Positions 1-64,000 of a DNA stretch of 64,000 nt are shown here, piece by piece. The stretch comes from Bacillota bacterium (lineage in GTDB: Bacteria; Bacillota_I; Bacilli_A; RF39; UBA660): NCBI GenBank assembly GCA_015059365.1, contig SVAO01000006.1, positions 3,065 to 67,064 on the forward strand, in the 5' to 3' direction. Position 1 is the stretch's first letter, and each line of letters starts with the position of its first letter. The position numbers and the translations under genes are program-made. The notes beneath the pieces are model-generated. The model saw only the letters and a program-made list of their open reading frames with translations. It made no database searches and was not told the origin of the DNA.

Positions 1-278
1 CATATCATAAGGACGTCTTTTAAATCGTTCATTAAACTCATTGTTGTTACAATCGCAACATCAGGTTTACATTCTTTTAATAATGTATCTAAATCATCCA
101 CCTTATTAATTTTAATTCCAATTTCGTTTCCTCCAATTATAGAACTTATATCATTTCCTATAATATCTGGATTAATGTCAACGGCACCTACAATCTGCAT
201 ACCATTTTCAATAGCATATCTAATAGTATAAACAGCCATTTTTCCACAACCTATTTGAATAAATTTTGTATTCTTCAT
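1..278 (-). CDS. NAD(P)-binding oxidoreductase (DapB-like N-terminal Rossmann fold), 5' part only; gene runs off the left edge
   Basis: Reverse-strand ATG at 276-278 with GGAGGA SD (rev-comp of 282-287). Translation MKNTKFIQIGCGKMAVYTIRYAIENGMQIVGAVDINPD... contains a GxGxxA dinucleotide-binding loop. Confidence 0.5.
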   Translation of the reverse strand, partial: MKNTKFIQIGCGKMAVYTIRYAIENGMQIVGAVDINPDIIGNDISSIIGGNEIGIKINKVDDLDTLLKECKPDVAIVTTMSLMNDLKDVLMI

Positions 279-747
279 ATATCCTCCAATCTTAACTTGA
301 TTATATAAATTTATTTAATTTATGTCAATATCACATTTGTAATAAATTTTATTAATTAGATATTAAAATAACAAATCTGATAAGAAAGATTATATATGAA
401 TTATAGTAGATACAAGAAATAAATGTTATATTTATGATATATTTACACACAAGTATAAAACATTTATAAATGGACTACAATATAATTAAAAATATAGTTT
501 GATTACCAACAGTTGCTCAAATAAAAGTTGCTCCTTTGTTTAATTTTTTTGTTGATGAACTGTTAGATTATAAAAAAGAAGGTAAAGTTAAATGTAAAGA
601 AGAACAATTTGTAGTAATTAAGCATACAGAAACTATGAAAGTAATCCAATTAAAGTCATTATTTGCTGTTGAAAAACTTGAAATAAATCGATATATTTAT
701 ATAAAAATTATAAAATTAAATAAAAGAATAAGAATTGAATCAAAAAT

Positions 748-1278
748 TCAATTCTTATTTTTATACTCATCAATTAGTATTTTATTAATTTGTTCTGGTG
801 TTTCTTTGCACCCATTATTTAACCAATTTTTAATAATAGAATTTAATCCACCCATAAAAAAAGTGATGTGATATTCTAACTCAACTTTGTCATTATATAG
901 TTGAAAAAAAAGATTATAGTCAATAAAGTTTTCAAATTGTTTATAATCATTATCATAATTTAACTTAAAAAAAGTTTTATAAAATAATTGATTATCTTTT
1001 ATATGTTTGAATAGTTTTAAAAAATCGTAAGAATGAGTTTTTAGTTTTCTTTCATTTGAATATATGTTTAAAACTTCTGTAGCTAAATCTTCTTTTAATT
1101 TGTCTGCTAAATCATATATATCAATATAATTTGCATAAAAAGTTGAACGATTTAATTTGGATAATTTACATATGTCTGATACTGATATTTCGTCGATATC
1201 TTTTTTTTGTAATAATTCAATAAATATTTTTTCTATTTTTAATTGTGATTTCTTTTTATCTTTTTTAACATTATACAT
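748..1278 (-). CDS. TetR/AcrR family transcriptional regulator
   Basis: N-terminal HTH ISVSDICKLSKLNRSTFYANY is typical of TetR. Size is 176 aa. Divergent from the 1407-2741 operon. Confidence 0.85.
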   Translation of the reverse strand: MYNVKKDKKKSQLKIEKIFIELLQKKDIDEISVSDICKLSKLNRSTFYANYIDIYDLADKLKEDLATEVLNIYSNERKLKTHSYDFLKLFKHIKDNQLFYKTFFKLNYDNDYKQFENFIDYNLFFQLYNDKVELEYHITFFMGGLNSIIKNWLNNGCKETPEQINKILIDEYKNKN

Positions 1279-1406
1279 CTTTCAAAACTCCTTTCAAAAA
1301 CCAACAGATGTTGATAAAATGTTGATTGTTTTTTAAACTTAATAAATATTATAATATAAATGTAAAAAAACAACAAGTGTTGTATTTTGGAAAGTGAGGT
1401 GTAAGT

Positions 1407-1670
1407 GTGTCAAAAATAGTAGATGTAAACAAAAAAATTGAAGATGCAGTAGTTAGTGGGTATAAGAAAGTTGAAGATACTGTAGTAGGTGGATACAAAA
1501 AAATTGAAGACAAATTTGTTGATACTTTCTTAAAAAAAGATGGCGAAACTACTGAAGAAGCAAAAGAAAGATTAAACAAAGAACAACAAGAGTTAGCAGA
1601 AAAGAATAAATCAACAGCAGAAGATTCATTAAAACTGTCTAAAGAAATTAATGATAAATATGTAAAGTAA
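1407..1670 (+). CDS. small hypothetical protein with three tandem 11-residue repeats
   Basis: GTG start after GGAAAGTGAGG. Repeats are KKIEDAVVSGY / KKVEDTVVGGY / KKIEDKFVDTF, followed by a charged helical tail. Confidence 0.6.
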   Translation: MSKIVDVNKKIEDAVVSGYKKVEDTVVGGYKKIEDKFVDTFLKKDGETTEEAKERLNKEQQELAEKNKSTAEDSLKLSKEINDKYVK

Positions 1671-1683
1671 TTAGGAGGAAATA

Positions 1684-2079
1684 ATGAAAAAAGAAACTTT
1701 ATTAGAAATTATATTAGGAACAATCGGGGGATTGGTATTTGCAATTGGTATGTGTATGTGTTTAATATCTGAATGGAATCTGTTTGCAGCCGGTGTTATA
1801 GTATCAATAATTGGATTTATAATTTTATTATGTATTATTCCTGTTTATAGGAAAGAACATCCTAAAAAAAGTATTAACAAAAAAACTGATTGGGGATTAG
1901 TATTGACTTGGATAATTGGTGTGGTTGGTGCATTAATTATGGGATTTGGTATGAGTAAAATTATGGTAGGAAGTCCAGAAAAAATGGATATGATTATTGG
2001 TATGATTACGGGTGTTGTAGGATTATTAATATGTGTATTAAACTATCCAATATATTCATATTTAAAAAGTAATAAATAA
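1684..2079 (+). CDS. hypothetical integral membrane protein
   Basis: AGGAGG SD 5 nt upstream of the ATG. Four hydrophobic helices in two similar halves. Confidence 0.7.
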   Translation: MKKETLLEIILGTIGGLVFAIGMCMCLISEWNLFAAGVIVSIIGFIILLCIIPVYRKEHPKKSINKKTDWGLVLTWIIGVVGALIMGFGMSKIMVGSPEKMDMIIGMITGVVGLLICVLNYPIYSYLKSNK

Positions 2080-2081
2080 TA

Positions 2082-2741
2082 ATGATAAAACTATTTGATT
2101 ATTTTAAAAAGTTGGAGAAAGAAGACCGTATTATGTTCTTCTTAATCATTACAACAATAGGAAATATTTTTATAGCAATCACAAAGTTTGTATTATCGTT
2201 AACCATACCATCACTTTGGTTTTTTATAAATGCTTTGTTTATGATTATATTATCGTTTGCAAGATTTTTCTCTATTAGAGATTATGCGATAACAAAAGAT
2301 ATTACTGATAAAAACGAAATAAAAAGGATAGGTTATAAAAATTATTTAAATAATGGAATTTTATTAGTAGTATTAGGTATTATGTATTTTTTGGTAAATG
2401 TTTATATTTATTACAAAGGAACAAATACAAATATGCATGAATATTTAACTTATTTAGTAGCGTTAGTTGCATTTTGGTCTATAGGTTCAGCTATATATGG
2501 AATGATTAAATATAAAAGAAATCATACACCTATATTAAAAGCTGTGAAACTTACAAATTTTGCTAATGCATTAACTTCAATAATGTTAACACAAATAGTA
2601 TTATTAGATACTTATGCTAATACTGAAATTTATAATTCAAATCTTATGAATGGATTAACGGGTATGAGTGTAGGAATTGTCATTATTATATTAGGATTAT
2701 ATATGATAATTGGAATAAATAAGGTAAATAGGGTAGATTAA
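2082..2741 (+). CDS. hypothetical integral membrane protein
   Basis: 219-aa ORF abutting the previous gene. Five to six hydrophobic segments. Confidence 0.7.
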   Translation: MIKLFDYFKKLEKEDRIMFFLIITTIGNIFIAITKFVLSLTIPSLWFFINALFMIILSFARFFSIRDYAITKDITDKNEIKRIGYKNYLNNGILLVVLGIMYFLVNVYIYYKGTNTNMHEYLTYLVALVAFWSIGSAIYGMIKYKRNHTPILKAVKLTNFANALTSIMLTQIVLLDTYANTEIYNSNLMNGLTGMSVGIVIIILGLYMIIGINKVNRVD

Positions 2742-2759
2742 ATTTAATCTATCTTTTTT
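2734..2759 (+). terminator. Rho-independent terminator of the 1407-2741 operon
   Basis: Palindrome TAGATTAAATTTAATCTA followed by TCTTTTTT. Confidence 0.6.
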
Positions 2760-3077
2760 AGTTGTCATTGGATGTGTTGTTAAAATTTACGTTTGAATTT
2801 TTCATGAAAGAATAATAATGATATAAAATGTATTGTATAAGATTTAGAATAATATTAACTATAGTAATAGAGAATAAAAAATAATGTAAAGAGTCATTAG
2901 ATAAACATTAAATGATGCAAATATTTAATAAATGATTTAAATGTGCTATAATACAATTATTGAAAATGATGGTATATAAAAGTTATGAACCATTATTTAA
3001 AGCTCGCAAGTAAGTATTTAATGATATTAAATTAGAAAGATGAAAGAAGATAAAAATTAACAAATAGAGGTAGAAAA

Positions 3078-3971
3078 ATGAAAACGGAAAAAAATATACT
3101 GATTGCTTTTTTATTAAATTTATTATTTTCAATAATAGAATTTATAGGAGGTGTTATAACAAACAGCGTTGCTATTATATCAGACTCTATACATGATATG
3201 GGGGATGCTATGAGTATAGGTGTATCTTATTTATTAGAAAGAAAAAGTAAAAAAAAGCCAGATAGCAATTATACTTATGGCTATGTTAGATATTCTGTAT
3301 TGGGAAGTGTTATTACTACTTTTATATTGATAGGTGGTTCTGTTTTGGTTATCTATAATGCAATATTAAGAATATTTCATCCGACTGAAATTAACTATAA
3401 TGGAATGATAGTTTTCGCAATATTTGGTGTTGCTATAAACTCTTTGGCTGCATATTTTACTAAAGAGGGAGATTCACTAAACCAAAAATCAGTAAATCTA
3501 CATATGCTGGAAGATGTATTAGGATGGATTATAGTATTAGTTGGGGCAATTATAATGAGATTTACAGATATTAAAGTTATAGATTCAATTCTTTCTATTT
3601 TAGTAGCAATATTTATTTTAATAAATTCTTTAAAAACACTAAAATCAATATTAGATTTATTTTTAGAAAAAACACCTAGTAATATTGATATAGAAGAAAT
3701 TAAAGAACATTTATTAAAAATAAAAGGTGTAATTGGTGTTCACCATATACATATTCGTAGTATTGATGGATTCAATAACTATGCAACAATGCATATAGTA
3801 GTAGATTGTGATTACAAAGATGTAAAACATAAAATAAAAGAAGAACTAGAAGAACATAAAATAGTGCATACAACAATTGAATTTGAAGAAAAGAATGAAA
3901 AGTGTAAGATTGAAGAGTGCGAAGTAACAAAATTCAATAAGGAACATCATTACAACAATCATAATCATTAA
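3078..3971 (+). CDS. cation diffusion facilitator (CzcD/ZitB-type Zn/Co/Cd efflux) transporter
   Basis: Six TM segments. CDF motifs IISDSIHDMGDA and HMLEDVLGW. His-rich C-terminal tail HHYNNHNH. Confidence 0.85.
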   Translation: MKTEKNILIAFLLNLLFSIIEFIGGVITNSVAIISDSIHDMGDAMSIGVSYLLERKSKKKPDSNYTYGYVRYSVLGSVITTFILIGGSVLVIYNAILRIFHPTEINYNGMIVFAIFGVAINSLAAYFTKEGDSLNQKSVNLHMLEDVLGWIIVLVGAIIMRFTDIKVIDSILSILVAIFILINSLKTLKSILDLFLEKTPSNIDIEEIKEHLLKIKGVIGVHHIHIRSIDGFNNYATMHIVVDCDYKDVKHKIKEELEEHKIVHTTIEFEEKNEKCKIEECEVTKFNKEHHYNNHNH

Positions 3972-4188
3972 AATATTCTAAATGTAAATCAAAAAATTAA
4001 ATAGCGAATTAAAATTATATAGTAGAAGCGAAAGTTGGTATAAGTAATACCTTCTTTTTTATCTAGATATTATTACATGTATAGAGTTAATTGTTAACAA
4101 AATTTTTGTAGAAATTATTTCAAAAATGATTCTAATATAAAAGTTAAATCAAACAACAAATAAGCTACAAATATTGGGATTTGGGTAT

Positions 4189-4215
4189 AAAAAAATTGAT
4201 GCAATTAAGCATCAA
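4189..4215 (-). terminator. Rho-independent terminator downstream of tRNA-Gly
   Basis: On the minus strand, TTGATGC-ttaatt-GCATCAA is followed by seven T. Confidence 0.7.
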
Positions 4216-4228
4216 TTAATCAACAATT

Positions 4229-4303
4229 TGGAGCAAGTGACCGGAATCGAACCGGCATCCTAGCCTTGGCAAGGCCATATACTAACCGTTGTACTACACC
4301 TGC
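4229..4303 (-). tRNA. tRNA-Gly (anticodon GCC), CCA encoded
   Basis: Minus-strand sequence GCAGGTGTAGTACAACGGTTAGTATATGGCCTTGCCAAGGCTAGGATGCCGGTTCGATTCCGGTCACTTGCTCCA folds as a cloverleaf. Acceptor stem GCAGGTG/CACTTGC, anticodon stem TGGCC/GGCTA, loop TTGCCAA, T-arm GGTTCGATTCC. Confidence 0.93.
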
Positions 4304-4316
4304 ATTAGATATTAAT

Positions 4317-4345
4317 ATTATATACAAAAACCAAAAATATGTAAA
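4317..4345 (-). promoter_or_regulatory. sigma-A type promoter for tRNA-Gly
   Basis: Minus strand reads TTTACA (4340-4345), a 17-nt spacer, then TATAAT (4317-4322). This lies about 14 nt upstream of the mature tRNA 5' end. Confidence 0.6.
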
Positions 4346-4387
4346 TACTTTTTTTAATAATGACATATTTTTTAATAGAGGTGAATT

Positions 4388-5545
4388 ATGAAAAAAGTTT
4401 TATGTTTATTTTTAATTAGTTTAATGTTATTTCCATTTGGAATAGTTAAAGCAGAAGAATTGAAACTAGCAGAAAATGCTAAATCTGCAATATTGCTTGA
4501 ACCTACTACTGGTGAAATTATTTTTGAAAAGAATTCTCATGAGAAACTTCATCCTGCTTCGATGACAAAAATGATGTCTATGTTATTAATTGTGGAAGCG
4601 ATAGAAAATGGAGTTATAAGTTGGGATGAAATGGTTACTGTAAGTGAGAATGCTGCTGGTATGGGAGGAAGTCAAATACTTTTAGAAGTAGGAGAACAAA
4701 TGAGTGTTGATGACTTATTTAAAGGCATTGCAGTTGCTAGTGGTAATGATGCAGTTGTTGCGATGGCTGAAAAAATAGGTGGTTCAGAAGCGGTGTTTGT
4801 AGATATGATGAATAAACGTGCTCAAGAGTTAGGTCTTACTGATACTAATTTTAAAAATCCGCATGGTTTAGATGAAGCTAATCATTATTCTAGTGCTTAT
4901 GATATGGCTATGATTGCAAAAGAACTTGTAAAACATCCTAAAGTGTTAGAATATACTCATATTTATGAGGATTATTTAAGAGAAGATACTGAGCGAAAAA
5001 TTTGGTTAGTTAATACAAATAAATTAGTGCGATTTTATGATGGAGTTGATGGACTAAAAACCGGATATACTGCCTCTGCTGGGTATTGTTTAACTGCTAC
5101 TGCAAAGAGAAATAATTCTAGATTTATTGCGGTGGTAATGGGTGAGATTGATAGTAAAACTCGTAATCAAGAAATTAGTGAAATGTTAGATTATGCTTTT
5201 GCACAATATGAAGTAGAAACCTTATTGGGGACTGATAGTGTTCTTGAAACAAAGGAAATTGAAAAAGGTAAAGATAAATATGTAGAATTGGTACCACTAG
5301 AAGAGGTAAGTTTTTTAAATAAAAAAGGTAGTAATAAAAAGAATGCTTCATATGAAATAAATGTTAATAATTTAAAAGCACCAATAAAAAAAGGGGATAT
5401 TGTTGGGACTCTGAAAATAAAAGAAGATAATGAGATAATTAGAGAGGTTCCGATAACTGTAAAAGAGACAGTAGAAAAAGCTAGTTTAATGGAATTATAT
5501 TGGAGACATTTAACTGATATTTTTAAAGGTGAAGTAAGTTTATAG
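4388..5545 (+). CDS. D-alanyl-D-alanine carboxypeptidase (PBP5/DacB/DacF-type serine peptidase S11)
   Basis: Signal peptide, then SxxK (ASMTK), SxN (ASGND) and KTG (LKTGYT) active-site motifs. C-terminal PBP5_C-like domain. Confidence 0.9.
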   Translation: MKKVLCLFLISLMLFPFGIVKAEELKLAENAKSAILLEPTTGEIIFEKNSHEKLHPASMTKMMSMLLIVEAIENGVISWDEMVTVSENAAGMGGSQILLEVGEQMSVDDLFKGIAVASGNDAVVAMAEKIGGSEAVFVDMMNKRAQELGLTDTNFKNPHGLDEANHYSSAYDMAMIAKELVKHPKVLEYTHIYEDYLREDTERKIWLVNTNKLVRFYDGVDGLKTGYTASAGYCLTATAKRNNSRFIAVVMGEIDSKTRNQEISEMLDYAFAQYEVETLLGTDSVLETKEIEKGKDKYVELVPLEEVSFLNKKGSNKKNASYEINVNNLKAPIKKGDIVGTLKIKEDNEIIREVPITVKETVEKASLMELYWRHLTDIFKGEVSL

Positions 5546-5591
5546 TATCTAAAAAATAAATCTGCACATATTAATATCGGAGGAAATTAAT

Positions 5592-6029
5592 ATGAATGAA
5601 AATGTAGAATTATTAGAGTTTATTTATAAAAATGCAGAAATGGGTTCATTTACTTTAACTAAGTTAATTGTTGAGTTAAAGGAAAAAGAAAATAAAATTA
5701 AAAAAGTAATTGAGGATGAAATCAAAGGTTATGAAAAATATATAAAAGAAAGTAAGAAACTAATAGACAAAGGAAAATATGAATTAAAAGAAAATAGTTT
5801 AATGTCTAAAATGGGTGCGAGTATGGGCATAAAGAAAGAAACTAGAAGTGATAATAGTGATGCTGCTATTGCACACATGATTATAGAGGGGCTTACTATG
5901 GGGGTAGTTGATATTTCTACTAAAATAAATAATTATAAAGACGTTGCTGATAAAAAGGTTATTTCCTTAGCAACTGATTTTTTAGAATTTCAGGAGTCTG
6001 AAATCGAACGATTAAAAGAATTTTTATAG
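5592..6029 (+). CDS. hypothetical helical protein
   Basis: GGAGGA SD. 145-aa charged, helix-rich ORF with no motif I recognise. Confidence 0.6.
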   Translation: MNENVELLEFIYKNAEMGSFTLTKLIVELKEKENKIKKVIEDEIKGYEKYIKESKKLIDKGKYELKENSLMSKMGASMGIKKETRSDNSDAAIAHMIIEGLTMGVVDISTKINNYKDVADKKVISLATDFLEFQESEIERLKEFL

Positions 6030-6058
6030 AATATACTTTTGGTATATTCTTTTTTTTT
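6028..6058 (+). terminator. Rho-independent terminator
   Basis: AGAATATAC-ttttg-GTATATTCT followed by eight T. Confidence 0.8.
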
Positions 6059-6083
6059 ATTAATAAAATGTAGTGGTGATAAA

Positions 6084-6548
6084 GTGAAAATAAATTATAA
6101 GAAGTTGATATTAATAATTTTGGGGACGTTTTTAATTGGTGGTTTTTTTAGTTTTTTTATTCCTAACAGTAGGGGATTTTATACATCTTTAGAAAAACCA
6201 GCTTTAAGTCCGCCGGGTATTTTATTTCCTATCGTATGGACTGTTCTTTATATTTTGATGGGCATATCTTTATATATAGTTAGTGAAAGTGATACTAAGA
6301 AAGAAGAAAACTATTTAATATATATAATACAGTTGGTAGTAAATTCTTTATGGACATTATTCTTTTTTGGACTTAATTTGCAATTTTTATCATTTTTATG
6401 GATATTATTTTTAATAGTTTTAGTTGTTGTTATGATTATTAGTTTTTATCAAACAAATAAATTGGCAGGATTACTTCAAATCCCATATTTATTGTGGCTT
6501 TTGTTCGCTGCGTATTTAAATTTATCTATTTACATTTTAAATCGTTAA
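6084..6548 (+). CDS. tspO: TspO/MBR family tryptophan-rich sensory protein
   Basis: Five TM helices. TspO-like LEKPALSPPGILFPIVWTVLYILMG and LWTLFFF segments. Start moved to the GTG at 6084 because the longer ORF runs through the upstream terminator. Confidence 0.8.
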   Translation: MKINYKKLILIILGTFLIGGFFSFFIPNSRGFYTSLEKPALSPPGILFPIVWTVLYILMGISLYIVSESDTKKEENYLIYIIQLVVNSLWTLFFFGLNLQFLSFLWILFLIVLVVVMIISFYQTNKLAGLLQIPYLLWLLFAAYLNLSIYILNR

Positions 6549-6633
6549 ATGTTATGTAAAGTTGTTATAAAAAATTGAAAACAAAAAGTATATATGCTAA
6601 AATGTTATTAACCTAAGTTGTAAGGAGGTTACT

Positions 6634-7155
6634 ATGGAAGTATATGTGCCAGATATGTATCAAAAAAGTATTTATACAATAGATTATCAAAAACTATATA
6701 ATAGAGGAATTAAATGTCTATTATTTGATTTGGATAATACAATTGTACCAATAAAAATGAAAACTCCGAGTAAAAAAATAAAAAATTTATTTAATGATTT
6801 AAAAGAAAAAGGTTTTAAAATAATTATTTTTTCAAATAGCGGTAAAAGTAGATTAAAACCATTTAAAGATGAATTGGAAGTTGATTGTTCTGCGTCATCT
6901 ATGAAACCATTTAAAAAGAAATTTTTGAAAGTATTAGATGAATATGGATATCAAATTAATGAGGTTGCGATTATAGGTGATCAACTGTTAACTGATATTT
7001 TTGGTGGAAATAAAATTGGGATTACTACAATTCTTGTAAATCCTGTCGGAAAGAAGGATTTGTTTTTTACAAAAATCAACCGTTGCATTGAAAAGAGTAT
7101 TATGAAAAAGTTGAGAAAAAAAGATTTGTTTGTAAAAGGGAGATACTATGAATAA
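6634..7155 (+). CDS. yqeG: YqeG-family HAD-IIIA phosphatase
   Basis: HAD motif I LLFDLDNT and motif GDQLLTDI. Conserved synteny directly upstream of yqeH. Confidence 0.85.
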   Translation: MEVYVPDMYQKSIYTIDYQKLYNRGIKCLLFDLDNTIVPIKMKTPSKKIKNLFNDLKEKGFKIIIFSNSGKSRLKPFKDELEVDCSASSMKPFKKKFLKVLDEYGYQINEVAIIGDQLLTDIFGGNKIGITTILVNPVGKKDLFFTKINRCIEKSIMKKLRKKDLFVKGRYYE

Positions 7156-8134
7156 TAAATGCGTAGGATGTGGTGCTATTTTACAAACGGAATTTAATGA
7201 TAAAGAAGGATATACTAAAGATACTAATAATAAACTTTGTGAGCGATGCTTTAGAATAAATCATTATGGTGATTATAAAGTAATTGTTAAAGATAATAAT
7301 GAGTTTATTAATATTTTAAAAGATATAAATAAAACTAATGATTTGGTAGTATTAGTTGTGGATTTACTAAATATTAATCAAGAGTTATTGAATTTGTCAA
7401 AAATCATTACTAATCCAATATTATTGGTTTTATCAAAAAGAGATTTGTTACCAAAATCACTTTTTGAAGATAAAATACTTGAATATATGGATCGTTTTAA
7501 ATTAAATATAATTGATAAAGTTATTATAAGCAGTAATAAAAATTATCAGTTTGATGATTTATATGAAAAAATCAATTTATATAAAAGAAGCAAAGATGTT
7601 TATGTTGTGGGATTTACTAATGCAGGTAAATCAACAATGATAAATAAACTTTTATATAATTATTCTAATGTTGATACACGTATTACTACAAGTGTGCTAC
7701 CATCTACGACTTTAAATAATATTGAATTAAGTTTGAATGACGATTTAACTATTATTGATACACCGGGATTATTGGATAAAGGAAATATTATAAATTATGT
7801 AGATGGTAAAGATTTGAAAGTAATTGTTCCTACAAAAGAGATTAAACCAATTACTTATCAAATTAAGGGAAAACAAGTTGTCGAAATAGATAAATATGCT
7901 TTTGTTGAATGTTTAAATACTGATATTACATTATTTATGTCTAACAAGTTAAATATTAAAAGAAATTATAATGATTTTGAGTTTGGTGAATTTGATACTT
8001 ACGAAATAGATGTAAATAGAGGTGAAGATATAGTTATTGTTGGATTGGGTTTTATTAAAGTTAGTAAGAAATCTAACTTTAAAATTCATGTTTTAAAAAA
8101 TGTGTTAGTTTATAAAAGAGACTCTCTTATTTGA
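7148..8134 (+). CDS. yqeH: ribosome biogenesis GTPase YqeH (circularly permuted GTPase)
   Basis: N-terminal zinc ribbon CVGCG...CERC. Permuted G motifs (SKRD before GFTNAGKST, DTPG). Confidence 0.88.
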   Translation: MNNKCVGCGAILQTEFNDKEGYTKDTNNKLCERCFRINHYGDYKVIVKDNNEFINILKDINKTNDLVVLVVDLLNINQELLNLSKIITNPILLVLSKRDLLPKSLFEDKILEYMDRFKLNIIDKVIISSNKNYQFDDLYEKINLYKRSKDVYVVGFTNAGKSTMINKLLYNYSNVDTRITTSVLPSTTLNNIELSLNDDLTIIDTPGLLDKGNIINYVDGKDLKVIVPTKEIKPITYQIKGKQVVEIDKYAFVECLNTDITLFMSNKLNIKRNYNDFEFGEFDTYEIDVNRGEDIVIVGLGFIKVSKKSNFKIHVLKNVLVYKRDSLI

Positions 8135-8143
8135 GTCTTTTTT
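8119..8143 (+). terminator. Rho-independent terminator overlapping the yqeH stop codon
   Basis: AGACTC-tcttatt-GAGTCT followed by TTTTT. Confidence 0.6.
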
Positions 8144-8191
8144 GTTGATTTTTGATTATTTTGATGTTATTATAAAAATAATAAGAATAGG

Positions 8192-9979
8192 GTGATGATA
8201 ATGTTAGGAACTATTATAGGTATAGAGGAAAATGTTGTTTTTATTAAAATTAATATTGACCTTAACAAATTTGATTCTTTAATAAATCTTCATGTTATTA
8301 TGGAAAATAATGATAAAAAAATAGTTGGAGAAATTATTGATATTAAGGATGGTGTTGCATCAGTAAATTTATTAGGGGAAATGATTGACAATAAATTTGT
8401 TTTTGGTGTTATTAACAAACCATCTTTCGCATCTACTGTAAAATTAATTTCAAAAGAAAAAATCCCAATGATTATTAGTTTAGATAATTTTAAAGAAAAT
8501 GAGGGACTTTATATAGGCAATAGTCCAATATATGAGGGTGTTCCTATAGGAGTTAATATAAATTCTTTTTTTAGTAATCATTTTGCGATATTTGGTTCTA
8601 CAGGTAGTGGTAAATCTTGTAGTGTAGCTAGGATATTTCAAAATTTATTTGAAAAACAACAATCAATTGCGTATCGTGCTAGTATATTTATTTTTGATGC
8701 ATATGGTGAGTATTATAATGCTTTTAAAGATATAAATAAAAAGGTTCCGGAACTTAGTTTTAAAACATATACAACAAATACTAATTTTTCAGATACAGAA
8801 ATAATTAAAATACCTTTATGGTTATTAGATACTGATGATATAGCAATTCTTTTGGGAGCGGAGAAAACAAGTCAACTTCCAATTATTGAAAAAGCCTTAA
8901 AATTAGTTACAATATTCGGTAGAGAAGAAGATATTGTTATTAAACATAAAAATGATATTATAGCTCGTGCTATATTGGATATATTATCTAGTGGTCGTCC
9001 TCCTGCACAAATTCGTGATCATATTTTTTCGGTTTTGTCTTACTATAATACTAAGAATTTAAATTTAGATACTGAAATATTCCAACCTGGATATACTAGG
9101 TCGTTAAAGCAGTGTTTACTAATAGATGCGACTGGAAAAATTAGAGAAATGGAATTATTAACTACTTTTATTGAAAGTTTTTTAGATGATAATTTAGAAC
9201 TTAATTTACCTGATGGAACGTTTAAGTATTCTTTAACAGATTTAAAAGATGCATTTGATTTTGCACTTATTTCGGAAGGTATATTAAAAAGCGATAAGGT
9301 TTATGATGAGGCTAATATATTAAAAGTTAGATTACATTCTCTTGTTAATAGTAGTGAAGGTAAATATTTTGATGTTTCAGAATATATATCAAGAGACGAA
9401 TATATTAGAAGTTTGATAACTGCTCCAAATGGAAGAAAAGCTCAAATAATTAATTTTAATATAAATTATGTGGATGATAGATTTGCTAAAACTATAACAA
9501 AAATTTATTCGAAATTATTATTTAATTATGCTAAAGATATGGAAAGAAGAGCTTCAATACCTTTTCATATTGTGCTTGAGGAAGCACATCGTTATGTTCA
9601 AAATGATAATGATATAAATGTTTTAGGGTATAATATTTTTGATCGTATTACAAAAGAAGGAAGAAAATATGGTGTTATATTAGGCCTTATTTCACAAAGA
9701 CCAGCTGAACTTTCAGAAACATCGTTATCACAATGCAATAACTTTTTGATATTTAGAATGTTGCACCCTTTAGATGTTGAGTATATTCAAAAAATGGTGC
9801 CTAATATAACTAATGAAATTGTTAAAAGATTACGTATTTTGCAACCTGGAACTTGTATTGGGTTTGGAAATGCATTTAAAGTTCCTGTGTTAATAAAATT
9901 AGATATGCCTGATCCTGCACCATCTAGTAGTAATTGTGATGTTGCTGGTATTTGGTTTGTAAATAAAAAACAAGATTAA
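8192..9979 (+). CDS. HerA-like (DUF87, FtsK/HerA superfamily) P-loop ATPase, orphan
   Basis: N-terminal beta-barrel-like segment. Walker A FGSTGSGKS, Walker B HIVLEEAHRY, C-terminal LISQRPAELSETSLSQCNNFLIFRM typical of HerA. The true start may be the ATG at 8201 after AGGGTGA. Confidence 0.75.
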   Translation: MMIMLGTIIGIEENVVFIKINIDLNKFDSLINLHVIMENNDKKIVGEIIDIKDGVASVNLLGEMIDNKFVFGVINKPSFASTVKLISKEKIPMIISLDNFKENEGLYIGNSPIYEGVPIGVNINSFFSNHFAIFGSTGSGKSCSVARIFQNLFEKQQSIAYRASIFIFDAYGEYYNAFKDINKKVPELSFKTYTTNTNFSDTEIIKIPLWLLDTDDIAILLGAEKTSQLPIIEKALKLVTIFGREEDIVIKHKNDIIARAILDILSSGRPPAQIRDHIFSVLSYYNTKNLNLDTEIFQPGYTRSLKQCLLIDATGKIREMELLTTFIESFLDDNLELNLPDGTFKYSLTDLKDAFDFALISEGILKSDKVYDEANILKVRLHSLVNSSEGKYFDVSEYISRDEYIRSLITAPNGRKAQIINFNINYVDDRFAKTITKIYSKLLFNYAKDMERRASIPFHIVLEEAHRYVQNDNDINVLGYNIFDRITKEGRKYGVILGLISQRPAELSETSLSQCNNFLIFRMLHPLDVEYIQKMVPNITNEIVKRLRILQPGTCIGFGNAFKVPVLIKLDMPDPAPSSSNCDVAGIWFVNKKQD

Positions 9980-9984
9980 CATAA

Positions 9985-10011
9985 AAGAGTATCTTAGGAT
10001 ATTCTTTTTTT
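9985..10011 (+). terminator. Rho-independent terminator after the HerA-like gene
   Basis: AAGAGTATC-ttag-GATATTCTT (one G-T pair) followed by a T-run. Confidence 0.65.
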
Positions 10012-10040
10012 GTATAAAAGGTAGAAAAGATTCCATAATA
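10012..10040 (+). promoter_or_regulatory. forespore (sigma-G/sigma-F type) promoter of the spoVA operon
   Basis: GTATA (10012-10016), 17 nt, CATAATA (10034-10040). This matches the recalled sigma-G consensus GHATR-N17/18-CATNHTA. The spoVA operon is sigma-G dependent in Bacillus subtilis. Confidence 0.55.
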
Positions 10041-10056
10041 CATTTAGGAGGATATT

Positions 10057-10497
10057 ATGGAAAAAAGTAAATATAAACAAATAGTAGATAAACATACTCC
10101 TCGGGAAAATAGATTATTTAATGCATTAATTTGTTTTTTTTCGGGTGGTATTATGGGAATTATTGGACAAGGGTTAATAGATTTATATTCTAATATTTTA
10201 GATATTCCTACGAAAGATGCTTCAGTATTTATGATTGTTACTCTTATTTTTATAGGGTGTTTACTTACATGTTTTGGTTGGTTTGATAAAATTGTTAATT
10301 TTTGTAAATGTGGACTTATTGTTCCTATTACAGGATTTGCTCATGCAATGATGAGTGCTGCACTTGAATATCGTAAAGAAGGAATGGTTACAGGGATAGG
10401 AGCAAATATGCTTAAACTTGCTGGTAGTGTCATAATTTTTGGAGTCGTTAGTGCCTGGTTTTTTGGCCTAATTAGATTATTTTTGATGGGTGCTTAA
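10057..10497 (+). CDS. spoVAC: stage V sporulation protein AC
   Basis: About 146-aa four-TM protein with SpoVAC-like NALICFFSGGIMGIIGQ and VPITGFAHAM segments. First gene of a spoVAC-AD-AEb triad. Confidence 0.88.
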   Translation: MEKSKYKQIVDKHTPRENRLFNALICFFSGGIMGIIGQGLIDLYSNILDIPTKDASVFMIVTLIFIGCLLTCFGWFDKIVNFCKCGLIVPITGFAHAMMSAALEYRKEGMVTGIGANMLKLAGSVIIFGVVSAWFFGLIRLFLMGA

Positions 10498-11486
10498 TGA
10501 CATTTAAATATAATAATGTATATTTGAATGAAGCAAGTACTGTAACTGGACCATATGAAGCAAATGGACCATTTAGTAAACTTTACGATAAGAGTTATGA
10601 TGATCTTTATTTTAATACTAAGACATGGGAACAGGCAGAAAGCAAGTTAATTGATGATAGTGTAGATATATTACTTGCTAAAATAGGTAAGACAAAATTT
10701 GATATTGATTTATTTATTTCTGGGGATTTGCTAAATCAAATAACTGCATCTAATTATGCTGCATCACGTTTAAAGATTCCATATATGGGTATTTATAGTG
10801 CTTGTGCAAGTAGTATGGAGGGTTTGATGATTGGTGCAAATATGGTGGATGCAAAACAAGTAAAAAATGTGATTGCGTCTGTTTCATCACATAATAATGG
10901 TGCTGAAAAACAATTTAGATATCCTGTTGAATATGGTGGACCAAAGAGAAAAACAACAACATTTACTACTACTGGAGGAGCTAGTGTATATTTATCTAGT
11001 GAGCAATCTCAAATTAGAATTGAAAGTGGTACGGTTGGAATTGTTGAAGATTTAGGTATAACTGATGTTTACAATATGGGAGCGGTTATGGCCCCAGCTG
11101 CTGCCAGTACAATTTTTAGGCATTTGTCTGATTTGAAAAGAGAAGTTGGATATTATGATTTAATTCTCACTGGTGATTTAGGAATCTGTGGGAAGAAAAT
11201 ATTAAAAGAATATATGAAAGTTGAATATAATATTGAATTAAATAATTATGATGATGCAGCATCTATGATATTTGATATTGAACATGAACCGGTTTATTCT
11301 GGCGGAAGTGGGCCTGCTTGTTTACCTTTAGTTGCATATAGTTATATTTTAGATGAGATGAAAAAAGGGAAGTTAAAACGTGTTTTGTTAGTTGCAACGG
11401 GAGCCTTAATGTCACCAACAACAGTTAATCAAAAAGAAACAATTCCAAGCATTGCACATGCGATTAGTTTGGAGGTATGTGAATGA
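10497..11486 (+). CDS. spoVAD: stage V sporulation protein AD (thiolase/KAS-III-like fold)
   Basis: 329 aa. GIYSACASS active-site-like motif. Position between spoVAC and spoVAEb, with start overlapping the spoVAC stop. Confidence 0.88.
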   Translation: MTFKYNNVYLNEASTVTGPYEANGPFSKLYDKSYDDLYFNTKTWEQAESKLIDDSVDILLAKIGKTKFDIDLFISGDLLNQITASNYAASRLKIPYMGIYSACASSMEGLMIGANMVDAKQVKNVIASVSSHNNGAEKQFRYPVEYGGPKRKTTTFTTTGGASVYLSSEQSQIRIESGTVGIVEDLGITDVYNMGAVMAPAAASTIFRHLSDLKREVGYYDLILTGDLGICGKKILKEYMKVEYNIELNNYDDAASMIFDIEHEPVYSGGSGPACLPLVAYSYILDEMKKGKLKRVLLVATGALMSPTTVNQKETIPSIAHAISLEVCE

Positions 11487-11833
11487 TATATTTAAATGCT
11501 TTTATATTTTGTGGTTTGGTATGTGTCTTAGGACAAATTATTTTGGATAATACGAAACTTACACCTGGGCATGTTACAACGATGTTCGTAGTATTAGGAG
11601 CATTTCTAGATACTTTTAATATTTATGATAAAATTATTCTTTGGGCTGGTGGAGGAGCGTTAGTTCCGATTACTAGTTTTGGGCATTTGCTTATTCATGG
11701 AGCTATGGCGGGTGCTTATGATTATGGGTTTATGGGACTATTTATGGGGATTTTTGATCTTACTGCTTCAGGAATTGCTTCTGCTATTATTTTCTCATTT
11801 GTTTTAAGTTTAATTTTTAAGCCTAGGGATTAG
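11483..11833 (+). CDS. spoVAEB: stage V sporulation protein AE (SpoVAEb)
   Basis: 116-aa membrane protein paralogous to SpoVAC (VPITSFGHLL). ATGA overlap with spoVAD. Confidence 0.85.
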   Translation: MIYLNAFIFCGLVCVLGQIILDNTKLTPGHVTTMFVVLGAFLDTFNIYDKIILWAGGGALVPITSFGHLLIHGAMAGAYDYGFMGLFMGIFDLTASGIASAIIFSFVLSLIFKPRD

Positions 11834-11842
11834 GCTTTTTTT
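11820..11842 (+). terminator. Rho-independent terminator of the spoVA operon
   Basis: AGCCTA-gggat-TAGGCT followed by TTTTTT. Overlaps the stop codon. Confidence 0.65.
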
Positions 11843-11890
11843 CTTGATTTTGAATGGTAGATGTGCTATTATCATTACGGAAGTGATGTT

Positions 11891-13309
11891 ATGAATTTAC
11901 CAAACTTATTAGAAGCAAAAAAAAGAAGTAGTAAACAAGTTTTAATTAAAACTAATGAATATATAATTACTGAAAATTTAAAGAAAATTGGTGCTGGGAA
12001 AAAGTATTTTGTCAAGACTTATGGCTGTCAGATGAATGAACATGATACAGAAAATATTAAAGCGATATTAGAAGATATGAGTTTTATGGAAGCTGATATT
12101 ATGGAAGATGCAGATATTATTTTATTGAATACATGTGCTATACGTGAAAATGCACATAACAAAGTTTTCGGAATGGTAGGAAGAATAAAACATCTTAAAC
12201 AAACAAAACCTGATTTAATTGTTGGAATTTGTGGATGTATGGCTCAAGAAGAACATATTGTAGAGGAAATATTACAAAAATATAGATGGTTAGATGTAGT
12301 TTTTGGTACCCATAATATTCATGAATTGCCTAGGATATTAAATGAATCATTAAATAAACAAAAAATAGAAATAGATGTACAAAGTATTGAAGGCGATGTT
12401 ATTGAAAATATTCCAGTAAAACGCGAGAGTAAGTATAAAGCTTGGGTTAATATAATGTATGGGTGTGATAAGTTCTGTACATATTGTATAGTGCCATATA
12501 CACGTGGAAAACAACGCAGTCGTACACCTGAATTTATACTTAATGAGGTAAATGAATTAGTAAGCAGAGGATATAAGGAAGTTACTTTGTTAGGGCAAAA
12601 TGTTAATGCGTATGGTAAAGATTTAAATATTGATTATGGTATGGCTGATTTACTTAAAGATGTTGCAGAAACTAAGATTGAAAGAGTTAGATTTGTAACT
12701 AGTCATCCTTGGGATTTTACAGATGAAATGATTGATACTATCGCAAAATATAAAAATATTATGCCTTATATACATTTACCTCTTCAATCGGGTTCGTCTG
12801 ATATATTAAAGAAAATGGGAAGACGTTATACCAAAGAAAAATATTTGGAATTATTTAATAAAATAAAAACTAAAATACCAAACTGTGCAATTACAACAGA
12901 TATAATAGTGGGCTTCCCTAATGAAACAGATGCAGATTTTAACGAAACATTGGATGTTGTAAATCAATGCAAATTCGATTCGGCTTTTACTTTTATCTTT
13001 TCTCCAAGAGTTGGGACACCTGCTGCTAAAATGGAAGATGGTATTTCGATAGAAACAAAAGAAATTCGACTTCAAGAATTAAATAAATTAATTAATAAAT
13101 ATTCAAAAGAGGCAAACGATAAATATTTAGGTAAAATTGTTCCGGTACTTATAGAAGGATATAGTGAGAAGGATAAGGATATGCTTATGGGATATACTGA
13201 TACTATGAAACTAGTAAATGTTAGTGGAAACAAAACAATGTTAGGACAAATTGTTGATATAAAAATAACAGATGTTAAGACTTGGAGCATGGATGGCGAA
13301 ATTATTTAA
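11891..13309 (+). CDS. miaB: tRNA-2-methylthio-N6-dimethylallyladenosine synthase MiaB (radical SAM methylthiotransferase)
   Basis: UPF0004 N-domain cysteines (YGCQMN, NTCAIRE, GCMAQ). Radical-SAM CDKFCTYC. C-terminal TRAM domain. Start set at the ATG at 11891. Confidence 0.9.
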   Translation: MNLPNLLEAKKRSSKQVLIKTNEYIITENLKKIGAGKKYFVKTYGCQMNEHDTENIKAILEDMSFMEADIMEDADIILLNTCAIRENAHNKVFGMVGRIKHLKQTKPDLIVGICGCMAQEEHIVEEILQKYRWLDVVFGTHNIHELPRILNESLNKQKIEIDVQSIEGDVIENIPVKRESKYKAWVNIMYGCDKFCTYCIVPYTRGKQRSRTPEFILNEVNELVSRGYKEVTLLGQNVNAYGKDLNIDYGMADLLKDVAETKIERVRFVTSHPWDFTDEMIDTIAKYKNIMPYIHLPLQSGSSDILKKMGRRYTKEKYLELFNKIKTKIPNCAITTDIIVGFPNETDADFNETLDVVNQCKFDSAFTFIFSPRVGTPAAKMEDGISIETKEIRLQELNKLINKYSKEANDKYLGKIVPVLIEGYSEKDKDMLMGYTDTMKLVNVSGNKTMLGQIVDIKITDVKTWSMDGEII

Positions 13310-13353
13310 AGGAGTGTTAAACTCTTTTTTTTGTACACTTTTCCTAATTTTGG

Positions 13354-13361
13354 CATACATT
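13354..13361 (+). promoter_or_regulatory. sigma-E type -10 element upstream of cotE
   Basis: CATACATT matches the recalled mother-cell sigma-E -10 consensus CATACAnT exactly. It lies 18 nt upstream of the cotE ATG. The -35 region is only a weak match. Confidence 0.4.
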
Positions 13362-13379
13362 AAAGTGAGGGGTGATTAT

Positions 13380-13916
13380 ATGGCAGCATATAAAGAAATA
13401 GTTACAAAAGCCATCATTGGAAAAGGGAAAAAGTATTTTAAAAATAACTATAGTATTTCAGTAAGTGACAATCCTACCACTGTTTTGGGATGTTGGGTTA
13501 TAAATCATAAGTTTAAAGGATATAAATCGGGAGAAAAAATAGGTGTTGATGGTTCATATGATGTAAATATTTGGTATTCTTATGAAAATGATTCCAAAAC
13601 TACGGTAGTTAATAAGAAAGTTGATTATAACGATATTTTTAATGTAAAAATAAAAGAAAATGCTGATTTAACTGGTGATACTGATATTATTGTTAGGACT
13701 TTAAAACAACCAACTTGTTCTAAGGTTAATATTGAAGAAGATGGAACAATTAGTTTTGTTATTGAAAAAGAATTGGGTGTTGAAATAGTGGGGGAAACAA
13801 AAATGAAGATTGCTATTGAAGAAGATGAGGAACCTTGGGATGAAATTGATGACGAGGTAACAGATGACGATTTAAAGAATATAGATGAAAATATAAATGA
13901 TAATTATATAGAGTAA
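13380..13916 (+). CDS. cotE: outer spore coat morphogenetic protein CotE
   Basis: MAAYKEIVTKAIIGKGKKYF...LGCWVINHKF...YDVNIWYSYENDSKT...GETKMKI plus an acidic tail aligns along its length with B. subtilis CotE as I recall it. miaB-cotE adjacency matches Bacillus. The longer ORF from 13272 overlaps miaB and crosses a terminator. Confidence 0.88.
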   Translation: MAAYKEIVTKAIIGKGKKYFKNNYSISVSDNPTTVLGCWVINHKFKGYKSGEKIGVDGSYDVNIWYSYENDSKTTVVNKKVDYNDIFNVKIKENADLTGDTDIIVRTLKQPTCSKVNIEEDGTISFVIEKELGVEIVGETKMKIAIEEDEEPWDEIDDEVTDDDLKNIDENINDNYIE

Positions 13917-13936
13917 GCACTGTTTAGTGCTTTTTT
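13915..13936 (+). terminator. Rho-independent terminator after cotE
   Basis: AAGCAC-tgttta-GTGCTT followed by TTTT. Confidence 0.65.
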
Positions 13937-14010
13937 GTTTTTTTATGACAAAAAAATAATTTTGAAAAAATGTTTAAAATGTAAAACACAAAAAGTTTTC
14001 AAAAAAAACA

Positions 14011-14039
14011 TTGACATAGTGCCCCTTGTTTGCTATGAT
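14011..14039 (+). promoter_or_regulatory. sigma-A promoter of the nrd operon
   Basis: TTGACA (14011-14016), 17 nt, TATGAT (14034-14039) with an upstream TG (TGCTATGAT). Confidence 0.6.
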
Positions 14040-14068
14040 GGTGTTAACATAAAGATAGGAGGTTAAAC

Positions 14069-16033
14069 GTGGAAGAAAAGAATATATTAAAGAATCTTAC
14101 TGTTGTAAAAAGAAGTGGTCAAAGAGTAGAATTTAATAGTACAAAAATAGTAGTAGCAATAAAAAAAGCGTTTGATCAAGTAATACCTCTTAACTCAGAA
14201 AAACAAATAAATAAAACATATGAAGATGTTTTAAATTATATTAACAATAATTATATTGATAGAAAAACAATAAATGTTGAGGATATTCAAGATATTATAG
14301 AAAATAAATTAAAAGAAAATGGCTATTATGATGTTTATACTGCATTTAGTGATTATCGAATAAGAAGAGCCAATTCTAGAAAAATGTTTGAAATTAAACA
14401 GCAACACAAATTTGCAAAAGCAATAGAGAGACTTGCTGATAATAGCAGGGAATATTCAGGATTAACGCCAAATGATATTTTGTTGGATTTTGGAAAAACG
14501 ATTTCTTGTGAATATACTAAAGCTTTTGTTTTAGATAATAAATTTGTACGAGCCCATGAAGAGGGAAATATATATATTCACAATTTAGATTATTTTAATT
14601 TAGGTAAACTTTCTTCTACGCATCTTATTTTTGATAATGATGTTGATGAAACGTTTCCAAGCAATTTGATTTTTGATGCGATTAATGCGAAATGTGAGAT
14701 AGATGGAGAAGTTAGTATTGATGCGATTGATTATTTATTGGTTCCTTTTTTAAATAGAAAATTTAAAGAAAGATTTAAGGAGAATTTATTTCATTATTTA
14801 GAGATTGCTGATGTTATAGAATATATCAATTTTAAAAAAGTCGAAGAATTAATTGATAAACAAACTAGTATTTATTTTAGTGAATATTTATTTGAATCTT
14901 TTACACTTAATAAAAAGGTGGAAGATGTATTTAAAAAAGCTTATCAAAATAGTATAAATTATATGTCACAGTTGATAACACAAGCGTTGGAAACTTTGGT
15001 TTTAAAATTAAATGATAATCATCAAGAAAATAAAAAATATTCAATTAGTCTTGGTACTAATAACACTAAAGATGGTTTATTTATAATTAATTGTTATTTA
15101 GATGTTATTGGTAGAATAGAAAGACTTGATAATGTTGTTACTATTTTAAAGGTAAGAGGAGAAGAAGTTTTATCTGATTTAGCAGTAAGTCTTATAACAA
15201 CTGGCAAAAATATTGCTGTTTCATTTGTAGATTCTAGTTATAATGAAAATCCAAAATCTTCTGTAGAATATTTTAGTAATGGAAAAAGGGTGTTTGAAAA
15301 CTATGTTTATGAAGAAAAAACATCTAAAGGAAGAATGGTGGTAGCATCTGTTTCTATTAATATGGGGAGATTGGGATTTAAATATGAAAATAGGCAATTA
15401 CAAGAATTTTATTTAGAATTAGATGAACTGTTAGAATTGTCAAAAGGTTGTTTAACTACTATTTTTGAAATAATCGGTGATAAAAACAAAGAAAATTATA
15501 AAGTACTATTTAATAATAATATTCAAGATGATGATAAGTTAGAATATGGTCAAAAGATTCGAAAAATAATAAAAAAAGGTGTTTTAAATTTGGAACTAGC
15601 AGGTTTATCAGAGTGTGTTGCCAATTTAGAAAATGATTCGAAAAAACAAAAAGATTTATTATTAGAAATCATTGATTATGTAAATTGCAAGTGTCAAAAA
15701 TATACTACTGAAACTAAAATGAATTTTATTGTAAGTGAAACGAGTAAACATAGACCATTAAAGAAACTAATGGAATTAGATAAAGCTATTTATGGTATAC
15801 GAAAAAGAATTACTGACAAAGAACGTTATTCTAGAATTGATAGTTTATTTGATTTTAAAACTTCTATAGATGAAGACTTAAAATACATAGGTAAATATCA
15901 AAAATTATTAACTGGTGGCAATTTGGTAAAAATAGAATTATCTAAAAATGTTAAAGTAAAGGAAATATTAAATTTAATTAATTTAGCTAAAGAAAATGAT
16001 GTTGGATTTATTAAATTTGAATTAAAAAAATAA
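14069..16033 (+). CDS. NrdD-like protein with ATP-cone but no glycyl-radical/Zn-ribbon C-terminus (predicted catalytically inactive paralog)
   Basis: GTG start after AGGAGG. ATP-cone VVKRSGQRVEFNSTKIVVAIKKAF. Collinear similarity to the downstream NrdD (AHEEGNIYIHNLDYF vs AHRNCDLHLHDLSML; LTGGNLVKIEL vs YTSGTVFHAFL). It ends where NrdD continues with CxxxG...CPKC...RITGYY. Confidence 0.7.
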   Translation: MEEKNILKNLTVVKRSGQRVEFNSTKIVVAIKKAFDQVIPLNSEKQINKTYEDVLNYINNNYIDRKTINVEDIQDIIENKLKENGYYDVYTAFSDYRIRRANSRKMFEIKQQHKFAKAIERLADNSREYSGLTPNDILLDFGKTISCEYTKAFVLDNKFVRAHEEGNIYIHNLDYFNLGKLSSTHLIFDNDVDETFPSNLIFDAINAKCEIDGEVSIDAIDYLLVPFLNRKFKERFKENLFHYLEIADVIEYINFKKVEELIDKQTSIYFSEYLFESFTLNKKVEDVFKKAYQNSINYMSQLITQALETLVLKLNDNHQENKKYSISLGTNNTKDGLFIINCYLDVIGRIERLDNVVTILKVRGEEVLSDLAVSLITTGKNIAVSFVDSSYNENPKSSVEYFSNGKRVFENYVYEEKTSKGRMVVASVSINMGRLGFKYENRQLQEFYLELDELLELSKGCLTTIFEIIGDKNKENYKVLFNNNIQDDDKLEYGQKIRKIIKKGVLNLELAGLSECVANLENDSKKQKDLLLEIIDYVNCKCQKYTTETKMNFIVSETSKHRPLKKLMELDKAIYGIRKRITDKERYSRIDSLFDFKTSIDEDLKYIGKYQKLLTGGNLVKIELSKNVKVKEILNLINLAKENDVGFIKFELKK

Positions 16034-16035
16034 TT

Positions 16036-16728
16036 ATGGTAATTAGTGGTTTTCAAAAATTAACTTTAGTTGATTATCCGGAGCATATAGCATGTTTAGT
16101 TTTTACTCAGGGTTGTAATTTAAGATGTCCGTTTTGCCATAATAAAGATTTAGTTTGTAGTATGAACAATACGAATCAGATAGATGAGGATGTTATTTTT
16201 AGATATCTTGATAAAAGAAAAGGTTTAATAGATGGTGTGTGTGTTAGTGGGGGAGAACCATTATTACAAAAAGATATAATATCATTTATTAAGAAAATAA
16301 AAGAAAAGGGGTATAAAGTAAAACTTGATACTAATGGTACTAAACCATTGGTGTTAAAAAGATTGCTTGATGAAAATTTGGTTGATTATGTAGCAATGGA
16401 TGTCAAAAATTCATTTGAGGGTTATGACAAAGTGGCAGGCATAGAAAACGTTTGTGTTGATAATATAAAATTAAGTATCGAATTATTAAAAGATTCAAAG
16501 ATTAATTATGAATTTAGAACTACAGTGGTAAAAGAATTACATAATTTTGATAATATAAGTAAAATTTGTAAGTATTTGGGGAAGAATGTCAAATATTATC
16601 TTCAAAATTATCGTGATTGTGAGACAGTATTGGTAAAAGGTTTTCATAGTTTTTCTAAAGAAGAAATCATAGAAATAAAAAATAAATTAATAAAAGATTA
16701 TCCTAATATAAGTATTAGAGGTATATAG
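16036..16728 (+). CDS. nrdG: anaerobic ribonucleoside-triphosphate reductase activating protein (radical SAM)
   Basis: CNLRCPFCHN (CxxxCxxC) cluster motif, GGEPLL. Lies between two NrdD-type genes. Confidence 0.88.
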   Translation: MVISGFQKLTLVDYPEHIACLVFTQGCNLRCPFCHNKDLVCSMNNTNQIDEDVIFRYLDKRKGLIDGVCVSGGEPLLQKDIISFIKKIKEKGYKVKLDTNGTKPLVLKRLLDENLVDYVAMDVKNSFEGYDKVAGIENVCVDNIKLSIELLKDSKINYEFRTTVVKELHNFDNISKICKYLGKNVKYYLQNYRDCETVLVKGFHSFSKEEIIEIKNKLIKDYPNISIRGI

Positions 16729-16746
16729 TAGAAAGTAGGTAAAAAT

Positions 16747-19077
16747 ATGTATAAGGTAAGAAAAAGAGAAGGAAAAATAGTTCCATTTGATATTAAAAAA
16801 ATAACAGACGCAATTACAAAAGCATTTGAGGCAGAAAACAAAAAGTTTGATGAAGGAGTAATTGATTTTTTAGCATTAAAAGTTACAGCTGATTTTGAAC
16901 CAAAAATCAAAGAAAACATTATTAATGTGGAAGATATTCAAGATAGTGTTGAAAGTGTATTAATTAAAGCAGGATATGCTGAGGTTGCTAAAGCATATAT
17001 TTTATATCGTCGTCTTCATGATAAAATGAGAAATATGAAATCAACTGTTTTAGATTATAAAGAGGTTGTTAATAGTTATGTTAATGTAACAGATTGGAGG
17101 GTTAAAGAAAATTCTACTGTTACATATTCTGTTGGAGGACTTATTTTAAGTAACTCTGGAGCGATTACGGCTAATTATTGGTTAAGCGAAGTTTATGATG
17201 ATGAAATTGCTGATGCTCATCGTAATTGTGATTTGCATTTGCATGATTTATCAATGTTAACTGGTTATTGTGCAGGATGGAGTTTAAAACAATTAATTCA
17301 AGAAGGATTAGGAGGAATTCCAGGAAAGATTACATCATCACCGGCTAAACATTTATCAACTTTATGTAATCAAATGGTAAATTTCTTAGGTATTATGCAA
17401 AATGAATGGGCAGGGGCACAAGCTTTTTCATCATTTGATACTTATTTAGCACCGTTTGTTAAAATTGATAATCTAGATTATAAACAAACAAAACAATGTA
17501 TTCAATCATTTGTTTATGGTGTTAATACACCAAGTCGTTGGGGAACACAAGCACCGTTTACAAATATCACTTTAGATTGGACTGTACCAAATGATCTTGC
17601 AGAACTTAATTGTATTGTTGGTGGTAAGGAAGTAGATTTTAAATATAAAGATTGTCAAAAAGAAATGGATATGATTAATAAAGCGTTTATTGAAACGATG
17701 ATTGAAGGGGATGCAAATGGGCGTGGATTCCAATACCCAATTCCTACTTATTCAATTACTAAAAATTTTGATTGGTCTGAAAATGAAAATAATAAATTAT
17801 TATTTGAAATGACTGCAAAATACGGTACTCCATATTTTTCAAATTATATTAATAGTGATATGGAACCTAGTGATGTTCGTAGTATGTGTTGTCGTTTAAG
17901 ACTTGATTTGAGAGAACTTAGAAAAAAATCTGGAGGTTTCTTTGGAAGTGGAGAATCTACTGGTTCAATTGGTGTTGTTACCATTAACATTCCACGTATT
18001 GCTTATTTAGCAAAATCAGAAAAAGAATTCTATACTATATTAGAACAGAAAATGAATATTGCAGCACGTAGTTTGAAAATTAAAAGAAATGTTATTACTA
18101 AGTTATTGAATGAGGGGTTGTATCCTTATACAAAAAGATATTTAGGTTCATTTAATAACCACTTTTCTACAATTGGTTTAGTTGGTATGAATGAAGCTTG
18201 CTTGAATGCTGATTGGGTAAAATGTGATTTAACCCATGAAGAAGCACAGGAGTTTACTAAAGATGTACTTAATTTCATGCGTGAGAAGTTATCAGATTAT
18301 CAAGAAGAATATGGTGATTTATATAACTTAGAAGCAACACCAGCAGAATCTACAACATATCGCTTTGCTAAAAAAGATAAAAATTTATATCCTGATATTA
18401 TTACAGCTGCTGAAAATGATGAGACACCTTTCTATACTAATAGTTCGCATTTGCCAGTAGGATATACAGAAGATATATATGAAGCATTAGATATTCAAGA
18501 TGAATTACAAACATTATATACATCAGGTACTGTATTCCATGCATTCTTAGGAGAAAGATTAGAAGATTGGAAAGCTGCTGCAAATTTAGTAAGAAAAATT
18601 GCTGAAAATTATCGTTTACCATATTATACACTTTCACCTATTTATTCAGTTTGTAAAAATCATGGATATATTGCTGGTGAAGTTAGTAAGTGTCCAAAAT
18701 GTAATGAAGAAACTGAAATATATAGTAGAATAACTGGATATTATCGTCCTGTTAAAAACTGGAATGATGGTAAAGCCCAAGAATATAAAAAGAGAAAATC
18801 ATATGATTTAAATTGTTCAAAGGGAAAAGAGAAAAAAATAGAAAATGGAATATTATTATTTGGGACTAAGACATGTCCAAATTGCAAGGCGGCAGGAAAA
18901 TTATTAGATAAAGCTAATCTTGAATATAAATTTGTTGATGCTGAGGAACAAGTTGAATTAACTAAGAATTTTAATGTTAAACAAGCTCCAACATTAGTGG
19001 TGGTACAAGATGATAATTTTGAGAGTATTGTTAATTTGTCTAACATAAAAAAGTTTATAGAGGAAAATAAAAAATAG
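16747..19077 (+). CDS. nrdD: anaerobic ribonucleoside-triphosphate reductase NrdD with C-terminal thioredoxin-fold (CPNC) domain
   Basis: ATP-cone, SMCCRLRLD active-site region, Zn-ribbon CKNHGY...CPKC, glycyl-radical motif SRITGYYRPV. An extra roughly 85 aa follows with LLFGTKTCPNCKAAGKLL...APTLVVV. Confidence 0.92.
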   Translation: MYKVRKREGKIVPFDIKKITDAITKAFEAENKKFDEGVIDFLALKVTADFEPKIKENIINVEDIQDSVESVLIKAGYAEVAKAYILYRRLHDKMRNMKSTVLDYKEVVNSYVNVTDWRVKENSTVTYSVGGLILSNSGAITANYWLSEVYDDEIADAHRNCDLHLHDLSMLTGYCAGWSLKQLIQEGLGGIPGKITSSPAKHLSTLCNQMVNFLGIMQNEWAGAQAFSSFDTYLAPFVKIDNLDYKQTKQCIQSFVYGVNTPSRWGTQAPFTNITLDWTVPNDLAELNCIVGGKEVDFKYKDCQKEMDMINKAFIETMIEGDANGRGFQYPIPTYSITKNFDWSENENNKLLFEMTAKYGTPYFSNYINSDMEPSDVRSMCCRLRLDLRELRKKSGGFFGSGESTGSIGVVTINIPRIAYLAKSEKEFYTILEQKMNIAARSLKIKRNVITKLLNEGLYPYTKRYLGSFNNHFSTIGLVGMNEACLNADWVKCDLTHEEAQEFTKDVLNFMREKLSDYQEEYGDLYNLEATPAESTTYRFAKKDKNLYPDIITAAENDETPFYTNSSHLPVGYTEDIYEALDIQDELQTLYTSGTVFHAFLGERLEDWKAAANLVRKIAENYRLPYYTLSPIYSVCKNHGYIAGEVSKCPKCNEETEIYSRITGYYRPVKNWNDGKAQEYKKRKSYDLNCSKGKEKKIENGILLFGTKTCPNCKAAGKLLDKANLEYKFVDAEEQVELTKNFNVKQAPTLVVVQDDNFESIVNLSNIKKFIEENKK

Positions 19078-19086
19078 GTAATTGTT

Positions 19087-19983
19087 ATGTATGATATTAT
19101 TATAATAGGTTGTGGCCCAGCAGGAATGACTGCAGCAATATATGCGGCTAGGGCTAATAAAAAAGTATTAATTTTAGAAAAAGAAACGATAGGGGGGCAG
19201 ATGTCATCTGCTCCTCTAATCGAAAATTATCCTGGATATAAAAATATTAGTGGTAGTGAACTTGCAACTAATATGTTTGACCAAATGATAGATTTAGGGG
19301 TTGATTTTGAACTTGAAGAGGTAAATGAAATCATTGGTGGGCCTTTAAAGAAGGTGGTTACAGATGACAATATTTATGAAACCAAAAGTGTAATCATCAC
19401 AACCGGTTCTAAATACCGTAAACTTGGATTAGAAAATGAAGATAATTTAATTGGTAAGGGAATTCATTTTTGTACTTCTTGTGATGGAATATTTTTTAAA
19501 GATAAGATTGTTGCAATAATTGGTGGTGGTAATAGTGCGGTTATTAATGCTTTAACCATGTCGGATATTTGTACTAAAGTATATATTATTCAAAATTTAG
19601 ATAAGCTAACTGCGGAAGATATTTTAATCGATAAGTTAAAACAGAAAGAAAATGTTGAAATTATTACTGGTGCCTGTGTTAAACAAATAATCGGTGATGA
19701 TAATTTAGATTCTGTCGTTGTTGAAACAAATGGCAAAGAAAATAAAATAAAGTTAGATGGGATGTTTATTTCTATTGGCTTAACTCCTCAAAGTGAAATA
19801 GTTAAAGATATTTTAAAAGTTAATAAATATGGATATATAGAATCAAATAATTGTGTAACAGATTTGGAAGGTGTTTTTGTTGCCGGTGATTGTAGAGATA
19901 AGGCGTTTAGGCAAATAACAATTGCAACTAGTGATGGAACAGTTGCTGCAACGGAAGCAATTAATTATTTGAATAATAAATAA
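19087..19983 (+). CDS. trxB: thioredoxin-disulfide reductase
   Basis: FAD GxGxxG IIGCGPAG, redox-active CTSCDG, NADPH site GGGNSA, about 300 aa. Confidence 0.88.
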   Translation: MYDIIIIGCGPAGMTAAIYAARANKKVLILEKETIGGQMSSAPLIENYPGYKNISGSELATNMFDQMIDLGVDFELEEVNEIIGGPLKKVVTDDNIYETKSVIITTGSKYRKLGLENEDNLIGKGIHFCTSCDGIFFKDKIVAIIGGGNSAVINALTMSDICTKVYIIQNLDKLTAEDILIDKLKQKENVEIITGACVKQIIGDDNLDSVVVETNGKENKIKLDGMFISIGLTPQSEIVKDILKVNKYGYIESNNCVTDLEGVFVAGDCRDKAFRQITIATSDGTVAATEAINYLNNK

Positions 19984-20014
19984 TTTTAATATACAAATAA
20001 TTTACAGTGTGGGA

Positions 20015-20043
20015 TTGACATTTTGTATCTAAAAAGTTATTAT
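20015..20043 (+). promoter_or_regulatory. sigma-A type promoter of family gene A1
   Basis: TTGACA (20015-20020), 17 nt, TATTAT (20038-20043). Confidence 0.5.
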
Positions 20044-20068
20044 TACAATAGGAGAGAGGAAGTGTTTG

Positions 20069-20681
20069 AATGCAAAGAACAAGAAATAGACAAATAATGA
20101 CTATTGCACTTATCATGGCATCAATAGTAGGACTAGGGGTAGGATTTGCAGCATTCTCTAGTTCATTAAGCATTAAATCTGGAGTATCAGTAAGCCCTGA
20201 TTCATCAACATTTAGTGTTAAGTTTTCATCAAGTGCAACAGCACAAGAAAGGAATCCCATAGAAGCAGTAACAAATCCTGAAACATTGGTCGCAAAAGAT
20301 GGGGAAATAGATGCAGTAGATGCAACTACAATAAGTAATCTATCAGTTGAATTCACCCAACCAGATCAAACAGCAACATATACGTTTTATGCAAGAAATA
20401 CAGGAGCATATTTAGCGTATTTAAATATGATTCAAGTTGGTGAAAAAACATGTACACCTGGGGATGGTGCAGATGCAGATTTAGTTGCAGCAGCATGTGA
20501 AGCGTTGAGCGTTAGTGTAAGTGTTGGAACAAATAGTGTTACAAAAACTGAAAGCATTACAAATCATACATTAGCAGCAGGAAGTAGTGAAGAGGTAATT
20601 GTAACTTTAGAATATGCGAAAGATGGAGCAAGAGCAGATGGAGCGTTTACAGTGTCATTTGGTGATATTTCATTAACATAT
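20069..20681 (+). repeat. 613-bp dispersed direct repeat (copy 1), 5' two-thirds of A1
   Basis: Aligns without gaps to 36773-37385. By eye there are roughly 15-20 mismatches, about 97 percent identity. Similarity collapses right after ...ggtgatatttcattaacatat. Confidence 0.85.
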
Positions 20682-21224
20682 TCATCATCAACTTCTAATA
20701 GTGGGAATACTATTATAGAAGGAGAATTTGATACATTTTTTAAAACATGTACGTTATTGGATGGTGGAATATATGAAGTTGGTTCAAAATATTTGTGTCA
20801 ATTTGATAATGCTGCAGTAGAATTTTATTTGTTGAGTCATGAGAAACAAGAAGATGAGTATGGCTATGGTCATAGTACAGTTTTGATAGCAGCAGAAAAT
20901 GTTGTGGATAATATCTCTTATTATGATGCAATGTCATTGTTGGATGAAACAAATGGCGATAGTAGTATACAGGGAATGTGGGGAGTTAATGGCGGAGCAG
21001 AGAGTCATCACATATACATGCCAACACTTGATGATCTTAATAGCGTAAGTACTAATGGATATGTACCATCATGGGCTCAAGGATATTATTGGTTAGAAAG
21101 TGAAAATGAAATTGTAGATGTAGTACGTGATGCAGAAATATTTGGAAGTGCGGCTTATAGGGATGAAACTGATTATGGTGTTCGACCAGTACTAAATTTA
21201 ACTTACTGGTGGTCTATTGCATAA
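20070..21224 (+). CDS. secreted/surface protein A1: TasA/SipW-type-like signal peptide, beta-rich module, conserved Cys-containing C-terminal module (YWL...GVRPV)
   Basis: N-terminus MQRTRNRQIMTIALIMASIVGLGVGFAAFSSS resembles SipW-cognate leaders (GGTxAAF[ND]D). The middle resembles the camelysin/TasA-like YTFYARNTGAYLAYL. The C-terminus shares CTLLxGxxYEVGSKYLCQF, EFY, PSWxxGYYW and GVRPVLNL with the pilin-like neighbours. Confidence 0.8.
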   Translation: MQRTRNRQIMTIALIMASIVGLGVGFAAFSSSLSIKSGVSVSPDSSTFSVKFSSSATAQERNPIEAVTNPETLVAKDGEIDAVDATTISNLSVEFTQPDQTATYTFYARNTGAYLAYLNMIQVGEKTCTPGDGADADLVAAACEALSVSVSVGTNSVTKTESITNHTLAAGSSEEVIVTLEYAKDGARADGAFTVSFGDISLTYSSSTSNSGNTIIEGEFDTFFKTCTLLDGGIYEVGSKYLCQFDNAAVEFYLLSHEKQEDEYGYGHSTVLIAAENVVDNISYYDAMSLLDETNGDSSIQGMWGVNGGAESHHIYMPTLDDLNSVSTNGYVPSWAQGYYWLESENEIVDVVRDAEIFGSAAYRDETDYGVRPVLNLTYWWSIA

Positions 21225-21229
21225 TTGTT

Positions 21230-21253
21230 AAGGGTATAAAATATACCCTTTTT
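21230..21253 (+). terminator. Rho-independent terminator after A1
   Basis: AAGGGTAT-aaaa-ATACCCTT followed by TTT. Confidence 0.65.
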
Positions 21254-21316
21254 GTGTGTGAAAAATTATTATTAATAGGTATTAAAGATAGTGGACAAAC
21301 TGTTTACAAACGTATA

Positions 21317-21345
21317 TTGACAAATTATTAATAAAGATATATTCT
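21317..21345 (+). promoter_or_regulatory. sigma-A type promoter of pilin-like gene B1 (copy of the family promoter)
   Basis: TTGACA-aattattaataaagata-TATTCT. The 70 nt up to the ATG are identical to the regions upstream of 38089 and 39182. Confidence 0.55.
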
Positions 21346-21367
21346 TAAGGAGAATAGAGGTGTAGAA

Positions 21368-22264
21368 ATGAGAAAAAATGGATTTACTTTAATAGAATTA
21401 CTTGCAGTAATAGTAGTACTTGCAATTATTACGTTAATCGCAACGCCGGTAGTGATGGATGTAATAAAAAATGTTGAGAAAGCCGCATCTGAAAGAAGTG
21501 CAGAAAATTACGTATCGTCAGTAGAAAGATTAATTATTACAGAAAGATTAGATGGTAATATAATTCAAGATGGAACATATGAAATTAATAGTGATGGAAA
21601 TCTAGTAATAAACGGAGTTGTTAAAGTTATTGAAATGAGTGGTAAAAAACCAAGTGGTGGAACAATTACTATATTAGATGGTGTAGTATCTAAAGAAAGT
21701 ACTACTACTATTACAGTTGGTAATTATGATGTTACATATGACGCTAATGGAAGATTGGTAGCAACAGAAAGTGAAGGAATTGTAATTACTGCAGCTGAAA
21801 ATCAATTCTATTGTACATTATTAAATGGTTCATCATTTGCCGTTGGTTCAAAATATTTATGTCAATTTAATAGCCAAGCAGTAGAATTTTATGTATTAGA
21901 GGCTATAGAAGCTCCAGAAGAAGATAAAGATTTGTATTCTTATACTATGAAATTAATTCCTGCACAAGATGCAAAATTCGAAGGTCTAACATTAGAACTT
22001 GATGGAATGGATTATGATGCATACGTTATAAGTGTTGCCGGTGAGTGGGGTGTTGAATATAGTCAATTAATGACACCAACATATGAACAATTATATGCAA
22101 TAAACAATTCAGAAAACTTACCGTCATGGCTTCATGGTGATTATTGGGTAAATTCGCAAAGTGGTGATGTTTATATTGTTGACAATAATTCGTTAGTATC
22201 AAATGCAGAATTAGATGGATATCATGGAATTAGACCTGTTCTTACATTTAATGTGCAACCATAG
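21368..22264 (+). CDS. modular type IV pilin-like protein B1 (prepilin leader plus shared C-terminal module)
   Basis: Class III signal MRKNG|FTLIELLAVIVVLAIITLIA (Glu at +5). C-terminal FYCTLLNGSSFAVGSKYLCQF...EFYVL...PTYEQLYAINNSENLPSWLHGDYWV...GIRPVLTF. Confidence 0.85.
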   Translation: MRKNGFTLIELLAVIVVLAIITLIATPVVMDVIKNVEKAASERSAENYVSSVERLIITERLDGNIIQDGTYEINSDGNLVINGVVKVIEMSGKKPSGGTITILDGVVSKESTTTITVGNYDVTYDANGRLVATESEGIVITAAENQFYCTLLNGSSFAVGSKYLCQFNSQAVEFYVLEAIEAPEEDKDLYSYTMKLIPAQDAKFEGLTLELDGMDYDAYVISVAGEWGVEYSQLMTPTYEQLYAINNSENLPSWLHGDYWVNSQSGDVYIVDNNSLVSNAELDGYHGIRPVLTFNVQP

Positions 22265-22566
22265 CATAGTTAATAAATTTATGTAAATATAACAAAGATA
22301 TAAAATTATTTGAAAAAGTAAAATAAAGGTGATACATAATAACATATGAATCATTTTTTATTTATTATAATTTAATAAATTGCATCAAGAGTGTAGTAAA
22401 AAAAGTATTGAATAATTAGAACACCATAGTTCAAAAATTATAAAATATTAGTTAATTATATGATTTAACTAGGGTTTAAATGATTTATTTAGTATTTGCT
22501 TTTTCTTTCATTTTTATTTTGAATATAGGTTAAATGTAAAACTATTGTTTTCCGTTTGTAATGTCC

Positions 22567-22596
22567 AAAAGTTTCATTTTTATGAAACTTTTTTAA
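22567..22596. terminator. strong bidirectional hairpin terminator
   Basis: AAAAGTTTCA-ttttta-TGAAACTTTT (10-bp stem) flanked by A-run and T-run. It lies 300 nt after the B1 stop and 50 nt before the next gene. Confidence 0.7.
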
Positions 22597-22646
22597 ATGT
22601 TTAATTTAAAAAGATAATGTGATAAAATCTATTTAGGTGGTTTTGG

Positions 22647-23117
22647 ATGGTAGAGAACAAACTTGGGATACGTAATTATAGTAAATTACAAATGATAGAA
22701 AAAGAACTTGTTTCAACAAAAATAAAACTATTAGATGAACAAGTAACTTTTAATATGGAAACTTTAAATTTGGAATTTTTAATTAAATTACATTATTTTT
22801 TATTTGGAGATATTTATTTTCAAAAAGATTTAGAGATTAGAACGATTACTGATTTGGAATATAAAAAATTAAATAAACTATTTGAACTATTAGTTCAAAT
22901 GGGGTTAGAAGGAATTGATATAAAATATAAATCATTAGAAATCATATTAAAAAAAATATGGGAATTGCAGTTATTTGGTGATGGTAATACTAGAACTGTT
23001 TTGGCTTTTTTAAAATTATATATTAAATATTATAATTTACCTTTAGAATTTGATTTTGATGTTGATATTAAATCTAGCGAAAAGATATTTGTTTTGAGAA
23101 AGTGTCAACAAAAATAA
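22647..23117 (+). CDS. Fic/DOC-family-like protein with degenerate active-site motif
   Basis: LHYFLFGDIYF resembles the Fic IHxxLFxxIYxWAG segment. The motif position reads QLFGDGNTRTVL instead of HxFx(D/E)GNGRxxR. Confidence 0.55.
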   Translation: MVENKLGIRNYSKLQMIEKELVSTKIKLLDEQVTFNMETLNLEFLIKLHYFLFGDIYFQKDLEIRTITDLEYKKLNKLFELLVQMGLEGIDIKYKSLEIILKKIWELQLFGDGNTRTVLAFLKLYIKYYNLPLEFDFDVDIKSSEKIFVLRKCQQK

Positions 23118-23172
23118 GTTGACAGAATAAAATTAATGTGATATTATTAATTTCAGATAAGGGAGGTGCTTT

Positions 23173-23457
23173 ATGGCAGTTAAATTAAGATTAAAAAGAA
23201 TGGGAGCAAAGAAAAAACCTTTCTACCGTGTTGTAGCGGCAGATTCTAGGGGTCCAAGAGATGGAAAATTTATCGAATTAGTTGGTACATATAATCCAGT
23301 TGCTGATCCAGCAGAAATCAAAATTGATGAAGAAGTAGCTATGAAATGGTTAAGAAACGGTGCTGAACCAACTGATACAGTTAGAGATCTTTTAAAACGT
23401 CAAGGAATTATTGAAAAATTCCACCAAGAAAGAATGACTAAAAAAGAAGGTAAATAA
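23173..23457 (+). CDS. rpsP: 30S ribosomal protein S16
   Basis: [26 protein letters not shown] is the canonical S16 N-terminus. GGGAGG SD. Confidence 0.95.
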
Positions 23458-23459
23458 TT

Positions 23460-23702
23460 ATGAAATTAGTTGATTTAACAGAATTTCTAGTTAAAAATTT
23501 AGTTCATGATCCAGAAACAGTTTCAGTAAAACAAATAGATTCTGATGAGGAAACAATAATTGAAGTATTGGTTTCTGAGGATGAAATTGGTGCTGTTATA
23601 GGAAAAGGCGGTAATATTGCTAAGGCGATTAGAACTTTAGTATATGCTGCGGCTTATGTAAGTGGAGAAAAAAAGGTAAGAATTAATATTGATTCAATTT
23701 AA
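23460..23702 (+). CDS. KH-domain RNA-binding protein (YlqC family)
   Basis: 80 aa. GxxG loop VIGKGGNIAKAIR. Conserved position right after rpsP. Confidence 0.85.
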   Translation: MKLVDLTEFLVKNLVHDPETVSVKQIDSDEETIIEVLVSEDEIGAVIGKGGNIAKAIRTLVYAAAYVSGEKKVRINIDSI

Positions 23703-23795
23703 GAATATTAATTCTTTTTTTATGTTTTTGATGCAAAAACTAACTATTATGGTATAATTAAAGTAGATTATTAAATAATTACGAGGAGGTATGTT

Positions 23796-24596
23796 ATGAC
23801 CAAAAGATGTACTAGTGCAATAGTTATGTTAATATTTTTGATTCCACTACTTTTAGTAGGTGGAGGAATATTTAATTTTGGAGTTTATGTTGTTTCACTT
23901 TTTGCCTTGTATGAATTTATAAAAATTAAAGAAGAAAAAAAGAAAATTCCGTCATTTATTAAGTTTCTTTCATATATAATAATTACTTTACTTATTATGA
24001 CGAATTCTCAATTGAAAGATTTAACTTTTTCTATTGATTATCGGGTTTTGTCAGCGTTATTTATTTCGTTTTTGTTACCAACGGTACTATATCATAATAG
24101 AGAAAAATATAGTATTAATGATGCTTTTTATTTAATTGGTGGTATTTTATTTTTGGGAATATCAATGTCTTTATTTATTCTAATTAGAGAAAAAAGTTTG
24201 ATGTTAATGATTTATTTGATTTTAATTGCGGTTATTGCCGATACTTATGCATATATTATTGGTAGTTTGATTGGTAAACATAAATTATTAGAGGTTATTT
24301 CTCCTAAGAAAACTTGGGAAGGAATGATTGGTGGTATTATTTTTTCAATAATGTTTGGAACAACATTTTATCATTTGTTTGTTTCGGAAACAATGCCTAT
24401 TTATGTTGTTATTTTAATAACCTTATTTTTATCTATATTATCTCAGTTTGGTGATTTGGTTTTTTCTGCTATAAAGAGATATTTTGGTAAAAAAGATTTT
24501 TCTAATTTGATAAAAGGTCATGGTGGAGTTTTAGATAGGTTAGATAGTATTATTTTCGTGTTATTAGGATTTATATTTTTTATGATATTTATATAG
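23796..24596 (+). CDS. cdsA: phosphatidate cytidylyltransferase
   Basis: Multi-TM protein. CdsA signature SxxKRxxGxKDxSxxIxGHGGxLDRxDS (SAIKRYFGKKDFSNLIKGHGGVLDRLDS). Confidence 0.9.
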   Translation: MTKRCTSAIVMLIFLIPLLLVGGGIFNFGVYVVSLFALYEFIKIKEEKKKIPSFIKFLSYIIITLLIMTNSQLKDLTFSIDYRVLSALFISFLLPTVLYHNREKYSINDAFYLIGGILFLGISMSLFILIREKSLMLMIYLILIAVIADTYAYIIGSLIGKHKLLEVISPKKTWEGMIGGIIFSIMFGTTFYHLFVSETMPIYVVILITLFLSILSQFGDLVFSAIKRYFGKKDFSNLIKGHGGVLDRLDSIIFVLLGFIFFMIFI

Positions 24597-24607
24597 GAGG
24601 ATAGATT

Positions 24608-25645
24608 ATGACAATTATTTATTTTATTTTGATTTTAGGTATTATTGTTTTTATTCATGAATTAGGACATTTTATATTTGCTAAAAAAGCAGGTATTTAT
24701 GTTTATGAGTTTTCAATAGGAATGGGTCCACAACTTTTTAAATGGAAAAGAAAAAATGATGAGACAGAGTATTCTATTAGATTATTTCCAATAGGAGGAT
24801 TTGTTCAGATGGCGGGTGAAGCTGTTGAAGTCGATGAAAATGTTCCAAAAGAACAAAGAATGCAATCAAAAACATGGTTTCAAAGATTTATGACAGTTAT
24901 TGCTGGAATTATGTTTAATTTTATTTTAGCAATTATTCTTTTCTTTATTATTGGTTTAGTAAATGGTTGTCCACAAAACAAACCGTATGTTAGTTATGTT
25001 GATCCTGATGGAAATGCATATCAAGCAGGGTTAACTGAGGGAAGTTTAATTACGAAAATAGATAATGTAAAGATTAAAACTTATGACCGCTTGCTTTTAG
25101 AGTATCAAGTAAGAATAGGTCAAGATATAACTTTTGAAATAAAGGATTCAAACGGAGAGACAAAAACAGTTGTTATTACTCCTCAAGAGGTAAATGAAAA
25201 TGATAATATAACATATAAGTATGGTTTTAATCTTTCAGATAGCGTAAAAAATGGTTTTTTGAGTTCAGTAAAATACGCATTTAGTAAGACATGGTCTTTG
25301 ATAGAGCAAATGTTTTTTACAGTAGTTTATTTGTGCACTGGAAAATTAAGTTTAGGTAGTTTGTCAGGGCCTGTTGGAATATTTACAGTAGTTGGTGATG
25401 CGGCTAAAATGGGCTTTATTAACTTAGTATATTTATTAGCGTTTATTAGTGTGAATGTAGGATTTATTAATTTTTTACCACTACCTGCATTTGATGGAGG
25501 ACGTGTGTTATTTTTAATTATTGAAAAAATAATAGGGAAACCAGTTAATCCAAAAGTGGAAAATACAATTCATTCAATAGGAATGATATTATTACTATTA
25601 TTAATGGTAATAATAACTTATAATGATATTATAAAATTATTTTAG
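24608..25645 (+). CDS. rseP: RIP zinc metalloprotease RseP/RasP (site-2 protease, M50)
   Basis: HELGHF zinc motif in TM1, a central PDZ-like region, and NFLPLPAFDGG (LDG motif). Confidence 0.9.
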   Translation: MTIIYFILILGIIVFIHELGHFIFAKKAGIYVYEFSIGMGPQLFKWKRKNDETEYSIRLFPIGGFVQMAGEAVEVDENVPKEQRMQSKTWFQRFMTVIAGIMFNFILAIILFFIIGLVNGCPQNKPYVSYVDPDGNAYQAGLTEGSLITKIDNVKIKTYDRLLLEYQVRIGQDITFEIKDSNGETKTVVITPQEVNENDNITYKYGFNLSDSVKNGFLSSVKYAFSKTWSLIEQMFFTVVYLCTGKLSLGSLSGPVGIFTVVGDAAKMGFINLVYLLAFISVNVGFINFLPLPAFDGGRVLFLIIEKIIGKPVNPKVENTIHSIGMILLLLLMVIITYNDIIKLF

Positions 25646-25656
25646 TAGGTGATAAA

Positions 25657-25989
25657 ATGAAAGTAGATCATTTGGATGCTGTTTTAGAAAATTGTAAGCA
25701 TTATGATGATATAGTTGGGTATACACCTTTAGAAAATGATGAAATTACTAAAGACATGATCCGTTATTATCAGGATTATGTTTTCTTTAATTGGAATCAA
25801 TCTGAAAAAATCAAAGAAATTGATAAAATATTAAATGAATATTTAAAAAATATCCATTTTTATAAATATATTCAAATGCATTTTAATGAGGTGGGAGATT
25901 TTTTACCTATATATGACATTTTACTAAGTCTTTATAATAGGTATCAGGATGAAGCGATGAAGAAGATAAACAATACTAAGTGGATCTAG
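25657..25989 (+). CDS. hypothetical protein
   Basis: 110-aa ORF with GGTGA SD. No recognisable motif. Confidence 0.5.
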   Translation: MKVDHLDAVLENCKHYDDIVGYTPLENDEITKDMIRYYQDYVFFNWNQSEKIKEIDKILNEYLKNIHFYKYIQMHFNEVGDFLPIYDILLSLYNRYQDEAMKKINNTKWI

Positions 25990-25997
25990 GAGGAATT

Positions 25998-26894
25998 ATG
26001 TTAAAAGTAGATAAAGTTACTAAATTTTATGATGATTTTAAAGCTGTTGATAATTTGTCTTTTACTGTTAAGCCAGGTGAAATTTTTGGATTGTTAGGGG
26101 TTAATGGTTCGGGCAAAACTACAACTTTTAGAATGATTATGGGCCTTTTGGAGCCAACGAGTGGTAATATTACTTGGAATGATAAACCGATTGATTATTC
26201 TGTTACTGACAATATTGGTTTTTTAACAGAAGAAAGAAGTTTACTTACTAAAATGACAGTATTAGAACAGTGTGAATTTTATGGAACATTAAAAGGTATG
26301 TCTAATGAAAAAATAAACGAAAGATTAGATATTTTGTTAGATAAATTTGGCGTTTCAGAATATAAATATAAAAAAATAAAAGAACTATCAAAAGGAAATC
26401 AACAAAAAATCCAATTTATTACCGCTATATTAAATGAACCTAAATTGCTTATTTTAGATGAGCCTTTTTCAGGCCTTGATCCATTTAATGTTGAATTATT
26501 TAAAGAAGAAATATTAGAGATGGCTAAAAATGGGAGTATGATTATTTTTTCATCTCATCGTATGGAACATGTAGAACTTTTTTGTAAAAAGATTGTTGTG
26601 ATTATGAAAGGAAAATCTGTATTAGAAGGATATTTAACTGATATAAAAGAAAAATATCGTAAGAAAAACATTTTTATTAAAGGTAATATTGATGTAGGAG
26701 AAATATCAAATATAAAAGGGGTTGTGGAAGTAAAAAAATTACCTGATGAATATGTAGTTCAAATAGAAGATAATGATATTACAAACGAAGTGTTTAAGGC
26801 GATTAAAAATCAATATATAACAAAATTTGTTGTAGAAGAACCATCATTAAATGAAATATTCGTTTCAAAAGTAGGTGAGTCATATGAGAAGTAA
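25998..26894 (+). CDS. ABC transporter ATP-binding protein (NatA/ABC-2 type)
   Basis: Walker A GVNGSGKTT, signature LSKGNQQK, Walker B LLILDEPFSGLD. Start set at the ATG at 25998 after AGGAGG. Confidence 0.88.
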   Translation: MLKVDKVTKFYDDFKAVDNLSFTVKPGEIFGLLGVNGSGKTTTFRMIMGLLEPTSGNITWNDKPIDYSVTDNIGFLTEERSLLTKMTVLEQCEFYGTLKGMSNEKINERLDILLDKFGVSEYKYKKIKELSKGNQQKIQFITAILNEPKLLILDEPFSGLDPFNVELFKEEILEMAKNGSMIIFSSHRMEHVELFCKKIVVIMKGKSVLEGYLTDIKEKYRKKNIFIKGNIDVGEISNIKGVVEVKKLPDEYVVQIEDNDITNEVFKAIKNQYITKFVVEEPSLNEIFVSKVGESYEK

Positions 26895-28212
26895 ACTAAA
26901 TTATTTAATTAGTATTAGTTTGAAAAGAAAAATTAAAACAAAATGGTTTGTGATTGCTAATTTGCTGATTGCTATTGTTATTATGGGAATTATAAATATT
27001 GATAGTATTATTAATTTATTCGGAGGCGAATTTAATAATAAGACTAATATTTATGTAGTTGATGAGACTAATATTGCTTTTGATTTATTTAAATCCCAAG
27101 TTGATAGTTCTAGTAATATGTTAGGTGGGACAAGCAGTTTTAATTACAATGTTATAAAAAGCGACAAATCTATTGATGAACTAAAGTATATTTTAGAAAA
27201 TGATGAAGAGGAAGGTTCGAGTATAGTTTTAAATTTTAAAGAATCATCTGAAAATATTCTAAACGTTTCAATGATTACAAAAGAATATATAGATTTAGTG
27301 GATACTCAAATATTAACTACTGCGATTAATAATACAAAAAGCACAATTGCAATTTCTCTTTCTAATATTCCGGAAGAAGTTTTGAATAGTATTTATAGTC
27401 CGGTTAAGATTGAAAGAATATTTTTAGAGGATAATAAAAATAACGAAGATGAAAACATGGAAATTATTATGACTACAGTTTTTCCTGTGGTTATTTTGCC
27501 ATTTTTTATGTTAACTATATTTTTAGTTCAAATGATTGGTGCTGAAGTAAATGATGAGAAAATGACTAAAGGAATGGAAATAATAATTTCTAATGTATCT
27601 CCTAAAACGCATTTTTTTGCGAAAGTGATTGCGGGAAATTTATTTGTCATAATACAGGGTGTTTTATTGTTTTTATATGCTGGTTTAGGAATGTTAATTA
27701 GAAATTTATTTGGTGGAAGTAATATTACAGGTGGTGTTATAACTGAAATAGGTTCTTTAGTTTCATCTGTAATAGATTCTAACATTGGTTCTTCATTGAT
27801 ATATGTTATTCCACTAACTTTATTGCTTATGTTAATAACATTTCTAGGGTATTCTTTGCTTGCAGGAATTCTAGCCTCAATAACTACAAATACTGAAGAT
27901 TTTCAGCAATTACAAACACCAATAATCATCATATCTTTATTAGGCTATTATTTATCAATGATGGCAGGAGTGTTTAAGGGCTCTTTATTTATAAAAATAT
28001 TATCTTTTATACCTTTTATATCTGCAATATTATCTCCTTCATTATTAGTTTTAGGCCAAATAGGTGTGGTGGAGGTTATAATCTCAATAGTTTTAATGGT
28101 TATAACTGTCTCATTGTTAATAAAGTATGGGCTTAGAATATATAAAGTAGGCATTTTAAATTATTCTTCTAAAAATTTATGGAAAAAGATGTTTAAAGCC
28201 TTGAAAAATTAG
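26884..28212 (+). CDS. ABC-2 family permease (NatB-like)
   Basis: N-terminal TM helix, large extracytoplasmic loop, then five C-terminal TM helices. Translationally coupled to the ATPase. Confidence 0.75.
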   Translation: MRSKLNYLISISLKRKIKTKWFVIANLLIAIVIMGIINIDSIINLFGGEFNNKTNIYVVDETNIAFDLFKSQVDSSSNMLGGTSSFNYNVIKSDKSIDELKYILENDEEEGSSIVLNFKESSENILNVSMITKEYIDLVDTQILTTAINNTKSTIAISLSNIPEEVLNSIYSPVKIERIFLEDNKNNEDENMEIIMTTVFPVVILPFFMLTIFLVQMIGAEVNDEKMTKGMEIIISNVSPKTHFFAKVIAGNLFVIIQGVLLFLYAGLGMLIRNLFGGSNITGGVITEIGSLVSSVIDSNIGSSLIYVIPLTLLLMLITFLGYSLLAGILASITTNTEDFQQLQTPIIIISLLGYYLSMMAGVFKGSLFIKILSFIPFISAILSPSLLVLGQIGVVEVIISIVLMVITVSLLIKYGLRIYKVGILNYSSKNLWKKMFKALKN

Positions 28213-28265
28213 TTGATATTAAGATTGTTATATGTTAGAATATCAAATCAAGGAAGAGGTGTTGT

Positions 28266-28619
28266 ATGACATTTAAAGTAAGATTTAGACCACAGGATGT
28301 TTATTTTGGAAATGTAACTTATAATGCTGGAAGAGAAGGTTATTTTGAAACAGGTACTGAAGCTTTTATTAAAACTTATTATGCTCCTCATGATGTAATG
28401 TATGCAAAGTTAAAAAATTATAAAATGCAATATAAGGCATATGTGGACGGTACTCCAAACTATATAAGTGTTAATAATCTAGTTTCTTTAGCAAGTCTAA
28501 TAGAAGAAGAAAAACAAAATGATTTGGTTACTATTTCTCAAATAAAATTATATTTATTAAAATATAAGCTTACAAAATTAACTCAAAAAGATGATTCTAA
28601 AAAGAAAATATTAAAATAA
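28266..28619 (+). CDS. hypothetical protein
   Basis: 117-aa ORF with GGAAGAGG SD. No motif recognised. Confidence 0.5.
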   Translation: MTFKVRFRPQDVYFGNVTYNAGREGYFETGTEAFIKTYYAPHDVMYAKLKNYKMQYKAYVDGTPNYISVNNLVSLASLIEEEKQNDLVTISQIKLYLLKYKLTKLTQKDDSKKKILK

Positions 28620-28620
28620 C

Positions 28621-28650
28621 GCTATCAATACTAGTTGATAGTGTTTTTTA
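28621..28650 (+). terminator. Rho-independent terminator
   Basis: CTATCAA-tactag-TTGATAG followed by TGTTTTTT. Confidence 0.7.
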
Positions 28651-28707
28651 TTGTTGATAAAATTTAATATAAAAGTAATAAAAAAGGGTTGTATTTGAAT
28701 ATTATTA

Positions 28708-28823
28708 TGTTATAATAATTATGGCTTTTTAAAACACACGCAAATGGATTACTGTGTCTAGTGCCAATAGGTGATATATGTAAGAAGAAATTTGCGGAGG
28801 GAAAAAACAAAAGGAGGAATATT
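28708..28823 (+). promoter_or_regulatory. rpsB promoter (extended -10) and roughly 100-nt potentially structured leader
   Basis: TGtTATAAT at 28708-28716. In the leader, CGCAAAT (28739-28745) can pair with ATTTGCG (28790-28796), enclosing an ACAC/GTGT hairpin. Confidence 0.4.
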
Positions 28824-29855
28824 ATGACAGTTGTGTCTATGAATTATTTATTAGAAGCCGGAGTTCATTTCGGACATCAAACAAAGAGATGGAATCCAAA
28901 AATGAAGGAGTACATTTTTACTTCAAGAGATGATATTTATATTATCGATTTACAAAAAACAGCAAAAAAAATTGAAGAAGCATATGCTGCTTTAAAAGTT
29001 ATTGCTGATAATGGTGGAAAGGTTTTATTTGTAGGAACTAGAAAACAAGCTAGTGATGCAGTAAGAGAAGAAGCAATTCGTAGTAATTCTTATTATGTTT
29101 CAGAAAGATGGTTAGGTGGAACTTTAACAAATTTTAGAACTATCCGTAAAAGAATCAAACGTTTAGAACAAATTGAAGAAATGGAAAAAAATGGAACATT
29201 TGATTTACTTCCTAAAAAAGAAGTTATTGGGTTAAAGAAAGAATACGAAAAATTAAATAAGGTGTTATGTGGAATTAGAGAAATGGCTAAATTACCAAGT
29301 GCTTTATTTATCGTAGATCCATCTAAGGAATATATTGCAATTAGAGAAGCAAGAAAATTAAGAATTCCAGTATTTGGAATTGTTGATACAAATTGTGATC
29401 CAGATATGGTAGACTATGTTATTCCAGGAAATGATGATGCTATTCGTGCAGTTAAATTAATCACTGGTGTTATGGCAAATGCTATAGTAGAAGCACAAGG
29501 TGGAGAATTAGTTGACTATGTAAGTAGCGATGATAAGAATAAAGATGCTAATGAAATTATGCAAAAAGCAGTTGATTCTGTAAAGAAAAGAGAACCAAGA
29601 AAACCAGAAACAAATCGTAATTTTAATAAAAAATTTAATGATAAGAAAAAATTTGATAATAAATCATCAGAAAAAGTAGAAACTGTAAAAGAGCCAAAAA
29701 AAGAAGTTAAAGTTGAAAAAGAAGAAACAATTGAAAAGCCAGCAGTTGATTTATCAACTAAAACAGTTTCAGAACTTCGTGAAATGGCTAAGAATAAAGA
29801 AATTAAAGGTTATTCTACAATGAAAAAAGCTGAACTTTTAGAAGCTTTAAAATAA
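28824..29855 (+). CDS. rpsB: 30S ribosomal protein S2 with about 95-aa Lys/Glu-rich C-terminal extension ending in a Rho_N/SAP-like helix-hairpin
   Basis: [20 protein letters not shown]2 signature. Start at the ATG at 28824 after AAGGAGG. The tail ends in [34 protein letters not shown]. Confidence 0.93.
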
Positions 29856-29909
29856 AACTACAAAAGATGATTAAGTTAATCATCTTTTATTTATAAAAGG
29901 AGGATATTT

Positions 29910-30785
29910 ATGATAAGTGCTAGTTTAGTAAAGGAATTAAGAGAAAAAACTGGGGCAGGAATGTTAGATTGCAAAAAGGCATTAGAAGAATGCAATGGTA
30001 ACATTGATGCTGCTATTGATTGGCTAAGAGAAAAAGGTATTTCAAAAGCTGCTAAAAAAGCAGAAAGAATTGCTGCTGAAGGATTAGCTGCAATTTATAC
30101 TGAAGGAAATACTGCGGTTATAGTTGAAGTAAATTCTGAAACTGATTTTGTTGCTAAAAACGCTGAATTTACAACTATGGTTGATAGTATTTTAAAAGCA
30201 ATCGCTGCAAATGATCCAAAAACAAATGAAGAAGTATTAGCTTTAGATGTTGAAGGACAAACAATTAATGATTTAATTGTTGATAAAACTGCTAAAATTG
30301 GAGAAAAATTAAGTTTTAGAAGATTTACAAAAGTAACTAAAACAGACTCTGAAAACTTTGGTACATATATTCATATGGGTGGAAAAATTGCTGTTCTTAC
30401 TGTTGTTGATGGAGCAAGTGAAGAAGTGGCTAAAGAAGTTGCTATGCATGCTGCTGCAATGCGTCCAGTTTATACTAAAGCAAGTGAAGTGCCAACAGAA
30501 GTATTAGAAAAAGAAAAATCTATTATGAGAGAACAACTTTTAAATGAAGGAAAACCTGCAGATAGAATTGATAACATCTTAGTTGGTAAAGTTAAAAAAT
30601 ATTATGAAGATGTATGTTTAGAAAATCAAATCTTTGTTAAAGCAGAAAACAAAGAAACAGTTAGCGAATATGTTAAAAATAATGGTGGAACAATTTCTTC
30701 AATGATTCGTTATGAAGTTGGTGAAGGAATGGAAAAACGTTCTGAAAATTTTGCTGAAGAAGTAGCAAAACAAATGCAACAATAA
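29910..30785 (+). CDS. tsf: translation elongation factor Ts
   Basis: UBA-like N-terminus VKELREKTGAGMLDCKKAL. 291 aa. Follows rpsB. Confidence 0.95.
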   Translation: MISASLVKELREKTGAGMLDCKKALEECNGNIDAAIDWLREKGISKAAKKAERIAAEGLAAIYTEGNTAVIVEVNSETDFVAKNAEFTTMVDSILKAIAANDPKTNEEVLALDVEGQTINDLIVDKTAKIGEKLSFRRFTKVTKTDSENFGTYIHMGGKIAVLTVVDGASEEVAKEVAMHAAAMRPVYTKASEVPTEVLEKEKSIMREQLLNEGKPADRIDNILVGKVKKYYEDVCLENQIFVKAENKETVSEYVKNNGGTISSMIRYEVGEGMEKRSENFAEEVAKQMQQ

Positions 30786-30800
30786 AAATAAAAAGAGCAA

Positions 30801-31394
30801 TTACAAAGTAATAAGTAATTGTTCTTTTATTTTTTTATTAATTATTAAATTATTTAATTTATTTTCAATCTCTACGAGTTTAGAATTGGATATTTTAAAT
30901 TCATAAATAATAATATTATTGAATACTTTGTTTATTATTTCAATATCATTTAATAAATAATTTATTTGTTCAATATTATTATAATTGAATGTTATTTCTA
31001 GTTTAACACCTTCTACTAGTTCTTTAATTTCAGTGAATTTGAGGCATTCACTTACGGAGTTAGAATATGCACGCACTAATCCACCAGCTCCTAATTTAAT
31101 TCCACCGAAATATCTAATTACAACTGCGAGAATATAATTTAGTTTATTGTTTTCTAAAACATTTAATATGGGTACTCCTGCAGTACCGCCTGGTTCACCA
31201 TCATCGTTAAATCTTTTTATGTTACCAACTATATATGCATAACAAATGTGTGTTGAATCTTTATATTCAATATTTAATCTACTTAAAATTTCTTTTGCTT
31301 CTTCTTCAGTATTTATTTTAAATAATTTTGTAATGAATTTAGAACGTTCAATAATTATTTCATTTTCTTGATTTTTATTAATTGATTTCATCAA
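30801..31394 (-). CDS. yigZ: YigZ/IMPACT family protein (UPF0029)
   Basis: IERSKFI...HICYAY...DDGEPGGTAGVPIL...VVIRYFGGIKLGAGGLVRAY are hallmark YigZ motifs. Confidence 0.85.
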   Translation of the reverse strand: MMKSINKNQENEIIIERSKFITKLFKINTEEEAKEILSRLNIEYKDSTHICYAYIVGNIKRFNDDGEPGGTAGVPILNVLENNKLNYILAVVIRYFGGIKLGAGGLVRAYSNSVSECLKFTEIKELVEGVKLEITFNYNNIEQINYLLNDIEIINKVFNNIIIYEFKISNSKLVEIENKLNNLIINKKIKEQLLITL

Positions 31395-31520
31395 ATCACC
31401 AATTATATTATAACATGATATAAAAATTTTGAAAAATATTAAAATTTATCACATATCTAACAATTCTAAATATTGTTTTGGCGAATAAATTATAGTATAA
31501 TGATAATAGGATGTGGTTAC

Positions 31521-32603
31521 ATGAAAGTAATAATAAGTGCGGGAGGAACAGGTGGTCATATTTATCCTGCTCTTGCAATCATTAATAAAATTAAAGAGCG
31601 TGAGCCAAATAGTGAATTTTTATATATAGGAACTCATAACCGTATGGAAAAAGATATTATTCCACCGTTAGGAATTCCTTTTAAAACCATAGAAATATAT
31701 GGTTTTAATCGTAAAAAATTATATCGTAATTTTAAAACAATAAAGTGTTTTTTCAAAGGGTATAAAGAATGCAAAAAGTTAATTAAAGAGTTTAATCCTG
31801 ATATAGTAATTGGTGTTGGTGGTTATGTTACTGGGCCAGTAATTTATGCTGCTAGTAAATTAGGATATCCCACATTTATTCATGAACAAAATAGTATTTC
31901 GGGTAAATGTAATCAATTTTTAAGTAGATATGTAAGTTTAATTGGAGTTTCTTTTGAGTCTAGTATAAAAGATTTTCCTGAATATAAAACGATATATACG
32001 GGAAATCCTTGTAGTGAAGATGCTATAAAAAAGACTGCAATGGATAAAAAAACTTTTGGATTGACAGAAAATAAAAAACTTGTTTTAATTGTTATGGGTT
32101 CTTTAGGTTCTTCTAGAATTAATGATTTTTTTAAGGAATCAATTTCTATGTTTAATGATAAAGAATATGAGGTTTTATATGTGACTGGTAAAGATTCTTA
32201 TGAATCATTTAAGAAATTAAAAATTCCTAATAATGTTAAAATCGTTCCTTATATTGAAAATATGACAAGAATTATGAAAAAAACAGATATAATAGTTAGT
32301 CGTGCAGGTGCTTCCACGTTAAGTGAAATAACTGCATTAAACATTCCTTCCATATTAATTCCGAGTCCATATGTGCCAGATAATCATCAATTTAAGAATG
32401 CATTAGATTTGGTACAAAATGAGTGTGCAATTATGTTAGAAGAATCGTCTTTGCAAGGTGATAATCTTGTTAGAACTATTGATGTATTAATAAATGATGA
32501 TAAAAAAATTAAAAAGATGAAAACTAATTTGAAGAAAATGAGTGTTCCTAATAGTGCGACACTTATTTATGAAAACATTAGAAAACTTATAGATGGGAAG
32601 TAA
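31521..32603 (+). CDS. murG: UDP-N-acetylglucosamine--N-acetylmuramyl-(pentapeptide) pyrophosphoryl-undecaprenol GlcNAc transferase
   Basis: GGTGGHIYPALA N-terminal motif. C-terminal SRAGASTLSEI. Start set at MKVIISAGG. Confidence 0.9.
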   Translation: MKVIISAGGTGGHIYPALAIINKIKEREPNSEFLYIGTHNRMEKDIIPPLGIPFKTIEIYGFNRKKLYRNFKTIKCFFKGYKECKKLIKEFNPDIVIGVGGYVTGPVIYAASKLGYPTFIHEQNSISGKCNQFLSRYVSLIGVSFESSIKDFPEYKTIYTGNPCSEDAIKKTAMDKKTFGLTENKKLVLIVMGSLGSSRINDFFKESISMFNDKEYEVLYVTGKDSYESFKKLKIPNNVKIVPYIENMTRIMKKTDIIVSRAGASTLSEITALNIPSILIPSPYVPDNHQFKNALDLVQNECAIMLEESSLQGDNLVRTIDVLINDDKKIKKMKTNLKKMSVPNSATLIYENIRKLIDGK

Positions 32604-32606
32604 ATA

Positions 32607-33497
32607 ATGAGTATATTAAAAAAATTAAAGGATTTAAAGTGTGGAAAGGTAGAAACAATAAAATTAAAAGACTATACTACATATAGAGTTGGTGGTATGA
32701 CGACTTTGATATCTCCTAAAAATACTGAATGTTTAATTACTATACTTAAATTTTTAAGAGCGAATGAAATTAAATATAAAATATTAGGAAATGGTTCAAA
32801 TTTAATTTTTAATAATTCTGGTTATGATGGGGTAGTAATTAAACTTGATGAATTTAATAGTTTAGATATCAAGGGTAATGTAATTAAAGTAGGTGCAGGT
32901 TATAGTTTAATGAAGTTAGCTCTTAAAATGTGTCGCTCAGGTTATACAGGAATAGAGTTTGCAACAGGAATACCAGGTACTATTGGTGGAGCTGTTTATA
33001 TGAATGCTGGAGCTTATAAAAGTGATATGGGATACATAGTAAGAAGTATTAAAGTATTAACGCCTGATTATGAAATTAAAACACTTTATAATAAAGAACT
33101 GGATTTTCATTATCGAACTTCATTTTTACAAAAAAATCCAGAATATATATGCTTAGAAGCTACAATAGTTTTGCGTAAGGGTGACAAGGATTTAATTATG
33201 GAAATAGTTAATGAAAGAAAGGAAAGAAGAATTGAAACCCAACCTTTAGAATATCCATCCGCAGGAAGCGTATTTCGTAATCCAGAAGGTGACTTTGCTG
33301 GAAGATTAATTGAAGAAATTGGATATAAAGGATACAGCATTGGTGGAGCTAAAGTAAGCGAAAAGCATGCTAATTTTATTATAAATACTGGTGATGCAAC
33401 TGGTGAAGAAATAAAAGAATTAATTGAAGAAATAAGAAAAAAAATAAAAGATAAATATGATATTGAATTAAAAGTTGAACAAGAATTTGTAGAATAA
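32607..33497 (+). CDS. murB: UDP-N-acetylenolpyruvoylglucosamine reductase
   Basis: FAD-binding GNGSNL, IPGTIGGAVYMNAGAY, SAGSVFRNP motifs. Confidence 0.9.
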   Translation: MSILKKLKDLKCGKVETIKLKDYTTYRVGGMTTLISPKNTECLITILKFLRANEIKYKILGNGSNLIFNNSGYDGVVIKLDEFNSLDIKGNVIKVGAGYSLMKLALKMCRSGYTGIEFATGIPGTIGGAVYMNAGAYKSDMGYIVRSIKVLTPDYEIKTLYNKELDFHYRTSFLQKNPEYICLEATIVLRKGDKDLIMEIVNERKERRIETQPLEYPSAGSVFRNPEGDFAGRLIEEIGYKGYSIGGAKVSEKHANFIINTGDATGEEIKELIEEIRKKIKDKYDIELKVEQEFVE

Positions 33498-33509
33498 AAA
33501 GGTGATTTT

Positions 33510-34229
33510 ATGAAAACTCCTAGTAAAACAAAAAAGTTAAATGTGGCAAAATCCCAAAAGATTATTAAAAAAAGACGAAGAGTGAAGATAGGGGCAGTTT
33601 TAGTATTTTTGATAATTCTAGTGCTTTTATTAAGTTTGTTTTTTGGAATTTTATCTAAGCCAATAACCAATATATATATTAGTGGTAATAATTATTTAAG
33701 TGATCAAGAAGTTATAGAACTAGGGGCATTAGATAATTATCCGTCAGCAATTAAAAATTTATCATTATTAATAAAAAAACGTTTAGAAAAAAGTGATTTA
33801 ATAATATCTGCGAAAGTAAAGAAAAAAGGTTTTACTAGGGTATATATTGAAATTGAAGAAAACAGACCACTTGTTTTCAACAGTAGTATAAATCAAACGA
33901 TTTTATTAGATGGGACTACAATAAATGAAAAAATGCCTAGTTCAACATTAGTTAATTATGTTCCAGATACTATTTATGATAGTTTTATTAATGCGATAAA
34001 AGGAATTGAGAATAATGTTTTAGAACGTGTTTCTGAAATTCTATATAATCCTAATGATGTGGATGCTGAAAGGTTTTTGCTTATAATGGATGATGGTAAT
34101 TATGTTTATTTGACTTTACGTAAATTTGATAGTATAAATAATTATATAAATATAATTAAAAAATTTGGGGATAAAAAGGGCATATTATATTTAGATTCTG
34201 GAGAGTATTTTAAAGTTTTAGATAATTAG
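33510..34229 (+). CDS. divIB: cell division protein DivIB/FtsQ
   Basis: Basic N-terminus, single TM helix, POTRA-like ITNIYISGNNYLSDQEVIE. Position between murB and ftsA. Confidence 0.8.
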   Translation: MKTPSKTKKLNVAKSQKIIKKRRRVKIGAVLVFLIILVLLLSLFFGILSKPITNIYISGNNYLSDQEVIELGALDNYPSAIKNLSLLIKKRLEKSDLIISAKVKKKGFTRVYIEIEENRPLVFNSSINQTILLDGTTINEKMPSSTLVNYVPDTIYDSFINAIKGIENNVLERVSEILYNPNDVDAERFLLIMDDGNYVYLTLRKFDSINNYINIIKKFGDKKGILYLDSGEYFKVLDN

Positions 34230-34306
34230 AAAGAAATTTCTAATTTTTCTTTTACTTTTTTATTTATTTATAGTATAATTGTGTTAGGATTGTAGGAGAT
34301 GATAAG

Positions 34307-35554
34307 GTGAAGCATATTTATAGTAGCGTTGATATTGGTTCCGATACAATTAAAGTAGTTGTATGTGAATTATATAAAGGTAAACTAAATTTATTAGCTG
34401 CATCATCTGTTAAATCGAAGGGAATAAAAAAAGGGCTTATTACTGATTTTGAGGCTGTTTCTGTTTCAATGAAAAAGGCAATTAACGAAGTTGAGGGAAT
34501 GCTTGGAATAAAAATAAAAAAAGTACTTGTTTCAGTGCCTTCTTATTTTGCTGAGTTTTTAGTTGTTAAAGGTGAAATCAAAATAACAGGCGAAGATGGA
34601 GTTGTTACTGGTGATGATGTTGTTGCAGTATTACAGAATGCAATGCAAGAAAAGTTATCACCTGGGAAAGAAATGGTAACAATGTTACCGATTGATTTTA
34701 AACTTGATCAACAAGATGGTCTTAAAGATCCTAAAGGCTTAGTTGGAAGAGAATTATCAGTTCGTGCTATTATGGCAACCACACCTAAAAAGAACATTTA
34801 TTCTGTTGTTAGTTTAATGGATAGTATTGGTATAGAAATAGTAGACATCTCACTAAATCCAATTGGAGATGGGTATGCATTCCGTTCTAAGGAAATGGAA
34901 TCACAAATTGGAGCTATTATTAATGTGGGAGCAGAAACTACAACTGTGGCGGTGTATAATAAGGCGATTATAGTAAAAAGTTCAATTATTGCCATGGGTA
35001 GCAGAAATATTGATAATGATTTAGCTTATATTTATAAGATTGATTTGAATCAATCTAGAAAAATTAAAGAGAAGTTTGCACTGGCTCATAAGAAGTATGC
35101 GAATGCCAGTGAAGTTTATGAGGTTACAAGAGAAGATGAAGTTATTAAATTAAATCAATTTGAAACTTCAGAAATTGTAATGTCTAGAATTGAAGAAATA
35201 TTAACTTTAGCTCGTAAGGAAATTAATATTTTGACAAATCGTAAAGTGGATTATATCATTATTACTGGTGGTACTAGTAATATGGCTCATTTTGATTATG
35301 TTGCTGAAGATATTTTTGGTAAAGACGTTGTTATTGGTGATATAAAAATAATTGGTATTAGAAATAATAAATATTCTGCATGTGTCGGAAATATTGTTTA
35401 TTTTATTAATAAATTAAGATTAAAAGGAAAAAGTTATACTATGTTTAATTCTTCTGATATGGAAGAATTAGAAACACCTAAGAAGGGTATAATAAATAAT
35501 ATATCAAACGAATCAATGTTAGGAAAAGTATTTGGTTACTTTTTTGGCGAATAG
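34307..35554 (+). CDS. ftsA: cell division protein FtsA
   Basis: GTG start. Actin-fold motifs VDIGSDTIKVVV and NVGAETTTVAV. Directly upstream of ftsZ. Confidence 0.9.
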   Translation: MKHIYSSVDIGSDTIKVVVCELYKGKLNLLAASSVKSKGIKKGLITDFEAVSVSMKKAINEVEGMLGIKIKKVLVSVPSYFAEFLVVKGEIKITGEDGVVTGDDVVAVLQNAMQEKLSPGKEMVTMLPIDFKLDQQDGLKDPKGLVGRELSVRAIMATTPKKNIYSVVSLMDSIGIEIVDISLNPIGDGYAFRSKEMESQIGAIINVGAETTTVAVYNKAIIVKSSIIAMGSRNIDNDLAYIYKIDLNQSRKIKEKFALAHKKYANASEVYEVTREDEVIKLNQFETSEIVMSRIEEILTLARKEINILTNRKVDYIIITGGTSNMAHFDYVAEDIFGKDVVIGDIKIIGIRNNKYSACVGNIVYFINKLRLKGKSYTMFNSSDMEELETPKKGIINNISNESMLGKVFGYFFGE

Positions 35555-35566
35555 AGGAGGATAAGC

Positions 35567-36643
35567 ATGTTTGGTGGATTAGAAATGGATCAATTAGCTA
35601 AAATAAAGGTAATTGGAGTAGGTGGCGGAGGAAATAACGCTGTTAATAGAATGATTGAATCAGGAGTTAAGGGAGTAGATTTTATTGTAGCTAATACAGA
35701 CTTACAAGTATTAAATAGTTCTAAAGCTCCAGTAAAAATTCAAATAGGAACAGAACTAACTAATGGATTGGGTGCAGGTGCAAATCCTCAAATAGGACGA
35801 GAAGCTGCATTAGAATCAAAGGCTGAAATAGAGGCTGCATTAGAAGGTGCAGACATGGTTTTTGTTACTTGTGGAATGGGTGGAGGAACTGGAACTGGGG
35901 CAGCTCCAGTAGTAGCATCAATTGCACAAGAAATGGGAGCTCTTACTGTAGGTATTGTTACAAAACCTTTCTCATTTGAAGGTAAAAAACGTATGGAACA
36001 AGCTTTAAACGGATTAGATGAATTAAAGAAGCATGTGGATACTTTAATTGTAATTCCTAATGATCGTTTAAGAGAAATTATTGATAAATCGACTCCATTA
36101 TTGGATTCATTTAAAGAAGTTGATAATGTTTTACGTCGTGGTGTTCAATCTATTTCAGATTTGATTGCGGTTGCAGGGTTAATTAACTTAGACTTTGCCG
36201 ATGTTAAAGCAGTAATGGAAAAACGTGGAAATGCTTTAATTGGAATAGGTATTGGAGTTGGAGAAAATAGAGCTGCCGAAGCTGCTAAACAAGCTGTAGA
36301 AAGTCCACTTCTTGAAACAAGTATAAGTGGTGCTACAGATGCGATTATCAATGTTACTGGTGGTTCTAATTTAACACTTTTTGAAGTAGAAGAGGCTGCA
36401 GAAGTTATTAGAACAAGTGCTAATACTGATATTAATACTATCTTTGGAGCGGTAATTAATGAAAATTTAAATGATGAAATCATTGTAACAGTTATTGCAA
36501 CAGGTTTTGAAGATAAAACAGATCCACTTTATCATTCATATTCAACAACAACTCGTGAAGAATTAAGAAGAAATGATGATTCTTCAGAAGGTTCAGATGA
36601 TGAAGCATCAATTCCATCTTTCTTAAGAAAAAGAGGATTTTAA
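35567..36643 (+). CDS. ftsZ: cell division protein FtsZ
   Basis: [13 protein letters not shown], tubulin signature [12 protein letters not shown]-terminal [10 protein letters not shown] peptide. Confidence 0.97.
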
Positions 36644-36655
36644 TAATTGTTAATC

Positions 36656-36679
36656 AAACGTCAAATTGACGTTTTTTTA
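36656..36679 (+). terminator. Rho-independent terminator after ftsZ
   Basis: AAACGTC-aaatt-GACGTTT followed by TTTTT. Confidence 0.75.
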
Positions 36680-36708
36680 TTGACTTTGTACGTAAAAAAA
36701 TATATCAT
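36680..36708 (+). promoter_or_regulatory. candidate sigma-A promoter of A2
   Basis: TTGACT (36680-36685), 17 nt, TATCAT (36703-36708). A second TATAAT at 36750-36755 lacks a -35. Confidence 0.4.
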
Positions 36709-36772
36709 AAAATTATGATAGTACAAGCAATAACAATACTACATTGTATTATAATTAGAAAGAGGTTATAAA

Positions 36773-37385
36773 AATGCAAAGAACAAGAAATAGACAAATA
36801 ATGACTATTGCACTTATCATGGCAGCAATAGTAGGACTAGGGGTAGGATTTGCAGCATTCTCTAGTTCATTAAGCATTAAATCTGGAGTATCAGTAAGTC
36901 CTGATTCATCAACATTTAGTGTTAAATTTTCATCAAGTGCAACAGCACAAGAAAGGAATCCCATAGAAGCAGTAACAAATCCTGAAACATTGGTCGCAAA
37001 AGATGGGGAAATAGATGCAGTAGATGCAACCACAATAGGTAATCTATCAGTTGAATTCACCCAACCAGATCAAACAGCAACATATACTTTTTATGCAAGA
37101 AATACAGGAGCATATTTAGCATATTTAAATATGATTCAAGTTGGTGAAAAAACATGTACACCTGGGGAAGGTACAGATGCAGATTTAGTTGCAGCAGCAT
37201 GTGACGCGTTGAGCGTTAGTGTAAGTGTTGGAACAAATACTGTTACAGAAACTGAAAGCATTACAAATCATACATTAGCAGCAGGAAGTAGTGAAGAGGT
37301 AATTGTAACTTTAGAATATGCGAAAGATGGAGCAAGAGCAGATGGACCATTTACAGTAACATTTGGTGATATTTCATTAACATAT
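36773..37385 (+). repeat. 613-bp dispersed direct repeat (copy 2), 5' two-thirds of A2
   Basis: Gap-free alignment with 20069-20681. Confidence 0.85.
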
Positions 37386-37865
37386 GCAACAACTGCTGAA
37401 TCCCAAGATATTCCAGAAGTTTATATTGGATGGGATCAATCATGCAAATTAATAAGTGGCACAGTATATGAAGTCGGTTCTAAATATACATGTAAGTTTA
37501 TGGGCGATTTTGATAACGAAACAGAAGTAGATTTCTACATGTTGCAAAGTGATCTTGATGCAGGTATGGTTTATTTGATTACTGTAGAAACGTTTGGTTC
37601 TGGTATGACTCAATATGAAGCACAAATAAGTGCGGAAGCTGATTTTTTGATGGAATATAGACTTAATGGGGAAAGTTTTTCATTACCTACATATGGTCAA
37701 TTATACGCAGTTGATAATTCTGAAACATTACCATCATGGCTTCATGGTGAGTATTGGTTAGCGTCAGAGGGAGGGGAAGATGTTTATTCGGTTTTTGGAG
37801 ATACTATAAGTAGTGACCATTCATCGGCAGGAGCTCGATTTGTTTATAATTTAAGTACAATATAA
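36774..37865 (+). CDS. secreted/surface protein A2 (paralog of A1; same leader and beta module, different C-terminal module subtype)
   Basis: The first 204 residues differ from A1 at about 9 positions. C-terminus GWDQSCKLISGTVYEVGSKYTCKF...LPTYGQLYAVDNSETLPSWLHGEYWLAS...GARFVYNLS matches the adjacent B2. Confidence 0.8.
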   Translation: MQRTRNRQIMTIALIMAAIVGLGVGFAAFSSSLSIKSGVSVSPDSSTFSVKFSSSATAQERNPIEAVTNPETLVAKDGEIDAVDATTIGNLSVEFTQPDQTATYTFYARNTGAYLAYLNMIQVGEKTCTPGEGTDADLVAAACDALSVSVSVGTNTVTETESITNHTLAAGSSEEVIVTLEYAKDGARADGPFTVTFGDISLTYATTAESQDIPEVYIGWDQSCKLISGTVYEVGSKYTCKFMGDFDNETEVDFYMLQSDLDAGMVYLITVETFGSGMTQYEAQISAEADFLMEYRLNGESFSLPTYGQLYAVDNSETLPSWLHGEYWLASEGGEDVYSVFGDTISSDHSSAGARFVYNLSTI

Positions 37866-37961
37866 AAGATGATAAACGCTTGTAATAGTATAATTATCTA
37901 AATGATTTTGAATAGAAGTTTTATATAAAATACTTAATTTTATGAATATATTAATAAAAAA

Positions 37962-37988
37962 CGACACAAAAATGCGTGTCGTTTTTTT
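37962..37988 (+). terminator. hairpin terminator, family element copy 1
   Basis: CGACAC-aaaaatgc-GTGTCG followed by TTTTTTT. Confidence 0.7.
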
Positions 37989-38037
37989 GTTGAAAAATGA
38001 ATCATAAATAGGTATACAAGCGGTTTACAAAATTGTA

Positions 38038-38066
38038 TTGACAAATTATTAATAAAGATATATTCT
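38038..38066 (+). promoter_or_regulatory. sigma-A type promoter of B2
   Basis: TTGACA, 17 nt, TATTCT. Same sequence as at 21317 and 39131. Confidence 0.55.
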
Positions 38067-38088
38067 TAAGGAGAATAGAGGTGTAGAA

Positions 38089-38952
38089 ATGAGAAAAAAT
38101 GGATTTACTTTAATAGAATTACTTGCAGTAATAGTAGTGCTTGCGGTAATAGCGTTAATTGCAATACCAGTAGTAATGGATGCAATAAGTAATGCTGAGA
38201 AAGGTGCTGCTGAAAGAAGTGCGGAAAATTATGCATCAGCGGTTGAAAGATTAATTGCTACAGAAAGATTAGATGGTAATATAATTCAAGATGGAACATA
38301 TGAAATTAATAGTGATGGAAATCTAGTAATAAACGGAGTTGTTAAAGTTATTGAAATGAGTGGTAAAAAACCAAATGGTGGAACAATTACTGTATCAAAC
38401 GGTGTGATAGCAAAAGAAAGTACCACTACTATTACAGTTGGTAATTATGACGTTACATACAACGCAGAAGGGAAGACTGTTATTAACGAAAAAGAAACAG
38501 TTGTTCAAACTATTGGTTATGATCAATCATGTAAATTAATAAGCGGAAAATTATATGAGGTTGGTTCTAAATATACATGTAAGTTTATAGGTAATAATGA
38601 AACTGAAATAGAATTAGATTTTTATTTTTTGGAAGATGATTATGAGTTTGGAGCGGTAAATTTGATTTCTGCAGATACTTTTGGTGCAGATACTATGGAG
38701 TTCTACGAAGCATATGTTTATGCAGGAAGTGATTTTGCGGTAGAACATGGTATTATTGGTAGTTTTTCATTACCTACATATGCCCAATTATATGCGGTTA
38801 ACAAATCTGAAACTATACCTTCGTGGCTTTATGGGAATTATTGGTTAGCGTCAGATGGAGGGGTAGATGTTTATTCGGTTTTTGGGGATACAATAATTGT
38901 TGAAGCTGAATCAGCAGGAGTACGGGTTGTTTATAACTTAAGTTTAGTATAA
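38089..38952 (+). CDS. modular type IV pilin-like protein B2
   Basis: MRKNG|FTLIELLAVIVVLAVIALIA. C-terminal GYDQSCKLISGKLYEVGSKYTCKF...LPTYAQLYAVNKSETIPSWLYGNYWLAS...GVRVVYNLS. Confidence 0.85.
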   Translation: MRKNGFTLIELLAVIVVLAVIALIAIPVVMDAISNAEKGAAERSAENYASAVERLIATERLDGNIIQDGTYEINSDGNLVINGVVKVIEMSGKKPNGGTITVSNGVIAKESTTTITVGNYDVTYNAEGKTVINEKETVVQTIGYDQSCKLISGKLYEVGSKYTCKFIGNNETEIELDFYFLEDDYEFGAVNLISADTFGADTMEFYEAYVYAGSDFAVEHGIIGSFSLPTYAQLYAVNKSETIPSWLYGNYWLASDGGVDVYSVFGDTIIVEAESAGVRVVYNLSLV

Positions 38953-39053
38953 AAGATGATAAATTATCAGTGTTTGTAATAACTGAAATATATTAGAAAG
39001 TCTAAATAGTTTTTATAATAAAATGTTTGGTTTTATGAAAATATAACACGAAA

Positions 39054-39081
39054 CGACACAAAAATGCGTGTCGTTTTTTTT
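39054..39081 (+). terminator. hairpin terminator, family element copy 2
   Basis: CGACAC-aaaaatgc-GTGTCG followed by TTTTTTTT. Confidence 0.7.
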
Positions 39082-39130
39082 GTTGAAAAATGAATCATAA
39101 ATAGGTATACAAGCGGTTTACAAAATTGTA

Positions 39131-39159
39131 TTGACAAATTATTAATAAAGATATATTCT
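39131..39159 (+). promoter_or_regulatory. sigma-A type promoter of B3
   Basis: TTGACA, 17 nt, TATTCT. Confidence 0.55.
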
Positions 39160-39181
39160 TAAGGAGAATAGAGGTGTAGAA

Positions 39182-40084
39182 ATGAGAAAAAATGGATTTA
39201 CTTTAATAGAATTACTTGCAGTAATAGTAGTGCTTGCGGTAATAGTGTTAATTGCAATACCAGTAGTAATGGATGTAATAAGTAATGCTGAGAAAGGTGC
39301 TGCTGAAAGAAGTGCGGAAAATTATGCATCAGCAGTTGAAAGATTAATTGCTACAGAGAGATTAGATGGTAATATAATTGAAACTGGAACATATGAAATT
39401 AATAGTGATGGAAATTTAGTAATAAATGGAGTTGTTAAGGTTGTTGAGATAAATGGTAAAAAACCAACTGGTGGAACAATTACTATTTCTAATGGTGAAG
39501 TATTGAAAGAAACCACAATAATAATTGTGGGGAATTATACAATGTCATGTGACAATAATGGAAAATTTGTAGCAGAAGAAAAGAAACAAATAATTGTTGA
39601 TAATACATTTGGTGTTAAATGTACATTGTTGAGTGGTAAATTATATGAAGTTGGTTCGAAATATCTGTGTGATAGGAATGGACGTTCAGAACAATTTTAT
39701 ATTATAAATAGCATTGAAGCTCCAGAAGAAGACAAAGAGTTTTATGATTATAATTTAACAATTATGTCTGCAGAGAATTTAAATAATGGACAAGAAGTAG
39801 ATGGGTCAGAAACATATAGCGTGGTATTTGATTTAGCGCTAGCATGGTTTGAAGACAGTGCTGATTATTATGCAATATTACCTACATATGAACAATTGTA
39901 TGCAATTAATAATTCTGAAACATTACCATCTTGGCTTTCTGGAAATTATTGGCTTGATATTAAACAATCTGATGAGTATTATCAAGAATATATTGTAGAA
40001 AATGGTGTTATAAAGGAAAATAATGATTACATTTTAACAGGAGTACGCGCTATTATAAATTTAAGTTTTTATAAAGAAGGATAA
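39182..40084 (+). CDS. modular type IV pilin-like protein B3
   Basis: MRKNG|FTLIELLAVIVVLAVIVLIA. C-terminal KCTLLSGKLYEVGSKYLCD...IEAPEEDKEFYDY...LPTYEQLYAINNSETLPSWLSGNYWL...GVRAIINLS. The EAPEEDK insert is shared with B1. Confidence 0.85.
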   Translation: MRKNGFTLIELLAVIVVLAVIVLIAIPVVMDVISNAEKGAAERSAENYASAVERLIATERLDGNIIETGTYEINSDGNLVINGVVKVVEINGKKPTGGTITISNGEVLKETTIIIVGNYTMSCDNNGKFVAEEKKQIIVDNTFGVKCTLLSGKLYEVGSKYLCDRNGRSEQFYIINSIEAPEEDKEFYDYNLTIMSAENLNNGQEVDGSETYSVVFDLALAWFEDSADYYAILPTYEQLYAINNSETLPSWLSGNYWLDIKQSDEYYQEYIVENGVIKENNDYILTGVRAIINLSFYKEG

Positions 40085-40159
40085 GACATATTTATAAAAA
40101 ACGGTGCTTAATATAATTACTTAAATATGAAATAAAATATATTTTAGTTTAACATAAAG

Positions 40160-40187
40160 CGACACAAAAATACGTGTCGTTTTTTTA
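40160..40187 (+). terminator. hairpin terminator, family element copy 3, abutting the spoIIGA promoter
   Basis: CGACAC-aaaaatac-GTGTCG followed by a T-run that runs into TATAAT at 40186-40191. Confidence 0.6.
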
Positions 40188-40191
40188 TAAT
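40186..40191 (+). promoter_or_regulatory. -10 element (TATAAT) of the spoIIGA-sigE operon; no recognisable -35
   Basis: TATAAT lies 15 nt upstream of the spoIIGA ATG region. The -35 position falls inside the hairpin (CACAAA). This fits an activator-dependent promoter, as for Spo0A-dependent spoIIG in B. subtilis. Confidence 0.4.
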
Positions 40192-40206
40192 GTTTTTGGT
40201 GATGAT

Positions 40207-40983
40207 ATGAAAATATATGTAGACCTCGTTTTGCTTTTAAATTTTGCATTTGATTTTATATTATTATTATCTGTCTCTATTCTTTTAAGAAGGAAATCTG
40301 ATGTTAATCGTATTTTAATAGGTGCTTTTGTAGGAAGCCTTAGTATATTATTTTTGTTTATTGAAGTAAATTCAGTTCAGCTTTTTCTTTTTAAGTTGAT
40401 TATTAGTATTTTAATGATTTTAGTTTCATTTGGATTTGTAAATTTAAAATATTTTTTTAAAAATATTGGTTATTTTTATATGTCTAGTTTTGTATTAGGT
40501 GGATTTTTATATTTTTTAAATGTAGAATTTTCTTATAAACAAGAAGGGTTAATATTTTTTCATAAGGGTCTTAGTATAAATTTTATATTTTTAATCATAT
40601 TTTCACCAATTATAATATATATTTATGTGAAACAAGGATTAAGGCTTAAAAATAATTATAGTAAATATCATAAAGTAAGGATAAATTGTGGTGAAGAGGA
40701 ATTTGAATGTGTAGGTTATGTCGATACAGGAAACAAAGTTATTGATCCTTATTTTAAAAGGAGGATTATATTTGTAGATAAACAATTAACTTTAAATAAT
40801 AATTTTGTAATTGTTCCATATCAAACTATTGATAATGAAGGGTTTATAAAATGTTTTAAAATAGATAAGTTAGAGATAGATAATAAAGAAGTAAGTGATA
40901 AGTTTTTAGTTAGTTTTATAGGCAAAAAAATAAGCATTGATGGGGTAGACTGTATATTACCAGAGATAGGAGAGATAAAGTGA
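40207..40983 (+). CDS. spoIIGA: sigma-E processing peptidase SpoIIGA
   Basis: MKIYVDLVLLLNFAFDFILLLSV matches the SpoIIGA N-terminus (MKIYLDVIWLLNF...). Five TM helices and aspartic-protease-like GYVDTGN. Directly upstream of sigE. The ORF-track start at 40174 lies inside the hairpin. Confidence 0.9.
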   Translation: MKIYVDLVLLLNFAFDFILLLSVSILLRRKSDVNRILIGAFVGSLSILFLFIEVNSVQLFLFKLIISILMILVSFGFVNLKYFFKNIGYFYMSSFVLGGFLYFLNVEFSYKQEGLIFFHKGLSINFIFLIIFSPIIIYIYVKQGLRLKNNYSKYHKVRINCGEEEFECVGYVDTGNKVIDPYFKRRIIFVDKQLTLNNNFVIVPYQTIDNEGFIKCFKIDKLEIDNKEVSDKFLVSFIGKKISIDGVDCILPEIGEIK

Positions 40984-41672
40984 TAAAGAAAATAATTAAT
41001 TGTATTGTTCGTATTTTTAGTGGAGAAGAATCAATTTTTTTTGTGGGTAGTGCAGACAAGTTACCAGAACCACTTTCTAAAGAAGATGAAATATATTATG
41101 TTTCTAAAGCTAGTGATGGAGATGAGGCTGCACGTTCAAAACTTATCGAACATAATTTACGTTTGGTTGTATTTTTATCTAAAAAATATGAAAATACAGG
41201 AGTTGATTTAGAAGATTTGGTAAGCATTGGAACAATTGGATTAATTAAGGGAGTAAATACTTATAAGTTAGATAAAAATATAAAACTTGCAACTTACGCA
41301 TCTCGTTGTATAGATAATGAAATATTGATGTTTTTAAGAAAAAATAAAAAAAGACGTGGTGAGGTAAGTTTTGAGGATAGTTTAAGTTACGATTCTGAAG
41401 GTAATGAACTTCATTTAGAAGATATTTTAGGAACAGAATCTAATATTGTAACTAAAGGTATAGAAGAAGAAAATGATAAAAAAGAGTTATATTGTGAAAT
41501 TGAAAAATTAAGTAAAAGGGATAAGGAGATAATGGTCTTAAGGTATGGTTTATTTAATCATGAAGAGATGACACAAAAGGATGTTGCATTAAAACTAGGA
41601 ATTAGTCAATCGTATATATCGCGTATTGAAAAAAAAGTTATAAGAAGACTTAAATCGCTTACGAAGTATTAA
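40980..41672 (+). CDS. sigE: RNA polymerase sporulation sigma factor pro-sigma-E
   Basis: GTG start overlapping the spoIIGA stop. LPEPLSKEDE, LIEHNLRLVVF, ENTGVDLEDLVSIGTIGLIKGVNTY, KLATYASRCIDNEILMFLR and ISQSYISRIEKK are nearly collinear with B. subtilis SigE. Confidence 0.93.
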   Translation: MIKKIINCIVRIFSGEESIFFVGSADKLPEPLSKEDEIYYVSKASDGDEAARSKLIEHNLRLVVFLSKKYENTGVDLEDLVSIGTIGLIKGVNTYKLDKNIKLATYASRCIDNEILMFLRKNKKRRGEVSFEDSLSYDSEGNELHLEDILGTESNIVTKGIEEENDKKELYCEIEKLSKRDKEIMVLRYGLFNHEEMTQKDVALKLGISQSYISRIEKKVIRRLKSLTKY

Positions 41673-41732
41673 AAATATTGCTAAAATGATAATAGTGTGT
41701 TAAACTAATACATAGTGAAGGAGGAATCACTT

Positions 41733-41945
41733 GTGCAAATAGTTTTAATGATTATATCAATTTTATTAATTGCAATAGTATTACTTCAAAGTGCTAAGGC
41801 TGAAAGTGCTTCTAATGCTATTACTGGAGGAAATGACAGTTTATTTGCTAATCGTAAAGAAAGAGGCGGGGAATTAGTTATTAGCCGTATGACTTTAGGA
41901 TTAGGTATTGCATTTTTTATTATTTGTTTAATTATAGGATTTTAA
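41733..41945 (+). CDS. secG: preprotein translocase subunit SecG
   Basis: About 70 aa with two TM helices. LLQSAKAE...ITGG... motif. GTG start 7 nt after GGAGG. Confidence 0.75.
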   Translation: MQIVLMIISILLIAIVLLQSAKAESASNAITGGNDSLFANRKERGGELVISRMTLGLGIAFFIICLIIGF

Positions 41946-41973
41946 GTGTAAAGTAATTTACACTTTTATTTTT
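41946..41973 (+). terminator. Rho-independent terminator after secG
   Basis: GTGTAAA-gtaa-TTTACAC followed by TTTTATTTTT. Confidence 0.75.
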
Positions 41974-42050
41974 GATAAATTTATATAAGATTACTGTATA
42001 AATAGAAATATTTATATTTTTTTGTTATAATATTTTATAGGGTGTATATT

Positions 42051-43076
42051 ATGAAAAGTATATATAATTATACATTGGAAGATTTAGAACGTTATTTTTT
42101 AAGTATTGACGAAAAAAAATTTAAAGCAGTTCAAGTTTTTGATTGGCTTTATCGTAAACGAGTACAATCTTTTGATGAAATGAGCAATATAAAAAAACAA
42201 GTTTTAGATAGATTAAATAGTGATTTTAAAATAGATACTTTGGAAATTATTGATCATAAAAGTGATACAGATGTGCATAAGTTTTTATTTAAGTTAAATG
42301 ATAATGAAAAAGTGGAAGCAGTACTGATGAATCATGATTATGGAAATAGTTTATGTGTATCTAGCCAAGTTGGTTGTAATATGGGATGTTCCTTTTGCGA
42401 AAGTGGTAGGTTAAAAAAAGTTAGAAATTTAGAAACAAGTGAAATGGTTTTACAATATTTACTTGTTGAACAGGTTTTAAATTTAAAAATAAGCCATGTA
42501 GTATTAATGGGAATTGGAGAACCTTTTGATAATTATGACAACGTAATGAGTTTTATAGATATATTAAATACTGGAAAAGGAATTGATTTAGGGGCACGTC
42601 ATATTACTGTTTCAACATGTGGTATTGTTCCAAAAATTAAAGAATTTACTGAGTTTGGTAAACAAGTAAATCTAGCTATATCCCTTCATGCTCCTAATGA
42701 TGAGTTAAGAAATAAATTGATGAAGATTAATAAAGTTTATCCGATAGAGGAAGTTATGAAGGCTGTAAAAGAATATATCAAAAAAACTAATCGAAGAGTT
42801 ACTTTTGAATATATTTTATTAAGTGGAGTTAATGACACTGATAAGTGTGCTTTAGAATTAGTTAATTTATTAAAAGGAATGAATTGTTATGTTAATTTAA
42901 TTCCTTATAATGAAACTAGTCATATTGATTATAAAAAGAGTAGTAGCGAAAATATTATGAAATTTTATGATATATTAAAAAAGAATAATATTGGTGTTAC
43001 AATAAGAAGAGAATTTGGTTCTAAAGTAAATGCGGCTTGTGGTCAACTTAGATCAAAATATGAGGAGGTAAAATAA
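42051..43076 (+). CDS. rlmN: 23S rRNA (adenine2503-C2)-methyltransferase RlmN (radical SAM)
   Basis: FKAVQVFDWLY N-domain. CNMGCSFCESG cluster motif. C-terminal CGQL. Confidence 0.9.
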   Translation: MKSIYNYTLEDLERYFLSIDEKKFKAVQVFDWLYRKRVQSFDEMSNIKKQVLDRLNSDFKIDTLEIIDHKSDTDVHKFLFKLNDNEKVEAVLMNHDYGNSLCVSSQVGCNMGCSFCESGRLKKVRNLETSEMVLQYLLVEQVLNLKISHVVLMGIGEPFDNYDNVMSFIDILNTGKGIDLGARHITVSTCGIVPKIKEFTEFGKQVNLAISLHAPNDELRNKLMKINKVYPIEEVMKAVKEYIKKTNRRVTFEYILLSGVNDTDKCALELVNLLKGMNCYVNLIPYNETSHIDYKKSSSENIMKFYDILKKNNIGVTIRREFGSKVNAACGQLRSKYEEVK

Positions 43077-43813
43077 TGGACTATGGATATTTAACTGATC
43101 CTGGAAAGGTTAGAGATCATAATGAAGATAGTGTAATTGTTGTAAAAAATGCATCTGGGGAACACATGCTTGCAGTTGCAGACGGTATGGGGGGACATCG
43201 CGGAGGCGAAATTGCTTCTAGTATTGCGATTTCTCATATTGGAAAACGTTTTTCTGAAATAAGTAGTATAGGTAACAAGGAAGATGCAATAAATTGGATT
43301 AGAGATGTTGTGAGTGAAGCTAATGTTCTACTTTATAAATATACTAGTGAGAATCCTGAAAGTACTGGAATGGGAACAACATTAGTTTTAGCAGTTTTAA
43401 CTAAAGACTTCTTATTATTTGGTAATATTGGAGATTCATCTGGCTATGTTTTAAAAAATGGGCGTTTACATAAAATTACAACTGATCATACATTAGTAAA
43501 CCTTCTTGTTAAATCAGGAGAATTAACAGAAGAAGAGGCTAAAGAACATCCTAGAAAAAATGTATTAATGAGAGCATTAGGTGCAACAACAACAGTGGAA
43601 ATGGATATTTTTGATGTTGAAACTGATGTAGATGGGATTTTCTTATGTAGTGATGGGCTTACTAACATGTTAGATGATGAGCAAATTGCAAAAGTGTTAA
43701 CCGAAAAAAATACGGTTGAAGATAAACTTCGTAAGTTAATAGTTAAAAGTAATAATCGTGGAGGAACTGATAATATATCAGCTACATTTTTAGAAAAGAA
43801 GGTGAGTGAGTAA
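43076..43813 (+). CDS. prpC: PP2C-family Ser/Thr protein phosphatase (Stp/PrpC)
   Basis: NEDS, VADGMGGHRGGEIAS, DGLTN and GGTDNIS motifs. ATGA-coupled to rlmN and followed by prkC. Confidence 0.9.
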   Translation: MDYGYLTDPGKVRDHNEDSVIVVKNASGEHMLAVADGMGGHRGGEIASSIAISHIGKRFSEISSIGNKEDAINWIRDVVSEANVLLYKYTSENPESTGMGTTLVLAVLTKDFLLFGNIGDSSGYVLKNGRLHKITTDHTLVNLLVKSGELTEEEAKEHPRKNVLMRALGATTTVEMDIFDVETDVDGIFLCSDGLTNMLDDEQIAKVLTEKNTVEDKLRKLIVKSNNRGGTDNISATFLEKKVSE

Positions 43814-43814
43814 T

Positions 43815-45536
43815 ATGGTTATAAAGGGTCAAAAGATAAATGATCGTTATCAAATTATTAGAACTATTGGTGAAGGTGGCATGGCTAATGTTTATTTAGC
43901 GTATGACACGATTTTAAACCGTGAGGTTGCAGTGAAATTACTTCGCGGGGATTTAGCGGATGATGAAAAGTTTGTAAGACGTTTTCAAAGGGAAGCTATT
44001 TCAGCATCATCACTTTCCCATCCTAATATTGTAGAGATGTATGATGTAGGTGAAGATGATGGTAAATACTATATTGTAATGGAATATGTAGATGGAAAAA
44101 CATTAAAAAGTTTGATAAAACGTCGTGGAGGCCTTACTTTAACTGAGGTAATTGATATTATGCTTCAATTAACATCTGCTGTTGCATGTGCCCATGATAG
44201 TTATATTATTCATCGTGACATTAAACCACAAAATGTTTTAATAAAAGAAGATGGAACTGTAAAAATAACTGATTTTGGAATTGCAATGGCATTAAATAGT
44301 AATGAACTTACTCAAACAAATTCTGTTATGGGGTCAGTACACTATCTTCCACCAGAACAAGCTAATGGTAGTGGTTCAACAATAAAAAGTGATATTTATT
44401 CACTAGGAATCTTGATGTTTGAATTGTTAACTGGCAAACTTCCTTTTAAAGGTGATAATGCAGTTGAAATTGCAATCAAACAAATGAGAGATCAAATTCC
44501 GAGTGTGTGTGCAATTAATTCAGAAATTCCTCAATCAATCGAAAATATTATTTTGAAATCATGTGCGAAGAATCCTAAAAATCGTTATGAGAATGTGTTA
44601 GAGATGCACAATGATATAAAGAATGCATTAAATGAAGAAAGAAAAGATGAACAAAGAATTACATATCGCTATTCTGAACATGATTTGGAAGAAACAAAAA
44701 TTATGCCAAATTTAAATAAGACATCAGAACAGGAAGTAAAAAAAGAAGAAAAAGAAGAAAGCACAAAAAGTGATAAGACTATGAATGGGGTTATAATTGG
44801 TCTTGTTATCGCAGCAATTTCATTAATTGCAATAATATCAGCAGTGATTTTAGTTCCTGCATTAACTCAAGAAAAGGAAATTGTTGTACCTGATGTTTCT
44901 AATATGAGTGTGGTTGATGCAGAAAAAACTTTAAAGAAACTTGGATTTACAGTAAATACCGAGACTAAGTTAGAACCATCTGATACTGTTAAAGAAGGAT
45001 TGGTGATTGGAACTAAGCCGGTTAACGGTGTTTCTAGAAAAGAAGGAACAGAAATTACATTAGTTATTTCAAGCGGTGAAGAAGGTATTGTTGTAGAAAA
45101 TTATATAGGTAAAAATTATTATGAAGTAAAAGGGATGCTAGAAGCTAATGGTATTGTGGTTATGGTAGATAAAAAAGAAGTTCAAGATAAAGAAATAACT
45201 GAAAATACAATAATAGAACAATACCCTGAAGTTGGAACTAAAGTTATACAAGGTGGAACTGTTAAATTAGTTATTCCAGATGTTATTACTAAATATCCTA
45301 ATTTTGTTAGTGAAGGATGGACTGTTGAAGACATTAGTAAATTCTGTGAAGAATATGGTTTAACACTTACAATTGTAGAAGAAGAAACAGATTTGTATCC
45401 TGCGGGAAGGGTTATTAAACAAAGCAGAAGTGCAGATTCTAGAGTAATCGCAGGTGTTAGTTTAAAAATTACAGTAGCAAAAGAGGTAACCTTTGTAGAA
45501 CCAGAAAATCCAGAGGATATACCAGGCGAATTCTAA
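43815..45536 (+). CDS. prkC: Ser/Thr protein kinase PrkC with three PASTA repeats
   Basis: GEGGMANVY, VAVK, HRDIKPQN, DFG and PPE kinase motifs. One TM helix. Three repeats of about 65 aa beginning VPDVSNMS / VENYIGKN / YPNFVSEG. Confidence 0.92.
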   Translation: MVIKGQKINDRYQIIRTIGEGGMANVYLAYDTILNREVAVKLLRGDLADDEKFVRRFQREAISASSLSHPNIVEMYDVGEDDGKYYIVMEYVDGKTLKSLIKRRGGLTLTEVIDIMLQLTSAVACAHDSYIIHRDIKPQNVLIKEDGTVKITDFGIAMALNSNELTQTNSVMGSVHYLPPEQANGSGSTIKSDIYSLGILMFELLTGKLPFKGDNAVEIAIKQMRDQIPSVCAINSEIPQSIENIILKSCAKNPKNRYENVLEMHNDIKNALNEERKDEQRITYRYSEHDLEETKIMPNLNKTSEQEVKKEEKEESTKSDKTMNGVIIGLVIAAISLIAIISAVILVPALTQEKEIVVPDVSNMSVVDAEKTLKKLGFTVNTETKLEPSDTVKEGLVIGTKPVNGVSRKEGTEITLVISSGEEGIVVENYIGKNYYEVKGMLEANGIVVMVDKKEVQDKEITENTIIEQYPEVGTKVIQGGTVKLVIPDVITKYPNFVSEGWTVEDISKFCEEYGLTLTIVEEETDLYPAGRVIKQSRSADSRVIAGVSLKITVAKEVTFVEPENPEDIPGEF

Positions 45537-45550
45537 GAAGGAAGTAATAA

Positions 45551-46384
45551 ATGGAAGGAATTATTGTTAAAAATATTAGTAATGATTATACTGTAAGATG
45601 TGATAATAAATATTATATTTGTAAGCCTAGGGGGAAATTTCGTAAGGAAAATATTTCCCCTTTAGTGGGCGATATAGTTGTGATAGATGAAAATAATAAT
45701 TATATTTTAGAAATAAAGAGTAGAAAAAATGAACTTGTTAGGCCATCTGTTGCGAATGTTGATCAAGCAGTAATAATAATGAGTATCGCATACCCTGATT
45801 TTTCTGATAATCTATTAGATAAATTGTTAGTTATACTAGAGTTTAATAATATTAAACCGATTATTTGTTTTACTAAATTAGATTTACTAAAAGAAGAAGA
45901 GAAAGAAGAAGCTATTAATTTTATAAATTATTATAAACATATCGGATATGATGTTTATGATAATACGCAATTAGATGAGATTAAAAAAATATTTAAAAAC
46001 AAGTTAACAGTATTTACAGGTCAGAGTGGCGCTGGGAAATCGACTTTAATTAATAAGTTAAATCCTAATTTGAATCTTAAAACTGATGAAATATCTAAAG
46101 CGTTAGGGCGTGGAAAACATACTACACGTCATGTAGAATTGATTGATTTATATGGTGGTTTAGTAGCAGATACGCCTGGATTTTCTAGTGTTTCGTTTTT
46201 GGGTATGTCACTATCAGACATAAGAGATAGTTTTATTGAATTTAATAAATATCGAGATGAGTGTGAATATAAAGATTGTATGCATGATAATGAATCGATT
46301 TGTGAAATAAAAAAACAACTAAAGGAAAGTAATATTTTGGAAAGTCGTTATCAAAATTATTTAAAATTTATAGGTAGAAGGTGA
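45551..46384 (+). CDS. rsgA: ribosome small-subunit-dependent GTPase RsgA (YloQ)
   Basis: OB-fold N-terminus. Permuted GTPase (TKLDL then GQSGAGKST). C-terminal zinc knuckle C..C.H....C. Confidence 0.9.
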   Translation: MEGIIVKNISNDYTVRCDNKYYICKPRGKFRKENISPLVGDIVVIDENNNYILEIKSRKNELVRPSVANVDQAVIIMSIAYPDFSDNLLDKLLVILEFNNIKPIICFTKLDLLKEEEKEEAINFINYYKHIGYDVYDNTQLDEIKKIFKNKLTVFTGQSGAGKSTLINKLNPNLNLKTDEISKALGRGKHTTRHVELIDLYGGLVADTPGFSSVSFLGMSLSDIRDSFIEFNKYRDECEYKDCMHDNESICEIKKQLKESNILESRYQNYLKFIGRR

Positions 46385-46387
46385 ATT

Positions 46388-47023
46388 ATGAAAATTTCAG
46401 CATCTTTTTTAGGAATAAAAAATAACTTTGAAGAAAATATTATAAAGTTAGATAATACAACAATCGATTATTTGCACGTTGATATTATGGATGGAAAATT
46501 TGTCAATAATAAAACTTGTAAGTTTAAAGAAATTATGAAAGTATTAGATGAAACAAAAAAACCTAAAGATGTTCATTTAATGGTAAAGAATATAAAAAAA
46601 TATATTAGAAAATTTAAAAAGTTAAAACCAGAAATTATTACATTTCATTATGAAACATGTAAAAATTGTTTTGAAATAACTAGGATGTTAAAAAAGTATG
46701 GAATTAAATGTGGAATATCAATAAAACCTGATACCAAAGTAGAAAAAATAAAAACATATTTACCATATATTGATTTAGTATTAGTTATGAGTGTTGAACC
46801 AGGAATGGGGGGACAAGAATTTATTAATAGCTCTATTGAAAAAATAAAGTTATTAGATAGTTTAAGAAAAGAAAATAATTATCAATATTTAATAGAAGTA
46901 GATGGTGGAATTAATGACACTAATATTGATATTTTAAAAAATAATAATGTAGATATTGTGGTAGTAGGAAGTTATATTACAAATATGGATAATTATCAAG
47001 ACGGAATAGATAAAATATTATAA
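46388..47023 (+). CDS. rpe: ribulose-phosphate 3-epimerase
   Basis: HVDIMDGKFV, VMSVEPGMGGQEF and VDGGIN motifs. Confidence 0.88.
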   Translation: MKISASFLGIKNNFEENIIKLDNTTIDYLHVDIMDGKFVNNKTCKFKEIMKVLDETKKPKDVHLMVKNIKKYIRKFKKLKPEIITFHYETCKNCFEITRMLKKYGIKCGISIKPDTKVEKIKTYLPYIDLVLVMSVEPGMGGQEFINSSIEKIKLLDSLRKENNYQYLIEVDGGINDTNIDILKNNNVDIVVVGSYITNMDNYQDGIDKIL

Positions 47024-47072
47024 TTTGTCTATTTTCTTTTTTTATGGTAGAATATGCATCGCTGGTGAGATT

Positions 47073-48023
47073 ATGAGTAATTTAAAAGAAATAAAAAGGG
47101 AAGAAATAATTGAAGAAGTTAAAAAAGTGCCATTTGAATTACGTTCATCTATTAATTTAGATAGTAAATACACTTTTGGAGTAGAAATAGAGTTTGAGAA
47201 TGCTTGTTTAAGTAATTTTCAAAACATTGGTATATGGAAGTCAAAGAGTGAGAATATTATTTCCAAAATTACAGGAGAAGATATACTTGGTGGGGAATTA
47301 ACTAGTCCAATTTTACGTGATAATGAGGATTGTTGGAAAGAGATATACAAAAAGTGTAAAAAACTAATTCAATATAATGCAATGACTTCAGAATATACTG
47401 GAGGTCATATTCATATTGGGGCACAGGCTTTAGGAAATGATCCTACTAATATTAGAAAATTTTTAAAGTTATGGGAACTTTATGAAAATGTTATATATTA
47501 TTTTTCATATGGATATAGTAATAAACCAAGATTAGGTATTAATGTTTATGCACAACCAATAGGCGGAAAATTAAAACTAAATAGAAAATCACTAGAGGGT
47601 TATACTACTTTTGCTGGTTTTTATGGTTGGCTTCAAAAATTTTTTGGTGATGCTAAAAATAAAAAGTTAGGTATTAACTTTAAAAATTATCGCGGTTGGG
47701 AAGAAGATGAAAATAATACAATTGAATTTAGATGTCCAAATGGCATATTAGATTCTGCTATGTGGCAAAATAATATTAACTTTTTTACTAGATTAACGAT
47801 TAGCTCACATGGTCAAAACTGTGATGAAGAGTTATTAGATTATTTATTATCTAAAAAAAGTGACAGTGAATATAAATTGGATAACTTTGGGATAATAGAT
47901 ATTGATAAAGCTATTTATCTTAGTGATATGATTTATGATAAAGAAATAGACAAATTATTATTTTTAAAACAATATTTAAAATTATTTACAGAAGAAGAAA
48001 AAAGTAGAAATCATTCGGTATGA
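47073..48023 (+). CDS. amidoligase-family (glutamine synthetase-like fold, PF12224-type) protein
   Basis: FGVEIEFEN, GGELTSP, TGGHIHIGA and IEFRCPNG recapitulate the conserved strands of the putative-amidoligase family. Start at the ATG at 47073 after GGTGAG. Confidence 0.6.
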   Translation: MSNLKEIKREEIIEEVKKVPFELRSSINLDSKYTFGVEIEFENACLSNFQNIGIWKSKSENIISKITGEDILGGELTSPILRDNEDCWKEIYKKCKKLIQYNAMTSEYTGGHIHIGAQALGNDPTNIRKFLKLWELYENVIYYFSYGYSNKPRLGINVYAQPIGGKLKLNRKSLEGYTTFAGFYGWLQKFFGDAKNKKLGINFKNYRGWEEDENNTIEFRCPNGILDSAMWQNNINFFTRLTISSHGQNCDEELLDYLLSKKSDSEYKLDNFGIIDIDKAIYLSDMIYDKEIDKLLFLKQYLKLFTEEEKSRNHSV

Positions 48024-48712
48024 TTTCTATTTTTTATAAACTCTCTTAATAATTTAGTCAATGCTCTTTTTTCAATACGTGAGACATAACTTCTAGAAAT
48101 GCCTAATTCTTTTGCTATTTCTTTTTGTGTAATTTCATCATTATCGTCTAATCCATATCTTTTAATAATTATACTTTTTTCCTGGGTGGTTAAAACATTG
48201 AAATAGTTTTTTAATAATTCTAAGTTGTTTTTTGTATGTATATCCAAGGCAAAATCTGGCTTTGGAGTTTTTAAAATATCTAGAAATGTTATTTCATTTC
48301 CGTCTTTATCAAATCCAATTGATTCATTTATACTGACATTTTTACTATTTTTTTTATTATTTCGATAATACATCAATATTTCATTTTCAATGCATCTGGC
48401 ACAATAAGTAGTTATTCTTGTTCCTTTTTTATATGAAAACGAATCTATTCCTTTTATTAATCCAATAGTACCAATGCTAATTAAATCATCCGTATCATCT
48501 TTCTTTGTATCATACTTTTTTACAATATGGGCAACTAATCTTAAATTATGTTCAATTAATTTTGCTCTAGCGTCTTTATCACCAAGTTTTGAAAGTTCTA
48601 TATATTTTTCTTCGTCTTCCTTGGAAAGTGGATCTGGAAACAAGTTATTTGAATAAGCTGCACTGAAAATGTAAAAATCTTTAAATAAGTATTTTAATAT
48701 TTTTTTTAACAT
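48011..48712 (-). CDS. sigK: RNA polymerase sporulation sigma factor pro-sigma-K (uninterrupted)
   Basis: NNLFPDPLSKEDEEKYIEL..GDKDARAKLIEHNLRLVAHIVKKY...DLISIGTIGLIKGIDSF...ISRSYVSRIEKRAL is collinear with B. subtilis SigK. The 3' end overlaps the convergent amidoligase gene by 13 nt. Confidence 0.9.
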   Translation of the reverse strand: MLKKILKYLFKDFYIFSAAYSNNLFPDPLSKEDEEKYIELSKLGDKDARAKLIEHNLRLVAHIVKKYDTKKDDTDDLISIGTIGLIKGIDSFSYKKGTRITTYCARCIENEILMYYRNNKKNSKNVSINESIGFDKDGNEITFLDILKTPKPDFALDIHTKNNLELLKNYFNVLTTQEKSIIIKRYGLDDNDEITQKEIAKELGISRSYVSRIEKRALTKLLREFIKNRNHTE

Positions 48713-48831
48713 AAATCACATCCTAATAAAATTTATGCTTTTATATTAAAAATTTATTTTGTCCAATATTTTTAATATAAAAAAAGGATATAAGAAAGTT
48801 AAGTAGAATGTTAAGAGTGAGGGAGGGATTT

Positions 48832-50538
48832 ATGAAAAAAATAATTTTAGTAGTTATATTTTTATTTGTTGGTATGGTTAAAGTTGGTGCGAAAGAAATT
48901 TATTATTCAGAGTATGGTAATTTTAGTGATTATTTGTTGCAACCATATCAGTCTTCGGAGTTAGTTAATGTAGAAACAGAAAGGAGATATAGATATTATG
49001 ACGAGGTAAAAATTGGACAATATAAAACATATTTAGATGACGTTTCTAATTTTAATTTTATTGATTTTAATGATATGAAAAATAATGATTTTAGTAAGTG
49101 GAGTGATGAGAAACCAAAAGAACAATATAAAAGAATTATAGAAACAAAGACTTTTTATAAAGTAAAAAGGCCTAAACCGGTTAAAAATATTAATTTTATT
49201 AATACACTAGAAGGTACAATTGAACTAAATAATATAGAAGTTTATTATTTGAATGAAAAAATTGATTATGAATCATCAATTGAAAATGGAGAGGAGTATC
49301 GTCTTAATTTTTGGGATAGTTTAACACTAGATTTAAGAGATTATTATGATTTACAAAAATTAATTATTAAGATTGGAAACGTTGAATTTAATGGATTAGA
49401 TGAACTTTTAATTACAGCGGCTATTCCATCAGATGATAATTCATATCAAATAAACTATTTTAGTGTAAATCTAAATAATGATAATACTAAGAATATAGTG
49501 TTAAATGCTGATGATTGGATTAAAGCAAATCCTGATTATTATGAAGAAGAAATTGTTGATAATAAAGAAAATGCAGATTTATCTATAATTAATGAAGTCA
49601 TTCTTTATCGTTACCAAGATCCGTTATTTTATTTTTATAATATTGAAAAGCGATATGTTGATGGTTATTTTGTAGATTATCCAGGAATGATTAAAGATGA
49701 AAATGATTATCAAGATTATTATAGGTATCAGGTCAGGGATAAAGTAGAGGTTTCAAAAGAAATTGTAGTTGATAATTATAATCAACAATTATCTGATTTT
49801 ATAAATTCTACAGTTGATTATGATATAATCACAAATTTAGATATTAATAAGAATGGCATTTATCAAGTAAACTACAAAACTGATTTTGTTGATATTAAAA
49901 AAGAGGTTAGAGTAAATATTAAAGAAAATGATTTAAAGGAATCTCGTAAAGAATATGAACAATTAAATAGTGAACTTAACAATCTAAAACAACAGTATGA
50001 AATTAAACAGTTTGAATTGAATGAAATAAAAAATAATTATGAAGAATTGCTTGTTGATAATAATAATTTAAATTTAGAATTGGAAAATGTTAAGAAAGAG
50101 AATTTGAATCTTGTAAATATTTGTGATGATTACGATAATATAAGTTATGTTTTAAATCAATATATTAATAAATATAATATTCTGCAAAATGAAAATAACA
50201 AATTAAAACAACAATATTACAATTTATTAGATATTAATGAAAAATATATTTTAGATAATGAAAATTTAAATTTTAAATTTAATACTGTTCAAAATGAAAA
50301 TGAAAAGCTAAAGATTGATTTGAATGATATTAAAAATAATAGTGAAATCTTAAATAAAAAATTAAATTTGAGTAAACAAGCATATAAATATTTACAATCC
50401 CACTTTTTAAAAATAAATAATGAGAAATCTAGATGTTTAAATAAAATAAATTTATTTTGGATTATTTTAATTTCAGTAATACTAATCTGTTTAATAATAA
50501 TATTTATAAAAAAATTGTCTAACAAAAATAAGGGCTAG
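48832..50538 (+). CDS. hypothetical secreted/membrane-anchored coiled-coil protein
   Basis: GGGAGGG SD. Signal peptide MKKIILVVIFLFVGMVKVGA, then a roughly 370-aa Tyr/Asn/Asp-rich region and about 170 aa of heptad-like N/L/E/K repeats. C-terminal TM helix LFWIILISVILICLIIIFI. Confidence 0.7.
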   Translation: MKKIILVVIFLFVGMVKVGAKEIYYSEYGNFSDYLLQPYQSSELVNVETERRYRYYDEVKIGQYKTYLDDVSNFNFIDFNDMKNNDFSKWSDEKPKEQYKRIIETKTFYKVKRPKPVKNINFINTLEGTIELNNIEVYYLNEKIDYESSIENGEEYRLNFWDSLTLDLRDYYDLQKLIIKIGNVEFNGLDELLITAAIPSDDNSYQINYFSVNLNNDNTKNIVLNADDWIKANPDYYEEEIVDNKENADLSIINEVILYRYQDPLFYFYNIEKRYVDGYFVDYPGMIKDENDYQDYYRYQVRDKVEVSKEIVVDNYNQQLSDFINSTVDYDIITNLDINKNGIYQVNYKTDFVDIKKEVRVNIKENDLKESRKEYEQLNSELNNLKQQYEIKQFELNEIKNNYEELLVDNNNLNLELENVKKENLNLVNICDDYDNISYVLNQYINKYNILQNENNKLKQQYYNLLDINEKYILDNENLNFKFNTVQNENEKLKIDLNDIKNNSEILNKKLNLSKQAYKYLQSHFLKINNEKSRCLNKINLFWIILISVILICLIIIFIKKLSNKNKG

Positions 50539-50541
50539 TTT

Positions 50542-50558
50542 TGTCGAATTTGTATAAT
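50542..50558 (+). promoter_or_regulatory. Spo0A-box-like heptamer TGTCGAA next to a TATAAT -10, upstream of the spoIIAA-like/sigF operon
   Basis: TGTCGAA (50542-50548) is the exact 0A-box consensus. The overlapping GTCGAAT also fits the sigma-H -10 consensus RnnGAAT. TATAAT lies at 50553-50558. Confidence 0.35.
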
Positions 50559-50600
50559 TTTTAAAATTCATGTGCTAAATTATTATAGCGAGGTGATAAC

Positions 50601-50948
50601 TTGTTAGATATTAATTATGAATTTAGAAAAGGTATACTGTTTATTAGATTAACAGGGGTTTTAAATAAGAATACTGTTAGTAAGTTGCAAAATGAAGTAA
50701 CAGATATGATTAAAGATAATGGTATTAGAAATGTTGTATTTAATGTCGAAGAGTTAAATGTTATTGATATCAAGGGAATTAATAGTTTACTAGATAATTA
50801 TGAACTATGTCATAATAATAATGGGATTAGTTTATTATGTGGCTTAAAAAATTCTTTGGTTCGTCATCGTATTGAAAATAGTAGACTATTAAGATATATG
50901 AATGAAACTAGTGATGAATTAAGTGCTTTTAATATTATAAATCTATAA
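50601..50948 (+). CDS. spoIIAA: STAS-domain anti-anti-sigma factor (SpoIIAA-like) lacking the phosphorylatable serine
   Basis: TTG start after GAGGTGA. Gap-free alignment to B. subtilis SpoIIAA (ILFIRLTGVLNKNT / VLCIRLTGELDHHT). The DSSG phosphosite reads DIKG here. Confidence 0.7.
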   Translation: MLDINYEFRKGILFIRLTGVLNKNTVSKLQNEVTDMIKDNGIRNVVFNVEELNVIDIKGINSLLDNYELCHNNNGISLLCGLKNSLVRHRIENSRLLRYMNETSDELSAFNIINL

Positions 50949-50957
50949 GGAGAGAAT

Positions 50958-51623
50958 ATGAACGAAGAATTGTCTAAGTTGATTATTGATAATGAAAACT
51001 TAATTTATAGAATAACGCATTTTTTTAATAATTATTCAAACAAGGAAGATCTTTTTCAAGTAGGTTGTATTGGTTTAATAAAAGCTTACAATAATTATAG
51101 GGATGATTATAATACTAAATTTACGACTTATGCATATCCATATATTTTAGGTGAAATCAAGAAATATATTAGAGAAGATAAAGGGATTAAAGTAAGTCGC
51201 GATATCACTAAGTTAAATTTAAAAATTGAAAGAGCATATTTGGTTTTATCTCAAAAAATAATGAGAGAACCAAGCATTAAAGAAGTATCAGAATATTTAG
51301 GTATAGATGAATATTATATTAGTGAGGCTCTATGTGCTAATAACGCTTTACAAAGTTTAGATGAGCCAATCATTAATAATGGTAAAGAATTAACTTTATA
51401 TGATACAGTTTCAAAAGTTGAATCCATGGATATTGATACATTAATAGCGTTAAAACGTGAATTATCACTATTAAATAGTAAAGATTACCAAATAATTAGT
51501 GAACATTATTTACAAGATAAAACCCAAAGTGAAATAGCAGAAAGCCTAGGAATAAATCAAGTACAAGTATCACGTCGAGAACAAAAGATTTTAAAAAAAT
51601 TAAAAGACAAACTAGTTGCTTAA
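50958..51623 (+). CDS. sigF: sporulation sigma factor of the SigF/SigG/SigB group (best candidate for sigma-F)
   Basis: DLFQVGCIGLIKAYNNY, FTTYAYPYILGEIKKYIRED, KVSRD, QSEIAESLGINQVQVSRREQKILKKLK. Lies immediately after the STAS gene. Confidence 0.75.
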   Translation: MNEELSKLIIDNENLIYRITHFFNNYSNKEDLFQVGCIGLIKAYNNYRDDYNTKFTTYAYPYILGEIKKYIREDKGIKVSRDITKLNLKIERAYLVLSQKIMREPSIKEVSEYLGIDEYYISEALCANNALQSLDEPIINNGKELTLYDTVSKVESMDIDTLIALKRELSLLNSKDYQIISEHYLQDKTQSEIAESLGINQVQVSRREQKILKKLKDKLVA

Positions 51624-51883
51624 GTTTGTCTTTTAGTTTCTAAAAATTTTTCTAAGGCTGGAAGACCATATTCTTTATTATAATAATCAGGATATTCATA
51701 TAAATGGGCTAATGCAATTTTTGCGGTCATAATAGTATCATTATTAGTAACATTAGTAAATTCGTTATAATTACCATGTTCTAATTCAATATTATACCCG
51801 TTAATAAAATCTTGGATTGAAAATGTATCTAATTTTACATTTAGGTTATTAATAATATTAACAGCTTCTTTTAGTTCAATCAT
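51620..51883 (-). CDS. DUF5661-like small protein
   Basis: GYNIELEHG...TNVTNNDTIMTAKIALAHLYEYPDYY matches the family as I recall it. Start set at MIELKE after GAGGTG. Confidence 0.6.
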   Translation of the reverse strand: MIELKEAVNIINNLNVKLDTFSIQDFINGYNIELEHGNYNEFTNVTNNDTIMTAKIALAHLYEYPDYYNKEYGLPALEKFLETKRQT

Positions 51884-51961
51884 AAAACACCTCACTATAT
51901 TATATAAAGTTATTTTCAAAACGATAAAAATAATATATAATTATTCTTAGGAGATGATAAG

Positions 51962-52663
51962 ATGACACCGCATATAGAGGCTAAAAAAGAAGATATTGCG
52001 AAAATCGTTTTAATGCCTGGAGACTCATTACGTGCAGAAATGATAGCAAAAGAGTTTTTGGAAAATCCTCGGCTTGTCAATAAATTACGCAATAATTTAA
52101 CATATACAGGGACTTATAAGGGAAAAGAAGTAACAGTTATGGCTTCTGGAATGGGAATGCCTAGTATGGGTATATATTCTTATGAACTATTTAAGTTTTA
52201 TGATGTAGATAGTATTATACGATTAGGGACTGCAGGCGCATATACTAAAGATTTAAATTTATATGATGTTTTATTAGTAAATGCAGTTTATTCAGATTCT
52301 AGTTATGCTAAGGTGCAAAACGGAAGTGAAGAATCTTTAATAACTGGTTCTAGTAATTTAAATTTTTATCTTCAACAAGCAGCTAGCAATTTAAATATTC
52401 CCATTACAATCGCAAACATATATTGTACAGATGTATTTTATAAAGAAAAGCAAAATTTTAAAGAAATATATAATAAACATGGTTGTTTAGCTCAAGAAAT
52501 GGAAAGTTTTTCTTTGTTTCATAATGCACAAGTTTTAAATAAAAAAGCAGCTTGTCTTCTTACTATATCAGATAATATGGAAACTCATGAAGAAACAACT
52601 CCATTAGAAAGACAAGAAAGTTTTAAAAAAATGGTAGAAATAGCGTTAGAATCGATATTATAA
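51962..52663 (+). CDS. deoD: purine-nucleoside phosphorylase, DeoD type
   Basis: MTPHIEAKKEDIAKIVLMPGDSLRAEMIAKEFLE...TGTYKGKEVTVMASGMGMPS is collinear with E. coli DeoD. Confidence 0.9.
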   Translation: MTPHIEAKKEDIAKIVLMPGDSLRAEMIAKEFLENPRLVNKLRNNLTYTGTYKGKEVTVMASGMGMPSMGIYSYELFKFYDVDSIIRLGTAGAYTKDLNLYDVLLVNAVYSDSSYAKVQNGSEESLITGSSNLNFYLQQAASNLNIPITIANIYCTDVFYKEKQNFKEIYNKHGCLAQEMESFSLFHNAQVLNKKAACLLTISDNMETHEETTPLERQESFKKMVEIALESIL

Positions 52664-52704
52664 AATATCGATTTTAACGTATACTAAAGGAAGAGGTGAA
52701 CAAA

Positions 52705-53973
52705 ATGAACTATAAAAAATATGATATGCTTTCATATAATCTTCATTGCGTGCAGGTAGATAAATTTAGGAAATCAAAGGTAGTTATTAATTTTAAGAGA
52801 AAAGTAAAAAAAGAGGAAATTACTATGCGTAGTTTGCTTTCTAAAGTATTATTAGAATCCAGTATGAAATATCAAACAAGCAGATTAATGTCTATTGAAA
52901 TAGAAAATCTTTATAATGCAATATTAAATTCATCATCTTTTTTATCAGGTAATTATGCTGTAATGAACTTTGAATGTTTATTTTTAAATGATGAATGGGT
53001 AGAAGATAACTTGTTTAATAAGGTAATTGATTTTATGTTAGAAATAATTAATAATCCTCATGTTATAGATTTAGAGTTCTTTGAAAAAAGTTTTGATTTA
53101 GCCAAATCTTCTTTGGAACAAGAAATTGTATCTATTAAAGACAATTCAAATCGTTATGGTGCGATAAGGTTAAATGAAGAAATTGAGCCTAACTCAGTAT
53201 TATCTTATAACGCTGTAGGATATTTAGATGATTTAAAAAAAATTACAGCAAAATCTTTGTATGAATATTATAAAACAGTTATAAAAAACGATTTGGTAGA
53301 TATTTTTATTATTTCACCAAAAGGTTCAGAGGAAATTAAAGATATTTTTAATTCGAAATTTAAATTAAATACTCTAAAAAAGAAAAGTTCTAGTCATTTT
53401 GTAACATATAATAAATATCGTTCACGTAATAAAATAGTTCATGAAAAAAGCGAGTTTCAACAAAGTAAAATATTTGTTGCTTGCAAATTTGATAAATTAA
53501 CTGATTTTGAAATTAAGTATGTTAGTGCCATTTATTCTTATATTCTTGGTGGAGGACCTTCTTCTAAATTATTTACTGTAGTTAGAGAAGAAAATTCTCT
53601 TTGTTATTCTATTTCTAGTTTTTTTAAATTAGTTTATCAGGTCCTTATTATTTCGGCTGGAATTAATGCGAAGGATTTTAAAAAATGCCTTAGATTAATA
53701 AAAAGGGAATTAAAGAATATGGAACAAGGTAAGTTTGAATTGGAGAAAATTGAAGAAGCAAAGATAACATATTTAAATAGTTTTAAAGAAATAAAAGATT
53801 CACCTTCTAGTATTTTGGGAACTTATATTAGTCATGAATATTTAGGAATAGATTTAATTGAACAAAGGGAAAAAAATATTAATAAAGTTACTAAGGATAT
53901 GATAGTAGAATTCGCTAAAAAAGTGCATGTTGATACTGTTTATGTTTTAGAAGGAAGTGATTCTGATGAATAA
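52705..53973 (+). CDS. M16-family peptidase-like protein lacking the HxxEH zinc motif (YmfF-like non-catalytic partner)
   Basis: About 420 aa, with M16 C-terminal-domain-like segments. No HxxEH. Overlaps the downstream M16 gene. Confidence 0.65.
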   Translation: MNYKKYDMLSYNLHCVQVDKFRKSKVVINFKRKVKKEEITMRSLLSKVLLESSMKYQTSRLMSIEIENLYNAILNSSSFLSGNYAVMNFECLFLNDEWVEDNLFNKVIDFMLEIINNPHVIDLEFFEKSFDLAKSSLEQEIVSIKDNSNRYGAIRLNEEIEPNSVLSYNAVGYLDDLKKITAKSLYEYYKTVIKNDLVDIFIISPKGSEEIKDIFNSKFKLNTLKKKSSSHFVTYNKYRSRNKIVHEKSEFQQSKIFVACKFDKLTDFEIKYVSAIYSYILGGGPSSKLFTVVREENSLCYSISSFFKLVYQVLIISAGINAKDFKKCLRLIKRELKNMEQGKFELEKIEEAKITYLNSFKEIKDSPSSILGTYISHEYLGIDLIEQREKNINKVTKDMIVEFAKKVHVDTVYVLEGSDSDE

Positions 53974-55246
53974 GATAGAGTTAAAACATTTAAATCAAAC
54001 AGTTTATCATAATAGATTAGATAATGGTTTGAATGTTTATGTTCTTCCTAAGAATGATGTTAATAATATATATGCAACATTCACAACTAATTACGGTTCA
54101 AATGAAGTAGAATTTGTACCAATTGGTGAAAAAAAGATGATAAAAGTTCCACTAGGAATTGCACATTTTTTAGAACATAAAATGTTTGAACAAGAAGATG
54201 GCGTAGATCCTTTTCAATTTTTTGGAGAACGTGGTAGTGACGCTAATGCTAATACTAATAATTATAAAACTACATATTTATTTTCTGGTCCTGAATTTTT
54301 TGAAGAAAATATTAATTGTTTATTAGATTATGTTCAATCACCATATTTTACAGATGAAAACGTAGAAAAGGAAAAAGGCATTATTGAACAAGAAATAAAA
54401 ATGTATCAAGATGATTCATATACGAAATTATATGAGGCAATATTATCTAATTCATTAATAAACAATCCTATGAAAGATCCGATAATTGGGGATATTAAAA
54501 ATGTTAGAACTATTACAAAAGAAGATTTATATAAATGTTATAATACTTTTTACCATCCTTCAAATATGTTTGTAGTTGTTACTGGTAATGTAGAACCAGA
54601 AAATGTTTTTAAAATCATTGAAGAGAATCAAGCTAAAAAGAAATTTCCAAAACAAAACGAAATAATAGTAAAAGATTTTAAAGAACCGGATAAAGTAAAA
54701 AAGAAAAAAGAAGTTATTAAGATGAATGTAACCGTTCCTAAAATTTCAATTAATTATAAAATTAATTGTGATAAAATTAAAGATATATCTCCTAGAAGAG
54801 TAAGACAATATCTTTCGTTGTTTTTTGATATTAAATTTGGTTCAACTTCGCTTGCTAATGAAAAATTAAGAGAAGAAAAAATAATTACAGATTCTATAGA
54901 TGGTGTTGTTGTTGATGCCATATCTCATGTTATTTATTGTACGGCTTGCGAAACAGAAAAAGAGGATTTATTTATTGAAGCAATAACTAAAGAAATAAAA
55001 AATAAAGAAGTATCGAAAGAAGAATTAGAACGTAAGAAAAAATCTATCATTAGTAGTTTAATATTTATGAGTGATAATATTTTTAGACTTAATGATAAAG
55101 TTACTGCAGATTTAAATAGATATCAAGAAATAATAAATAATAATTATGAAGAAATAAAAAGTTTAAATATTGACGAATTTAATAAAGTGATAGAACAAAT
55201 AGATTTTAGTAATTATAATATAGTGATAGTGAAAAAGGATGTGTAA
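53966..55246 (+). CDS. M16-family zinc peptidase (YmfH-like, HxxEH present)
   Basis: GIAHFLEHKMFE inverted zinc-binding motif and downstream EKGIIEQEI. Confidence 0.8.
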   Translation: MNKIELKHLNQTVYHNRLDNGLNVYVLPKNDVNNIYATFTTNYGSNEVEFVPIGEKKMIKVPLGIAHFLEHKMFEQEDGVDPFQFFGERGSDANANTNNYKTTYLFSGPEFFEENINCLLDYVQSPYFTDENVEKEKGIIEQEIKMYQDDSYTKLYEAILSNSLINNPMKDPIIGDIKNVRTITKEDLYKCYNTFYHPSNMFVVVTGNVEPENVFKIIEENQAKKKFPKQNEIIVKDFKEPDKVKKKKEVIKMNVTVPKISINYKINCDKIKDISPRRVRQYLSLFFDIKFGSTSLANEKLREEKIITDSIDGVVVDAISHVIYCTACETEKEDLFIEAITKEIKNKEVSKEELERKKKSIISSLIFMSDNIFRLNDKVTADLNRYQEIINNNYEEIKSLNIDEFNKVIEQIDFSNYNIVIVKKDV

Positions 55247-55258
55247 GCATCCTTTTTG
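55235..55258 (+). terminator. Rho-independent terminator
   Basis: AAGGATG-tgtaag-CATCCTT followed by TTT. Overlaps the stop codon. Confidence 0.65.
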
Positions 55259-55284
55259 ACATAAATATTAACCTTTGTTATAAT
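55256..55284 (+). promoter_or_regulatory. sigma-A promoter (extended -10)
   Basis: TTGACA (55256-55261), 17 nt, TGtTATAAT (-10 at 55279-55284). Confidence 0.65.
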
Positions 55285-55315
55285 TTTATATATTAAAACT
55301 GCTAGGAGATTTATT

Positions 55316-56155
55316 ATGGAAAATGAAGTAAAAGAAATAGAAAAAAGTATTATAAAAAAGTTTCGTAAACAAATTTGGGCTAGATTTGTTAAAGCAATTA
55401 ATGAATATAAACTTATTAGTGAAAATGATAAAATTGCAGTTTGTATTTCTGGTGGTAAAGATTCTTTTTTGATGGCAAAATGTTTTCAAGAAATAAAAAG
55501 ACACGGAAAGATGAATTTTGATTTAGTTTTTTTAGTTATGAATCCAGGTTATAATGAAAAAAATCTTAATAAAATAAAAGAAAATGCCCAAATATTAGAT
55601 ATTCCAATAGAAATATTTAAAAGTGAAATATTTGATTATGTTAATACATTAGATGAAGGTTCACCTTGCTATTTATGTGCAAGGATGCGTAGAGGTAACT
55701 TATATAGTAAAGCAAAAGAATTAGGTTGTAATAAAATTGCTTTGGGGCATCATTATGATGATGTTTTAGAAACCATACTTTTAAATATTTTTTATGGTGG
55801 AGAAATAAAAACAATGCTTCCTAAACTTCATAGTACCAATTTTGAAGGAATGGAATTAATTAGACCAATGTATTTAATTAAAGAAAAAGATATTAAAGCA
55901 TGGGTTAAATTTAATAATTTAGAATTTTTAAATTGTGCTTGTAAATTTACCGAAGAAAATTATCAAAAAATAGAAACTAATTCAAAAAGATTAGAAATGA
56001 AAAGATTGATAGAAAATTTAAGAAAAACAAGCCCTTATATCGAAGATAGTTTGTTTAAGTGTGTAGATAATATTAATTTAGAAGCTGTAATGGGATATAA
56101 GAAAAATGGAGTAAGGTATAGTTTTTTAGATAACTATGATGAAAAAAGCAAATAG
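55316..56155 (+). CDS. PP-loop ATPase, TtcA-like tRNA thiolation enzyme
   Basis: PP-loop CISGGKDS. CxxC (CYLCARMRRG). LGHHYDD. Confidence 0.75.
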   Translation: MENEVKEIEKSIIKKFRKQIWARFVKAINEYKLISENDKIAVCISGGKDSFLMAKCFQEIKRHGKMNFDLVFLVMNPGYNEKNLNKIKENAQILDIPIEIFKSEIFDYVNTLDEGSPCYLCARMRRGNLYSKAKELGCNKIALGHHYDDVLETILLNIFYGGEIKTMLPKLHSTNFEGMELIRPMYLIKEKDIKAWVKFNNLEFLNCACKFTEENYQKIETNSKRLEMKRLIENLRKTSPYIEDSLFKCVDNINLEAVMGYKKNGVRYSFLDNYDEKSK

Positions 56156-56214
56156 TTCAATTTGTATAAAATAGATTAATGTGTTATAATAACCCCTCAA
56201 AAGGGGATTTTGTT

Positions 56215-56730
56215 ATGTATTTTTATAGATTATTAACAATAGATGAATTAGAACAAAAACAAATTCATAATAATAAAAATAAATTTAAAGATTGTATAAA
56301 TACACATAAATATATTAAAGGTAATAACTATATTCATTTGTTTTTAAATGCGGAATCTTGTTTCGAAGATTTTGAAAAGGAAGACTATAGTAAATGTTAT
56401 ATCGCAAAGTTTGATATACCAGATGAAATAGTTAATAAATTTGGAATTGGTTTGGGTGGATATAATCCACTTTATAATTCATATAATATAAAGTATAGAG
56501 TTATAAATAAAAATGATAGTTTTTGGCTTCCTGAAATTGCTATTCCAGAAATAAGTTTTAACTATGATTGGTGTAAAGAATATCATAAAGCAATAGATGA
56601 AAAAGGGGATTGCTTTTTACCTGAAAGCTTTATTACCGATGAACAATCATATAAAAAAATAGTATATGATGGGTATTTAATTGGATATAACAATGTAGAA
56701 CAATTATTAAATAAATATCTATCATTCTAA
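56215..56730 (+). CDS. hypothetical protein
   Basis: ATG at 56215 after AAGGGGA. 171 aa with no motif recognised. Confidence 0.5.
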   Translation: MYFYRLLTIDELEQKQIHNNKNKFKDCINTHKYIKGNNYIHLFLNAESCFEDFEKEDYSKCYIAKFDIPDEIVNKFGIGLGGYNPLYNSYNIKYRVINKNDSFWLPEIAIPEISFNYDWCKEYHKAIDEKGDCFLPESFITDEQSYKKIVYDGYLIGYNNVEQLLNKYLSF

Positions 56731-56745
56731 ATAATTAAAACAAAA

Positions 56746-56778
56746 ATATACGAGTAAATTAGATTCGTATATTTTTTA
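56746..56778 (+). terminator. Rho-independent terminator
   Basis: ATATACGA-gtaaattagat-TCGTATAT followed by TTTTT. Confidence 0.65.
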
Positions 56779-57028
56779 TTATATTTAATTTAAATAAATT
56801 TGAAAAACAAGTAGAAAAGCATCGTAATTTATGTTATTCTATATAATAGAGGAGGTATAAGAAATGAGTAAGAGTAGAATATAGTACAGAGAGTAGTGAT
56901 AATAAAGTCTATTGGAAAGTTGGTGGGAATACTTATAATAGTTTAGAATCAATTTTAACAAAAAATTCAATAGATATTTCTTGATAAGTAGAAAAAATAA
57001 ATTTCCACAAGTTAATTAGGAGGTAAAG

Positions 57029-58171
57029 ATGAAAAAAACATTATTATTAACATGTTTGGCCTTATTTAGTTGTTTATACATTAATGAAGCTAAAGCGTTA
57101 ACACAAGCAGAGGCAGATGAAATCAGTGAGAAATTTTTTGAAAATTGGTGTTATTTTACCGAAGGAGAAAAAGCACCAAAAGTAGATTGTATGATGGATT
57201 GTTTAATAACTTCTATGGTAAATTCTGATGATGATACATATTTATTATCTAAAGAAGGTGTACCAGGAAAAGAATATACATACAATGTTTTATATAGAGT
57301 TCCTGCAGAAGTTTTTGAAGAATATGTTGAAGAAAATTTCTTTGTAACATCTAGCTATATTGAGCAATTAAGAGAATCATTTAATTCTATAAATGGTTAT
57401 GATTATAAGGAAATAGAAGGAAAATACTATTATGAATTTACATATGAATTAATTGCTGCCGGCGGATGGGGAACTGCAATATATACAAATGTAAAGGGAT
57501 ATAAAGATTTAGGGAATAATTATTATGAGTTTTATATTTATGATGCTGCTTTAGATGAAAATTATGTCCCATCTGATGATGATATTTTAGATCAGGACCA
57601 TGTAAATATTGATGGTGAAATTTTTGAAATACTTAAAGCATATAGATTTAAAGTATATTATACAAAAGATGAATTAAAGTTTGCTTCAAAGGAACAAATT
57701 GAAAATAGCCAAATTGCTAAATCAAGTGAATTGATATTATATGAAGATTTATTAGAAAATGAAACTTCAAGAGAATTTACTGAAAAAACTACATCTTTTG
57801 ACATTTCAAAAGATGAAGAATTAAAATTTAGTATTAATTCAAATTTTGAATTATTTGATAAAGTGTTTGTTGATGGTAAAGAGGTAGATAAAGAAATGTA
57901 TGAAGCAAAATCTGGTAGTACAATAATTAGTTTTAAAGAAGATTATATAAAAAACCTAACAGAAGGTGAACACACATTTAAAACTACATTTAAAGATGGT
58001 TCTTCTGCAGAAACAAAATTTACTGTACAAAAGTCTGTTGTAGAGGGAACTGTTCCTAATCCAGATACTGGTTTATTTACAGGTTTAGGATTAATGGGAT
58101 TAATAGGTGCATTAAGTGCCGGAGTTTATGTTTCATTAAAAAGAAAAAATAAATTTATACGATTTAATTAG
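57029..58171 (+). CDS. cell-wall-anchored surface protein with NPDTG sorting signal (probable sortase B substrate)
   Basis: Signal peptide MKKTLLLTCLALFSCLYINEAKA. C-terminal VPNPDTG, a hydrophobic stretch, then the KRKNK tail. Directly upstream of a class B sortase. Confidence 0.8.
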   Translation: MKKTLLLTCLALFSCLYINEAKALTQAEADEISEKFFENWCYFTEGEKAPKVDCMMDCLITSMVNSDDDTYLLSKEGVPGKEYTYNVLYRVPAEVFEEYVEENFFVTSSYIEQLRESFNSINGYDYKEIEGKYYYEFTYELIAAGGWGTAIYTNVKGYKDLGNNYYEFYIYDAALDENYVPSDDDILDQDHVNIDGEIFEILKAYRFKVYYTKDELKFASKEQIENSQIAKSSELILYEDLLENETSREFTEKTTSFDISKDEELKFSINSNFELFDKVFVDGKEVDKEMYEAKSGSTIISFKEDYIKNLTEGEHTFKTTFKDGSSAETKFTVQKSVVEGTVPNPDTGLFTGLGLMGLIGALSAGVYVSLKRKNKFIRFN

Positions 58172-58180
58172 GAGGTAAAA

Positions 58181-59779
58181 ATGAAAAAGATATTAGTCGA
58201 AATTGAAAAAGATTATATATCTTTTTCATTGTCTTTTGATAATAGTTTAGACGATTATAACAAAACAAACATATTTAATGGAAGAAAAATAAAATTTAGT
58301 GATACGTTTATATTAGACAATTTAAAAGTAGTAGGGATATTAATAAATAAATTAGTTAAAAATTTAAATACAAATAAGGTGGTAATTAATAATAATGAAG
58401 TTGCGGAAGTAATTCTTATGTTATTAAAATATACCCCTAATATAAATAAAATATATTTTAGAGAAGATAAAAGTTTAACATATACCGAATGTAGTTTGAT
58501 ATCTGAAAATAAATATTTGGATTTTATAAATTGTTATAGCATGCCGGAATATTTATTTGATAGACTTAATATGTTAAAGAGAATTAGAGTTAAGATTCGA
58601 AGTGAAATATTTACATTAAGTAATTTTATGGATGAAAATAAAATGCAAACTTATTCTGATATATATTATAAGAAAAAGATTGTTATTAGTAATGAATTAG
58701 AAAAAGAAGATATAGAGGATATAATTGCATTTTTTAAGATAAATAAGTATTTAAAAGTTATAGAACTAAAATCGTATGATTATAACAATATGTTAATACT
58801 GTTAAATACAATGAAAAAATATAGAGTTGAGCGAATTGTGGTAATAATTAATCAATTAAATAACGAATTGATAGAGGGAATAGAAGAATTTGATAAAATA
58901 GAGGCTCAATATAAAATTAATATTAAGGTAAAATATAATGAAGAATATAAAAGAAGAAATTATATAAAACAAATAAATATAAATATTATAAAGACAATAT
59001 TAATTATTTTAATAATGTTATCTATATCTATAATAGGCTTATATTTTTATTTAAGTCATAGAGACAATAAAAAAATAGAAAATATAAATCAATCTATAAA
59101 TGATATTATAGAAGAAAATACAAAAGTAGAAGAAGAAGTAATAGAGGAAGAAAAAGAAGAATCTGAGGAAGTAGATGAACCAACAGAAAATAAAAGAGGA
59201 CAAGCATATTATACAAATTATAAGCAAGTATTTAGTGAACTATTAAAAATAAATAGTGATACAGTTGGATGGATCAAAGTAAATAATACAAAGGTAAATT
59301 ACCCAGTAGTACAAACTAAGGATAATGATTATTATTTAAAGCATGCATTTGATAAAGAATATAATTTAGCTGGCTGGGTGTTTATGGATTATCGAAATAA
59401 TATTGATACTTTAAATCAAAATACTATAATCTATGGCCATAATATAACCAAAGACAGATTAATGTTTGGTAGTTTAAGAAACACTTTAAATGAATCGTGG
59501 TATAAAAATAGTGAAAATCACATTATTACATTTAATACTTTAAATGAAAACAGTAAATGGCAAATATTTTCACTATATACAATAGAAGAAACAAGTGATT
59601 ATCTAATAACTTCATTTTCTTCTTTAAATAGTTTTAAAAATTATATTGAAAGAGAAACAAATAGAAGTATATATAATTTTAATGTTGATGTAAGTGAAGA
59701 AGATAAAATACTTACTTTATCAACTTGTTACCAAGATGACAAGCATAGACTTGTTATACATGCGAAGAAAGTAGGATAG
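58181..59779 (+). CDS. srtB: class B sortase with about 260-aa N-terminal cytoplasmic extension
   Basis: C-terminal domain NSDTVGWIKVNNTKVNYPVVQTKDNDYYLKH...NTIIYGHN...LTLSTCY...RLVIHAKK carries the His-Cys-Arg triad. TM helix at residues ~262-290, then a Glu-rich linker. The upstream 260 aa have no recognisable match. Confidence 0.8.
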   Translation: MKKILVEIEKDYISFSLSFDNSLDDYNKTNIFNGRKIKFSDTFILDNLKVVGILINKLVKNLNTNKVVINNNEVAEVILMLLKYTPNINKIYFREDKSLTYTECSLISENKYLDFINCYSMPEYLFDRLNMLKRIRVKIRSEIFTLSNFMDENKMQTYSDIYYKKKIVISNELEKEDIEDIIAFFKINKYLKVIELKSYDYNNMLILLNTMKKYRVERIVVIINQLNNELIEGIEEFDKIEAQYKINIKVKYNEEYKRRNYIKQININIIKTILIILIMLSISIIGLYFYLSHRDNKKIENINQSINDIIEENTKVEEEVIEEEKEESEEVDEPTENKRGQAYYTNYKQVFSELLKINSDTVGWIKVNNTKVNYPVVQTKDNDYYLKHAFDKEYNLAGWVFMDYRNNIDTLNQNTIIYGHNITKDRLMFGSLRNTLNESWYKNSENHIITFNTLNENSKWQIFSLYTIEETSDYLITSFSSLNSFKNYIERETNRSIYNFNVDVSEEDKILTLSTCYQDDKHRLVIHAKKVG

Positions 59780-59782
59780 TAA

Positions 59783-60841
59783 ATGAAAAAGATAGGATAT
59801 TTAATAATTGGATTAGTAATTTTAATGCCATTTAAAATAAATGCCGCTAGTGCTAGTTTAAGCATTAGTTGTCCAAACACTGCTTATCCTGGTATACAGT
59901 AAGTTGTAAAATAAGTGCCAATACTAGTGGTGATATTAATGGAATTAGTGGCAATTATAGTTTATCAGAAGGGTTAGTTTACAAGGAGTTTGCTACTTCA
60001 AGTAGCGTCTTGTTTAATATTGTTCAAACAACGAACAAAGGATTTGTATTAGGTAATACTTCTGGTTTACCAGCAAAATTCACACTTGGAACATTAAAAG
60101 TTACCATTCCTGGTAATGCAACTTCCAATACAGTCTACAGCGTAACTATTAAAAATATAGGGGCTAGTGATCTTGATTATGATAGTGTTTCGATAAGTAA
60201 TGTAACAGATTCTATTAAAGTAATTAGTAAGGAAGTTAATAATTCAACTAAACCAGGAAATAATACTCAAAAGAAAAGTAGTAATGCAAATTTAAGTGAA
60301 ATTAATTTAAATGGTAACAAAATAGAAATTATACCAACTAAAACTGAGTATTCAATCAATGTTAAATATGAGACAGAAATTCTTGAAACAACATATAAAG
60401 TAGAAGATAAGAAAGCAAGTGCTAAAGTAAGTGGTGACAGCAGAAGCTGGAACTAAAAAAATATATAATATTAAGGTTAATAGATTACAAGAAAATGAAA
60501 AATTATCTAACAATAATTATTTAAGTATTTTAGAAATAGATGGTTATGATATTAATTTTAATAAAGAAACGTTAGAATATACTATAAGTATAAAAGATGA
60601 AGATAGTTTAAAAATTACTACCAAAACGGAAGGAAACGCTAAGGTAAGTATAGAAGGTAATAATGATTTAAAGAATGGTAGTATCATAAAAATAACTGTA
60701 ACAGCAGAAGATGATACTACAAGAAATTATATAATTAATATTAAAAGTAATAGAAATAATATTTTAATAATTACTTTATTAGGTATAGTTCTAATAAGTG
60801 TTATTGTTGTAGTAATGTTTGTATTTAAAAAGAACAAATGA
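59783..60841 (+). pseudogene. surface protein gene (cohesin-like N-domain, two cadherin-like beta-sandwich repeats, C-terminal TM) broken by two frame changes
   Basis: Signal-peptide ORF 59783-59902 stops at TAA. The sense continues in another frame (…TVSCKISANTSGDINGISG…) to 60456, then returns to the first frame at ~60431 (VVTAEAGTKKIYNIKVNRL...). Frames mod 3 run 2,1,2. Confidence 0.6.
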
Positions 60842-60868
60842 TGTTGAATAATTTAAATTAAAAATTTT

Positions 60869-60894
60869 AACCGCACAATAAATGTGCGGTTTTA
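60869..60894 (+). terminator. Rho-independent terminator
   Basis: AACCGCAC-aataaat-GTGCGGTT followed by TT. Confidence 0.65.
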
Positions 60895-60904
60895 ATATGT
60901 TTTT

Positions 60905-60933
60905 GTTTAAAATTTTATTTTTCTTTCATAATA
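60905..60933 (+). promoter_or_regulatory. candidate forespore (sigma-F/G type) promoter of sigG
   Basis: GTTTA (60905-60909), 17 nt, CATAATA (60927-60933). Same -10 heptamer and spacing as the spoVA promoter. The resulting leader would be very short. Confidence 0.3.
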
Positions 60934-60951
60934 AAATGAAAGGAGAATAAA

Positions 60952-61728
60952 ATGGCACGTCATAAAGTTGAAATTTGTGGCGTGAATACTGCGAATATTA
61001 AGGTGTTAACAAATGAAGAAATGATAGAATTATTTAAAAAGTATCAAAATGGTGATGAGTTTGCTAAAGAAGATTTAGTAAATGGCAATTTAAAATTGGT
61101 TTTATCAATTCTTCGAAAATATAATAACAGAACTGACAACATGGATGATTTATTTCAAGTAGGGTGTATAGGATTGATTAAAGCAATTGACAATTTTGAT
61201 TTGTCGCACGAAGTGAAGTTTTCAACTTATGCAGTTCCTATGATTTTAGGTGAAGTTAAGCGTTATTTACGAGATAATAGTAGTGTTAGAATTGCTAGAA
61301 GTATTAAGGACATCGCTTATCAGGCAATGCGTGTTAAAGAAGAACTTACTAATAAATATGGTAAAGAGCCTAAAGTAGGAGATATTGCTAAAGAATTAGA
61401 ATTAAGCGAATTTGAAGTTGTAAATGCACTAGAAGCGATGAGGGATACTATTAGTATGTATGAGCCTATTTATAATGATGGTGGAGATACTATCTATCTT
61501 GCTGATCAATTACAAGATAAAACTGATACTCTATATGATAAAGAAACCAAAATATCATTAAAAGATGCGATAGAAAAGTTAAAAGAAAAAGAAAGACATA
61601 TTATATTAGAACGATATATTATGGGAAAAACTCAGATGGAATTGGCTGAAGAAATAGGTATTTCTCAGGCTCAAATATCAAGACTAGAAAAAAATGGATT
61701 GGACAATTTAAAGAAAATGATATTATGA
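60952..61728 (+). CDS. sigG: RNA polymerase sporulation sigma factor sigma-G
   Basis: MARHKVEICGVNTANIKVLTNEEM..., NGNLKLVLSILRKYNNR, DDLFQVGCIGLIKAIDNFDLSHEVKFSTYAVPMILGEVKRYLRDN, GISQAQISRLEK. Near-collinear with B. subtilis SigG. Confidence 0.92.
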   Translation: MARHKVEICGVNTANIKVLTNEEMIELFKKYQNGDEFAKEDLVNGNLKLVLSILRKYNNRTDNMDDLFQVGCIGLIKAIDNFDLSHEVKFSTYAVPMILGEVKRYLRDNSSVRIARSIKDIAYQAMRVKEELTNKYGKEPKVGDIAKELELSEFEVVNALEAMRDTISMYEPIYNDGGDTIYLADQLQDKTDTLYDKETKISLKDAIEKLKEKERHIILERYIMGKTQMELAEEIGISQAQISRLEKNGLDNLKKMIL

Positions 61729-61770
61729 ATATCGTTTTTTTTTAATACATAAATTTTAATAGGTGGTACG

Positions 61771-62001
61771 ATGAGGCTTTCTGATTTACAACATAAAGAT
61801 GTTGTTAATGTGATGGATGGTAGTAAAATCGGAAATATTATTGATATAAAAATAGATTCTAAGGGGAATATGGAAGGACTTATAGTTGAAAAAAGTAAAT
61901 TTTTAGTATCGATGTTTACTACAAAAAATGAAATAGAAATAAAATGGGGACAGATAGAAAAAATTGGTGAAGATGTAATTCTTGTTAATATTGTAATATA
62001 A
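61771..62001 (+). CDS. YlmC/YmxH-family sporulation protein (PRC-barrel)
   Basis: MRLSDLQHKDVVNVMDGSKIGNIIDIKIDSKGNMEGLIV is the family hallmark. 76 aa. Confidence 0.85.
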   Translation: MRLSDLQHKDVVNVMDGSKIGNIIDIKIDSKGNMEGLIVEKSKFLVSMFTTKNEIEIKWGQIEKIGEDVILVNIVI

Positions 62002-62028
62002 TGATATAATAAAATTGGAGATGAATGT

Positions 62029-63066
62029 ATGGAAAAAATAACAGTAAATATGTTATCTATGGCAGACAAAGTTGATGGCCAAGGGGTTGGAAGTGCTTAT
62101 TTAGAACAAGTGGAATTAGTTAAATCTTCCCCAAAATTTAATATTTTAATTAACAGTAAAGAAAAAGCAGATATTGTTCATATACATACTATTGAACCAC
62201 AGAATTATATAAGATTAAAAGATAATAAAGGTATTAAAGTTGCTTATTGTCATTTTTTACCTGAAACATTAGATGGTAGTATTAAACTACCTAAACCAGT
62301 TTTTAATATATTTAAGAAATATGTAGTTAATTTCTATAAAAATACTGATTATTTAGTAGTTGTAAATCCTATTTTTATTGATGACTTAGTTAAACACGGA
62401 ATAGAAAGAGAAAAAATAAAATATATTCCTAACTATGTATCAAAGGATCAATTCTTTAAAAAGAGCAAAAATGAAATTAAAAATATTAGAAAAAAATTAG
62501 GCATAGCGGAAGATAAGTTTGTTGTTTTAGGAGTAGGACAAGTTCAAACACGTAAAGGAGTTTTAGATTTTGTCGAAGTAGCAAAAAAACTTCCGGATGT
62601 TGAGTTTGTCTGGTGTGGAGGTTTTTCTTTTGGGGCTATTACAGATGGATTTGATGAGCTAAAAAAGATTTATGAATGTCCACCTAAGAATGTTAGATTT
62701 TTAGGGATAATCCCAAGGGAAGAGATGAATGATATGTATAATATGGCAGATGTGTTATTTATGCCTTCATATAATGAGTTATTCCCAATGGCTATTTTGG
62801 AAGCGGTAAATAGTGAAAAACCATTATTATTACGTAATTTAGATTTATATCACAATATTTTATTTGATAAGTATGTTAGTGGTAAAAATAATCGTGATTT
62901 TGTTCGTGAAATAAAAAATTTGCGTGATGATAAAATTTTATATAAAAGTGAGTGTAATCATTCTAAAGAAATTAATCAATTTTATAGTAAGGAAAATGTT
63001 TTAAAAATTTGGGAAGATTTTTATGCTGAAATAGTAGAAAAATCAAAAGATATAGTTGAATCATAA
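62029..63066 (+). CDS. GT4/GT-B family glycosyltransferase (possibly a glycolipid synthase)
   Basis: C-terminal GT1/GT4 segments LGVGQVQTRKG, ADVLFMPSYNELFPMAILEA (E-x7-E-like). Confidence 0.7.
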   Translation: MEKITVNMLSMADKVDGQGVGSAYLEQVELVKSSPKFNILINSKEKADIVHIHTIEPQNYIRLKDNKGIKVAYCHFLPETLDGSIKLPKPVFNIFKKYVVNFYKNTDYLVVVNPIFIDDLVKHGIEREKIKYIPNYVSKDQFFKKSKNEIKNIRKKLGIAEDKFVVLGVGQVQTRKGVLDFVEVAKKLPDVEFVWCGGFSFGAITDGFDELKKIYECPPKNVRFLGIIPREEMNDMYNMADVLFMPSYNELFPMAILEAVNSEKPLLLRNLDLYHNILFDKYVSGKNNRDFVREIKNLRDDKILYKSECNHSKEINQFYSKENVLKIWEDFYAEIVEKSKDIVES

Positions 63067-63121
63067 AACACCATTAGGTGTTTTTTTTGTTTGTTTATGA
63101 TACAATATATTTGGTGATATT

Positions 63122-64000
63122 ATGTCAACTCAAAAAGGTGGATTAAAGGATCGTATACGGTCATGGAATATATATTTAAAATATAAATTTAAAATGTTAA
63201 AAAAAACCAAAGAAGAAAAACAAATGCAAAAAAGAAGTGAAAAAGAAAAAAGAAAGAATATTCAAATTTATCCAAGCGGTAAATATTATAGTAAGCCTAA
63301 AATTTTATGGCTTACCCTTGTTGGATTGTTATTTGGTTTCTTTGAAAGAAAAAGTGATAAAGAAAATGAGATAAATTGTATTGAAAATAACATAAAATTA
63401 TTAGAAAAAGATATTTTTGTATTAAGTCAAGAAGAACAAATTAATATAACTAAAACTATCGGAAATGATATTATCAAATTAAAATCTAAAAATTGGTTTG
63501 ATAATAGAATAAAAACTAAAGTTAAATCATTCGAAAGAAGAATGAAAGTTATAGAAATTAGCAAAGAAATTAATAAAGATGTAATATATAGTAGCAAAAT
63601 GAATGATGATATTTCACAAACAAAGATTAATGAGGTAAATGTTGATTCAAATGTTAAAACTGGAATGTATACTCCTTTGTTAGAAATTAAGATGATGAAT
63701 GAGGAAATAGATGAATATCATAAAAAACTAAACGAAATAACAGAAAAAATAAAAAACAATACTACTTACAATGGTTTTTATGAATTGGAATTTGCTATAA
63801 AACAACTAAGAATTAAGTTTAAGTGCTTATTAGAAAAATATGATAATTTGAAAGAATTACCGGGATTTAGTAATTTGATTAATCTTATAAGTATAGATGA
63901 GATTGATATTTATAATCTTCGGGTTGATGAAAAAAGTATAGTATCACATATAGATGCATGTAATACTTATTTAGAGGATATTGAAAATAAGAAAAAAGAA
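63122..64000 (+). CDS. hypothetical membrane/coiled-coil protein, 5' part (runs off the right edge)
   Basis: ATG at 63122. Open frame to the window end (293 codons). Basic N-terminus, one TM helix (ILWLTLVGLLFGFF), Lys/Glu/Asn-rich helical remainder. Confidence 0.55.
   Translation, partial: MSTQKGGLKDRIRSWNIYLKYKFKMLKKTKEEKQMQKRSEKEKRKNIQIYPSGKYYSKPKILWLTLVGLLFGFFERKSDKENEINCIENNIKLLEKDIFVLSQEEQINITKTIGNDIIKLKSKNWFDNRIKTKVKSFERRMKVIEISKEINKDVIYSSKMNDDISQTKINEVNVDSNVKTGMYTPLLEIKMMNEEIDEYHKKLNEITEKIKNNTTYNGFYELEFAIKQLRIKFKCLLEKYDNLKELPGFSNLINLISIDEIDIYNLRVDEKSIVSHIDACNTYLEDIENKKKE

Follow-up and report, generated by a model that had tools for sequence, protein, structure and literature searches.

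The window analysed here is a 64-kb stretch of a metagenome-assembled genome (MAG) from an uncultured, spore-forming gut Firmicute. It carries two sets of genes whose products, termed A and B, join different N-terminal modules to a C-terminal cargo module. The open reading frames of A1 and B1 lie exactly where the original prediction had placed them, while a second set, A2-B2-B3 (36774-40084), is absent from it. The start coordinate of that prediction, 20015, falls on the -35 box of the promoter-like site of A1. The features are as follows.

20015..20043, plus strand: promoter-like site of A1, TTGACA-17-TATTAT, 11/12
about 20050-20062, plus strand: ribosome binding site (RBS) of A1, AGGAGAGAGG, downstream of the promoter-like site
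20070-21224, plus strand: A1, 384 aa, begins MQRTRNRQIMTIALIMASIVGLGVGFAAFSSS... and also contains YTFYARNTGAYLAYL
20070..20150, plus strand: A1 leader, aa 1-27, with basic N-region, hydrophobic helix and terminal invariant G-F-A
20151..20690, plus strand: A1 scaffold module, aa 28-207, an extended segment followed by an acidic beta-sandwich, ends FGDISLTYSS
20739..21224, plus strand: A1 C-terminal cargo module, aa 224-384 to the stop, from BLASTP and the five-copy comparison
21230..21250, plus strand: terminator-like hairpin and T-run after A1
21317..21345, plus strand: promoter-like site of B1, TTGACA-17-TATTCT
21368-22264, plus strand: B1, 298 aa, begins MRKNG/FTLIELL
21368..21772, plus strand: B1 type IV pilin module, aa 1-135, from PF07963 and TIGR02532, ends VGNYDVTY
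21803..22264, plus strand: B1 C-terminal cargo module, aa 146-298, from BLASTP; AF2 model with pLDDT 88.6 and pTM 0.85
36774-37865, plus strand: A2, 363 aa, C module from about 37434
38038..38066, plus strand: promoter-like site of B2, hexamers and spacing as for B1 and B3
38089-38952, plus strand: B2, modular type IV pilin, 287 aa, C module from about 38521
39050..39077, plus strand: terminator-like hairpin after B2, near-identical to that after B3
39131..39159, plus strand: promoter-like site of B3, hexamers and spacing as for B1 and B2
39182-40084, plus strand: B3, modular type IV pilin, 300 aa, C module from about 39611
40156..40183, plus strand: terminator-like hairpin after B3, immediately 5' of spoIIGA

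Terminator-like hairpins are present after A1, B2 and B3, while none was detected after A2 or B1. The hairpin and T-run behind A1 suggest that A1 and B1 are separate transcription units. N-terminal modules that are 97-100 % identical might in principle lead to assembly errors in a MAG. The similarities described below could be an artefact of assembly or annotation, or the genes could be decaying pseudogenes. We regard this as extremely improbable. All five reading frames (A1, A2, B1, B2 and B3) are intact and have a promoter-like site each, the RBS of A1 and B1 were checked by eye, identical proteins are encoded on between 10 and 28 independent contigs of different origin, and the C-terminal module is conserved in hundreds of database proteins.

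A C-terminal module common to A and B proteins

A1 and B1 had been predicted to end in the same module behind unrelated N-terminal halves, and BLASTP bears this out. Residues 194-375 of A1 align with residues 114-292 of B1 (32 % identity over 194 columns), a significant similarity with E=2e-24, and no region of the two proteins besides the C-terminal module can be aligned. The motifs claimed for the module were all found (C-x-L-L-x-G...VGSKYLCQF, VEFY, PT.xxL, PSWxxGxYW and G[VI]RPVL). Their core positions are mostly invariant in the five window copies; the exceptions are VEFY, the Q that follows the second Cys and the P-V-L at the end. The module is about 150 aa long, Cys-clamped, acidic and rich in aromatic residues, and in A1 it consists of a Cys-clamped hairpin (C227...C243) and an alpha/beta part ending in GVRPVL. 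Its carriers use at least four leader types, namely those of pilins, A-type proteins, large proteins with a SipW-type leader and KGFAITS pseudopilin-like proteins, in addition to plain Sec signals.

A resemblance to DUF6273 had been suspected, and it holds indirectly, through relatives of the module, while the window copies themselves stay below threshold and match neither DUF6273 (PF19789) nor Lcl_C (PF07603). Among 65 homologous modules, 13 match DUF6273 and seven match Lcl_C. Two full-length relatives exceed the Pfam cutoff of 23.5 bits (P0149 with 23.8 bits and P0201 with 25.7 bits), and the A-type protein P0028 gives a clear DUF6273 match (E=1.1e-12). Judged by these sequence relatives, the module is a distant relative of DUF6273/Lcl_C. 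The model of the B1 module retrieved nothing significant from the PDB (best E=0.47), and the module has no significant structural neighbour in BFVD, where the best, non-significant matches include herpesvirus UL45, a 'C-type lectin protein' and DUF1566 proteins. In phage receptor-binding proteins DUF6273 is reported to be C-type-lectin-like (PMC10743442). The module described here is probably C-type-lectin-like as well, and a ligand-binding, adhesin-like function is probable.

Relationships among the modules cut across the scaffolds. In module trees the C module of A2 groups with that of B2 (bootstrap 100 %), and that of A3, an A protein of the same organism encoded outside the window, groups with that of B1 (99 %); a grouping by scaffold was never seen. 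The C module of A2 is 36 % identical to that of A1 and 63 % identical to that of B2, and the closest relative of the B2 module is in turn that of A2. At the nucleotide level, patches of 86-97 % identity connect the A3 and B1 modules and patches of 71-91 % the A2 and B2 modules, and both begin just 5' of the first Cys. The scaffold DNA of A1 and A2 is 97-100 % identical over about 600 nt and then falls abruptly to about 40-50 %. Because the modules mix in the trees while the scaffolds stay 97-100 % identical, the genes are mosaics in which cassettes have been swapped between two unrelated scaffolds. The prediction that one cargo module sits on two scaffold types is borne out by these mixed trees. 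In line with its claim of novelty, full-text literature searches returned no description of a module common to a pilin and a TasA-like scaffold.

The type IV pilin scaffold of the B proteins

The class III prepilin signal predicted for B1 is recognized by PF07963 (E=7.5e-7; 28.9 bits, cutoff 21.2) and TIGR02532 (E=1.7e-7). The leader MRKNG is followed by FTLIELLAVIVVLAII... with Glu5 and then by a small globular pilin domain; about 20 hydrophobic residues past the cleavage site, FTLIELLAVIVVLAIITLIATPVV, can be read from the sequence as the N-terminal part of helix alpha1. Conservation of the 135-aa N-terminal module extends to 1804 database proteins, of which PF07963 flags almost every one, and the corresponding parts of B2 and B3 are 79 % and 74 % identical to it over their whole length. 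By these sequence signatures, B is a genuine type IV prepilin. It is also a modular one, as its C-terminal module occurs on A-type, large SipW-leader and other proteins, and the same pilin module is joined to other cargo elsewhere, for instance to DUF7743 in a 546-aa pilin of locus L002. In relatives, B-type pilin genes are single and scattered among housekeeping genes; PilC and PilD were found in the relatives L001, L062 and L124.

The A scaffold

The N-terminal module of A comprises 207 aa. In 100 A-family members the leader positions G0, F1, A3 and F4 are fully conserved, and the invariant pattern of the family reads GFAAFS..L.I.S.A.V.P. By analogy with the W-A/A-F site of TasA (the slash marks the cut), we propose cleavage of A1 after A27, giving a mature protein that starts with AFSSSLSIKSG... 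The AF2 model of A1 (pLDDT 88.5) has a helix (residues 2-28), an extended segment of low confidence and a beta-sandwich. The extended segment, residues 28-49, is the most conserved stretch of the family, with alternating conserved positions L33, I35, S37, A39 and V41, and is a candidate donor strand. Residues 50-207 form the acidic beta-sandwich with two conserved Cys (C128 and C143). If the cut falls behind GFA, the mature end is A-F-S-S, with Phe2 invariant and Ser, Asn or Thr at position 4; the acidic residue that AbpX and TasA conserve at donor-strand position 4 is absent from A.

A1 had been likened to TasA and its SipW-type leader, and this is where the original prediction holds only in part. 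A1 matches nothing in Pfam or NCBIfam at E<=1. The TasA/camelysin families (Peptidase_M73, NF046066) are not among the 25 listed of the 36 families matched below threshold by 46 A-family members; the best such matches are Ig-like domains and not the TasA jelly roll. TIGR04088, which finds TasA as a positive control (E=1.2e-9), matches neither the A1 leader nor P0018 nor the large proteins at E<=10. With hhalign, the probability of a relationship between A and TasA is 0.5 %. A search of the A profile against PDB chains gave two matches up to E=10, the best at 0.43 and neither of them TasA, and Foldseek with the A1 model gave no PDB match at E<=1e-3, with TasA outside the top 50. Membership of A in the TasA/camelysin family is thereby ruled out by the profile, hhalign and Foldseek results, and that of its leader in the TIGR04088 'SipW-cognate' class by the missing match. 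The A scaffold is an undescribed family of uncultured gut Bacilli that has no Pfam model. The proposed likeness thus fails for family, fold and leader; at the level of the system it stands, by inference from the operon of relatives.

Operon context of the A family

The A family comprises 99 protein clusters, many of them stand-alone forms of 215 aa, and other members bear dockerin, DUF6273 or LRR_5 cargo. The stand-alone members are the first gene of an operon in which A is followed by a polytopic archaeal/ER-type signal peptidase I (SPase I), a DUF5305 protein and a large protein, an order seen in 55 of the 80 loci from genomes and 27 of the 40 loci from metagenomes that span 5 kb or more. 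The SPase matches TIGR02228 (E=2.9e-24; 85.7 bits, cutoff 51.85), has about 375 aa and carries its SGSM and VHRV (Ser/His) motifs behind about eight transmembrane (TM) segments. It is an extra enzyme, since L023 also has an ordinary SPase of 192 aa. DUF5305 (PF17231) is represented by proteins with two TM segments (E=7.6e-14; 57 matches in the first set of loci). The fourth gene encodes 450-1330 aa with a DUF6273-like/CM end, and a motif search found the GF[AS]AF..L.I leader, the same motif as in A, in 18 of 43 of these large proteins. These neighbours are known for A-family relatives: signal peptidase, DUF5305, PilB, PilC and PilD are all absent from the window and from the approximately 85 kb seen of this organism, and none of the best 120 SPase homologues has the locus-tag prefix of this MAG.

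The archaeal Tafi system (TafA/TafE pilins, TafD peptidase, TafG, which is a DUF5305 protein, and TafC tip) and the AbpX loci of archaea and Bacillota have the layout of a donor-strand filament locus of the TasA superfamily, with SPase I, DUF5305, tip and minor subunits, and the AbpX donor strand is likewise unstructured in monomer predictions (PMC11821415; PMC12337348; bioRxiv 10.64898/2026.01.04.697558). From this shared parts list, the description of A as a SipW-type fibre subunit would be true at the system level.

A could instead be a monomeric surface stalk, an Ig-like beta-sandwich that presents cargo at a distance from the cell and is either anchored in the membrane by its uncleaved helix or released by a signal peptidase, the operon being a dedicated secretion and processing module. 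The sub-threshold Ig-like matches, the failure of A in the TIGR04088 and TasA tests and the lack of a significant structural match to any donor-strand pilin speak for such a stalk, as does cargo as varied as that of ordinary modular surface proteins. However, the 25 residues past the helix are the most conserved ones and are unstructured in the AF2 monomer, and their i/i+2 pattern is hard to square with a mere linker and typical of donor strands. Cargo-free 215-aa members are frequent, and as many as 10 of their genes can lie in tandem. The operon has the parts list of filament loci. We therefore consider a stalk rather unlikely and favour a fibre subunit.

Pairing of A and B genes

A third A-B pair of the same organism lies outside the window and consists of A3 and a 546-aa pilin, which have no module in common. 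Of the four A genes known from this organism, three are directly followed by a B gene. The unrelated genome L068 encodes a pilin next to an A-type protein, and these two have another module in common (E=1.8e-33). In two further lineages PilC-PilD lies directly upstream of A genes. Immediate A-B adjacency is found in this lineage and in L068 and is not a trait of the whole family; outside the lineage it is rare.

The pairing may have no functional meaning and reflect an A+B segment duplicated in this lineage, a promiscuous C cassette that recombination can put on any exported scaffold, and two independent systems. The wide range of leaders that carry the module fits this view, as do the separate promoters of the genes, the hairpins after A1, B2 and B3, the solitary B-type pilin genes of relatives and the third pair, whose members lack a common module. 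The recurrent A-B order in this organism, the L068 pair and the PilC-PilD genes next to A genes argue against it, and we hold a meaningless pairing to be possible, if somewhat doubtful. This view concerns the coupling only and is compatible with the rest of our preferred explanation. It seems quite possible, though short of probable, that A, the polytopic SPase, DUF5305 and a lectin-tipped large subunit constitute an undescribed donor-strand fibre that shares adhesin cassettes with type IV pili, and that the adjacency of A to pilin or pilC-pilD genes reflects a real functional or regulatory coupling.

Discussion

We consider it fairly likely that the A and B proteins are modular subunits of two surface filament systems. 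In each, a short linker would connect an N-terminal scaffold for export and polymerisation with the C-terminal cargo module of about 150 aa. Prepilin peptidase would cut B after Gly5, and B would be assembled into a type IV pilus, with the tip as its most likely place if the modular pilins of Streptococcus sanguinis are a guide. The polytopic SPase I would cleave A behind the invariant G-F-A and expose AFSSSLSIKSGVSVSP, in which every second position is conserved. This new N-terminus would serve as the donor strand for an adjacent subunit and complete its fold, in the manner of TasA, Tafi and AbpX fibres. In such a donor-strand fibre, A1 would be a minor or tip subunit that bears an adhesin. 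The scaffold halves stay near-identical among paralogues, the cargo halves form a diverse cassette repertoire, and homologous recombination or gene conversion carries cassettes between A and B genes. Because cassettes move between these genes, the same binding specificity could be presented both by a dynamic type IV pilus and by a static fibre.

S. sanguinis PilB, with a vWA module, and PilC, with a lectin module, share with B1-B3 a short class III leader with Glu5 and a small pilin module that a short linker joins to a grafted C-terminal module (PMC8179133, PMC9934059). By analogy, B1-B3 probably occupy the pilus tip and act in adhesion. Unlike in S. sanguinis, the grafted module is DUF6273/Lcl_C-like, and the genes are monocistronic, lie away from the pilus machinery and have many paralogues per genome, with one pilin module, variable cargo and a cargo that is common to a non-pilin scaffold.

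With the TasA/TapA/SipW system of Bacillus subtilis, A shares an N-terminal signal that ends in aromatic-Ala-Ala-Phe (W-A-A-F in TasA, F-A-A-F in A-type proteins), an archaeal/ER-type Ser/His SPase I in the same operon, on the A side in relatives, and an acidic, secreted, beta-rich subunit, for which donor-strand assembly is proposed in the case of A. It differs from TasA in lacking sequence or detectable fold homology and in a leader that TIGR04088 does not match. The peptidase is polytopic and not SipW-sized, the accessory protein is DUF5305 and not TapA, and A1 has an extra C-terminal module. The A loci resemble Tafi and AbpX loci in their parts: small acidic subunits (about 150-220 aa, pI about 4.3) that are often encoded in tandem and whose N-terminal extension is left unstructured by monomer models, a dedicated SPase I with multiple TM segments, a DUF5305 accessory protein that has two such segments, and a larger, tip-like protein of two domains. 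In contrast to these systems, A-type proteins have no detectable homology to TafA/E, DUF1102 or AbpX and no acidic position 4, their hosts are uncultured gut Bacilli, and the DUF6273-like cargo sits on subunits and tip-like proteins and also on type IV pilins.

FimH and PapG, two-domain adhesins of chaperone-usher systems, consist of a pilin domain and a lectin domain, and in Neisseria pilE/pilS cassette exchange a conserved 5' scaffold receives variable 3' cassettes with sharp recombination boundaries. The proteins described here resemble both, in an architecture of pilin and probably lectin-like domains and in a conserved 5' scaffold with sharply bounded, variable 3' cassettes. However, the domain order is reversed compared to FimH, and unlike in pilE/pilS all copies are complete with promoters, none is silent, and the exchange spans two unrelated filament families. 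The C-terminal domain of Legionella Lcl is a C-type-lectin-like binding domain of the same DUF6273/Lcl_C type. With DUF6273/Lcl_C domains (DUF1566; phage tentaclins and targets of diversity-generating retroelements (DGR), PMC10743442), the module shares the C-terminal ...YW[ST]...G[VI]RP[VI], a distal position in surface or tail-fibre proteins and rapid divergence. The window copies differ from these domains in an extra N-terminal, Cys-clamped beta-hairpin subdomain (C.LL.G....VGSKY.C), and unlike in DGR-linked DUF6273, module diversity comes from paralogy and recombination; no DGR stood out in the window.

The class of filaments with SPase and DUF5305 was recognized recently and is so far known chiefly from archaea and from TasA systems of the Bacillus type; if our explanation is true, a gut-commensal bacterial branch would be added to this class. 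The grafting of modules onto pilins would then not be limited to one filament type, and adhesin cassettes would circulate among type IV pilins, A-type subunits and tip-like proteins, leaving recent recombination tracts. The cassettes themselves are candidates for domains that bind glycans or the host, and their exchange would offer a concrete way in which adhesion could diversify rapidly in poorly known, uncultured gut Firmicutes.

Results

The original prediction had placed the A1 and B1 open reading frames exactly, both on the + strand, and had missed a second set of genes, A2-B2-B3, which tblastn of both proteins against the window revealed. Two further A-type genes, A3 and A4, lie outside the window in the organism's genome (NCBI MAG 'Firmicutes bacterium', locus tags E7165_). 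A and B denote the two N-terminal scaffolds; the suffix C, as in A1C, denotes the C-terminal cargo module.

Genes of the A and B type and the hairpin between A1 and B1
20070-21224, + strand, A1, 384 aa
21230-21250, terminator-like hairpin between A1 and B1
21368-22264, + strand, B1, 298 aa
36774-37865, A2, second set
38089-38952, B2, second set
39182-40084, B3, second set
A3 (P0003), 376 aa, same organism, followed by a 546-aa pilin gene (L002)
A4 (P0004), L084 10001-10873, 290 aa, about 18 kb upstream of the window, alone between glmS and secE-nusG

A1 and B1 each have their own promoter-like site and ribosome binding site, and the hairpin between them makes them look like separate transcription units; co-transcription was rejected on the hairpin together with the separate promoter-like site. 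The A2-B2-B3 block (36774-40084) is inserted between ftsZ (35567-36643) and spoIIGA-sigE (40174-41672). Promoter hexamers of the form TTGACA-17-TATTCT are repeated upstream of B1, B2 and B3, and promoter and 5'UTR are conserved among the three genes. The terminator hairpins after B2 (39050-39077) and B3 (40156-40183) are nearly identical, indicating that the tandem duplication from B2 to B3 included the 3' flank. Two antisense open reading frames opposite the conserved A scaffold (19961-20356, - strand, 131 aa; 36755-37060, - strand, 101 aa) are unlikely to be genes and represent near-identical shadows of repeated DNA.

The common C-terminal module proposed for A1 and B1 is borne out by BLASTP, with 32 % of 194 columns identical between A1 194-375 and B1 114-292 (E=2e-24); the remainder of the two proteins gives no alignment. 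Most core positions of the motifs quoted for the module are invariant in all window copies. The core of the claim, one cargo module on two unrelated secretion or polymerisation scaffolds of which one is a pilin, was right. Its suggested likeness to DUF6273 holds by way of relatives that exceed the cutoff, but not for the window copies, none of which reaches any Pfam threshold. Among 65 homologous modules, 13 match DUF6273 and seven match Lcl_C; the full-length relatives P0149 and P0201 exceed the DUF6273 cutoff at their ...YWTS...GVRPVI end, and a DUF6273 domain is clear in the A-type protein P0028 (E=1.1e-12). Models of phage receptor-binding proteins and of DGR targets show DUF6273 as C-type-lectin-like (PMC10743442). 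The AF2 model of the B1 module is confident (pLDDT 88.6, pTM 0.85). A structural family assignment by Foldseek gave no significant match in the PDB (best E=0.47) or in BFVD; the best BFVD matches fell short of significance, C-type-lectin-like proteins of viruses and a DUF1566 protein being among them.

A narrow profile built from the five window modules, used to list carrier types and not for counting, matched 36 of 1.84 billion representatives. The module is borne there by type IV pilins, big proteins with a SipW-type leader in which the module sometimes stands in several tandem copies, a pseudopilin-like class, and plain Sec proteins. The leader of the pseudopilin-like class, a third leader class with the module, reads MKxNNKGFAITSIIYAMLILFLxLxxLILGN (P0350, P0353, P0356, P0368, P0371), yet Ser/Thr replaces Glu at +5. 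Judged from this variety of carriers, the module is a promiscuous domain for distal surface display, most likely one that binds ligands.

The genes themselves are mosaics. Over about 600 nt of scaffold, the DNA of A1 and that of A2 agree at 97-100 % identity, which falls sharply to about 40-50 % at the boundary with the module. The same pattern holds for B1, B2 and B3, with the first ~100 nt around the start 95-100 % identical. Identity among the modules is 29-63 %, and they do not sort by scaffold: no module tree united all A copies or all B copies in a clade.

Amino-acid identity and tree support of module pairs
A2C and B2C, 63 %, bootstrap 100 %
A3C and B1C, 59 %, bootstrap 99 %
A1C and B1C, 41 %, pair not recovered
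A1C and A2C, 36 %, pair not recovered

In codon-level alignments, A3C and B1C have patches of 86-97 % nucleotide identity, with the genes on different contigs, and A2C and B2C have patches of 71-91 %. In both pairs identity sets in just upstream of the first Cys. The grouping of modules across scaffolds and these patches indicate that cassettes have crossed between A and B scaffolds at least twice, fairly recently, by recombination or gene conversion. The strand 'G[DN]xx[VL]TY', with which both scaffolds end, was considered as recombination junction and rejected, as nucleotide identity there equals background.

The prepilin assignment of B1 was confirmed by matches to PF07963 and TIGR02532 and by the leader MRKNG|FTLIELL with its Glu5. 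Its 135-aa pilin module is common to 1804 database proteins, which end in the window-type C module or in other C-terminal parts. Pilin matches and the combination of one pilin module with differing C-terminal parts mark B, by sequence, as a type IV pilin that is modular like PilB/PilC of S. sanguinis (PMC8179133). In related genomes (L086, L087) such pilin genes are single and scattered among housekeeping genes. The window encodes a HerA/DUF87 ATPase (8192-9979) in a syntenic block with PBP5, TspO, HAD and YqeH; directly after the ATPase gene, a related MAG has a gene for a B-type modular pilin (L087 7993-10912) and the window has spoVA genes.

The first 207 residues of A1 define a family that comprises 99 protein clusters; its members come from uncultured gut 'Bacilli', 'Mycoplasma sp. 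CAG', 'Mollicutes' and MAGs of a similar kind. About one third of the clusters are stand-alone proteins of ~215 aa that end like the A1 module (FGDISLTYSS); the others have cargo at the C-terminus, such as dockerin, DUF6273 and LRR_5. Conservation peaks at the end of the N-terminal helix and in the next 25 residues (G25, F26, A27, A28, F29, S30, L33, I35, S37, A39, V41, P43, F48, V50, F52), and after the helix every second position is conserved. The AF2 model of A1 (pLDDT 88.5) consists of a helix (2-28), an extended segment of low confidence (29-49) and a beta-sandwich (50-207) with two conserved cysteines. Mature A subunits are acidic (pI about 4.3). Stand-alone A-type genes also occur in tandem arrays with no adjoining signal peptidase gene (L065 3445-11400, L079, L066, L070), in L065 with up to 10 in a row. 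A4 carries a type I dockerin in place of the module; a candidate cohesin partner at window 59869-60456 gave no cohesin match in Pfam.

Direct family assignment of A1 was negative throughout. A1 has no Pfam or NCBIfam match, and the family as a whole gave Ig-like Pfam matches only, all sub-threshold. Foldseek with the A1 model found no PDB neighbour at E<=1e-3, TasA being absent from the top 50; the A profile against PDB sequences returned nothing meaningful (best E=0.43, not TasA); hhalign of A against TasA gave 0.5 % probability; and the A leader does not match TIGR04088, while the TasA control does (E=1.2e-9). On these grounds A is not a TasA-family protein, and the TasA likeness predicted for A1 found no backing in sequence, leader model or detectable fold. 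TasA is cut within W-A|A-F (UniProt P54507), to be compared with F-A-A-F at the end of the A leader. A cut after G-F-A would yield A-F-S-S..., with position 2 aromatic and no acidic residue at position 4. Cleavage by prepilin peptidase at the invariant G|F was rejected: the hydrophobic helix has Gly-Phe at its outer (C-terminal) end, with neither Glu5 nor a hydrophobic stretch after it, a topology that fits signal peptidase I and not PilD.

We ran our own ORF and HMM pipeline on 80 genome loci and on 80 loci from metagenomes. A stand-alone A gene is followed directly by genes for a signal peptidase I, a DUF5305 protein and a big protein in 55 of the 80 genome loci and, in the same order, in 27 of the 40 metagenome loci that span at least 5 kb. 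The second gene product (~375 aa) has a C-terminal archaeal/ER-type signal peptidase I domain (TIGR02228, E=2.9e-24, over cutoff), with the Ser/His motifs SGSM and VHRV behind about eight TM segments. At least one locus of the set (L023) also encodes a 192-aa signal peptidase of the ordinary kind, which makes the polytopic enzyme a dedicated extra one. The DUF5305 protein (E=7.6e-14) has two TM segments. The big protein (450-1330 aa) ends in the shared module or a DUF6273 relative, and a motif search found the leader GF[AS]AF..L.I, as in A, in 18 of its 43 copies.

For the organism itself, neither signal peptidase nor DUF5305 nor pilus machinery was found in the window or the ~85 kb seen of this genome, and no signal peptidase in the L084 flank. 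A SipW-like query gave 1762 database matches, with the E7165_ prefix absent among the best 120. An exact DNA-pattern scan of metagenome contigs returned none of this organism's A genes, and a protein-based scan only relatives (<= 53 % identity).

The window also contains spoVAC/D/E-like genes (10057-11833), spoIIAA-like and sigF genes (50601-51623) and a sigG-like gene (60952-61728). With spoIIGA-sigE, these indicate that the host is a spore-former, unlike many 'Mollicutes'-labelled relatives with the A family. Further surface-related genes are present:

57029-59779, secreted protein (380 aa), then sortase protein (532 aa)

The first protein ends in PNPDTG, a TM segment and KRKNK, which looks like a sorting signal; the second has a C-terminal sortase domain (PF04203, E=7.7e-14) behind a long N-terminal extension with a TM segment. 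At 59869-60841, two overlapping open reading frames (195 and 136 aa) resemble a single surface protein split by a frameshift; the 136-aa part contains a Cadherin-like beta-sandwich domain, with a TM segment at the C-terminus. Directly downstream of B1 (22647-23117) lies a gene for a 156-aa Fic-like protein, with a weak Fic match under cutoff (E=0.008).

Discussion

The proposal that A is a SipW-type fibre subunit fails at the level of the protein; at the level of the system it gains support by inference from the conserved operon of relatives. In archaeal Tafi loci DUF5305 corresponds to TafG, for which a partnership with the signal peptidase TafD has been proposed, and in the AbpX loci of archaea and Bacillota to the 'SPase I accessory'. 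Each of the two locus types codes for TasA-superfamily filaments assembled by donor-strand complementation, together with minor subunits and tip proteins. In AbpX systems the peptidase is polytopic, and monomer predictions leave the donor strand unstructured (PMC11821415; PMC12337348; bioRxiv 10.64898/2026.01.04.697558). The operon of the relatives resembles Tafi and AbpX loci in its DUF5305 protein and AbpX loci in its polytopic peptidase. We infer that the A family is the subunit of an undescribed bacterial fibre of the Tafi/AbpX class, an assignment drawn from the operon in relatives and not from the window's own genome. A1 would then be a cargo-bearing minor or tip subunit of such a fibre.

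Functional coupling of A and B is possible; segmental duplication with local gene conversion would account for their adjacency equally well. Against coupling, A loci and B-type pilin genes mostly do not adjoin one another, and A3 and its neighbouring pilin have no common module. In favour of it, a B gene directly follows three of the four known A genes of this organism, and an unrelated uncultured Bacilli MAG has a matched pair (L068 9089-11200), in which a 294-aa type IV pilin adjoins a 399-aa A-type protein and both share a C module unlike that of the window (35 % identity over 221 aa, E=1.8e-33; no Pfam match). In Ca. Faecisoma, moreover, pilC-pilD lies directly upstream of A genes, in the order pilC-pilD-A-A-A-SPase-DUF5305-big protein (L001 7111-18255, L005, L089; no pilB was seen next to it in L001), and a rumen contig has pilC-pilD-A+module (L124 27-3818).

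Modular pilins and fibre loci of the TasA, Tafi and AbpX type are known kinds of systems. New are the undescribed A subunit family with its operon in gut Bacilli, and the exchange of cassettes across filament families.

Follow-up and report, generated by a model that had tools for sequence, protein, structure and literature searches.

The junction between ftsZ and spoIIGA/sigE in this Bacillota genome contains three complete ORFs on the + strand, A2, B2, and B3, and the explanation that we consider probable as a whole is that they encode three paralogous, independently transcribed proteins, each consisting of a carrier and an effector, whose repertoire evolves by recombination. Two types of N-terminal carrier (A and B) are joined to related C-terminal effector domains (here called cargo), the histories of carriers and cargos are incongruent, and the sequences indicate that the locus products are probably cell-surface proteins. 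All positions refer to the window, i.e., the whole stretch of 64,000 nucleotides (64 kb) that was analysed.

Organization of the locus and transcription signals

The ftsZ gene (35567-36643) is followed by a terminator-like hairpin closing the ftsAZ unit (36656..36674, + strand), and then by A2 (36774-37865, 363 aa), B2 (38089-38952, 287 aa), and B3 (39182-40084, 300 aa), all in the same orientation. Two paralogues are located at a first locus, A1 (20070-21224, + strand) and B1 (21368-22264, + strand), and no family copies beyond these five were found elsewhere in the 64-kb window. The initial annotation of this DNA had described three family genes between ftsZ and spoIIGA, each with its own promoter and terminator; the genes are real and complete, the signals are there as predictions, and every sequence motif that it quoted is present as written. 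A sigma-70-like box is predicted upstream of all five genes. The box preceding A2 (TTGACT-17-TATCAT, 36680..36708, + strand) is a consensus match only. Over about 80 nt, the sequence preceding A2 shares 79% identity with that preceding A3, a third A gene of the same species found downstream of tuf and outside the window. The B genes share a 28-nt promoter box that is identical at 21317 (B1), 38038..38065 (B2, + strand), and 39131..39158 (B3, + strand). The 3' ends of A2, B2, and B3 have in common a hairpin followed by a T-run (37962..37981, CGACAC..GTGTCG; 39054..39073; and 40160..40179, all on the + strand), and a scan for terminator-like sites detected 7 versus 0.7 expected. The spoIIGA gene probably begins at 40207 (MKIYVDL), because the first in-frame GTG of its ORF and the hairpin 3' of B3 overlap. 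The whole locus is 100% identical in three independent JGI assemblies, which rules out an assembly artefact.

B proteins as modular type IV pilins

B1, B2, and B3 carry a class III leader with the prepilin cleavage/N-methylation motif G-F-T-L-I-E (Glu at +5), and they match PF07963 at 27-29 bits (cutoff 21.2) and TIGR02532 at 30-32 bits (cutoff 16.3). B homologues numbered 1629, with PF07963 present in all 120 that were listed. In the AlphaFold model of B2 (mean pLDDT 85) a helix at residues 8-61 is followed by strands at 69-140 that form a beta head, the predicted block pLDDT being 86-93 over residues 41-130 and 73 for residues 131-140. After residue ~140 of the pilin module there is an extra domain of ~150 aa, which has homologues in the C-terminus of the non-pilin A proteins and in proteins that bear DUF6273. 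By their sequence matches and the predicted fold, the three B proteins are modular type IV pilins. B2 and B3 would be cleaved by prepilin peptidase and then become part of a type IV filament, either as its tip or as scattered subunits along its length, with the binding domain exposed; since neither type IV pilus machinery (PilB/PilC-type) nor a prepilin peptidase is encoded in the 64-kb window, filament assembly is something that we only infer.

The cargo domain

All five genes end in a remote DUF6273-like domain (37424..37865 in A2, + strand). None of the five proteins matches Pfam DUF6273 (PF19789), even at E<=1; the cargo profile does match three other proteins (P0225, P0231, and P0224), in which the aligned region shares residues with a PF19789 match or has one at its end. 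With DUF6273 itself, P0225 gives 42 bits (cutoff 23.5), and hhalign comparison of the cargo profile with P0225 gave 91% probability (E=1e-6). In a wider pilin alignment of 62 members, DUF6273 was detected in 10/62 and Lcl_C in 4/62. Foldseek matches of the cargo were weak, none reaching E<=0.001, and included NKR-P1 (probability 0.3-0.47, TM 0.33), a viral C-type lectin, and DUF6273 and DUF1566 models. DUF6273 has been described as a C-type-lectin-like domain that serves in phage receptor binding and as a target of diversity-generating retroelements (DGRs; PMC10743442, PMC11792537). By its profile matches the cargo is a DUF6273-like and probably C-type-lectin-like domain, for which a ligand-binding role would be expected.

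The A carrier and its relation to the pilins

The A2 carrier module (36774..37391, + strand) is composed of a signal/anchor helix, the invariant motif GFAAFS, a conserved segment modelled as disordered in the monomer, and a disulfide-containing beta-sandwich ending in GDISLTY, which is confidently predicted (AlphaFold pLDDT >90 for residues 50-205). It has no Pfam, NCBIfam, or PDB match, and family, profile, and Foldseek structure comparisons returned no recognisable relative of known function. Elsewhere, some proteins consist of nothing but the A carrier (~205-235 aa), and others join it to dockerin, LRR_5, or DUF6273. A2 would thus present the same kind of domain as the pilins on an uncharacterised carrier, exported by Sec and displayed or polymerised outside the cell.

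Membership of the A carrier in the SipW-dependent TasA/BsaA family was considered and rejected, as there was no signal, family-model, or profile match. The SipW-cognate signal TIGR04088 had no match at E<=10 in the A2 N-terminus, an A-like protein of a relative (L056), or the L045 N-terminus, with TasA scoring 38 bits as positive control; hhalign of the A alignment against TasA gave 0.8% probability, and TasA was absent among the Foldseek matches of the A carrier.

These results also bear on a functional coupling in which a pseudopilus made of the pilins would serve to export or present the A proteins, an idea that is compatible with the recombining-repertoire explanation and that we regard as unlikely. 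Four loci in two species have a pilin gene immediately 3' of an A gene (A1-B1, A2-B2, A3-B4, and L098); DUF6273-like and dockerin effectors are common to both carriers, L098, from another species, having a dockerin on a pilin carrier that adjoins an A gene; and in the relatives L053 and L056, A-like genes lie beside an archaeal-type signal peptidase I (TIGR02228, 91 bits, cutoff 51.85). There is also a precedent in Clostridium perfringens, in which secretion of BsaC, a SipW-operon protein, is reported to depend on the pilin PilA3 (PMC11580942). The absence from the A proteins of the SipW-cognate signal and of any TasA/BsaA family match, both recovered in the TasA control, speaks against the coupling, as do the separate promoters and terminators of the A and B genes and the existence of A genes that have no pilin neighbours (P0005, P0054, and L053). 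No archaeal/ER-type signal peptidase I was found in the 64-kb window.

A bolder proposal, which we put forward as speculative and rather doubtful, is that in gut Bacilli the A carrier could be the building block of a surface fibre or anchor not described before, with the N-terminal disordered segment acting as donor strand, processing by a dedicated archaeal-type signal peptidase, coupling to the adjoining orphan modular pilins, and an effector pool shared by recombination. If true, this would amount to genome-wide diversification of adhesins on two carriers, with lectin-like and dockerin effectors moved between two display systems by recombination.

Incongruent histories of carriers and cargos

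In trees the carriers group strictly by type (A vs B). The N-terminal halves of A1 and A2 share 92.5% aa identity and those of the B genes 76-82% among themselves, a pairing by type that the initial annotation had reported correctly. The cargos of A2 and B2 are 61.7% identical, all other pairs among the five window genes being 29-43%, and they cluster with 100% bootstrap; the A3 and B1 cargos, 58% identical, also cluster with 100% bootstrap. B1 and B3 are joined with only 60% bootstrap, the insert IEAPEEDK of B3 is common to B1 and A3, and the cargo subtype of B3 differs from that of B2. A1, the carrier of which is nearly identical to that of A2, has no supported partner in the cargo tree (39.5% identity to B1, 29.0% to B3, and 34.5% to A2).

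The A1/A2 identity block spans exactly from the ATG to GDISLTY and breaks at the GDISLTY junction. The A2 carrier is 97% identical in nucleotide sequence to A1 (20069-20687), and dS between the two genes is 0.049 in the carrier vs 0.98 in the cargo. From the A2+B2 and A3+B1 cargo clusters, the grouping of carriers by type, and this jump in dS, it follows that cargo has passed from one carrier type to the other on at least two occasions.

The two module subtypes postulated earlier fare differently: the A2/B2 subtype is confirmed by the identity and bootstrap values given above, and the second, said to unite A1, B1, and B3, does not form a clade. The claim that an A cargo is closest to that of the adjacent B gene is true of A2/B2, marginal for A1/B1, and wrong for A3, which is nearest to B1 at another locus and not to its pilin neighbour B4, where the C-terminus is DUF7743 and unrelated to the A3 cargo. 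Co-variation of subtypes within a locus is consequently no general rule. Recombination of cargo between carriers, as had been suggested, is supported by the non-congruence of the N- and C-terminal trees, on which count that reading is not refuted.

Tandem duplication and gene conversion

The region 37424-38574 matches 38511-39664 as one contiguous 1171-nt tandem repeat with 79.8% identity. Duplication unit 1 (37424..38510, + strand) consists of the A2 cargo, terminator, B promoter, and B2 pilin module, and unit 2 (38511..39597, + strand) of the B2 cargo, terminator, B promoter, and B3 pilin module. The likeness of A2 and B2 therefore passes the stop codon and runs on into the terminator, the spacer, the B promoter, and the pilin N-terminus, identity being 75% for the cargo, 88% between the genes, and 84% for the pilin module. 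The repeat is the trace of an in-frame segmental duplication of ~1.09 kb, which produced B2 as a chimeric pilin with cargo of the A2 lineage. No obvious long homology was seen at the duplication junction, and the mechanism may have been illegitimate or microhomology-based. The chimera is old, as a second lineage (L100) has a B2 orthologue with 88.5% nt identity.

Selection for matched A/B pairs had been suggested as an alternative. A and B at the same locus would then be co-adapted, for instance through binding the same ligand or each other, and selection would keep their cargos alike. The recurrence of A genes followed by pilin genes at the four loci mentioned and the 62% identity of the A2/B2 cargos fit this view, but selection at the protein level cannot give 88% identity across a non-coding terminator and spacer, the A1/B1 cargos are 39.5% identical and unsupported in the tree, and A3 finds its match in B1, at another locus, the C-terminus of its own neighbour B4 being unrelated. 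Since the A2/B2 match is a single tandem repeat that includes non-coding DNA, selection for pairs is unneeded to explain it, and we consider co-adaptation improbable.

Returning to duplication followed by recombination, the divergence is uneven within the duplicated unit, and later conversion and/or faster evolution of the cargo must therefore be assumed. In the B2 carrier, B2 equals B3 at 34/35 sites before 38260 and equals B1 at 29/32 sites after it (Fisher p=1.7e-14); the B2 pilin module is a mosaic of B3 and B1 that changes from one to the other near 38260. This mosaic and the low dS of the A1/A2 carriers point to homogenisation of the carriers by gene conversion. In the scenario that we propose, the tandem duplication would have placed an A-type cargo on a pilin, an older and separate event would link the A3 and B1 cargos, and gene conversion would preserve near-identity among carriers, and among the B promoters, as the cargos diverge.

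The ftsZ-spoIIGA junction in related genomes

Between ftsZ and spoIIGA, the median gap among 26 relatives is 82 nt vs 3564 nt here. The view that the genes are wedged into a conserved core junction needs the qualification that the flank after ftsZ is occupied in several related species, A-like or pilin genes being found directly after ftsZ in L018, L035, L040, and L053. A fixed gene set, named earlier as a second ground for refutation, is seen only among near-identical assemblies of the same strain, and related species differ widely. The gap difference, together with the frequency of DUF6273 in phage receptor-binding proteins, could be taken to indicate recent insertion of foreign DNA from a phage or mobile element. 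We judge this quite improbable: the interval gave no sign of an integrase, a transposase, or flanking repeats, its composition is close to that of the neighbouring genes, its genes are paralogous to chromosomal loci of the same genome, and, besides the species with such genes after ftsZ, orphan A and pilin genes adjoin the core genes tuf, secE, and ruvA elsewhere.

Targeted hypermutation by a DGR can practically be dismissed as the source of the cargo differences, even though DUF6273 domains are DGR targets in gut phages, because the A2/B2 cargo mismatches are not adenine-restricted (A is involved in 31/108 in one copy and 29/108 in the other) and are scattered, with indels, from one end of the domain to the other, and nothing like a template repeat for any of the cargo 3' ends occurs elsewhere in the 64-kb window. 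The paralogues may represent a repertoire of binding specificities, perhaps of adaptive value, generated via recombination rather than point hypermutation.

Comparison with known systems

Like TasA/BsaA, the A carrier has an N-terminal hydrophobic helix, a conserved segment that is disordered in the monomer, and then a beta-sandwich, and we take its GFAAFS at the helix end to resemble the GTWAAFND of TasA. A-like genes lie near an archaeal-type signal peptidase I in two relatives. Unlike TasA/BsaA, the A carrier does not match TIGR04088, TIGR04090, NF046066, or Pfam Peptidase_M73.

The cargo shares with the C-type-lectin-like domains DUF6273 (PF19789) and Lcl_C (DUF1566), found in receptor-binding proteins of phages and in DGR targets, a C-terminal signature (LPT..QL.., PSW..G.YW, and G(V/I)RPV..L) as well as homology at the profile level. 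It differs from them in that the five cargos fall below the Pfam threshold and have an extra N-terminal Cys-containing beta subdomain (C.L..G..YEVGSKY.C). Unlike the DUF6273 domains that are DGR targets, it has no DGR signature and would have been diversified by duplication and recombination.

Gene conversion underlies pilin antigenic variation in the pilE/pilS system of Neisseria, in which one expressed locus is accompanied by promoterless, truncated silent cassettes, and other paralogue families with conserved N-terminal and variable C-terminal parts exist. As in pilE/pilS, the conserved N-terminal pilin part is uniform here and the variable C-terminal parts appear to be exchanged by homologous recombination between paralogues. 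In contrast to pilE/pilS, each of the five copies has a complete ORF, with start codon and RBS, behind a promoter-like box, whole domains of ~150 aa differ by 40-70%, and there is no sign of programmed, high-frequency switching.

A close parallel is found in the modular pilins PilB (vWA module) and PilC (lectin module) of Streptococcus sanguinis, with their "carrier plus effector" design (Raynaud et al. 2021, PMC8179133); the same paper notes that pilins and PilY1, as two types of carrier, have effector modules in common. The B proteins likewise have an N-terminal pilin carrier, a short linker, and a bulky C-terminal effector that is predicted to bind a ligand. In this genome, the effector is a DUF6273-like domain, the genes are orphans with their own promoters scattered among housekeeping genes and not in a pil operon, a new beta-sandwich family takes the place of PilY1 as second carrier, and an event within one genome that transferred the effector between carriers can be reconstructed. 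The modular-pilin theme is thus already known, and the present locus is a variant of it with a DUF6273-like effector and a second carrier type, a clear though not unprecedented case of adhesin domain shuffling.

Results

Organization of the A and B genes

Three complete genes of the family, A2 (36774-37865), B2 (38089-38952) and B3 (39182-40084), are located on the plus strand between ftsZ (35567-36643), which borders locus 2 on its 5' side, and spoIIGA. When the 64-kb window was searched by tblastn, exactly two further copies were detected, A1 (20070-21224) and B1 (21368-22264), which form locus 1. The window (GC content ~27%) is a core chromosomal segment of a spore-forming bacterium carrying nrdD, trxB, rpsP, tsf, murG, murB, divIB, ftsA, ftsZ, spoIIGA, sigE, spoVA and cotE, and the MAGs nearest to it belong to uncultured 'Bacilli/Tenericutes' sampled from gut, rumen and other sources. 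Over the whole of locus 2 the window is matched at 100% identity by three independent JGI assemblies, and A1, B2 and B3 also occur in an NCBI MAG; the arrangement is therefore real. No variation was found among the contigs encoding the exact B3 protein, all of them identical copies of the same strain.

The motifs quoted in the initial annotation were all found in the proteins, and its assignment of a separate promoter and terminator to each locus-2 gene was confirmed: a sigma-70-like box is found 5' of each gene and a hairpin with a T-run 3' of it. The hairpin and T-run are the same after A2, B2 and B3 (at 37962, 39054 and 40160), seven terminator-like sites being detected in the scan against 0.7 expected, and the B promoter box, 28 nt long, recurs unchanged at 21317, 38038 and 39131. 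The A/B promoters look vegetative, and no tie of the A/B genes to sporulation was found. The first in-frame start of the spoIIGA ORF (GTG, 40174) overlaps the B3 terminator hairpin (40160-40179); since spoIIGA homologues in relatives begin with MKIY(V/L)DL, the true start is probably at 40207. Two near-identical minus-strand ORFs, of 131 aa opposite the A1 carrier (19961-20356) and of 101 aa opposite the A2 carrier (36755-37060), are a by-product of the near-identical carrier DNA and probably not genes. Elsewhere in the window, a HerA/DUF87-type ATPase is encoded at 8192-9979 (+) between a YqeH-like GTPase gene and the spoVA genes, and a 576-aa ORF at 48808-50538 (+), with no Pfam match, adjoins genes for two sigma factors and a STAS-domain protein.

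Carriers and cargo

B1-B3 begin with a canonical prepilin leader (MRKNGFTLIELL) and pass both PF07963 and TIGR02532. In the B2 model (mean pLDDT 85) an alpha-1 helix of 54 residues leads into a small beta head, after which comes a separate ~140-aa domain. The pilin family is large (1629 matches; PF07963 is present in 120/120 among the matches listed), and DUF6273-annotated pilins are already present in databases. B1-B3 fit the modular pilin concept, i.e., a pilin carrier with a grafted effector (PMC8179133). Neither pilus machinery nor a signal peptidase was found within the 64-kb window.

Neither A1 nor A2 matches any Pfam or NCBIfam model. The A2 model contains a helix (residues 2-29), a low-confidence stretch (residues 30-49) and a beta-sandwich (residues 50-205; pLDDT 93-98 in most 10-residue blocks) with two invariant cysteines; across the region of the low-confidence stretch, G25, F26, A27, A28, F29, S30, L33, I35, V41, P43 and F48 are nearly invariant in the A family. 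Cluster representatives of the family number at least 100, most of them from MAGs of uncultured Bacilli/Bacillota, and it has no Pfam model; its module occurs as a stand-alone protein of 205-235 aa or is fused to dockerin, LRR_5, DUF6273 or unknown C-termini. Its likeness to the SipW-dependent matrix fibre proteins TasA/BsaA is one by eye only (GFAAFS vs GTWAAFND): no match to TIGR04088, TIGR04090 or NF046066 was obtained while the TasA positive control matched, the hhalign probability to TasA was 0.8%, and TasA was absent from the Foldseek matches and the PDB sequence profile search, neither of which gave a significant match to anything. Since these direct tests of membership all fail, the A carrier is treated here as an uncharacterised family. 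An archaeal-type signal peptidase I adjoins A-like genes in two relatives, L053 and L056 (TIGR02228, 91 bits vs a cutoff of 51.85). In L053 a seven-gene cluster directly after ftsZ (3436-9377) includes two stand-alone A-type genes flanking a 377-aa protein, in which a multi-pass membrane domain is fused to the archaeal-type signal peptidase I; the other members are a Listeria-Bacteroides-repeat protein whose N-terminus is similar and three unknown ORFs. We regard this cluster as a candidate operon for assembly of the A family.

The invariant residues of the C-terminal cargo are, in order, C..L..G....VGSKY.C, FY, PT...L, PSW..G.YW and G.R. An exhaustive search of 1.84 billion cluster representatives with the cargo profile returned just 43 proteins at E<=1e-3, and this exact form of the cargo is thus lineage-restricted. 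In several of these proteins the matched regions end in Pfam DUF6273 and sub-threshold Lcl_C matches, and alignment of the cargo with one such DUF6273-bearing protein gave an hhalign probability of 91%; DUF6273 is present in 10 of the 62 members of the wider pilin alignment and Lcl_C in four. DUF6273 has been described as C-type-lectin-like, and as a receptor-binding domain and target of diversity-generating retroelements (DGRs) in gut phages (PMC10743442, PMC11792537). In Foldseek the matches to structures of C-type lectin, DUF6273 and DUF1566 were weak and non-significant, and the whole two-domain models gave no significant match in PDB or BFVD; none of the five A/B proteins reached the Pfam DUF6273 model. 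We conclude that the cargo is a remote relative of DUF6273, probably with a lectin-like fold.

Genomic setting in relatives

The ftsZ-spoIIGA gap is 3564 nt in the window, against a median of 82 nt (range 27-3277 nt) in the 26 relatives in which spoIIGA follows ftsZ. The ftsZ flank is not untouched in the clade, A-superfamily genes (L018, L053) or small pilin genes (L035, L040) following ftsZ in several relatives; in another (L045) the gap is filled by a 721-aa protein with a GIRP...-type C-terminus. In Bacillus subtilis bpr, which encodes a secreted protease, lies between ftsZ and spoIIGA.

Further members of the family also sit beside core genes: two A-B pairs (A3-B4 and that of L098) after tuf, an A-dockerin gene of the window's species (P0005) between glmS and secE, and orphan modular pilins next to ruvA and ruvB in another MAG. 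The third A-B locus of the window's species (L092, 1-3219), immediately downstream of tuf, encodes A3 (376 aa) and then B4, a 546-aa pilin with DUF7743; the stretch of ~80 nt preceding A3 shares 79% identity with its counterpart preceding A2, and the A promoters are therefore related as well. In another species (L098, 8001-10042) an A-type gene with DUF6273-like cargo directly follows tuf and precedes a pilin with two dockerin repeats, whose translation likely begins at a non-ATG codon, further upstream than the gene was called. Dockerins on both pilins and A carriers imply cohesin partners. MAG contigs L101 and L102 (the latter at 13457-15400) share their gene order as far as an orphan modular pilin behind ruvB, beyond which their genes differ; pilin genes may mark rearrangement breakpoints here.

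Incongruent histories of carriers and cargo

The cargo domains of A2 and B2 are 61.7% identical and every other pair 29-43% (A1-B1 39.5%, A1-A2 34.5%, A1-B3 29.0%, B1-B3 42.5%). In a neighbor-joining bootstrap tree of the cargo with outgroups, to which A3 (P0004) was added, A2 and B2 with their alleles formed one group (100%) and A3 and B1 another (100%), B3 being sister to the latter at 60% and A1 unplaced. The carriers cluster strictly by type, and the incongruence of carrier and cargo predicted initially is therefore present. The accompanying claim that cargo subtypes co-vary within a locus holds for A2/B2 only: the cargo of A3 pairs with that of B1 at another locus, and the neighbour of A3, B4, bears the unrelated DUF7743 C-terminus.

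Tandem duplication and gene conversion

At the nucleotide level the A2/B2 similarity forms a single tandem repeat (37424-38574 vs 38511-39664; 79.8% over 1171 nt), whose unit of ~1087 bp comprises cargo (75% identity), terminator and B promoter (intergenic region, 88%) and pilin module (84%). In the simplest history of the A2/B2 match, an A-B pair resembling locus 1 underwent an in-frame tandem duplication of ~1.09 kb that took in cargo X, the intergenic region and the pilin module; this yields A-X, B-X, B-Y, which is exactly the gene order seen. The duplication moved a probably lectin-like domain from a non-pilin, putative surface protein onto a pilin. A B2 orthologue with 88.5% nucleotide identity in another lineage (L100) indicates that the chimera is old, in agreement with a dS of 0.55 between the A2 and B2 cargo. 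In this orthologue (P0010; L100, 165-1028) the cargo agrees with A2, not B2, over its first ~35 residues (SGTVYEVGSKYTCKFMGDFD) and with B2 thereafter, which represents either the ancestral state or a further A2-B2 conversion in one lineage.

Functional coupling of A carriers with pilins appears rather unlikely to us; the recurrence of A-B adjacency at four loci in two species and the effector types common to both carriers (lectin-like and dockerin) leave room for it, and a precedent comes from Clostridium perfringens, where a SipW-operon protein depends on PilA3 for its secretion (PMC11580942). Selection for matched A/B pairs, an option raised by the initial annotation, is unnecessary because the A2/B2 homology extends through non-coding DNA. 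DGR hypermutation of the cargo was rejected, as the 108 A2/B2 mismatches cover the whole domain and show no restriction to adenine (31 and 29 involve an A in one copy or the other).

After the tandem duplication, gene conversion kept the carriers uniform. Over the stretch that begins at the start codon and ends with the GDISLTY codons (20069-20687 vs 36773-37391), A1 and A2 share 97% of their DNA sequence; they are unalignable on either side, and dS is 0.049 in the carrier vs 0.98 in the cargo. The B2 pilin module groups with B3 at 34 of 35 informative sites up to ~38260 and with B1 at 29 of 32 sites after it (Fisher p 1.7e-14 for the switch). By these sequence patterns the A carriers and the B2 pilin module are gene-conversion mosaics.

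Metagenome contigs

Contig L001 (P0002) encodes a different A carrier that resembles no part of the window in nucleotide sequence; at the conserved ARADGPF codons it passes into an A2 cargo, intergenic region and B2 start with 99.9% identity to those of the window. Contig L099 (P0001) follows locus 1 without a difference until a 48-nt interval inside the A carrier, from which point it proceeds as the A2 locus. The two contigs end at one and the same repeat boundary, window position 38122, and both are MEGAHIT contigs from samples that also contain the window strain; they may be natural recombinants or chimeric assemblies, and serve as leads, not proof. If real, they would be cassette replacements, with the conserved A carrier as left recombination arm and the conserved B promoter and pilin N-terminus as right arm. 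The assemblies of L006, L007, L009, L010, L001 and L099 break at the repeated B promoter/pilin N-terminus (~38122, ~39105-39123); these repeats fragment metagenome assemblies, and the A/B family is consequently expected to be under-represented or mis-joined in MAGs.

Discussion

The sequence analysis establishes the gene anatomy, the homologies, the duplication, the mosaics and the incongruence of the trees; we infer from it that the A/B proteins are exported, assembled, bind ligands and are of adaptive value. The cell would probably display several lectin-like binding domains on two scaffolds, type IV filaments (via modular pilins) and an A-type beta-sandwich stalk or fibre; duplication, together with recombination where carrier meets cargo, would renew the repertoire, and gene conversion would keep the carriers compatible with the assembly machinery. 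In these uncultured gut and rumen bacteria with small genomes, A/B proteins are plausible main attachment determinants. The practical value lies in annotation and in the choice of candidates for binding studies, and no concept is overturned.

Modular pilins are thought to arise by 'grafting' of effector modules onto a pilin, a step that to our knowledge is rarely observed. Modular pilins and the sharing of effectors between carriers are already known; new here are a duplication, reconstructable at this locus, that grafted a non-pilin effector onto a pilin, an unannotated A carrier family that is associated with orphan pilins and often encoded beside them, and the concerted-evolution pattern of the carriers.
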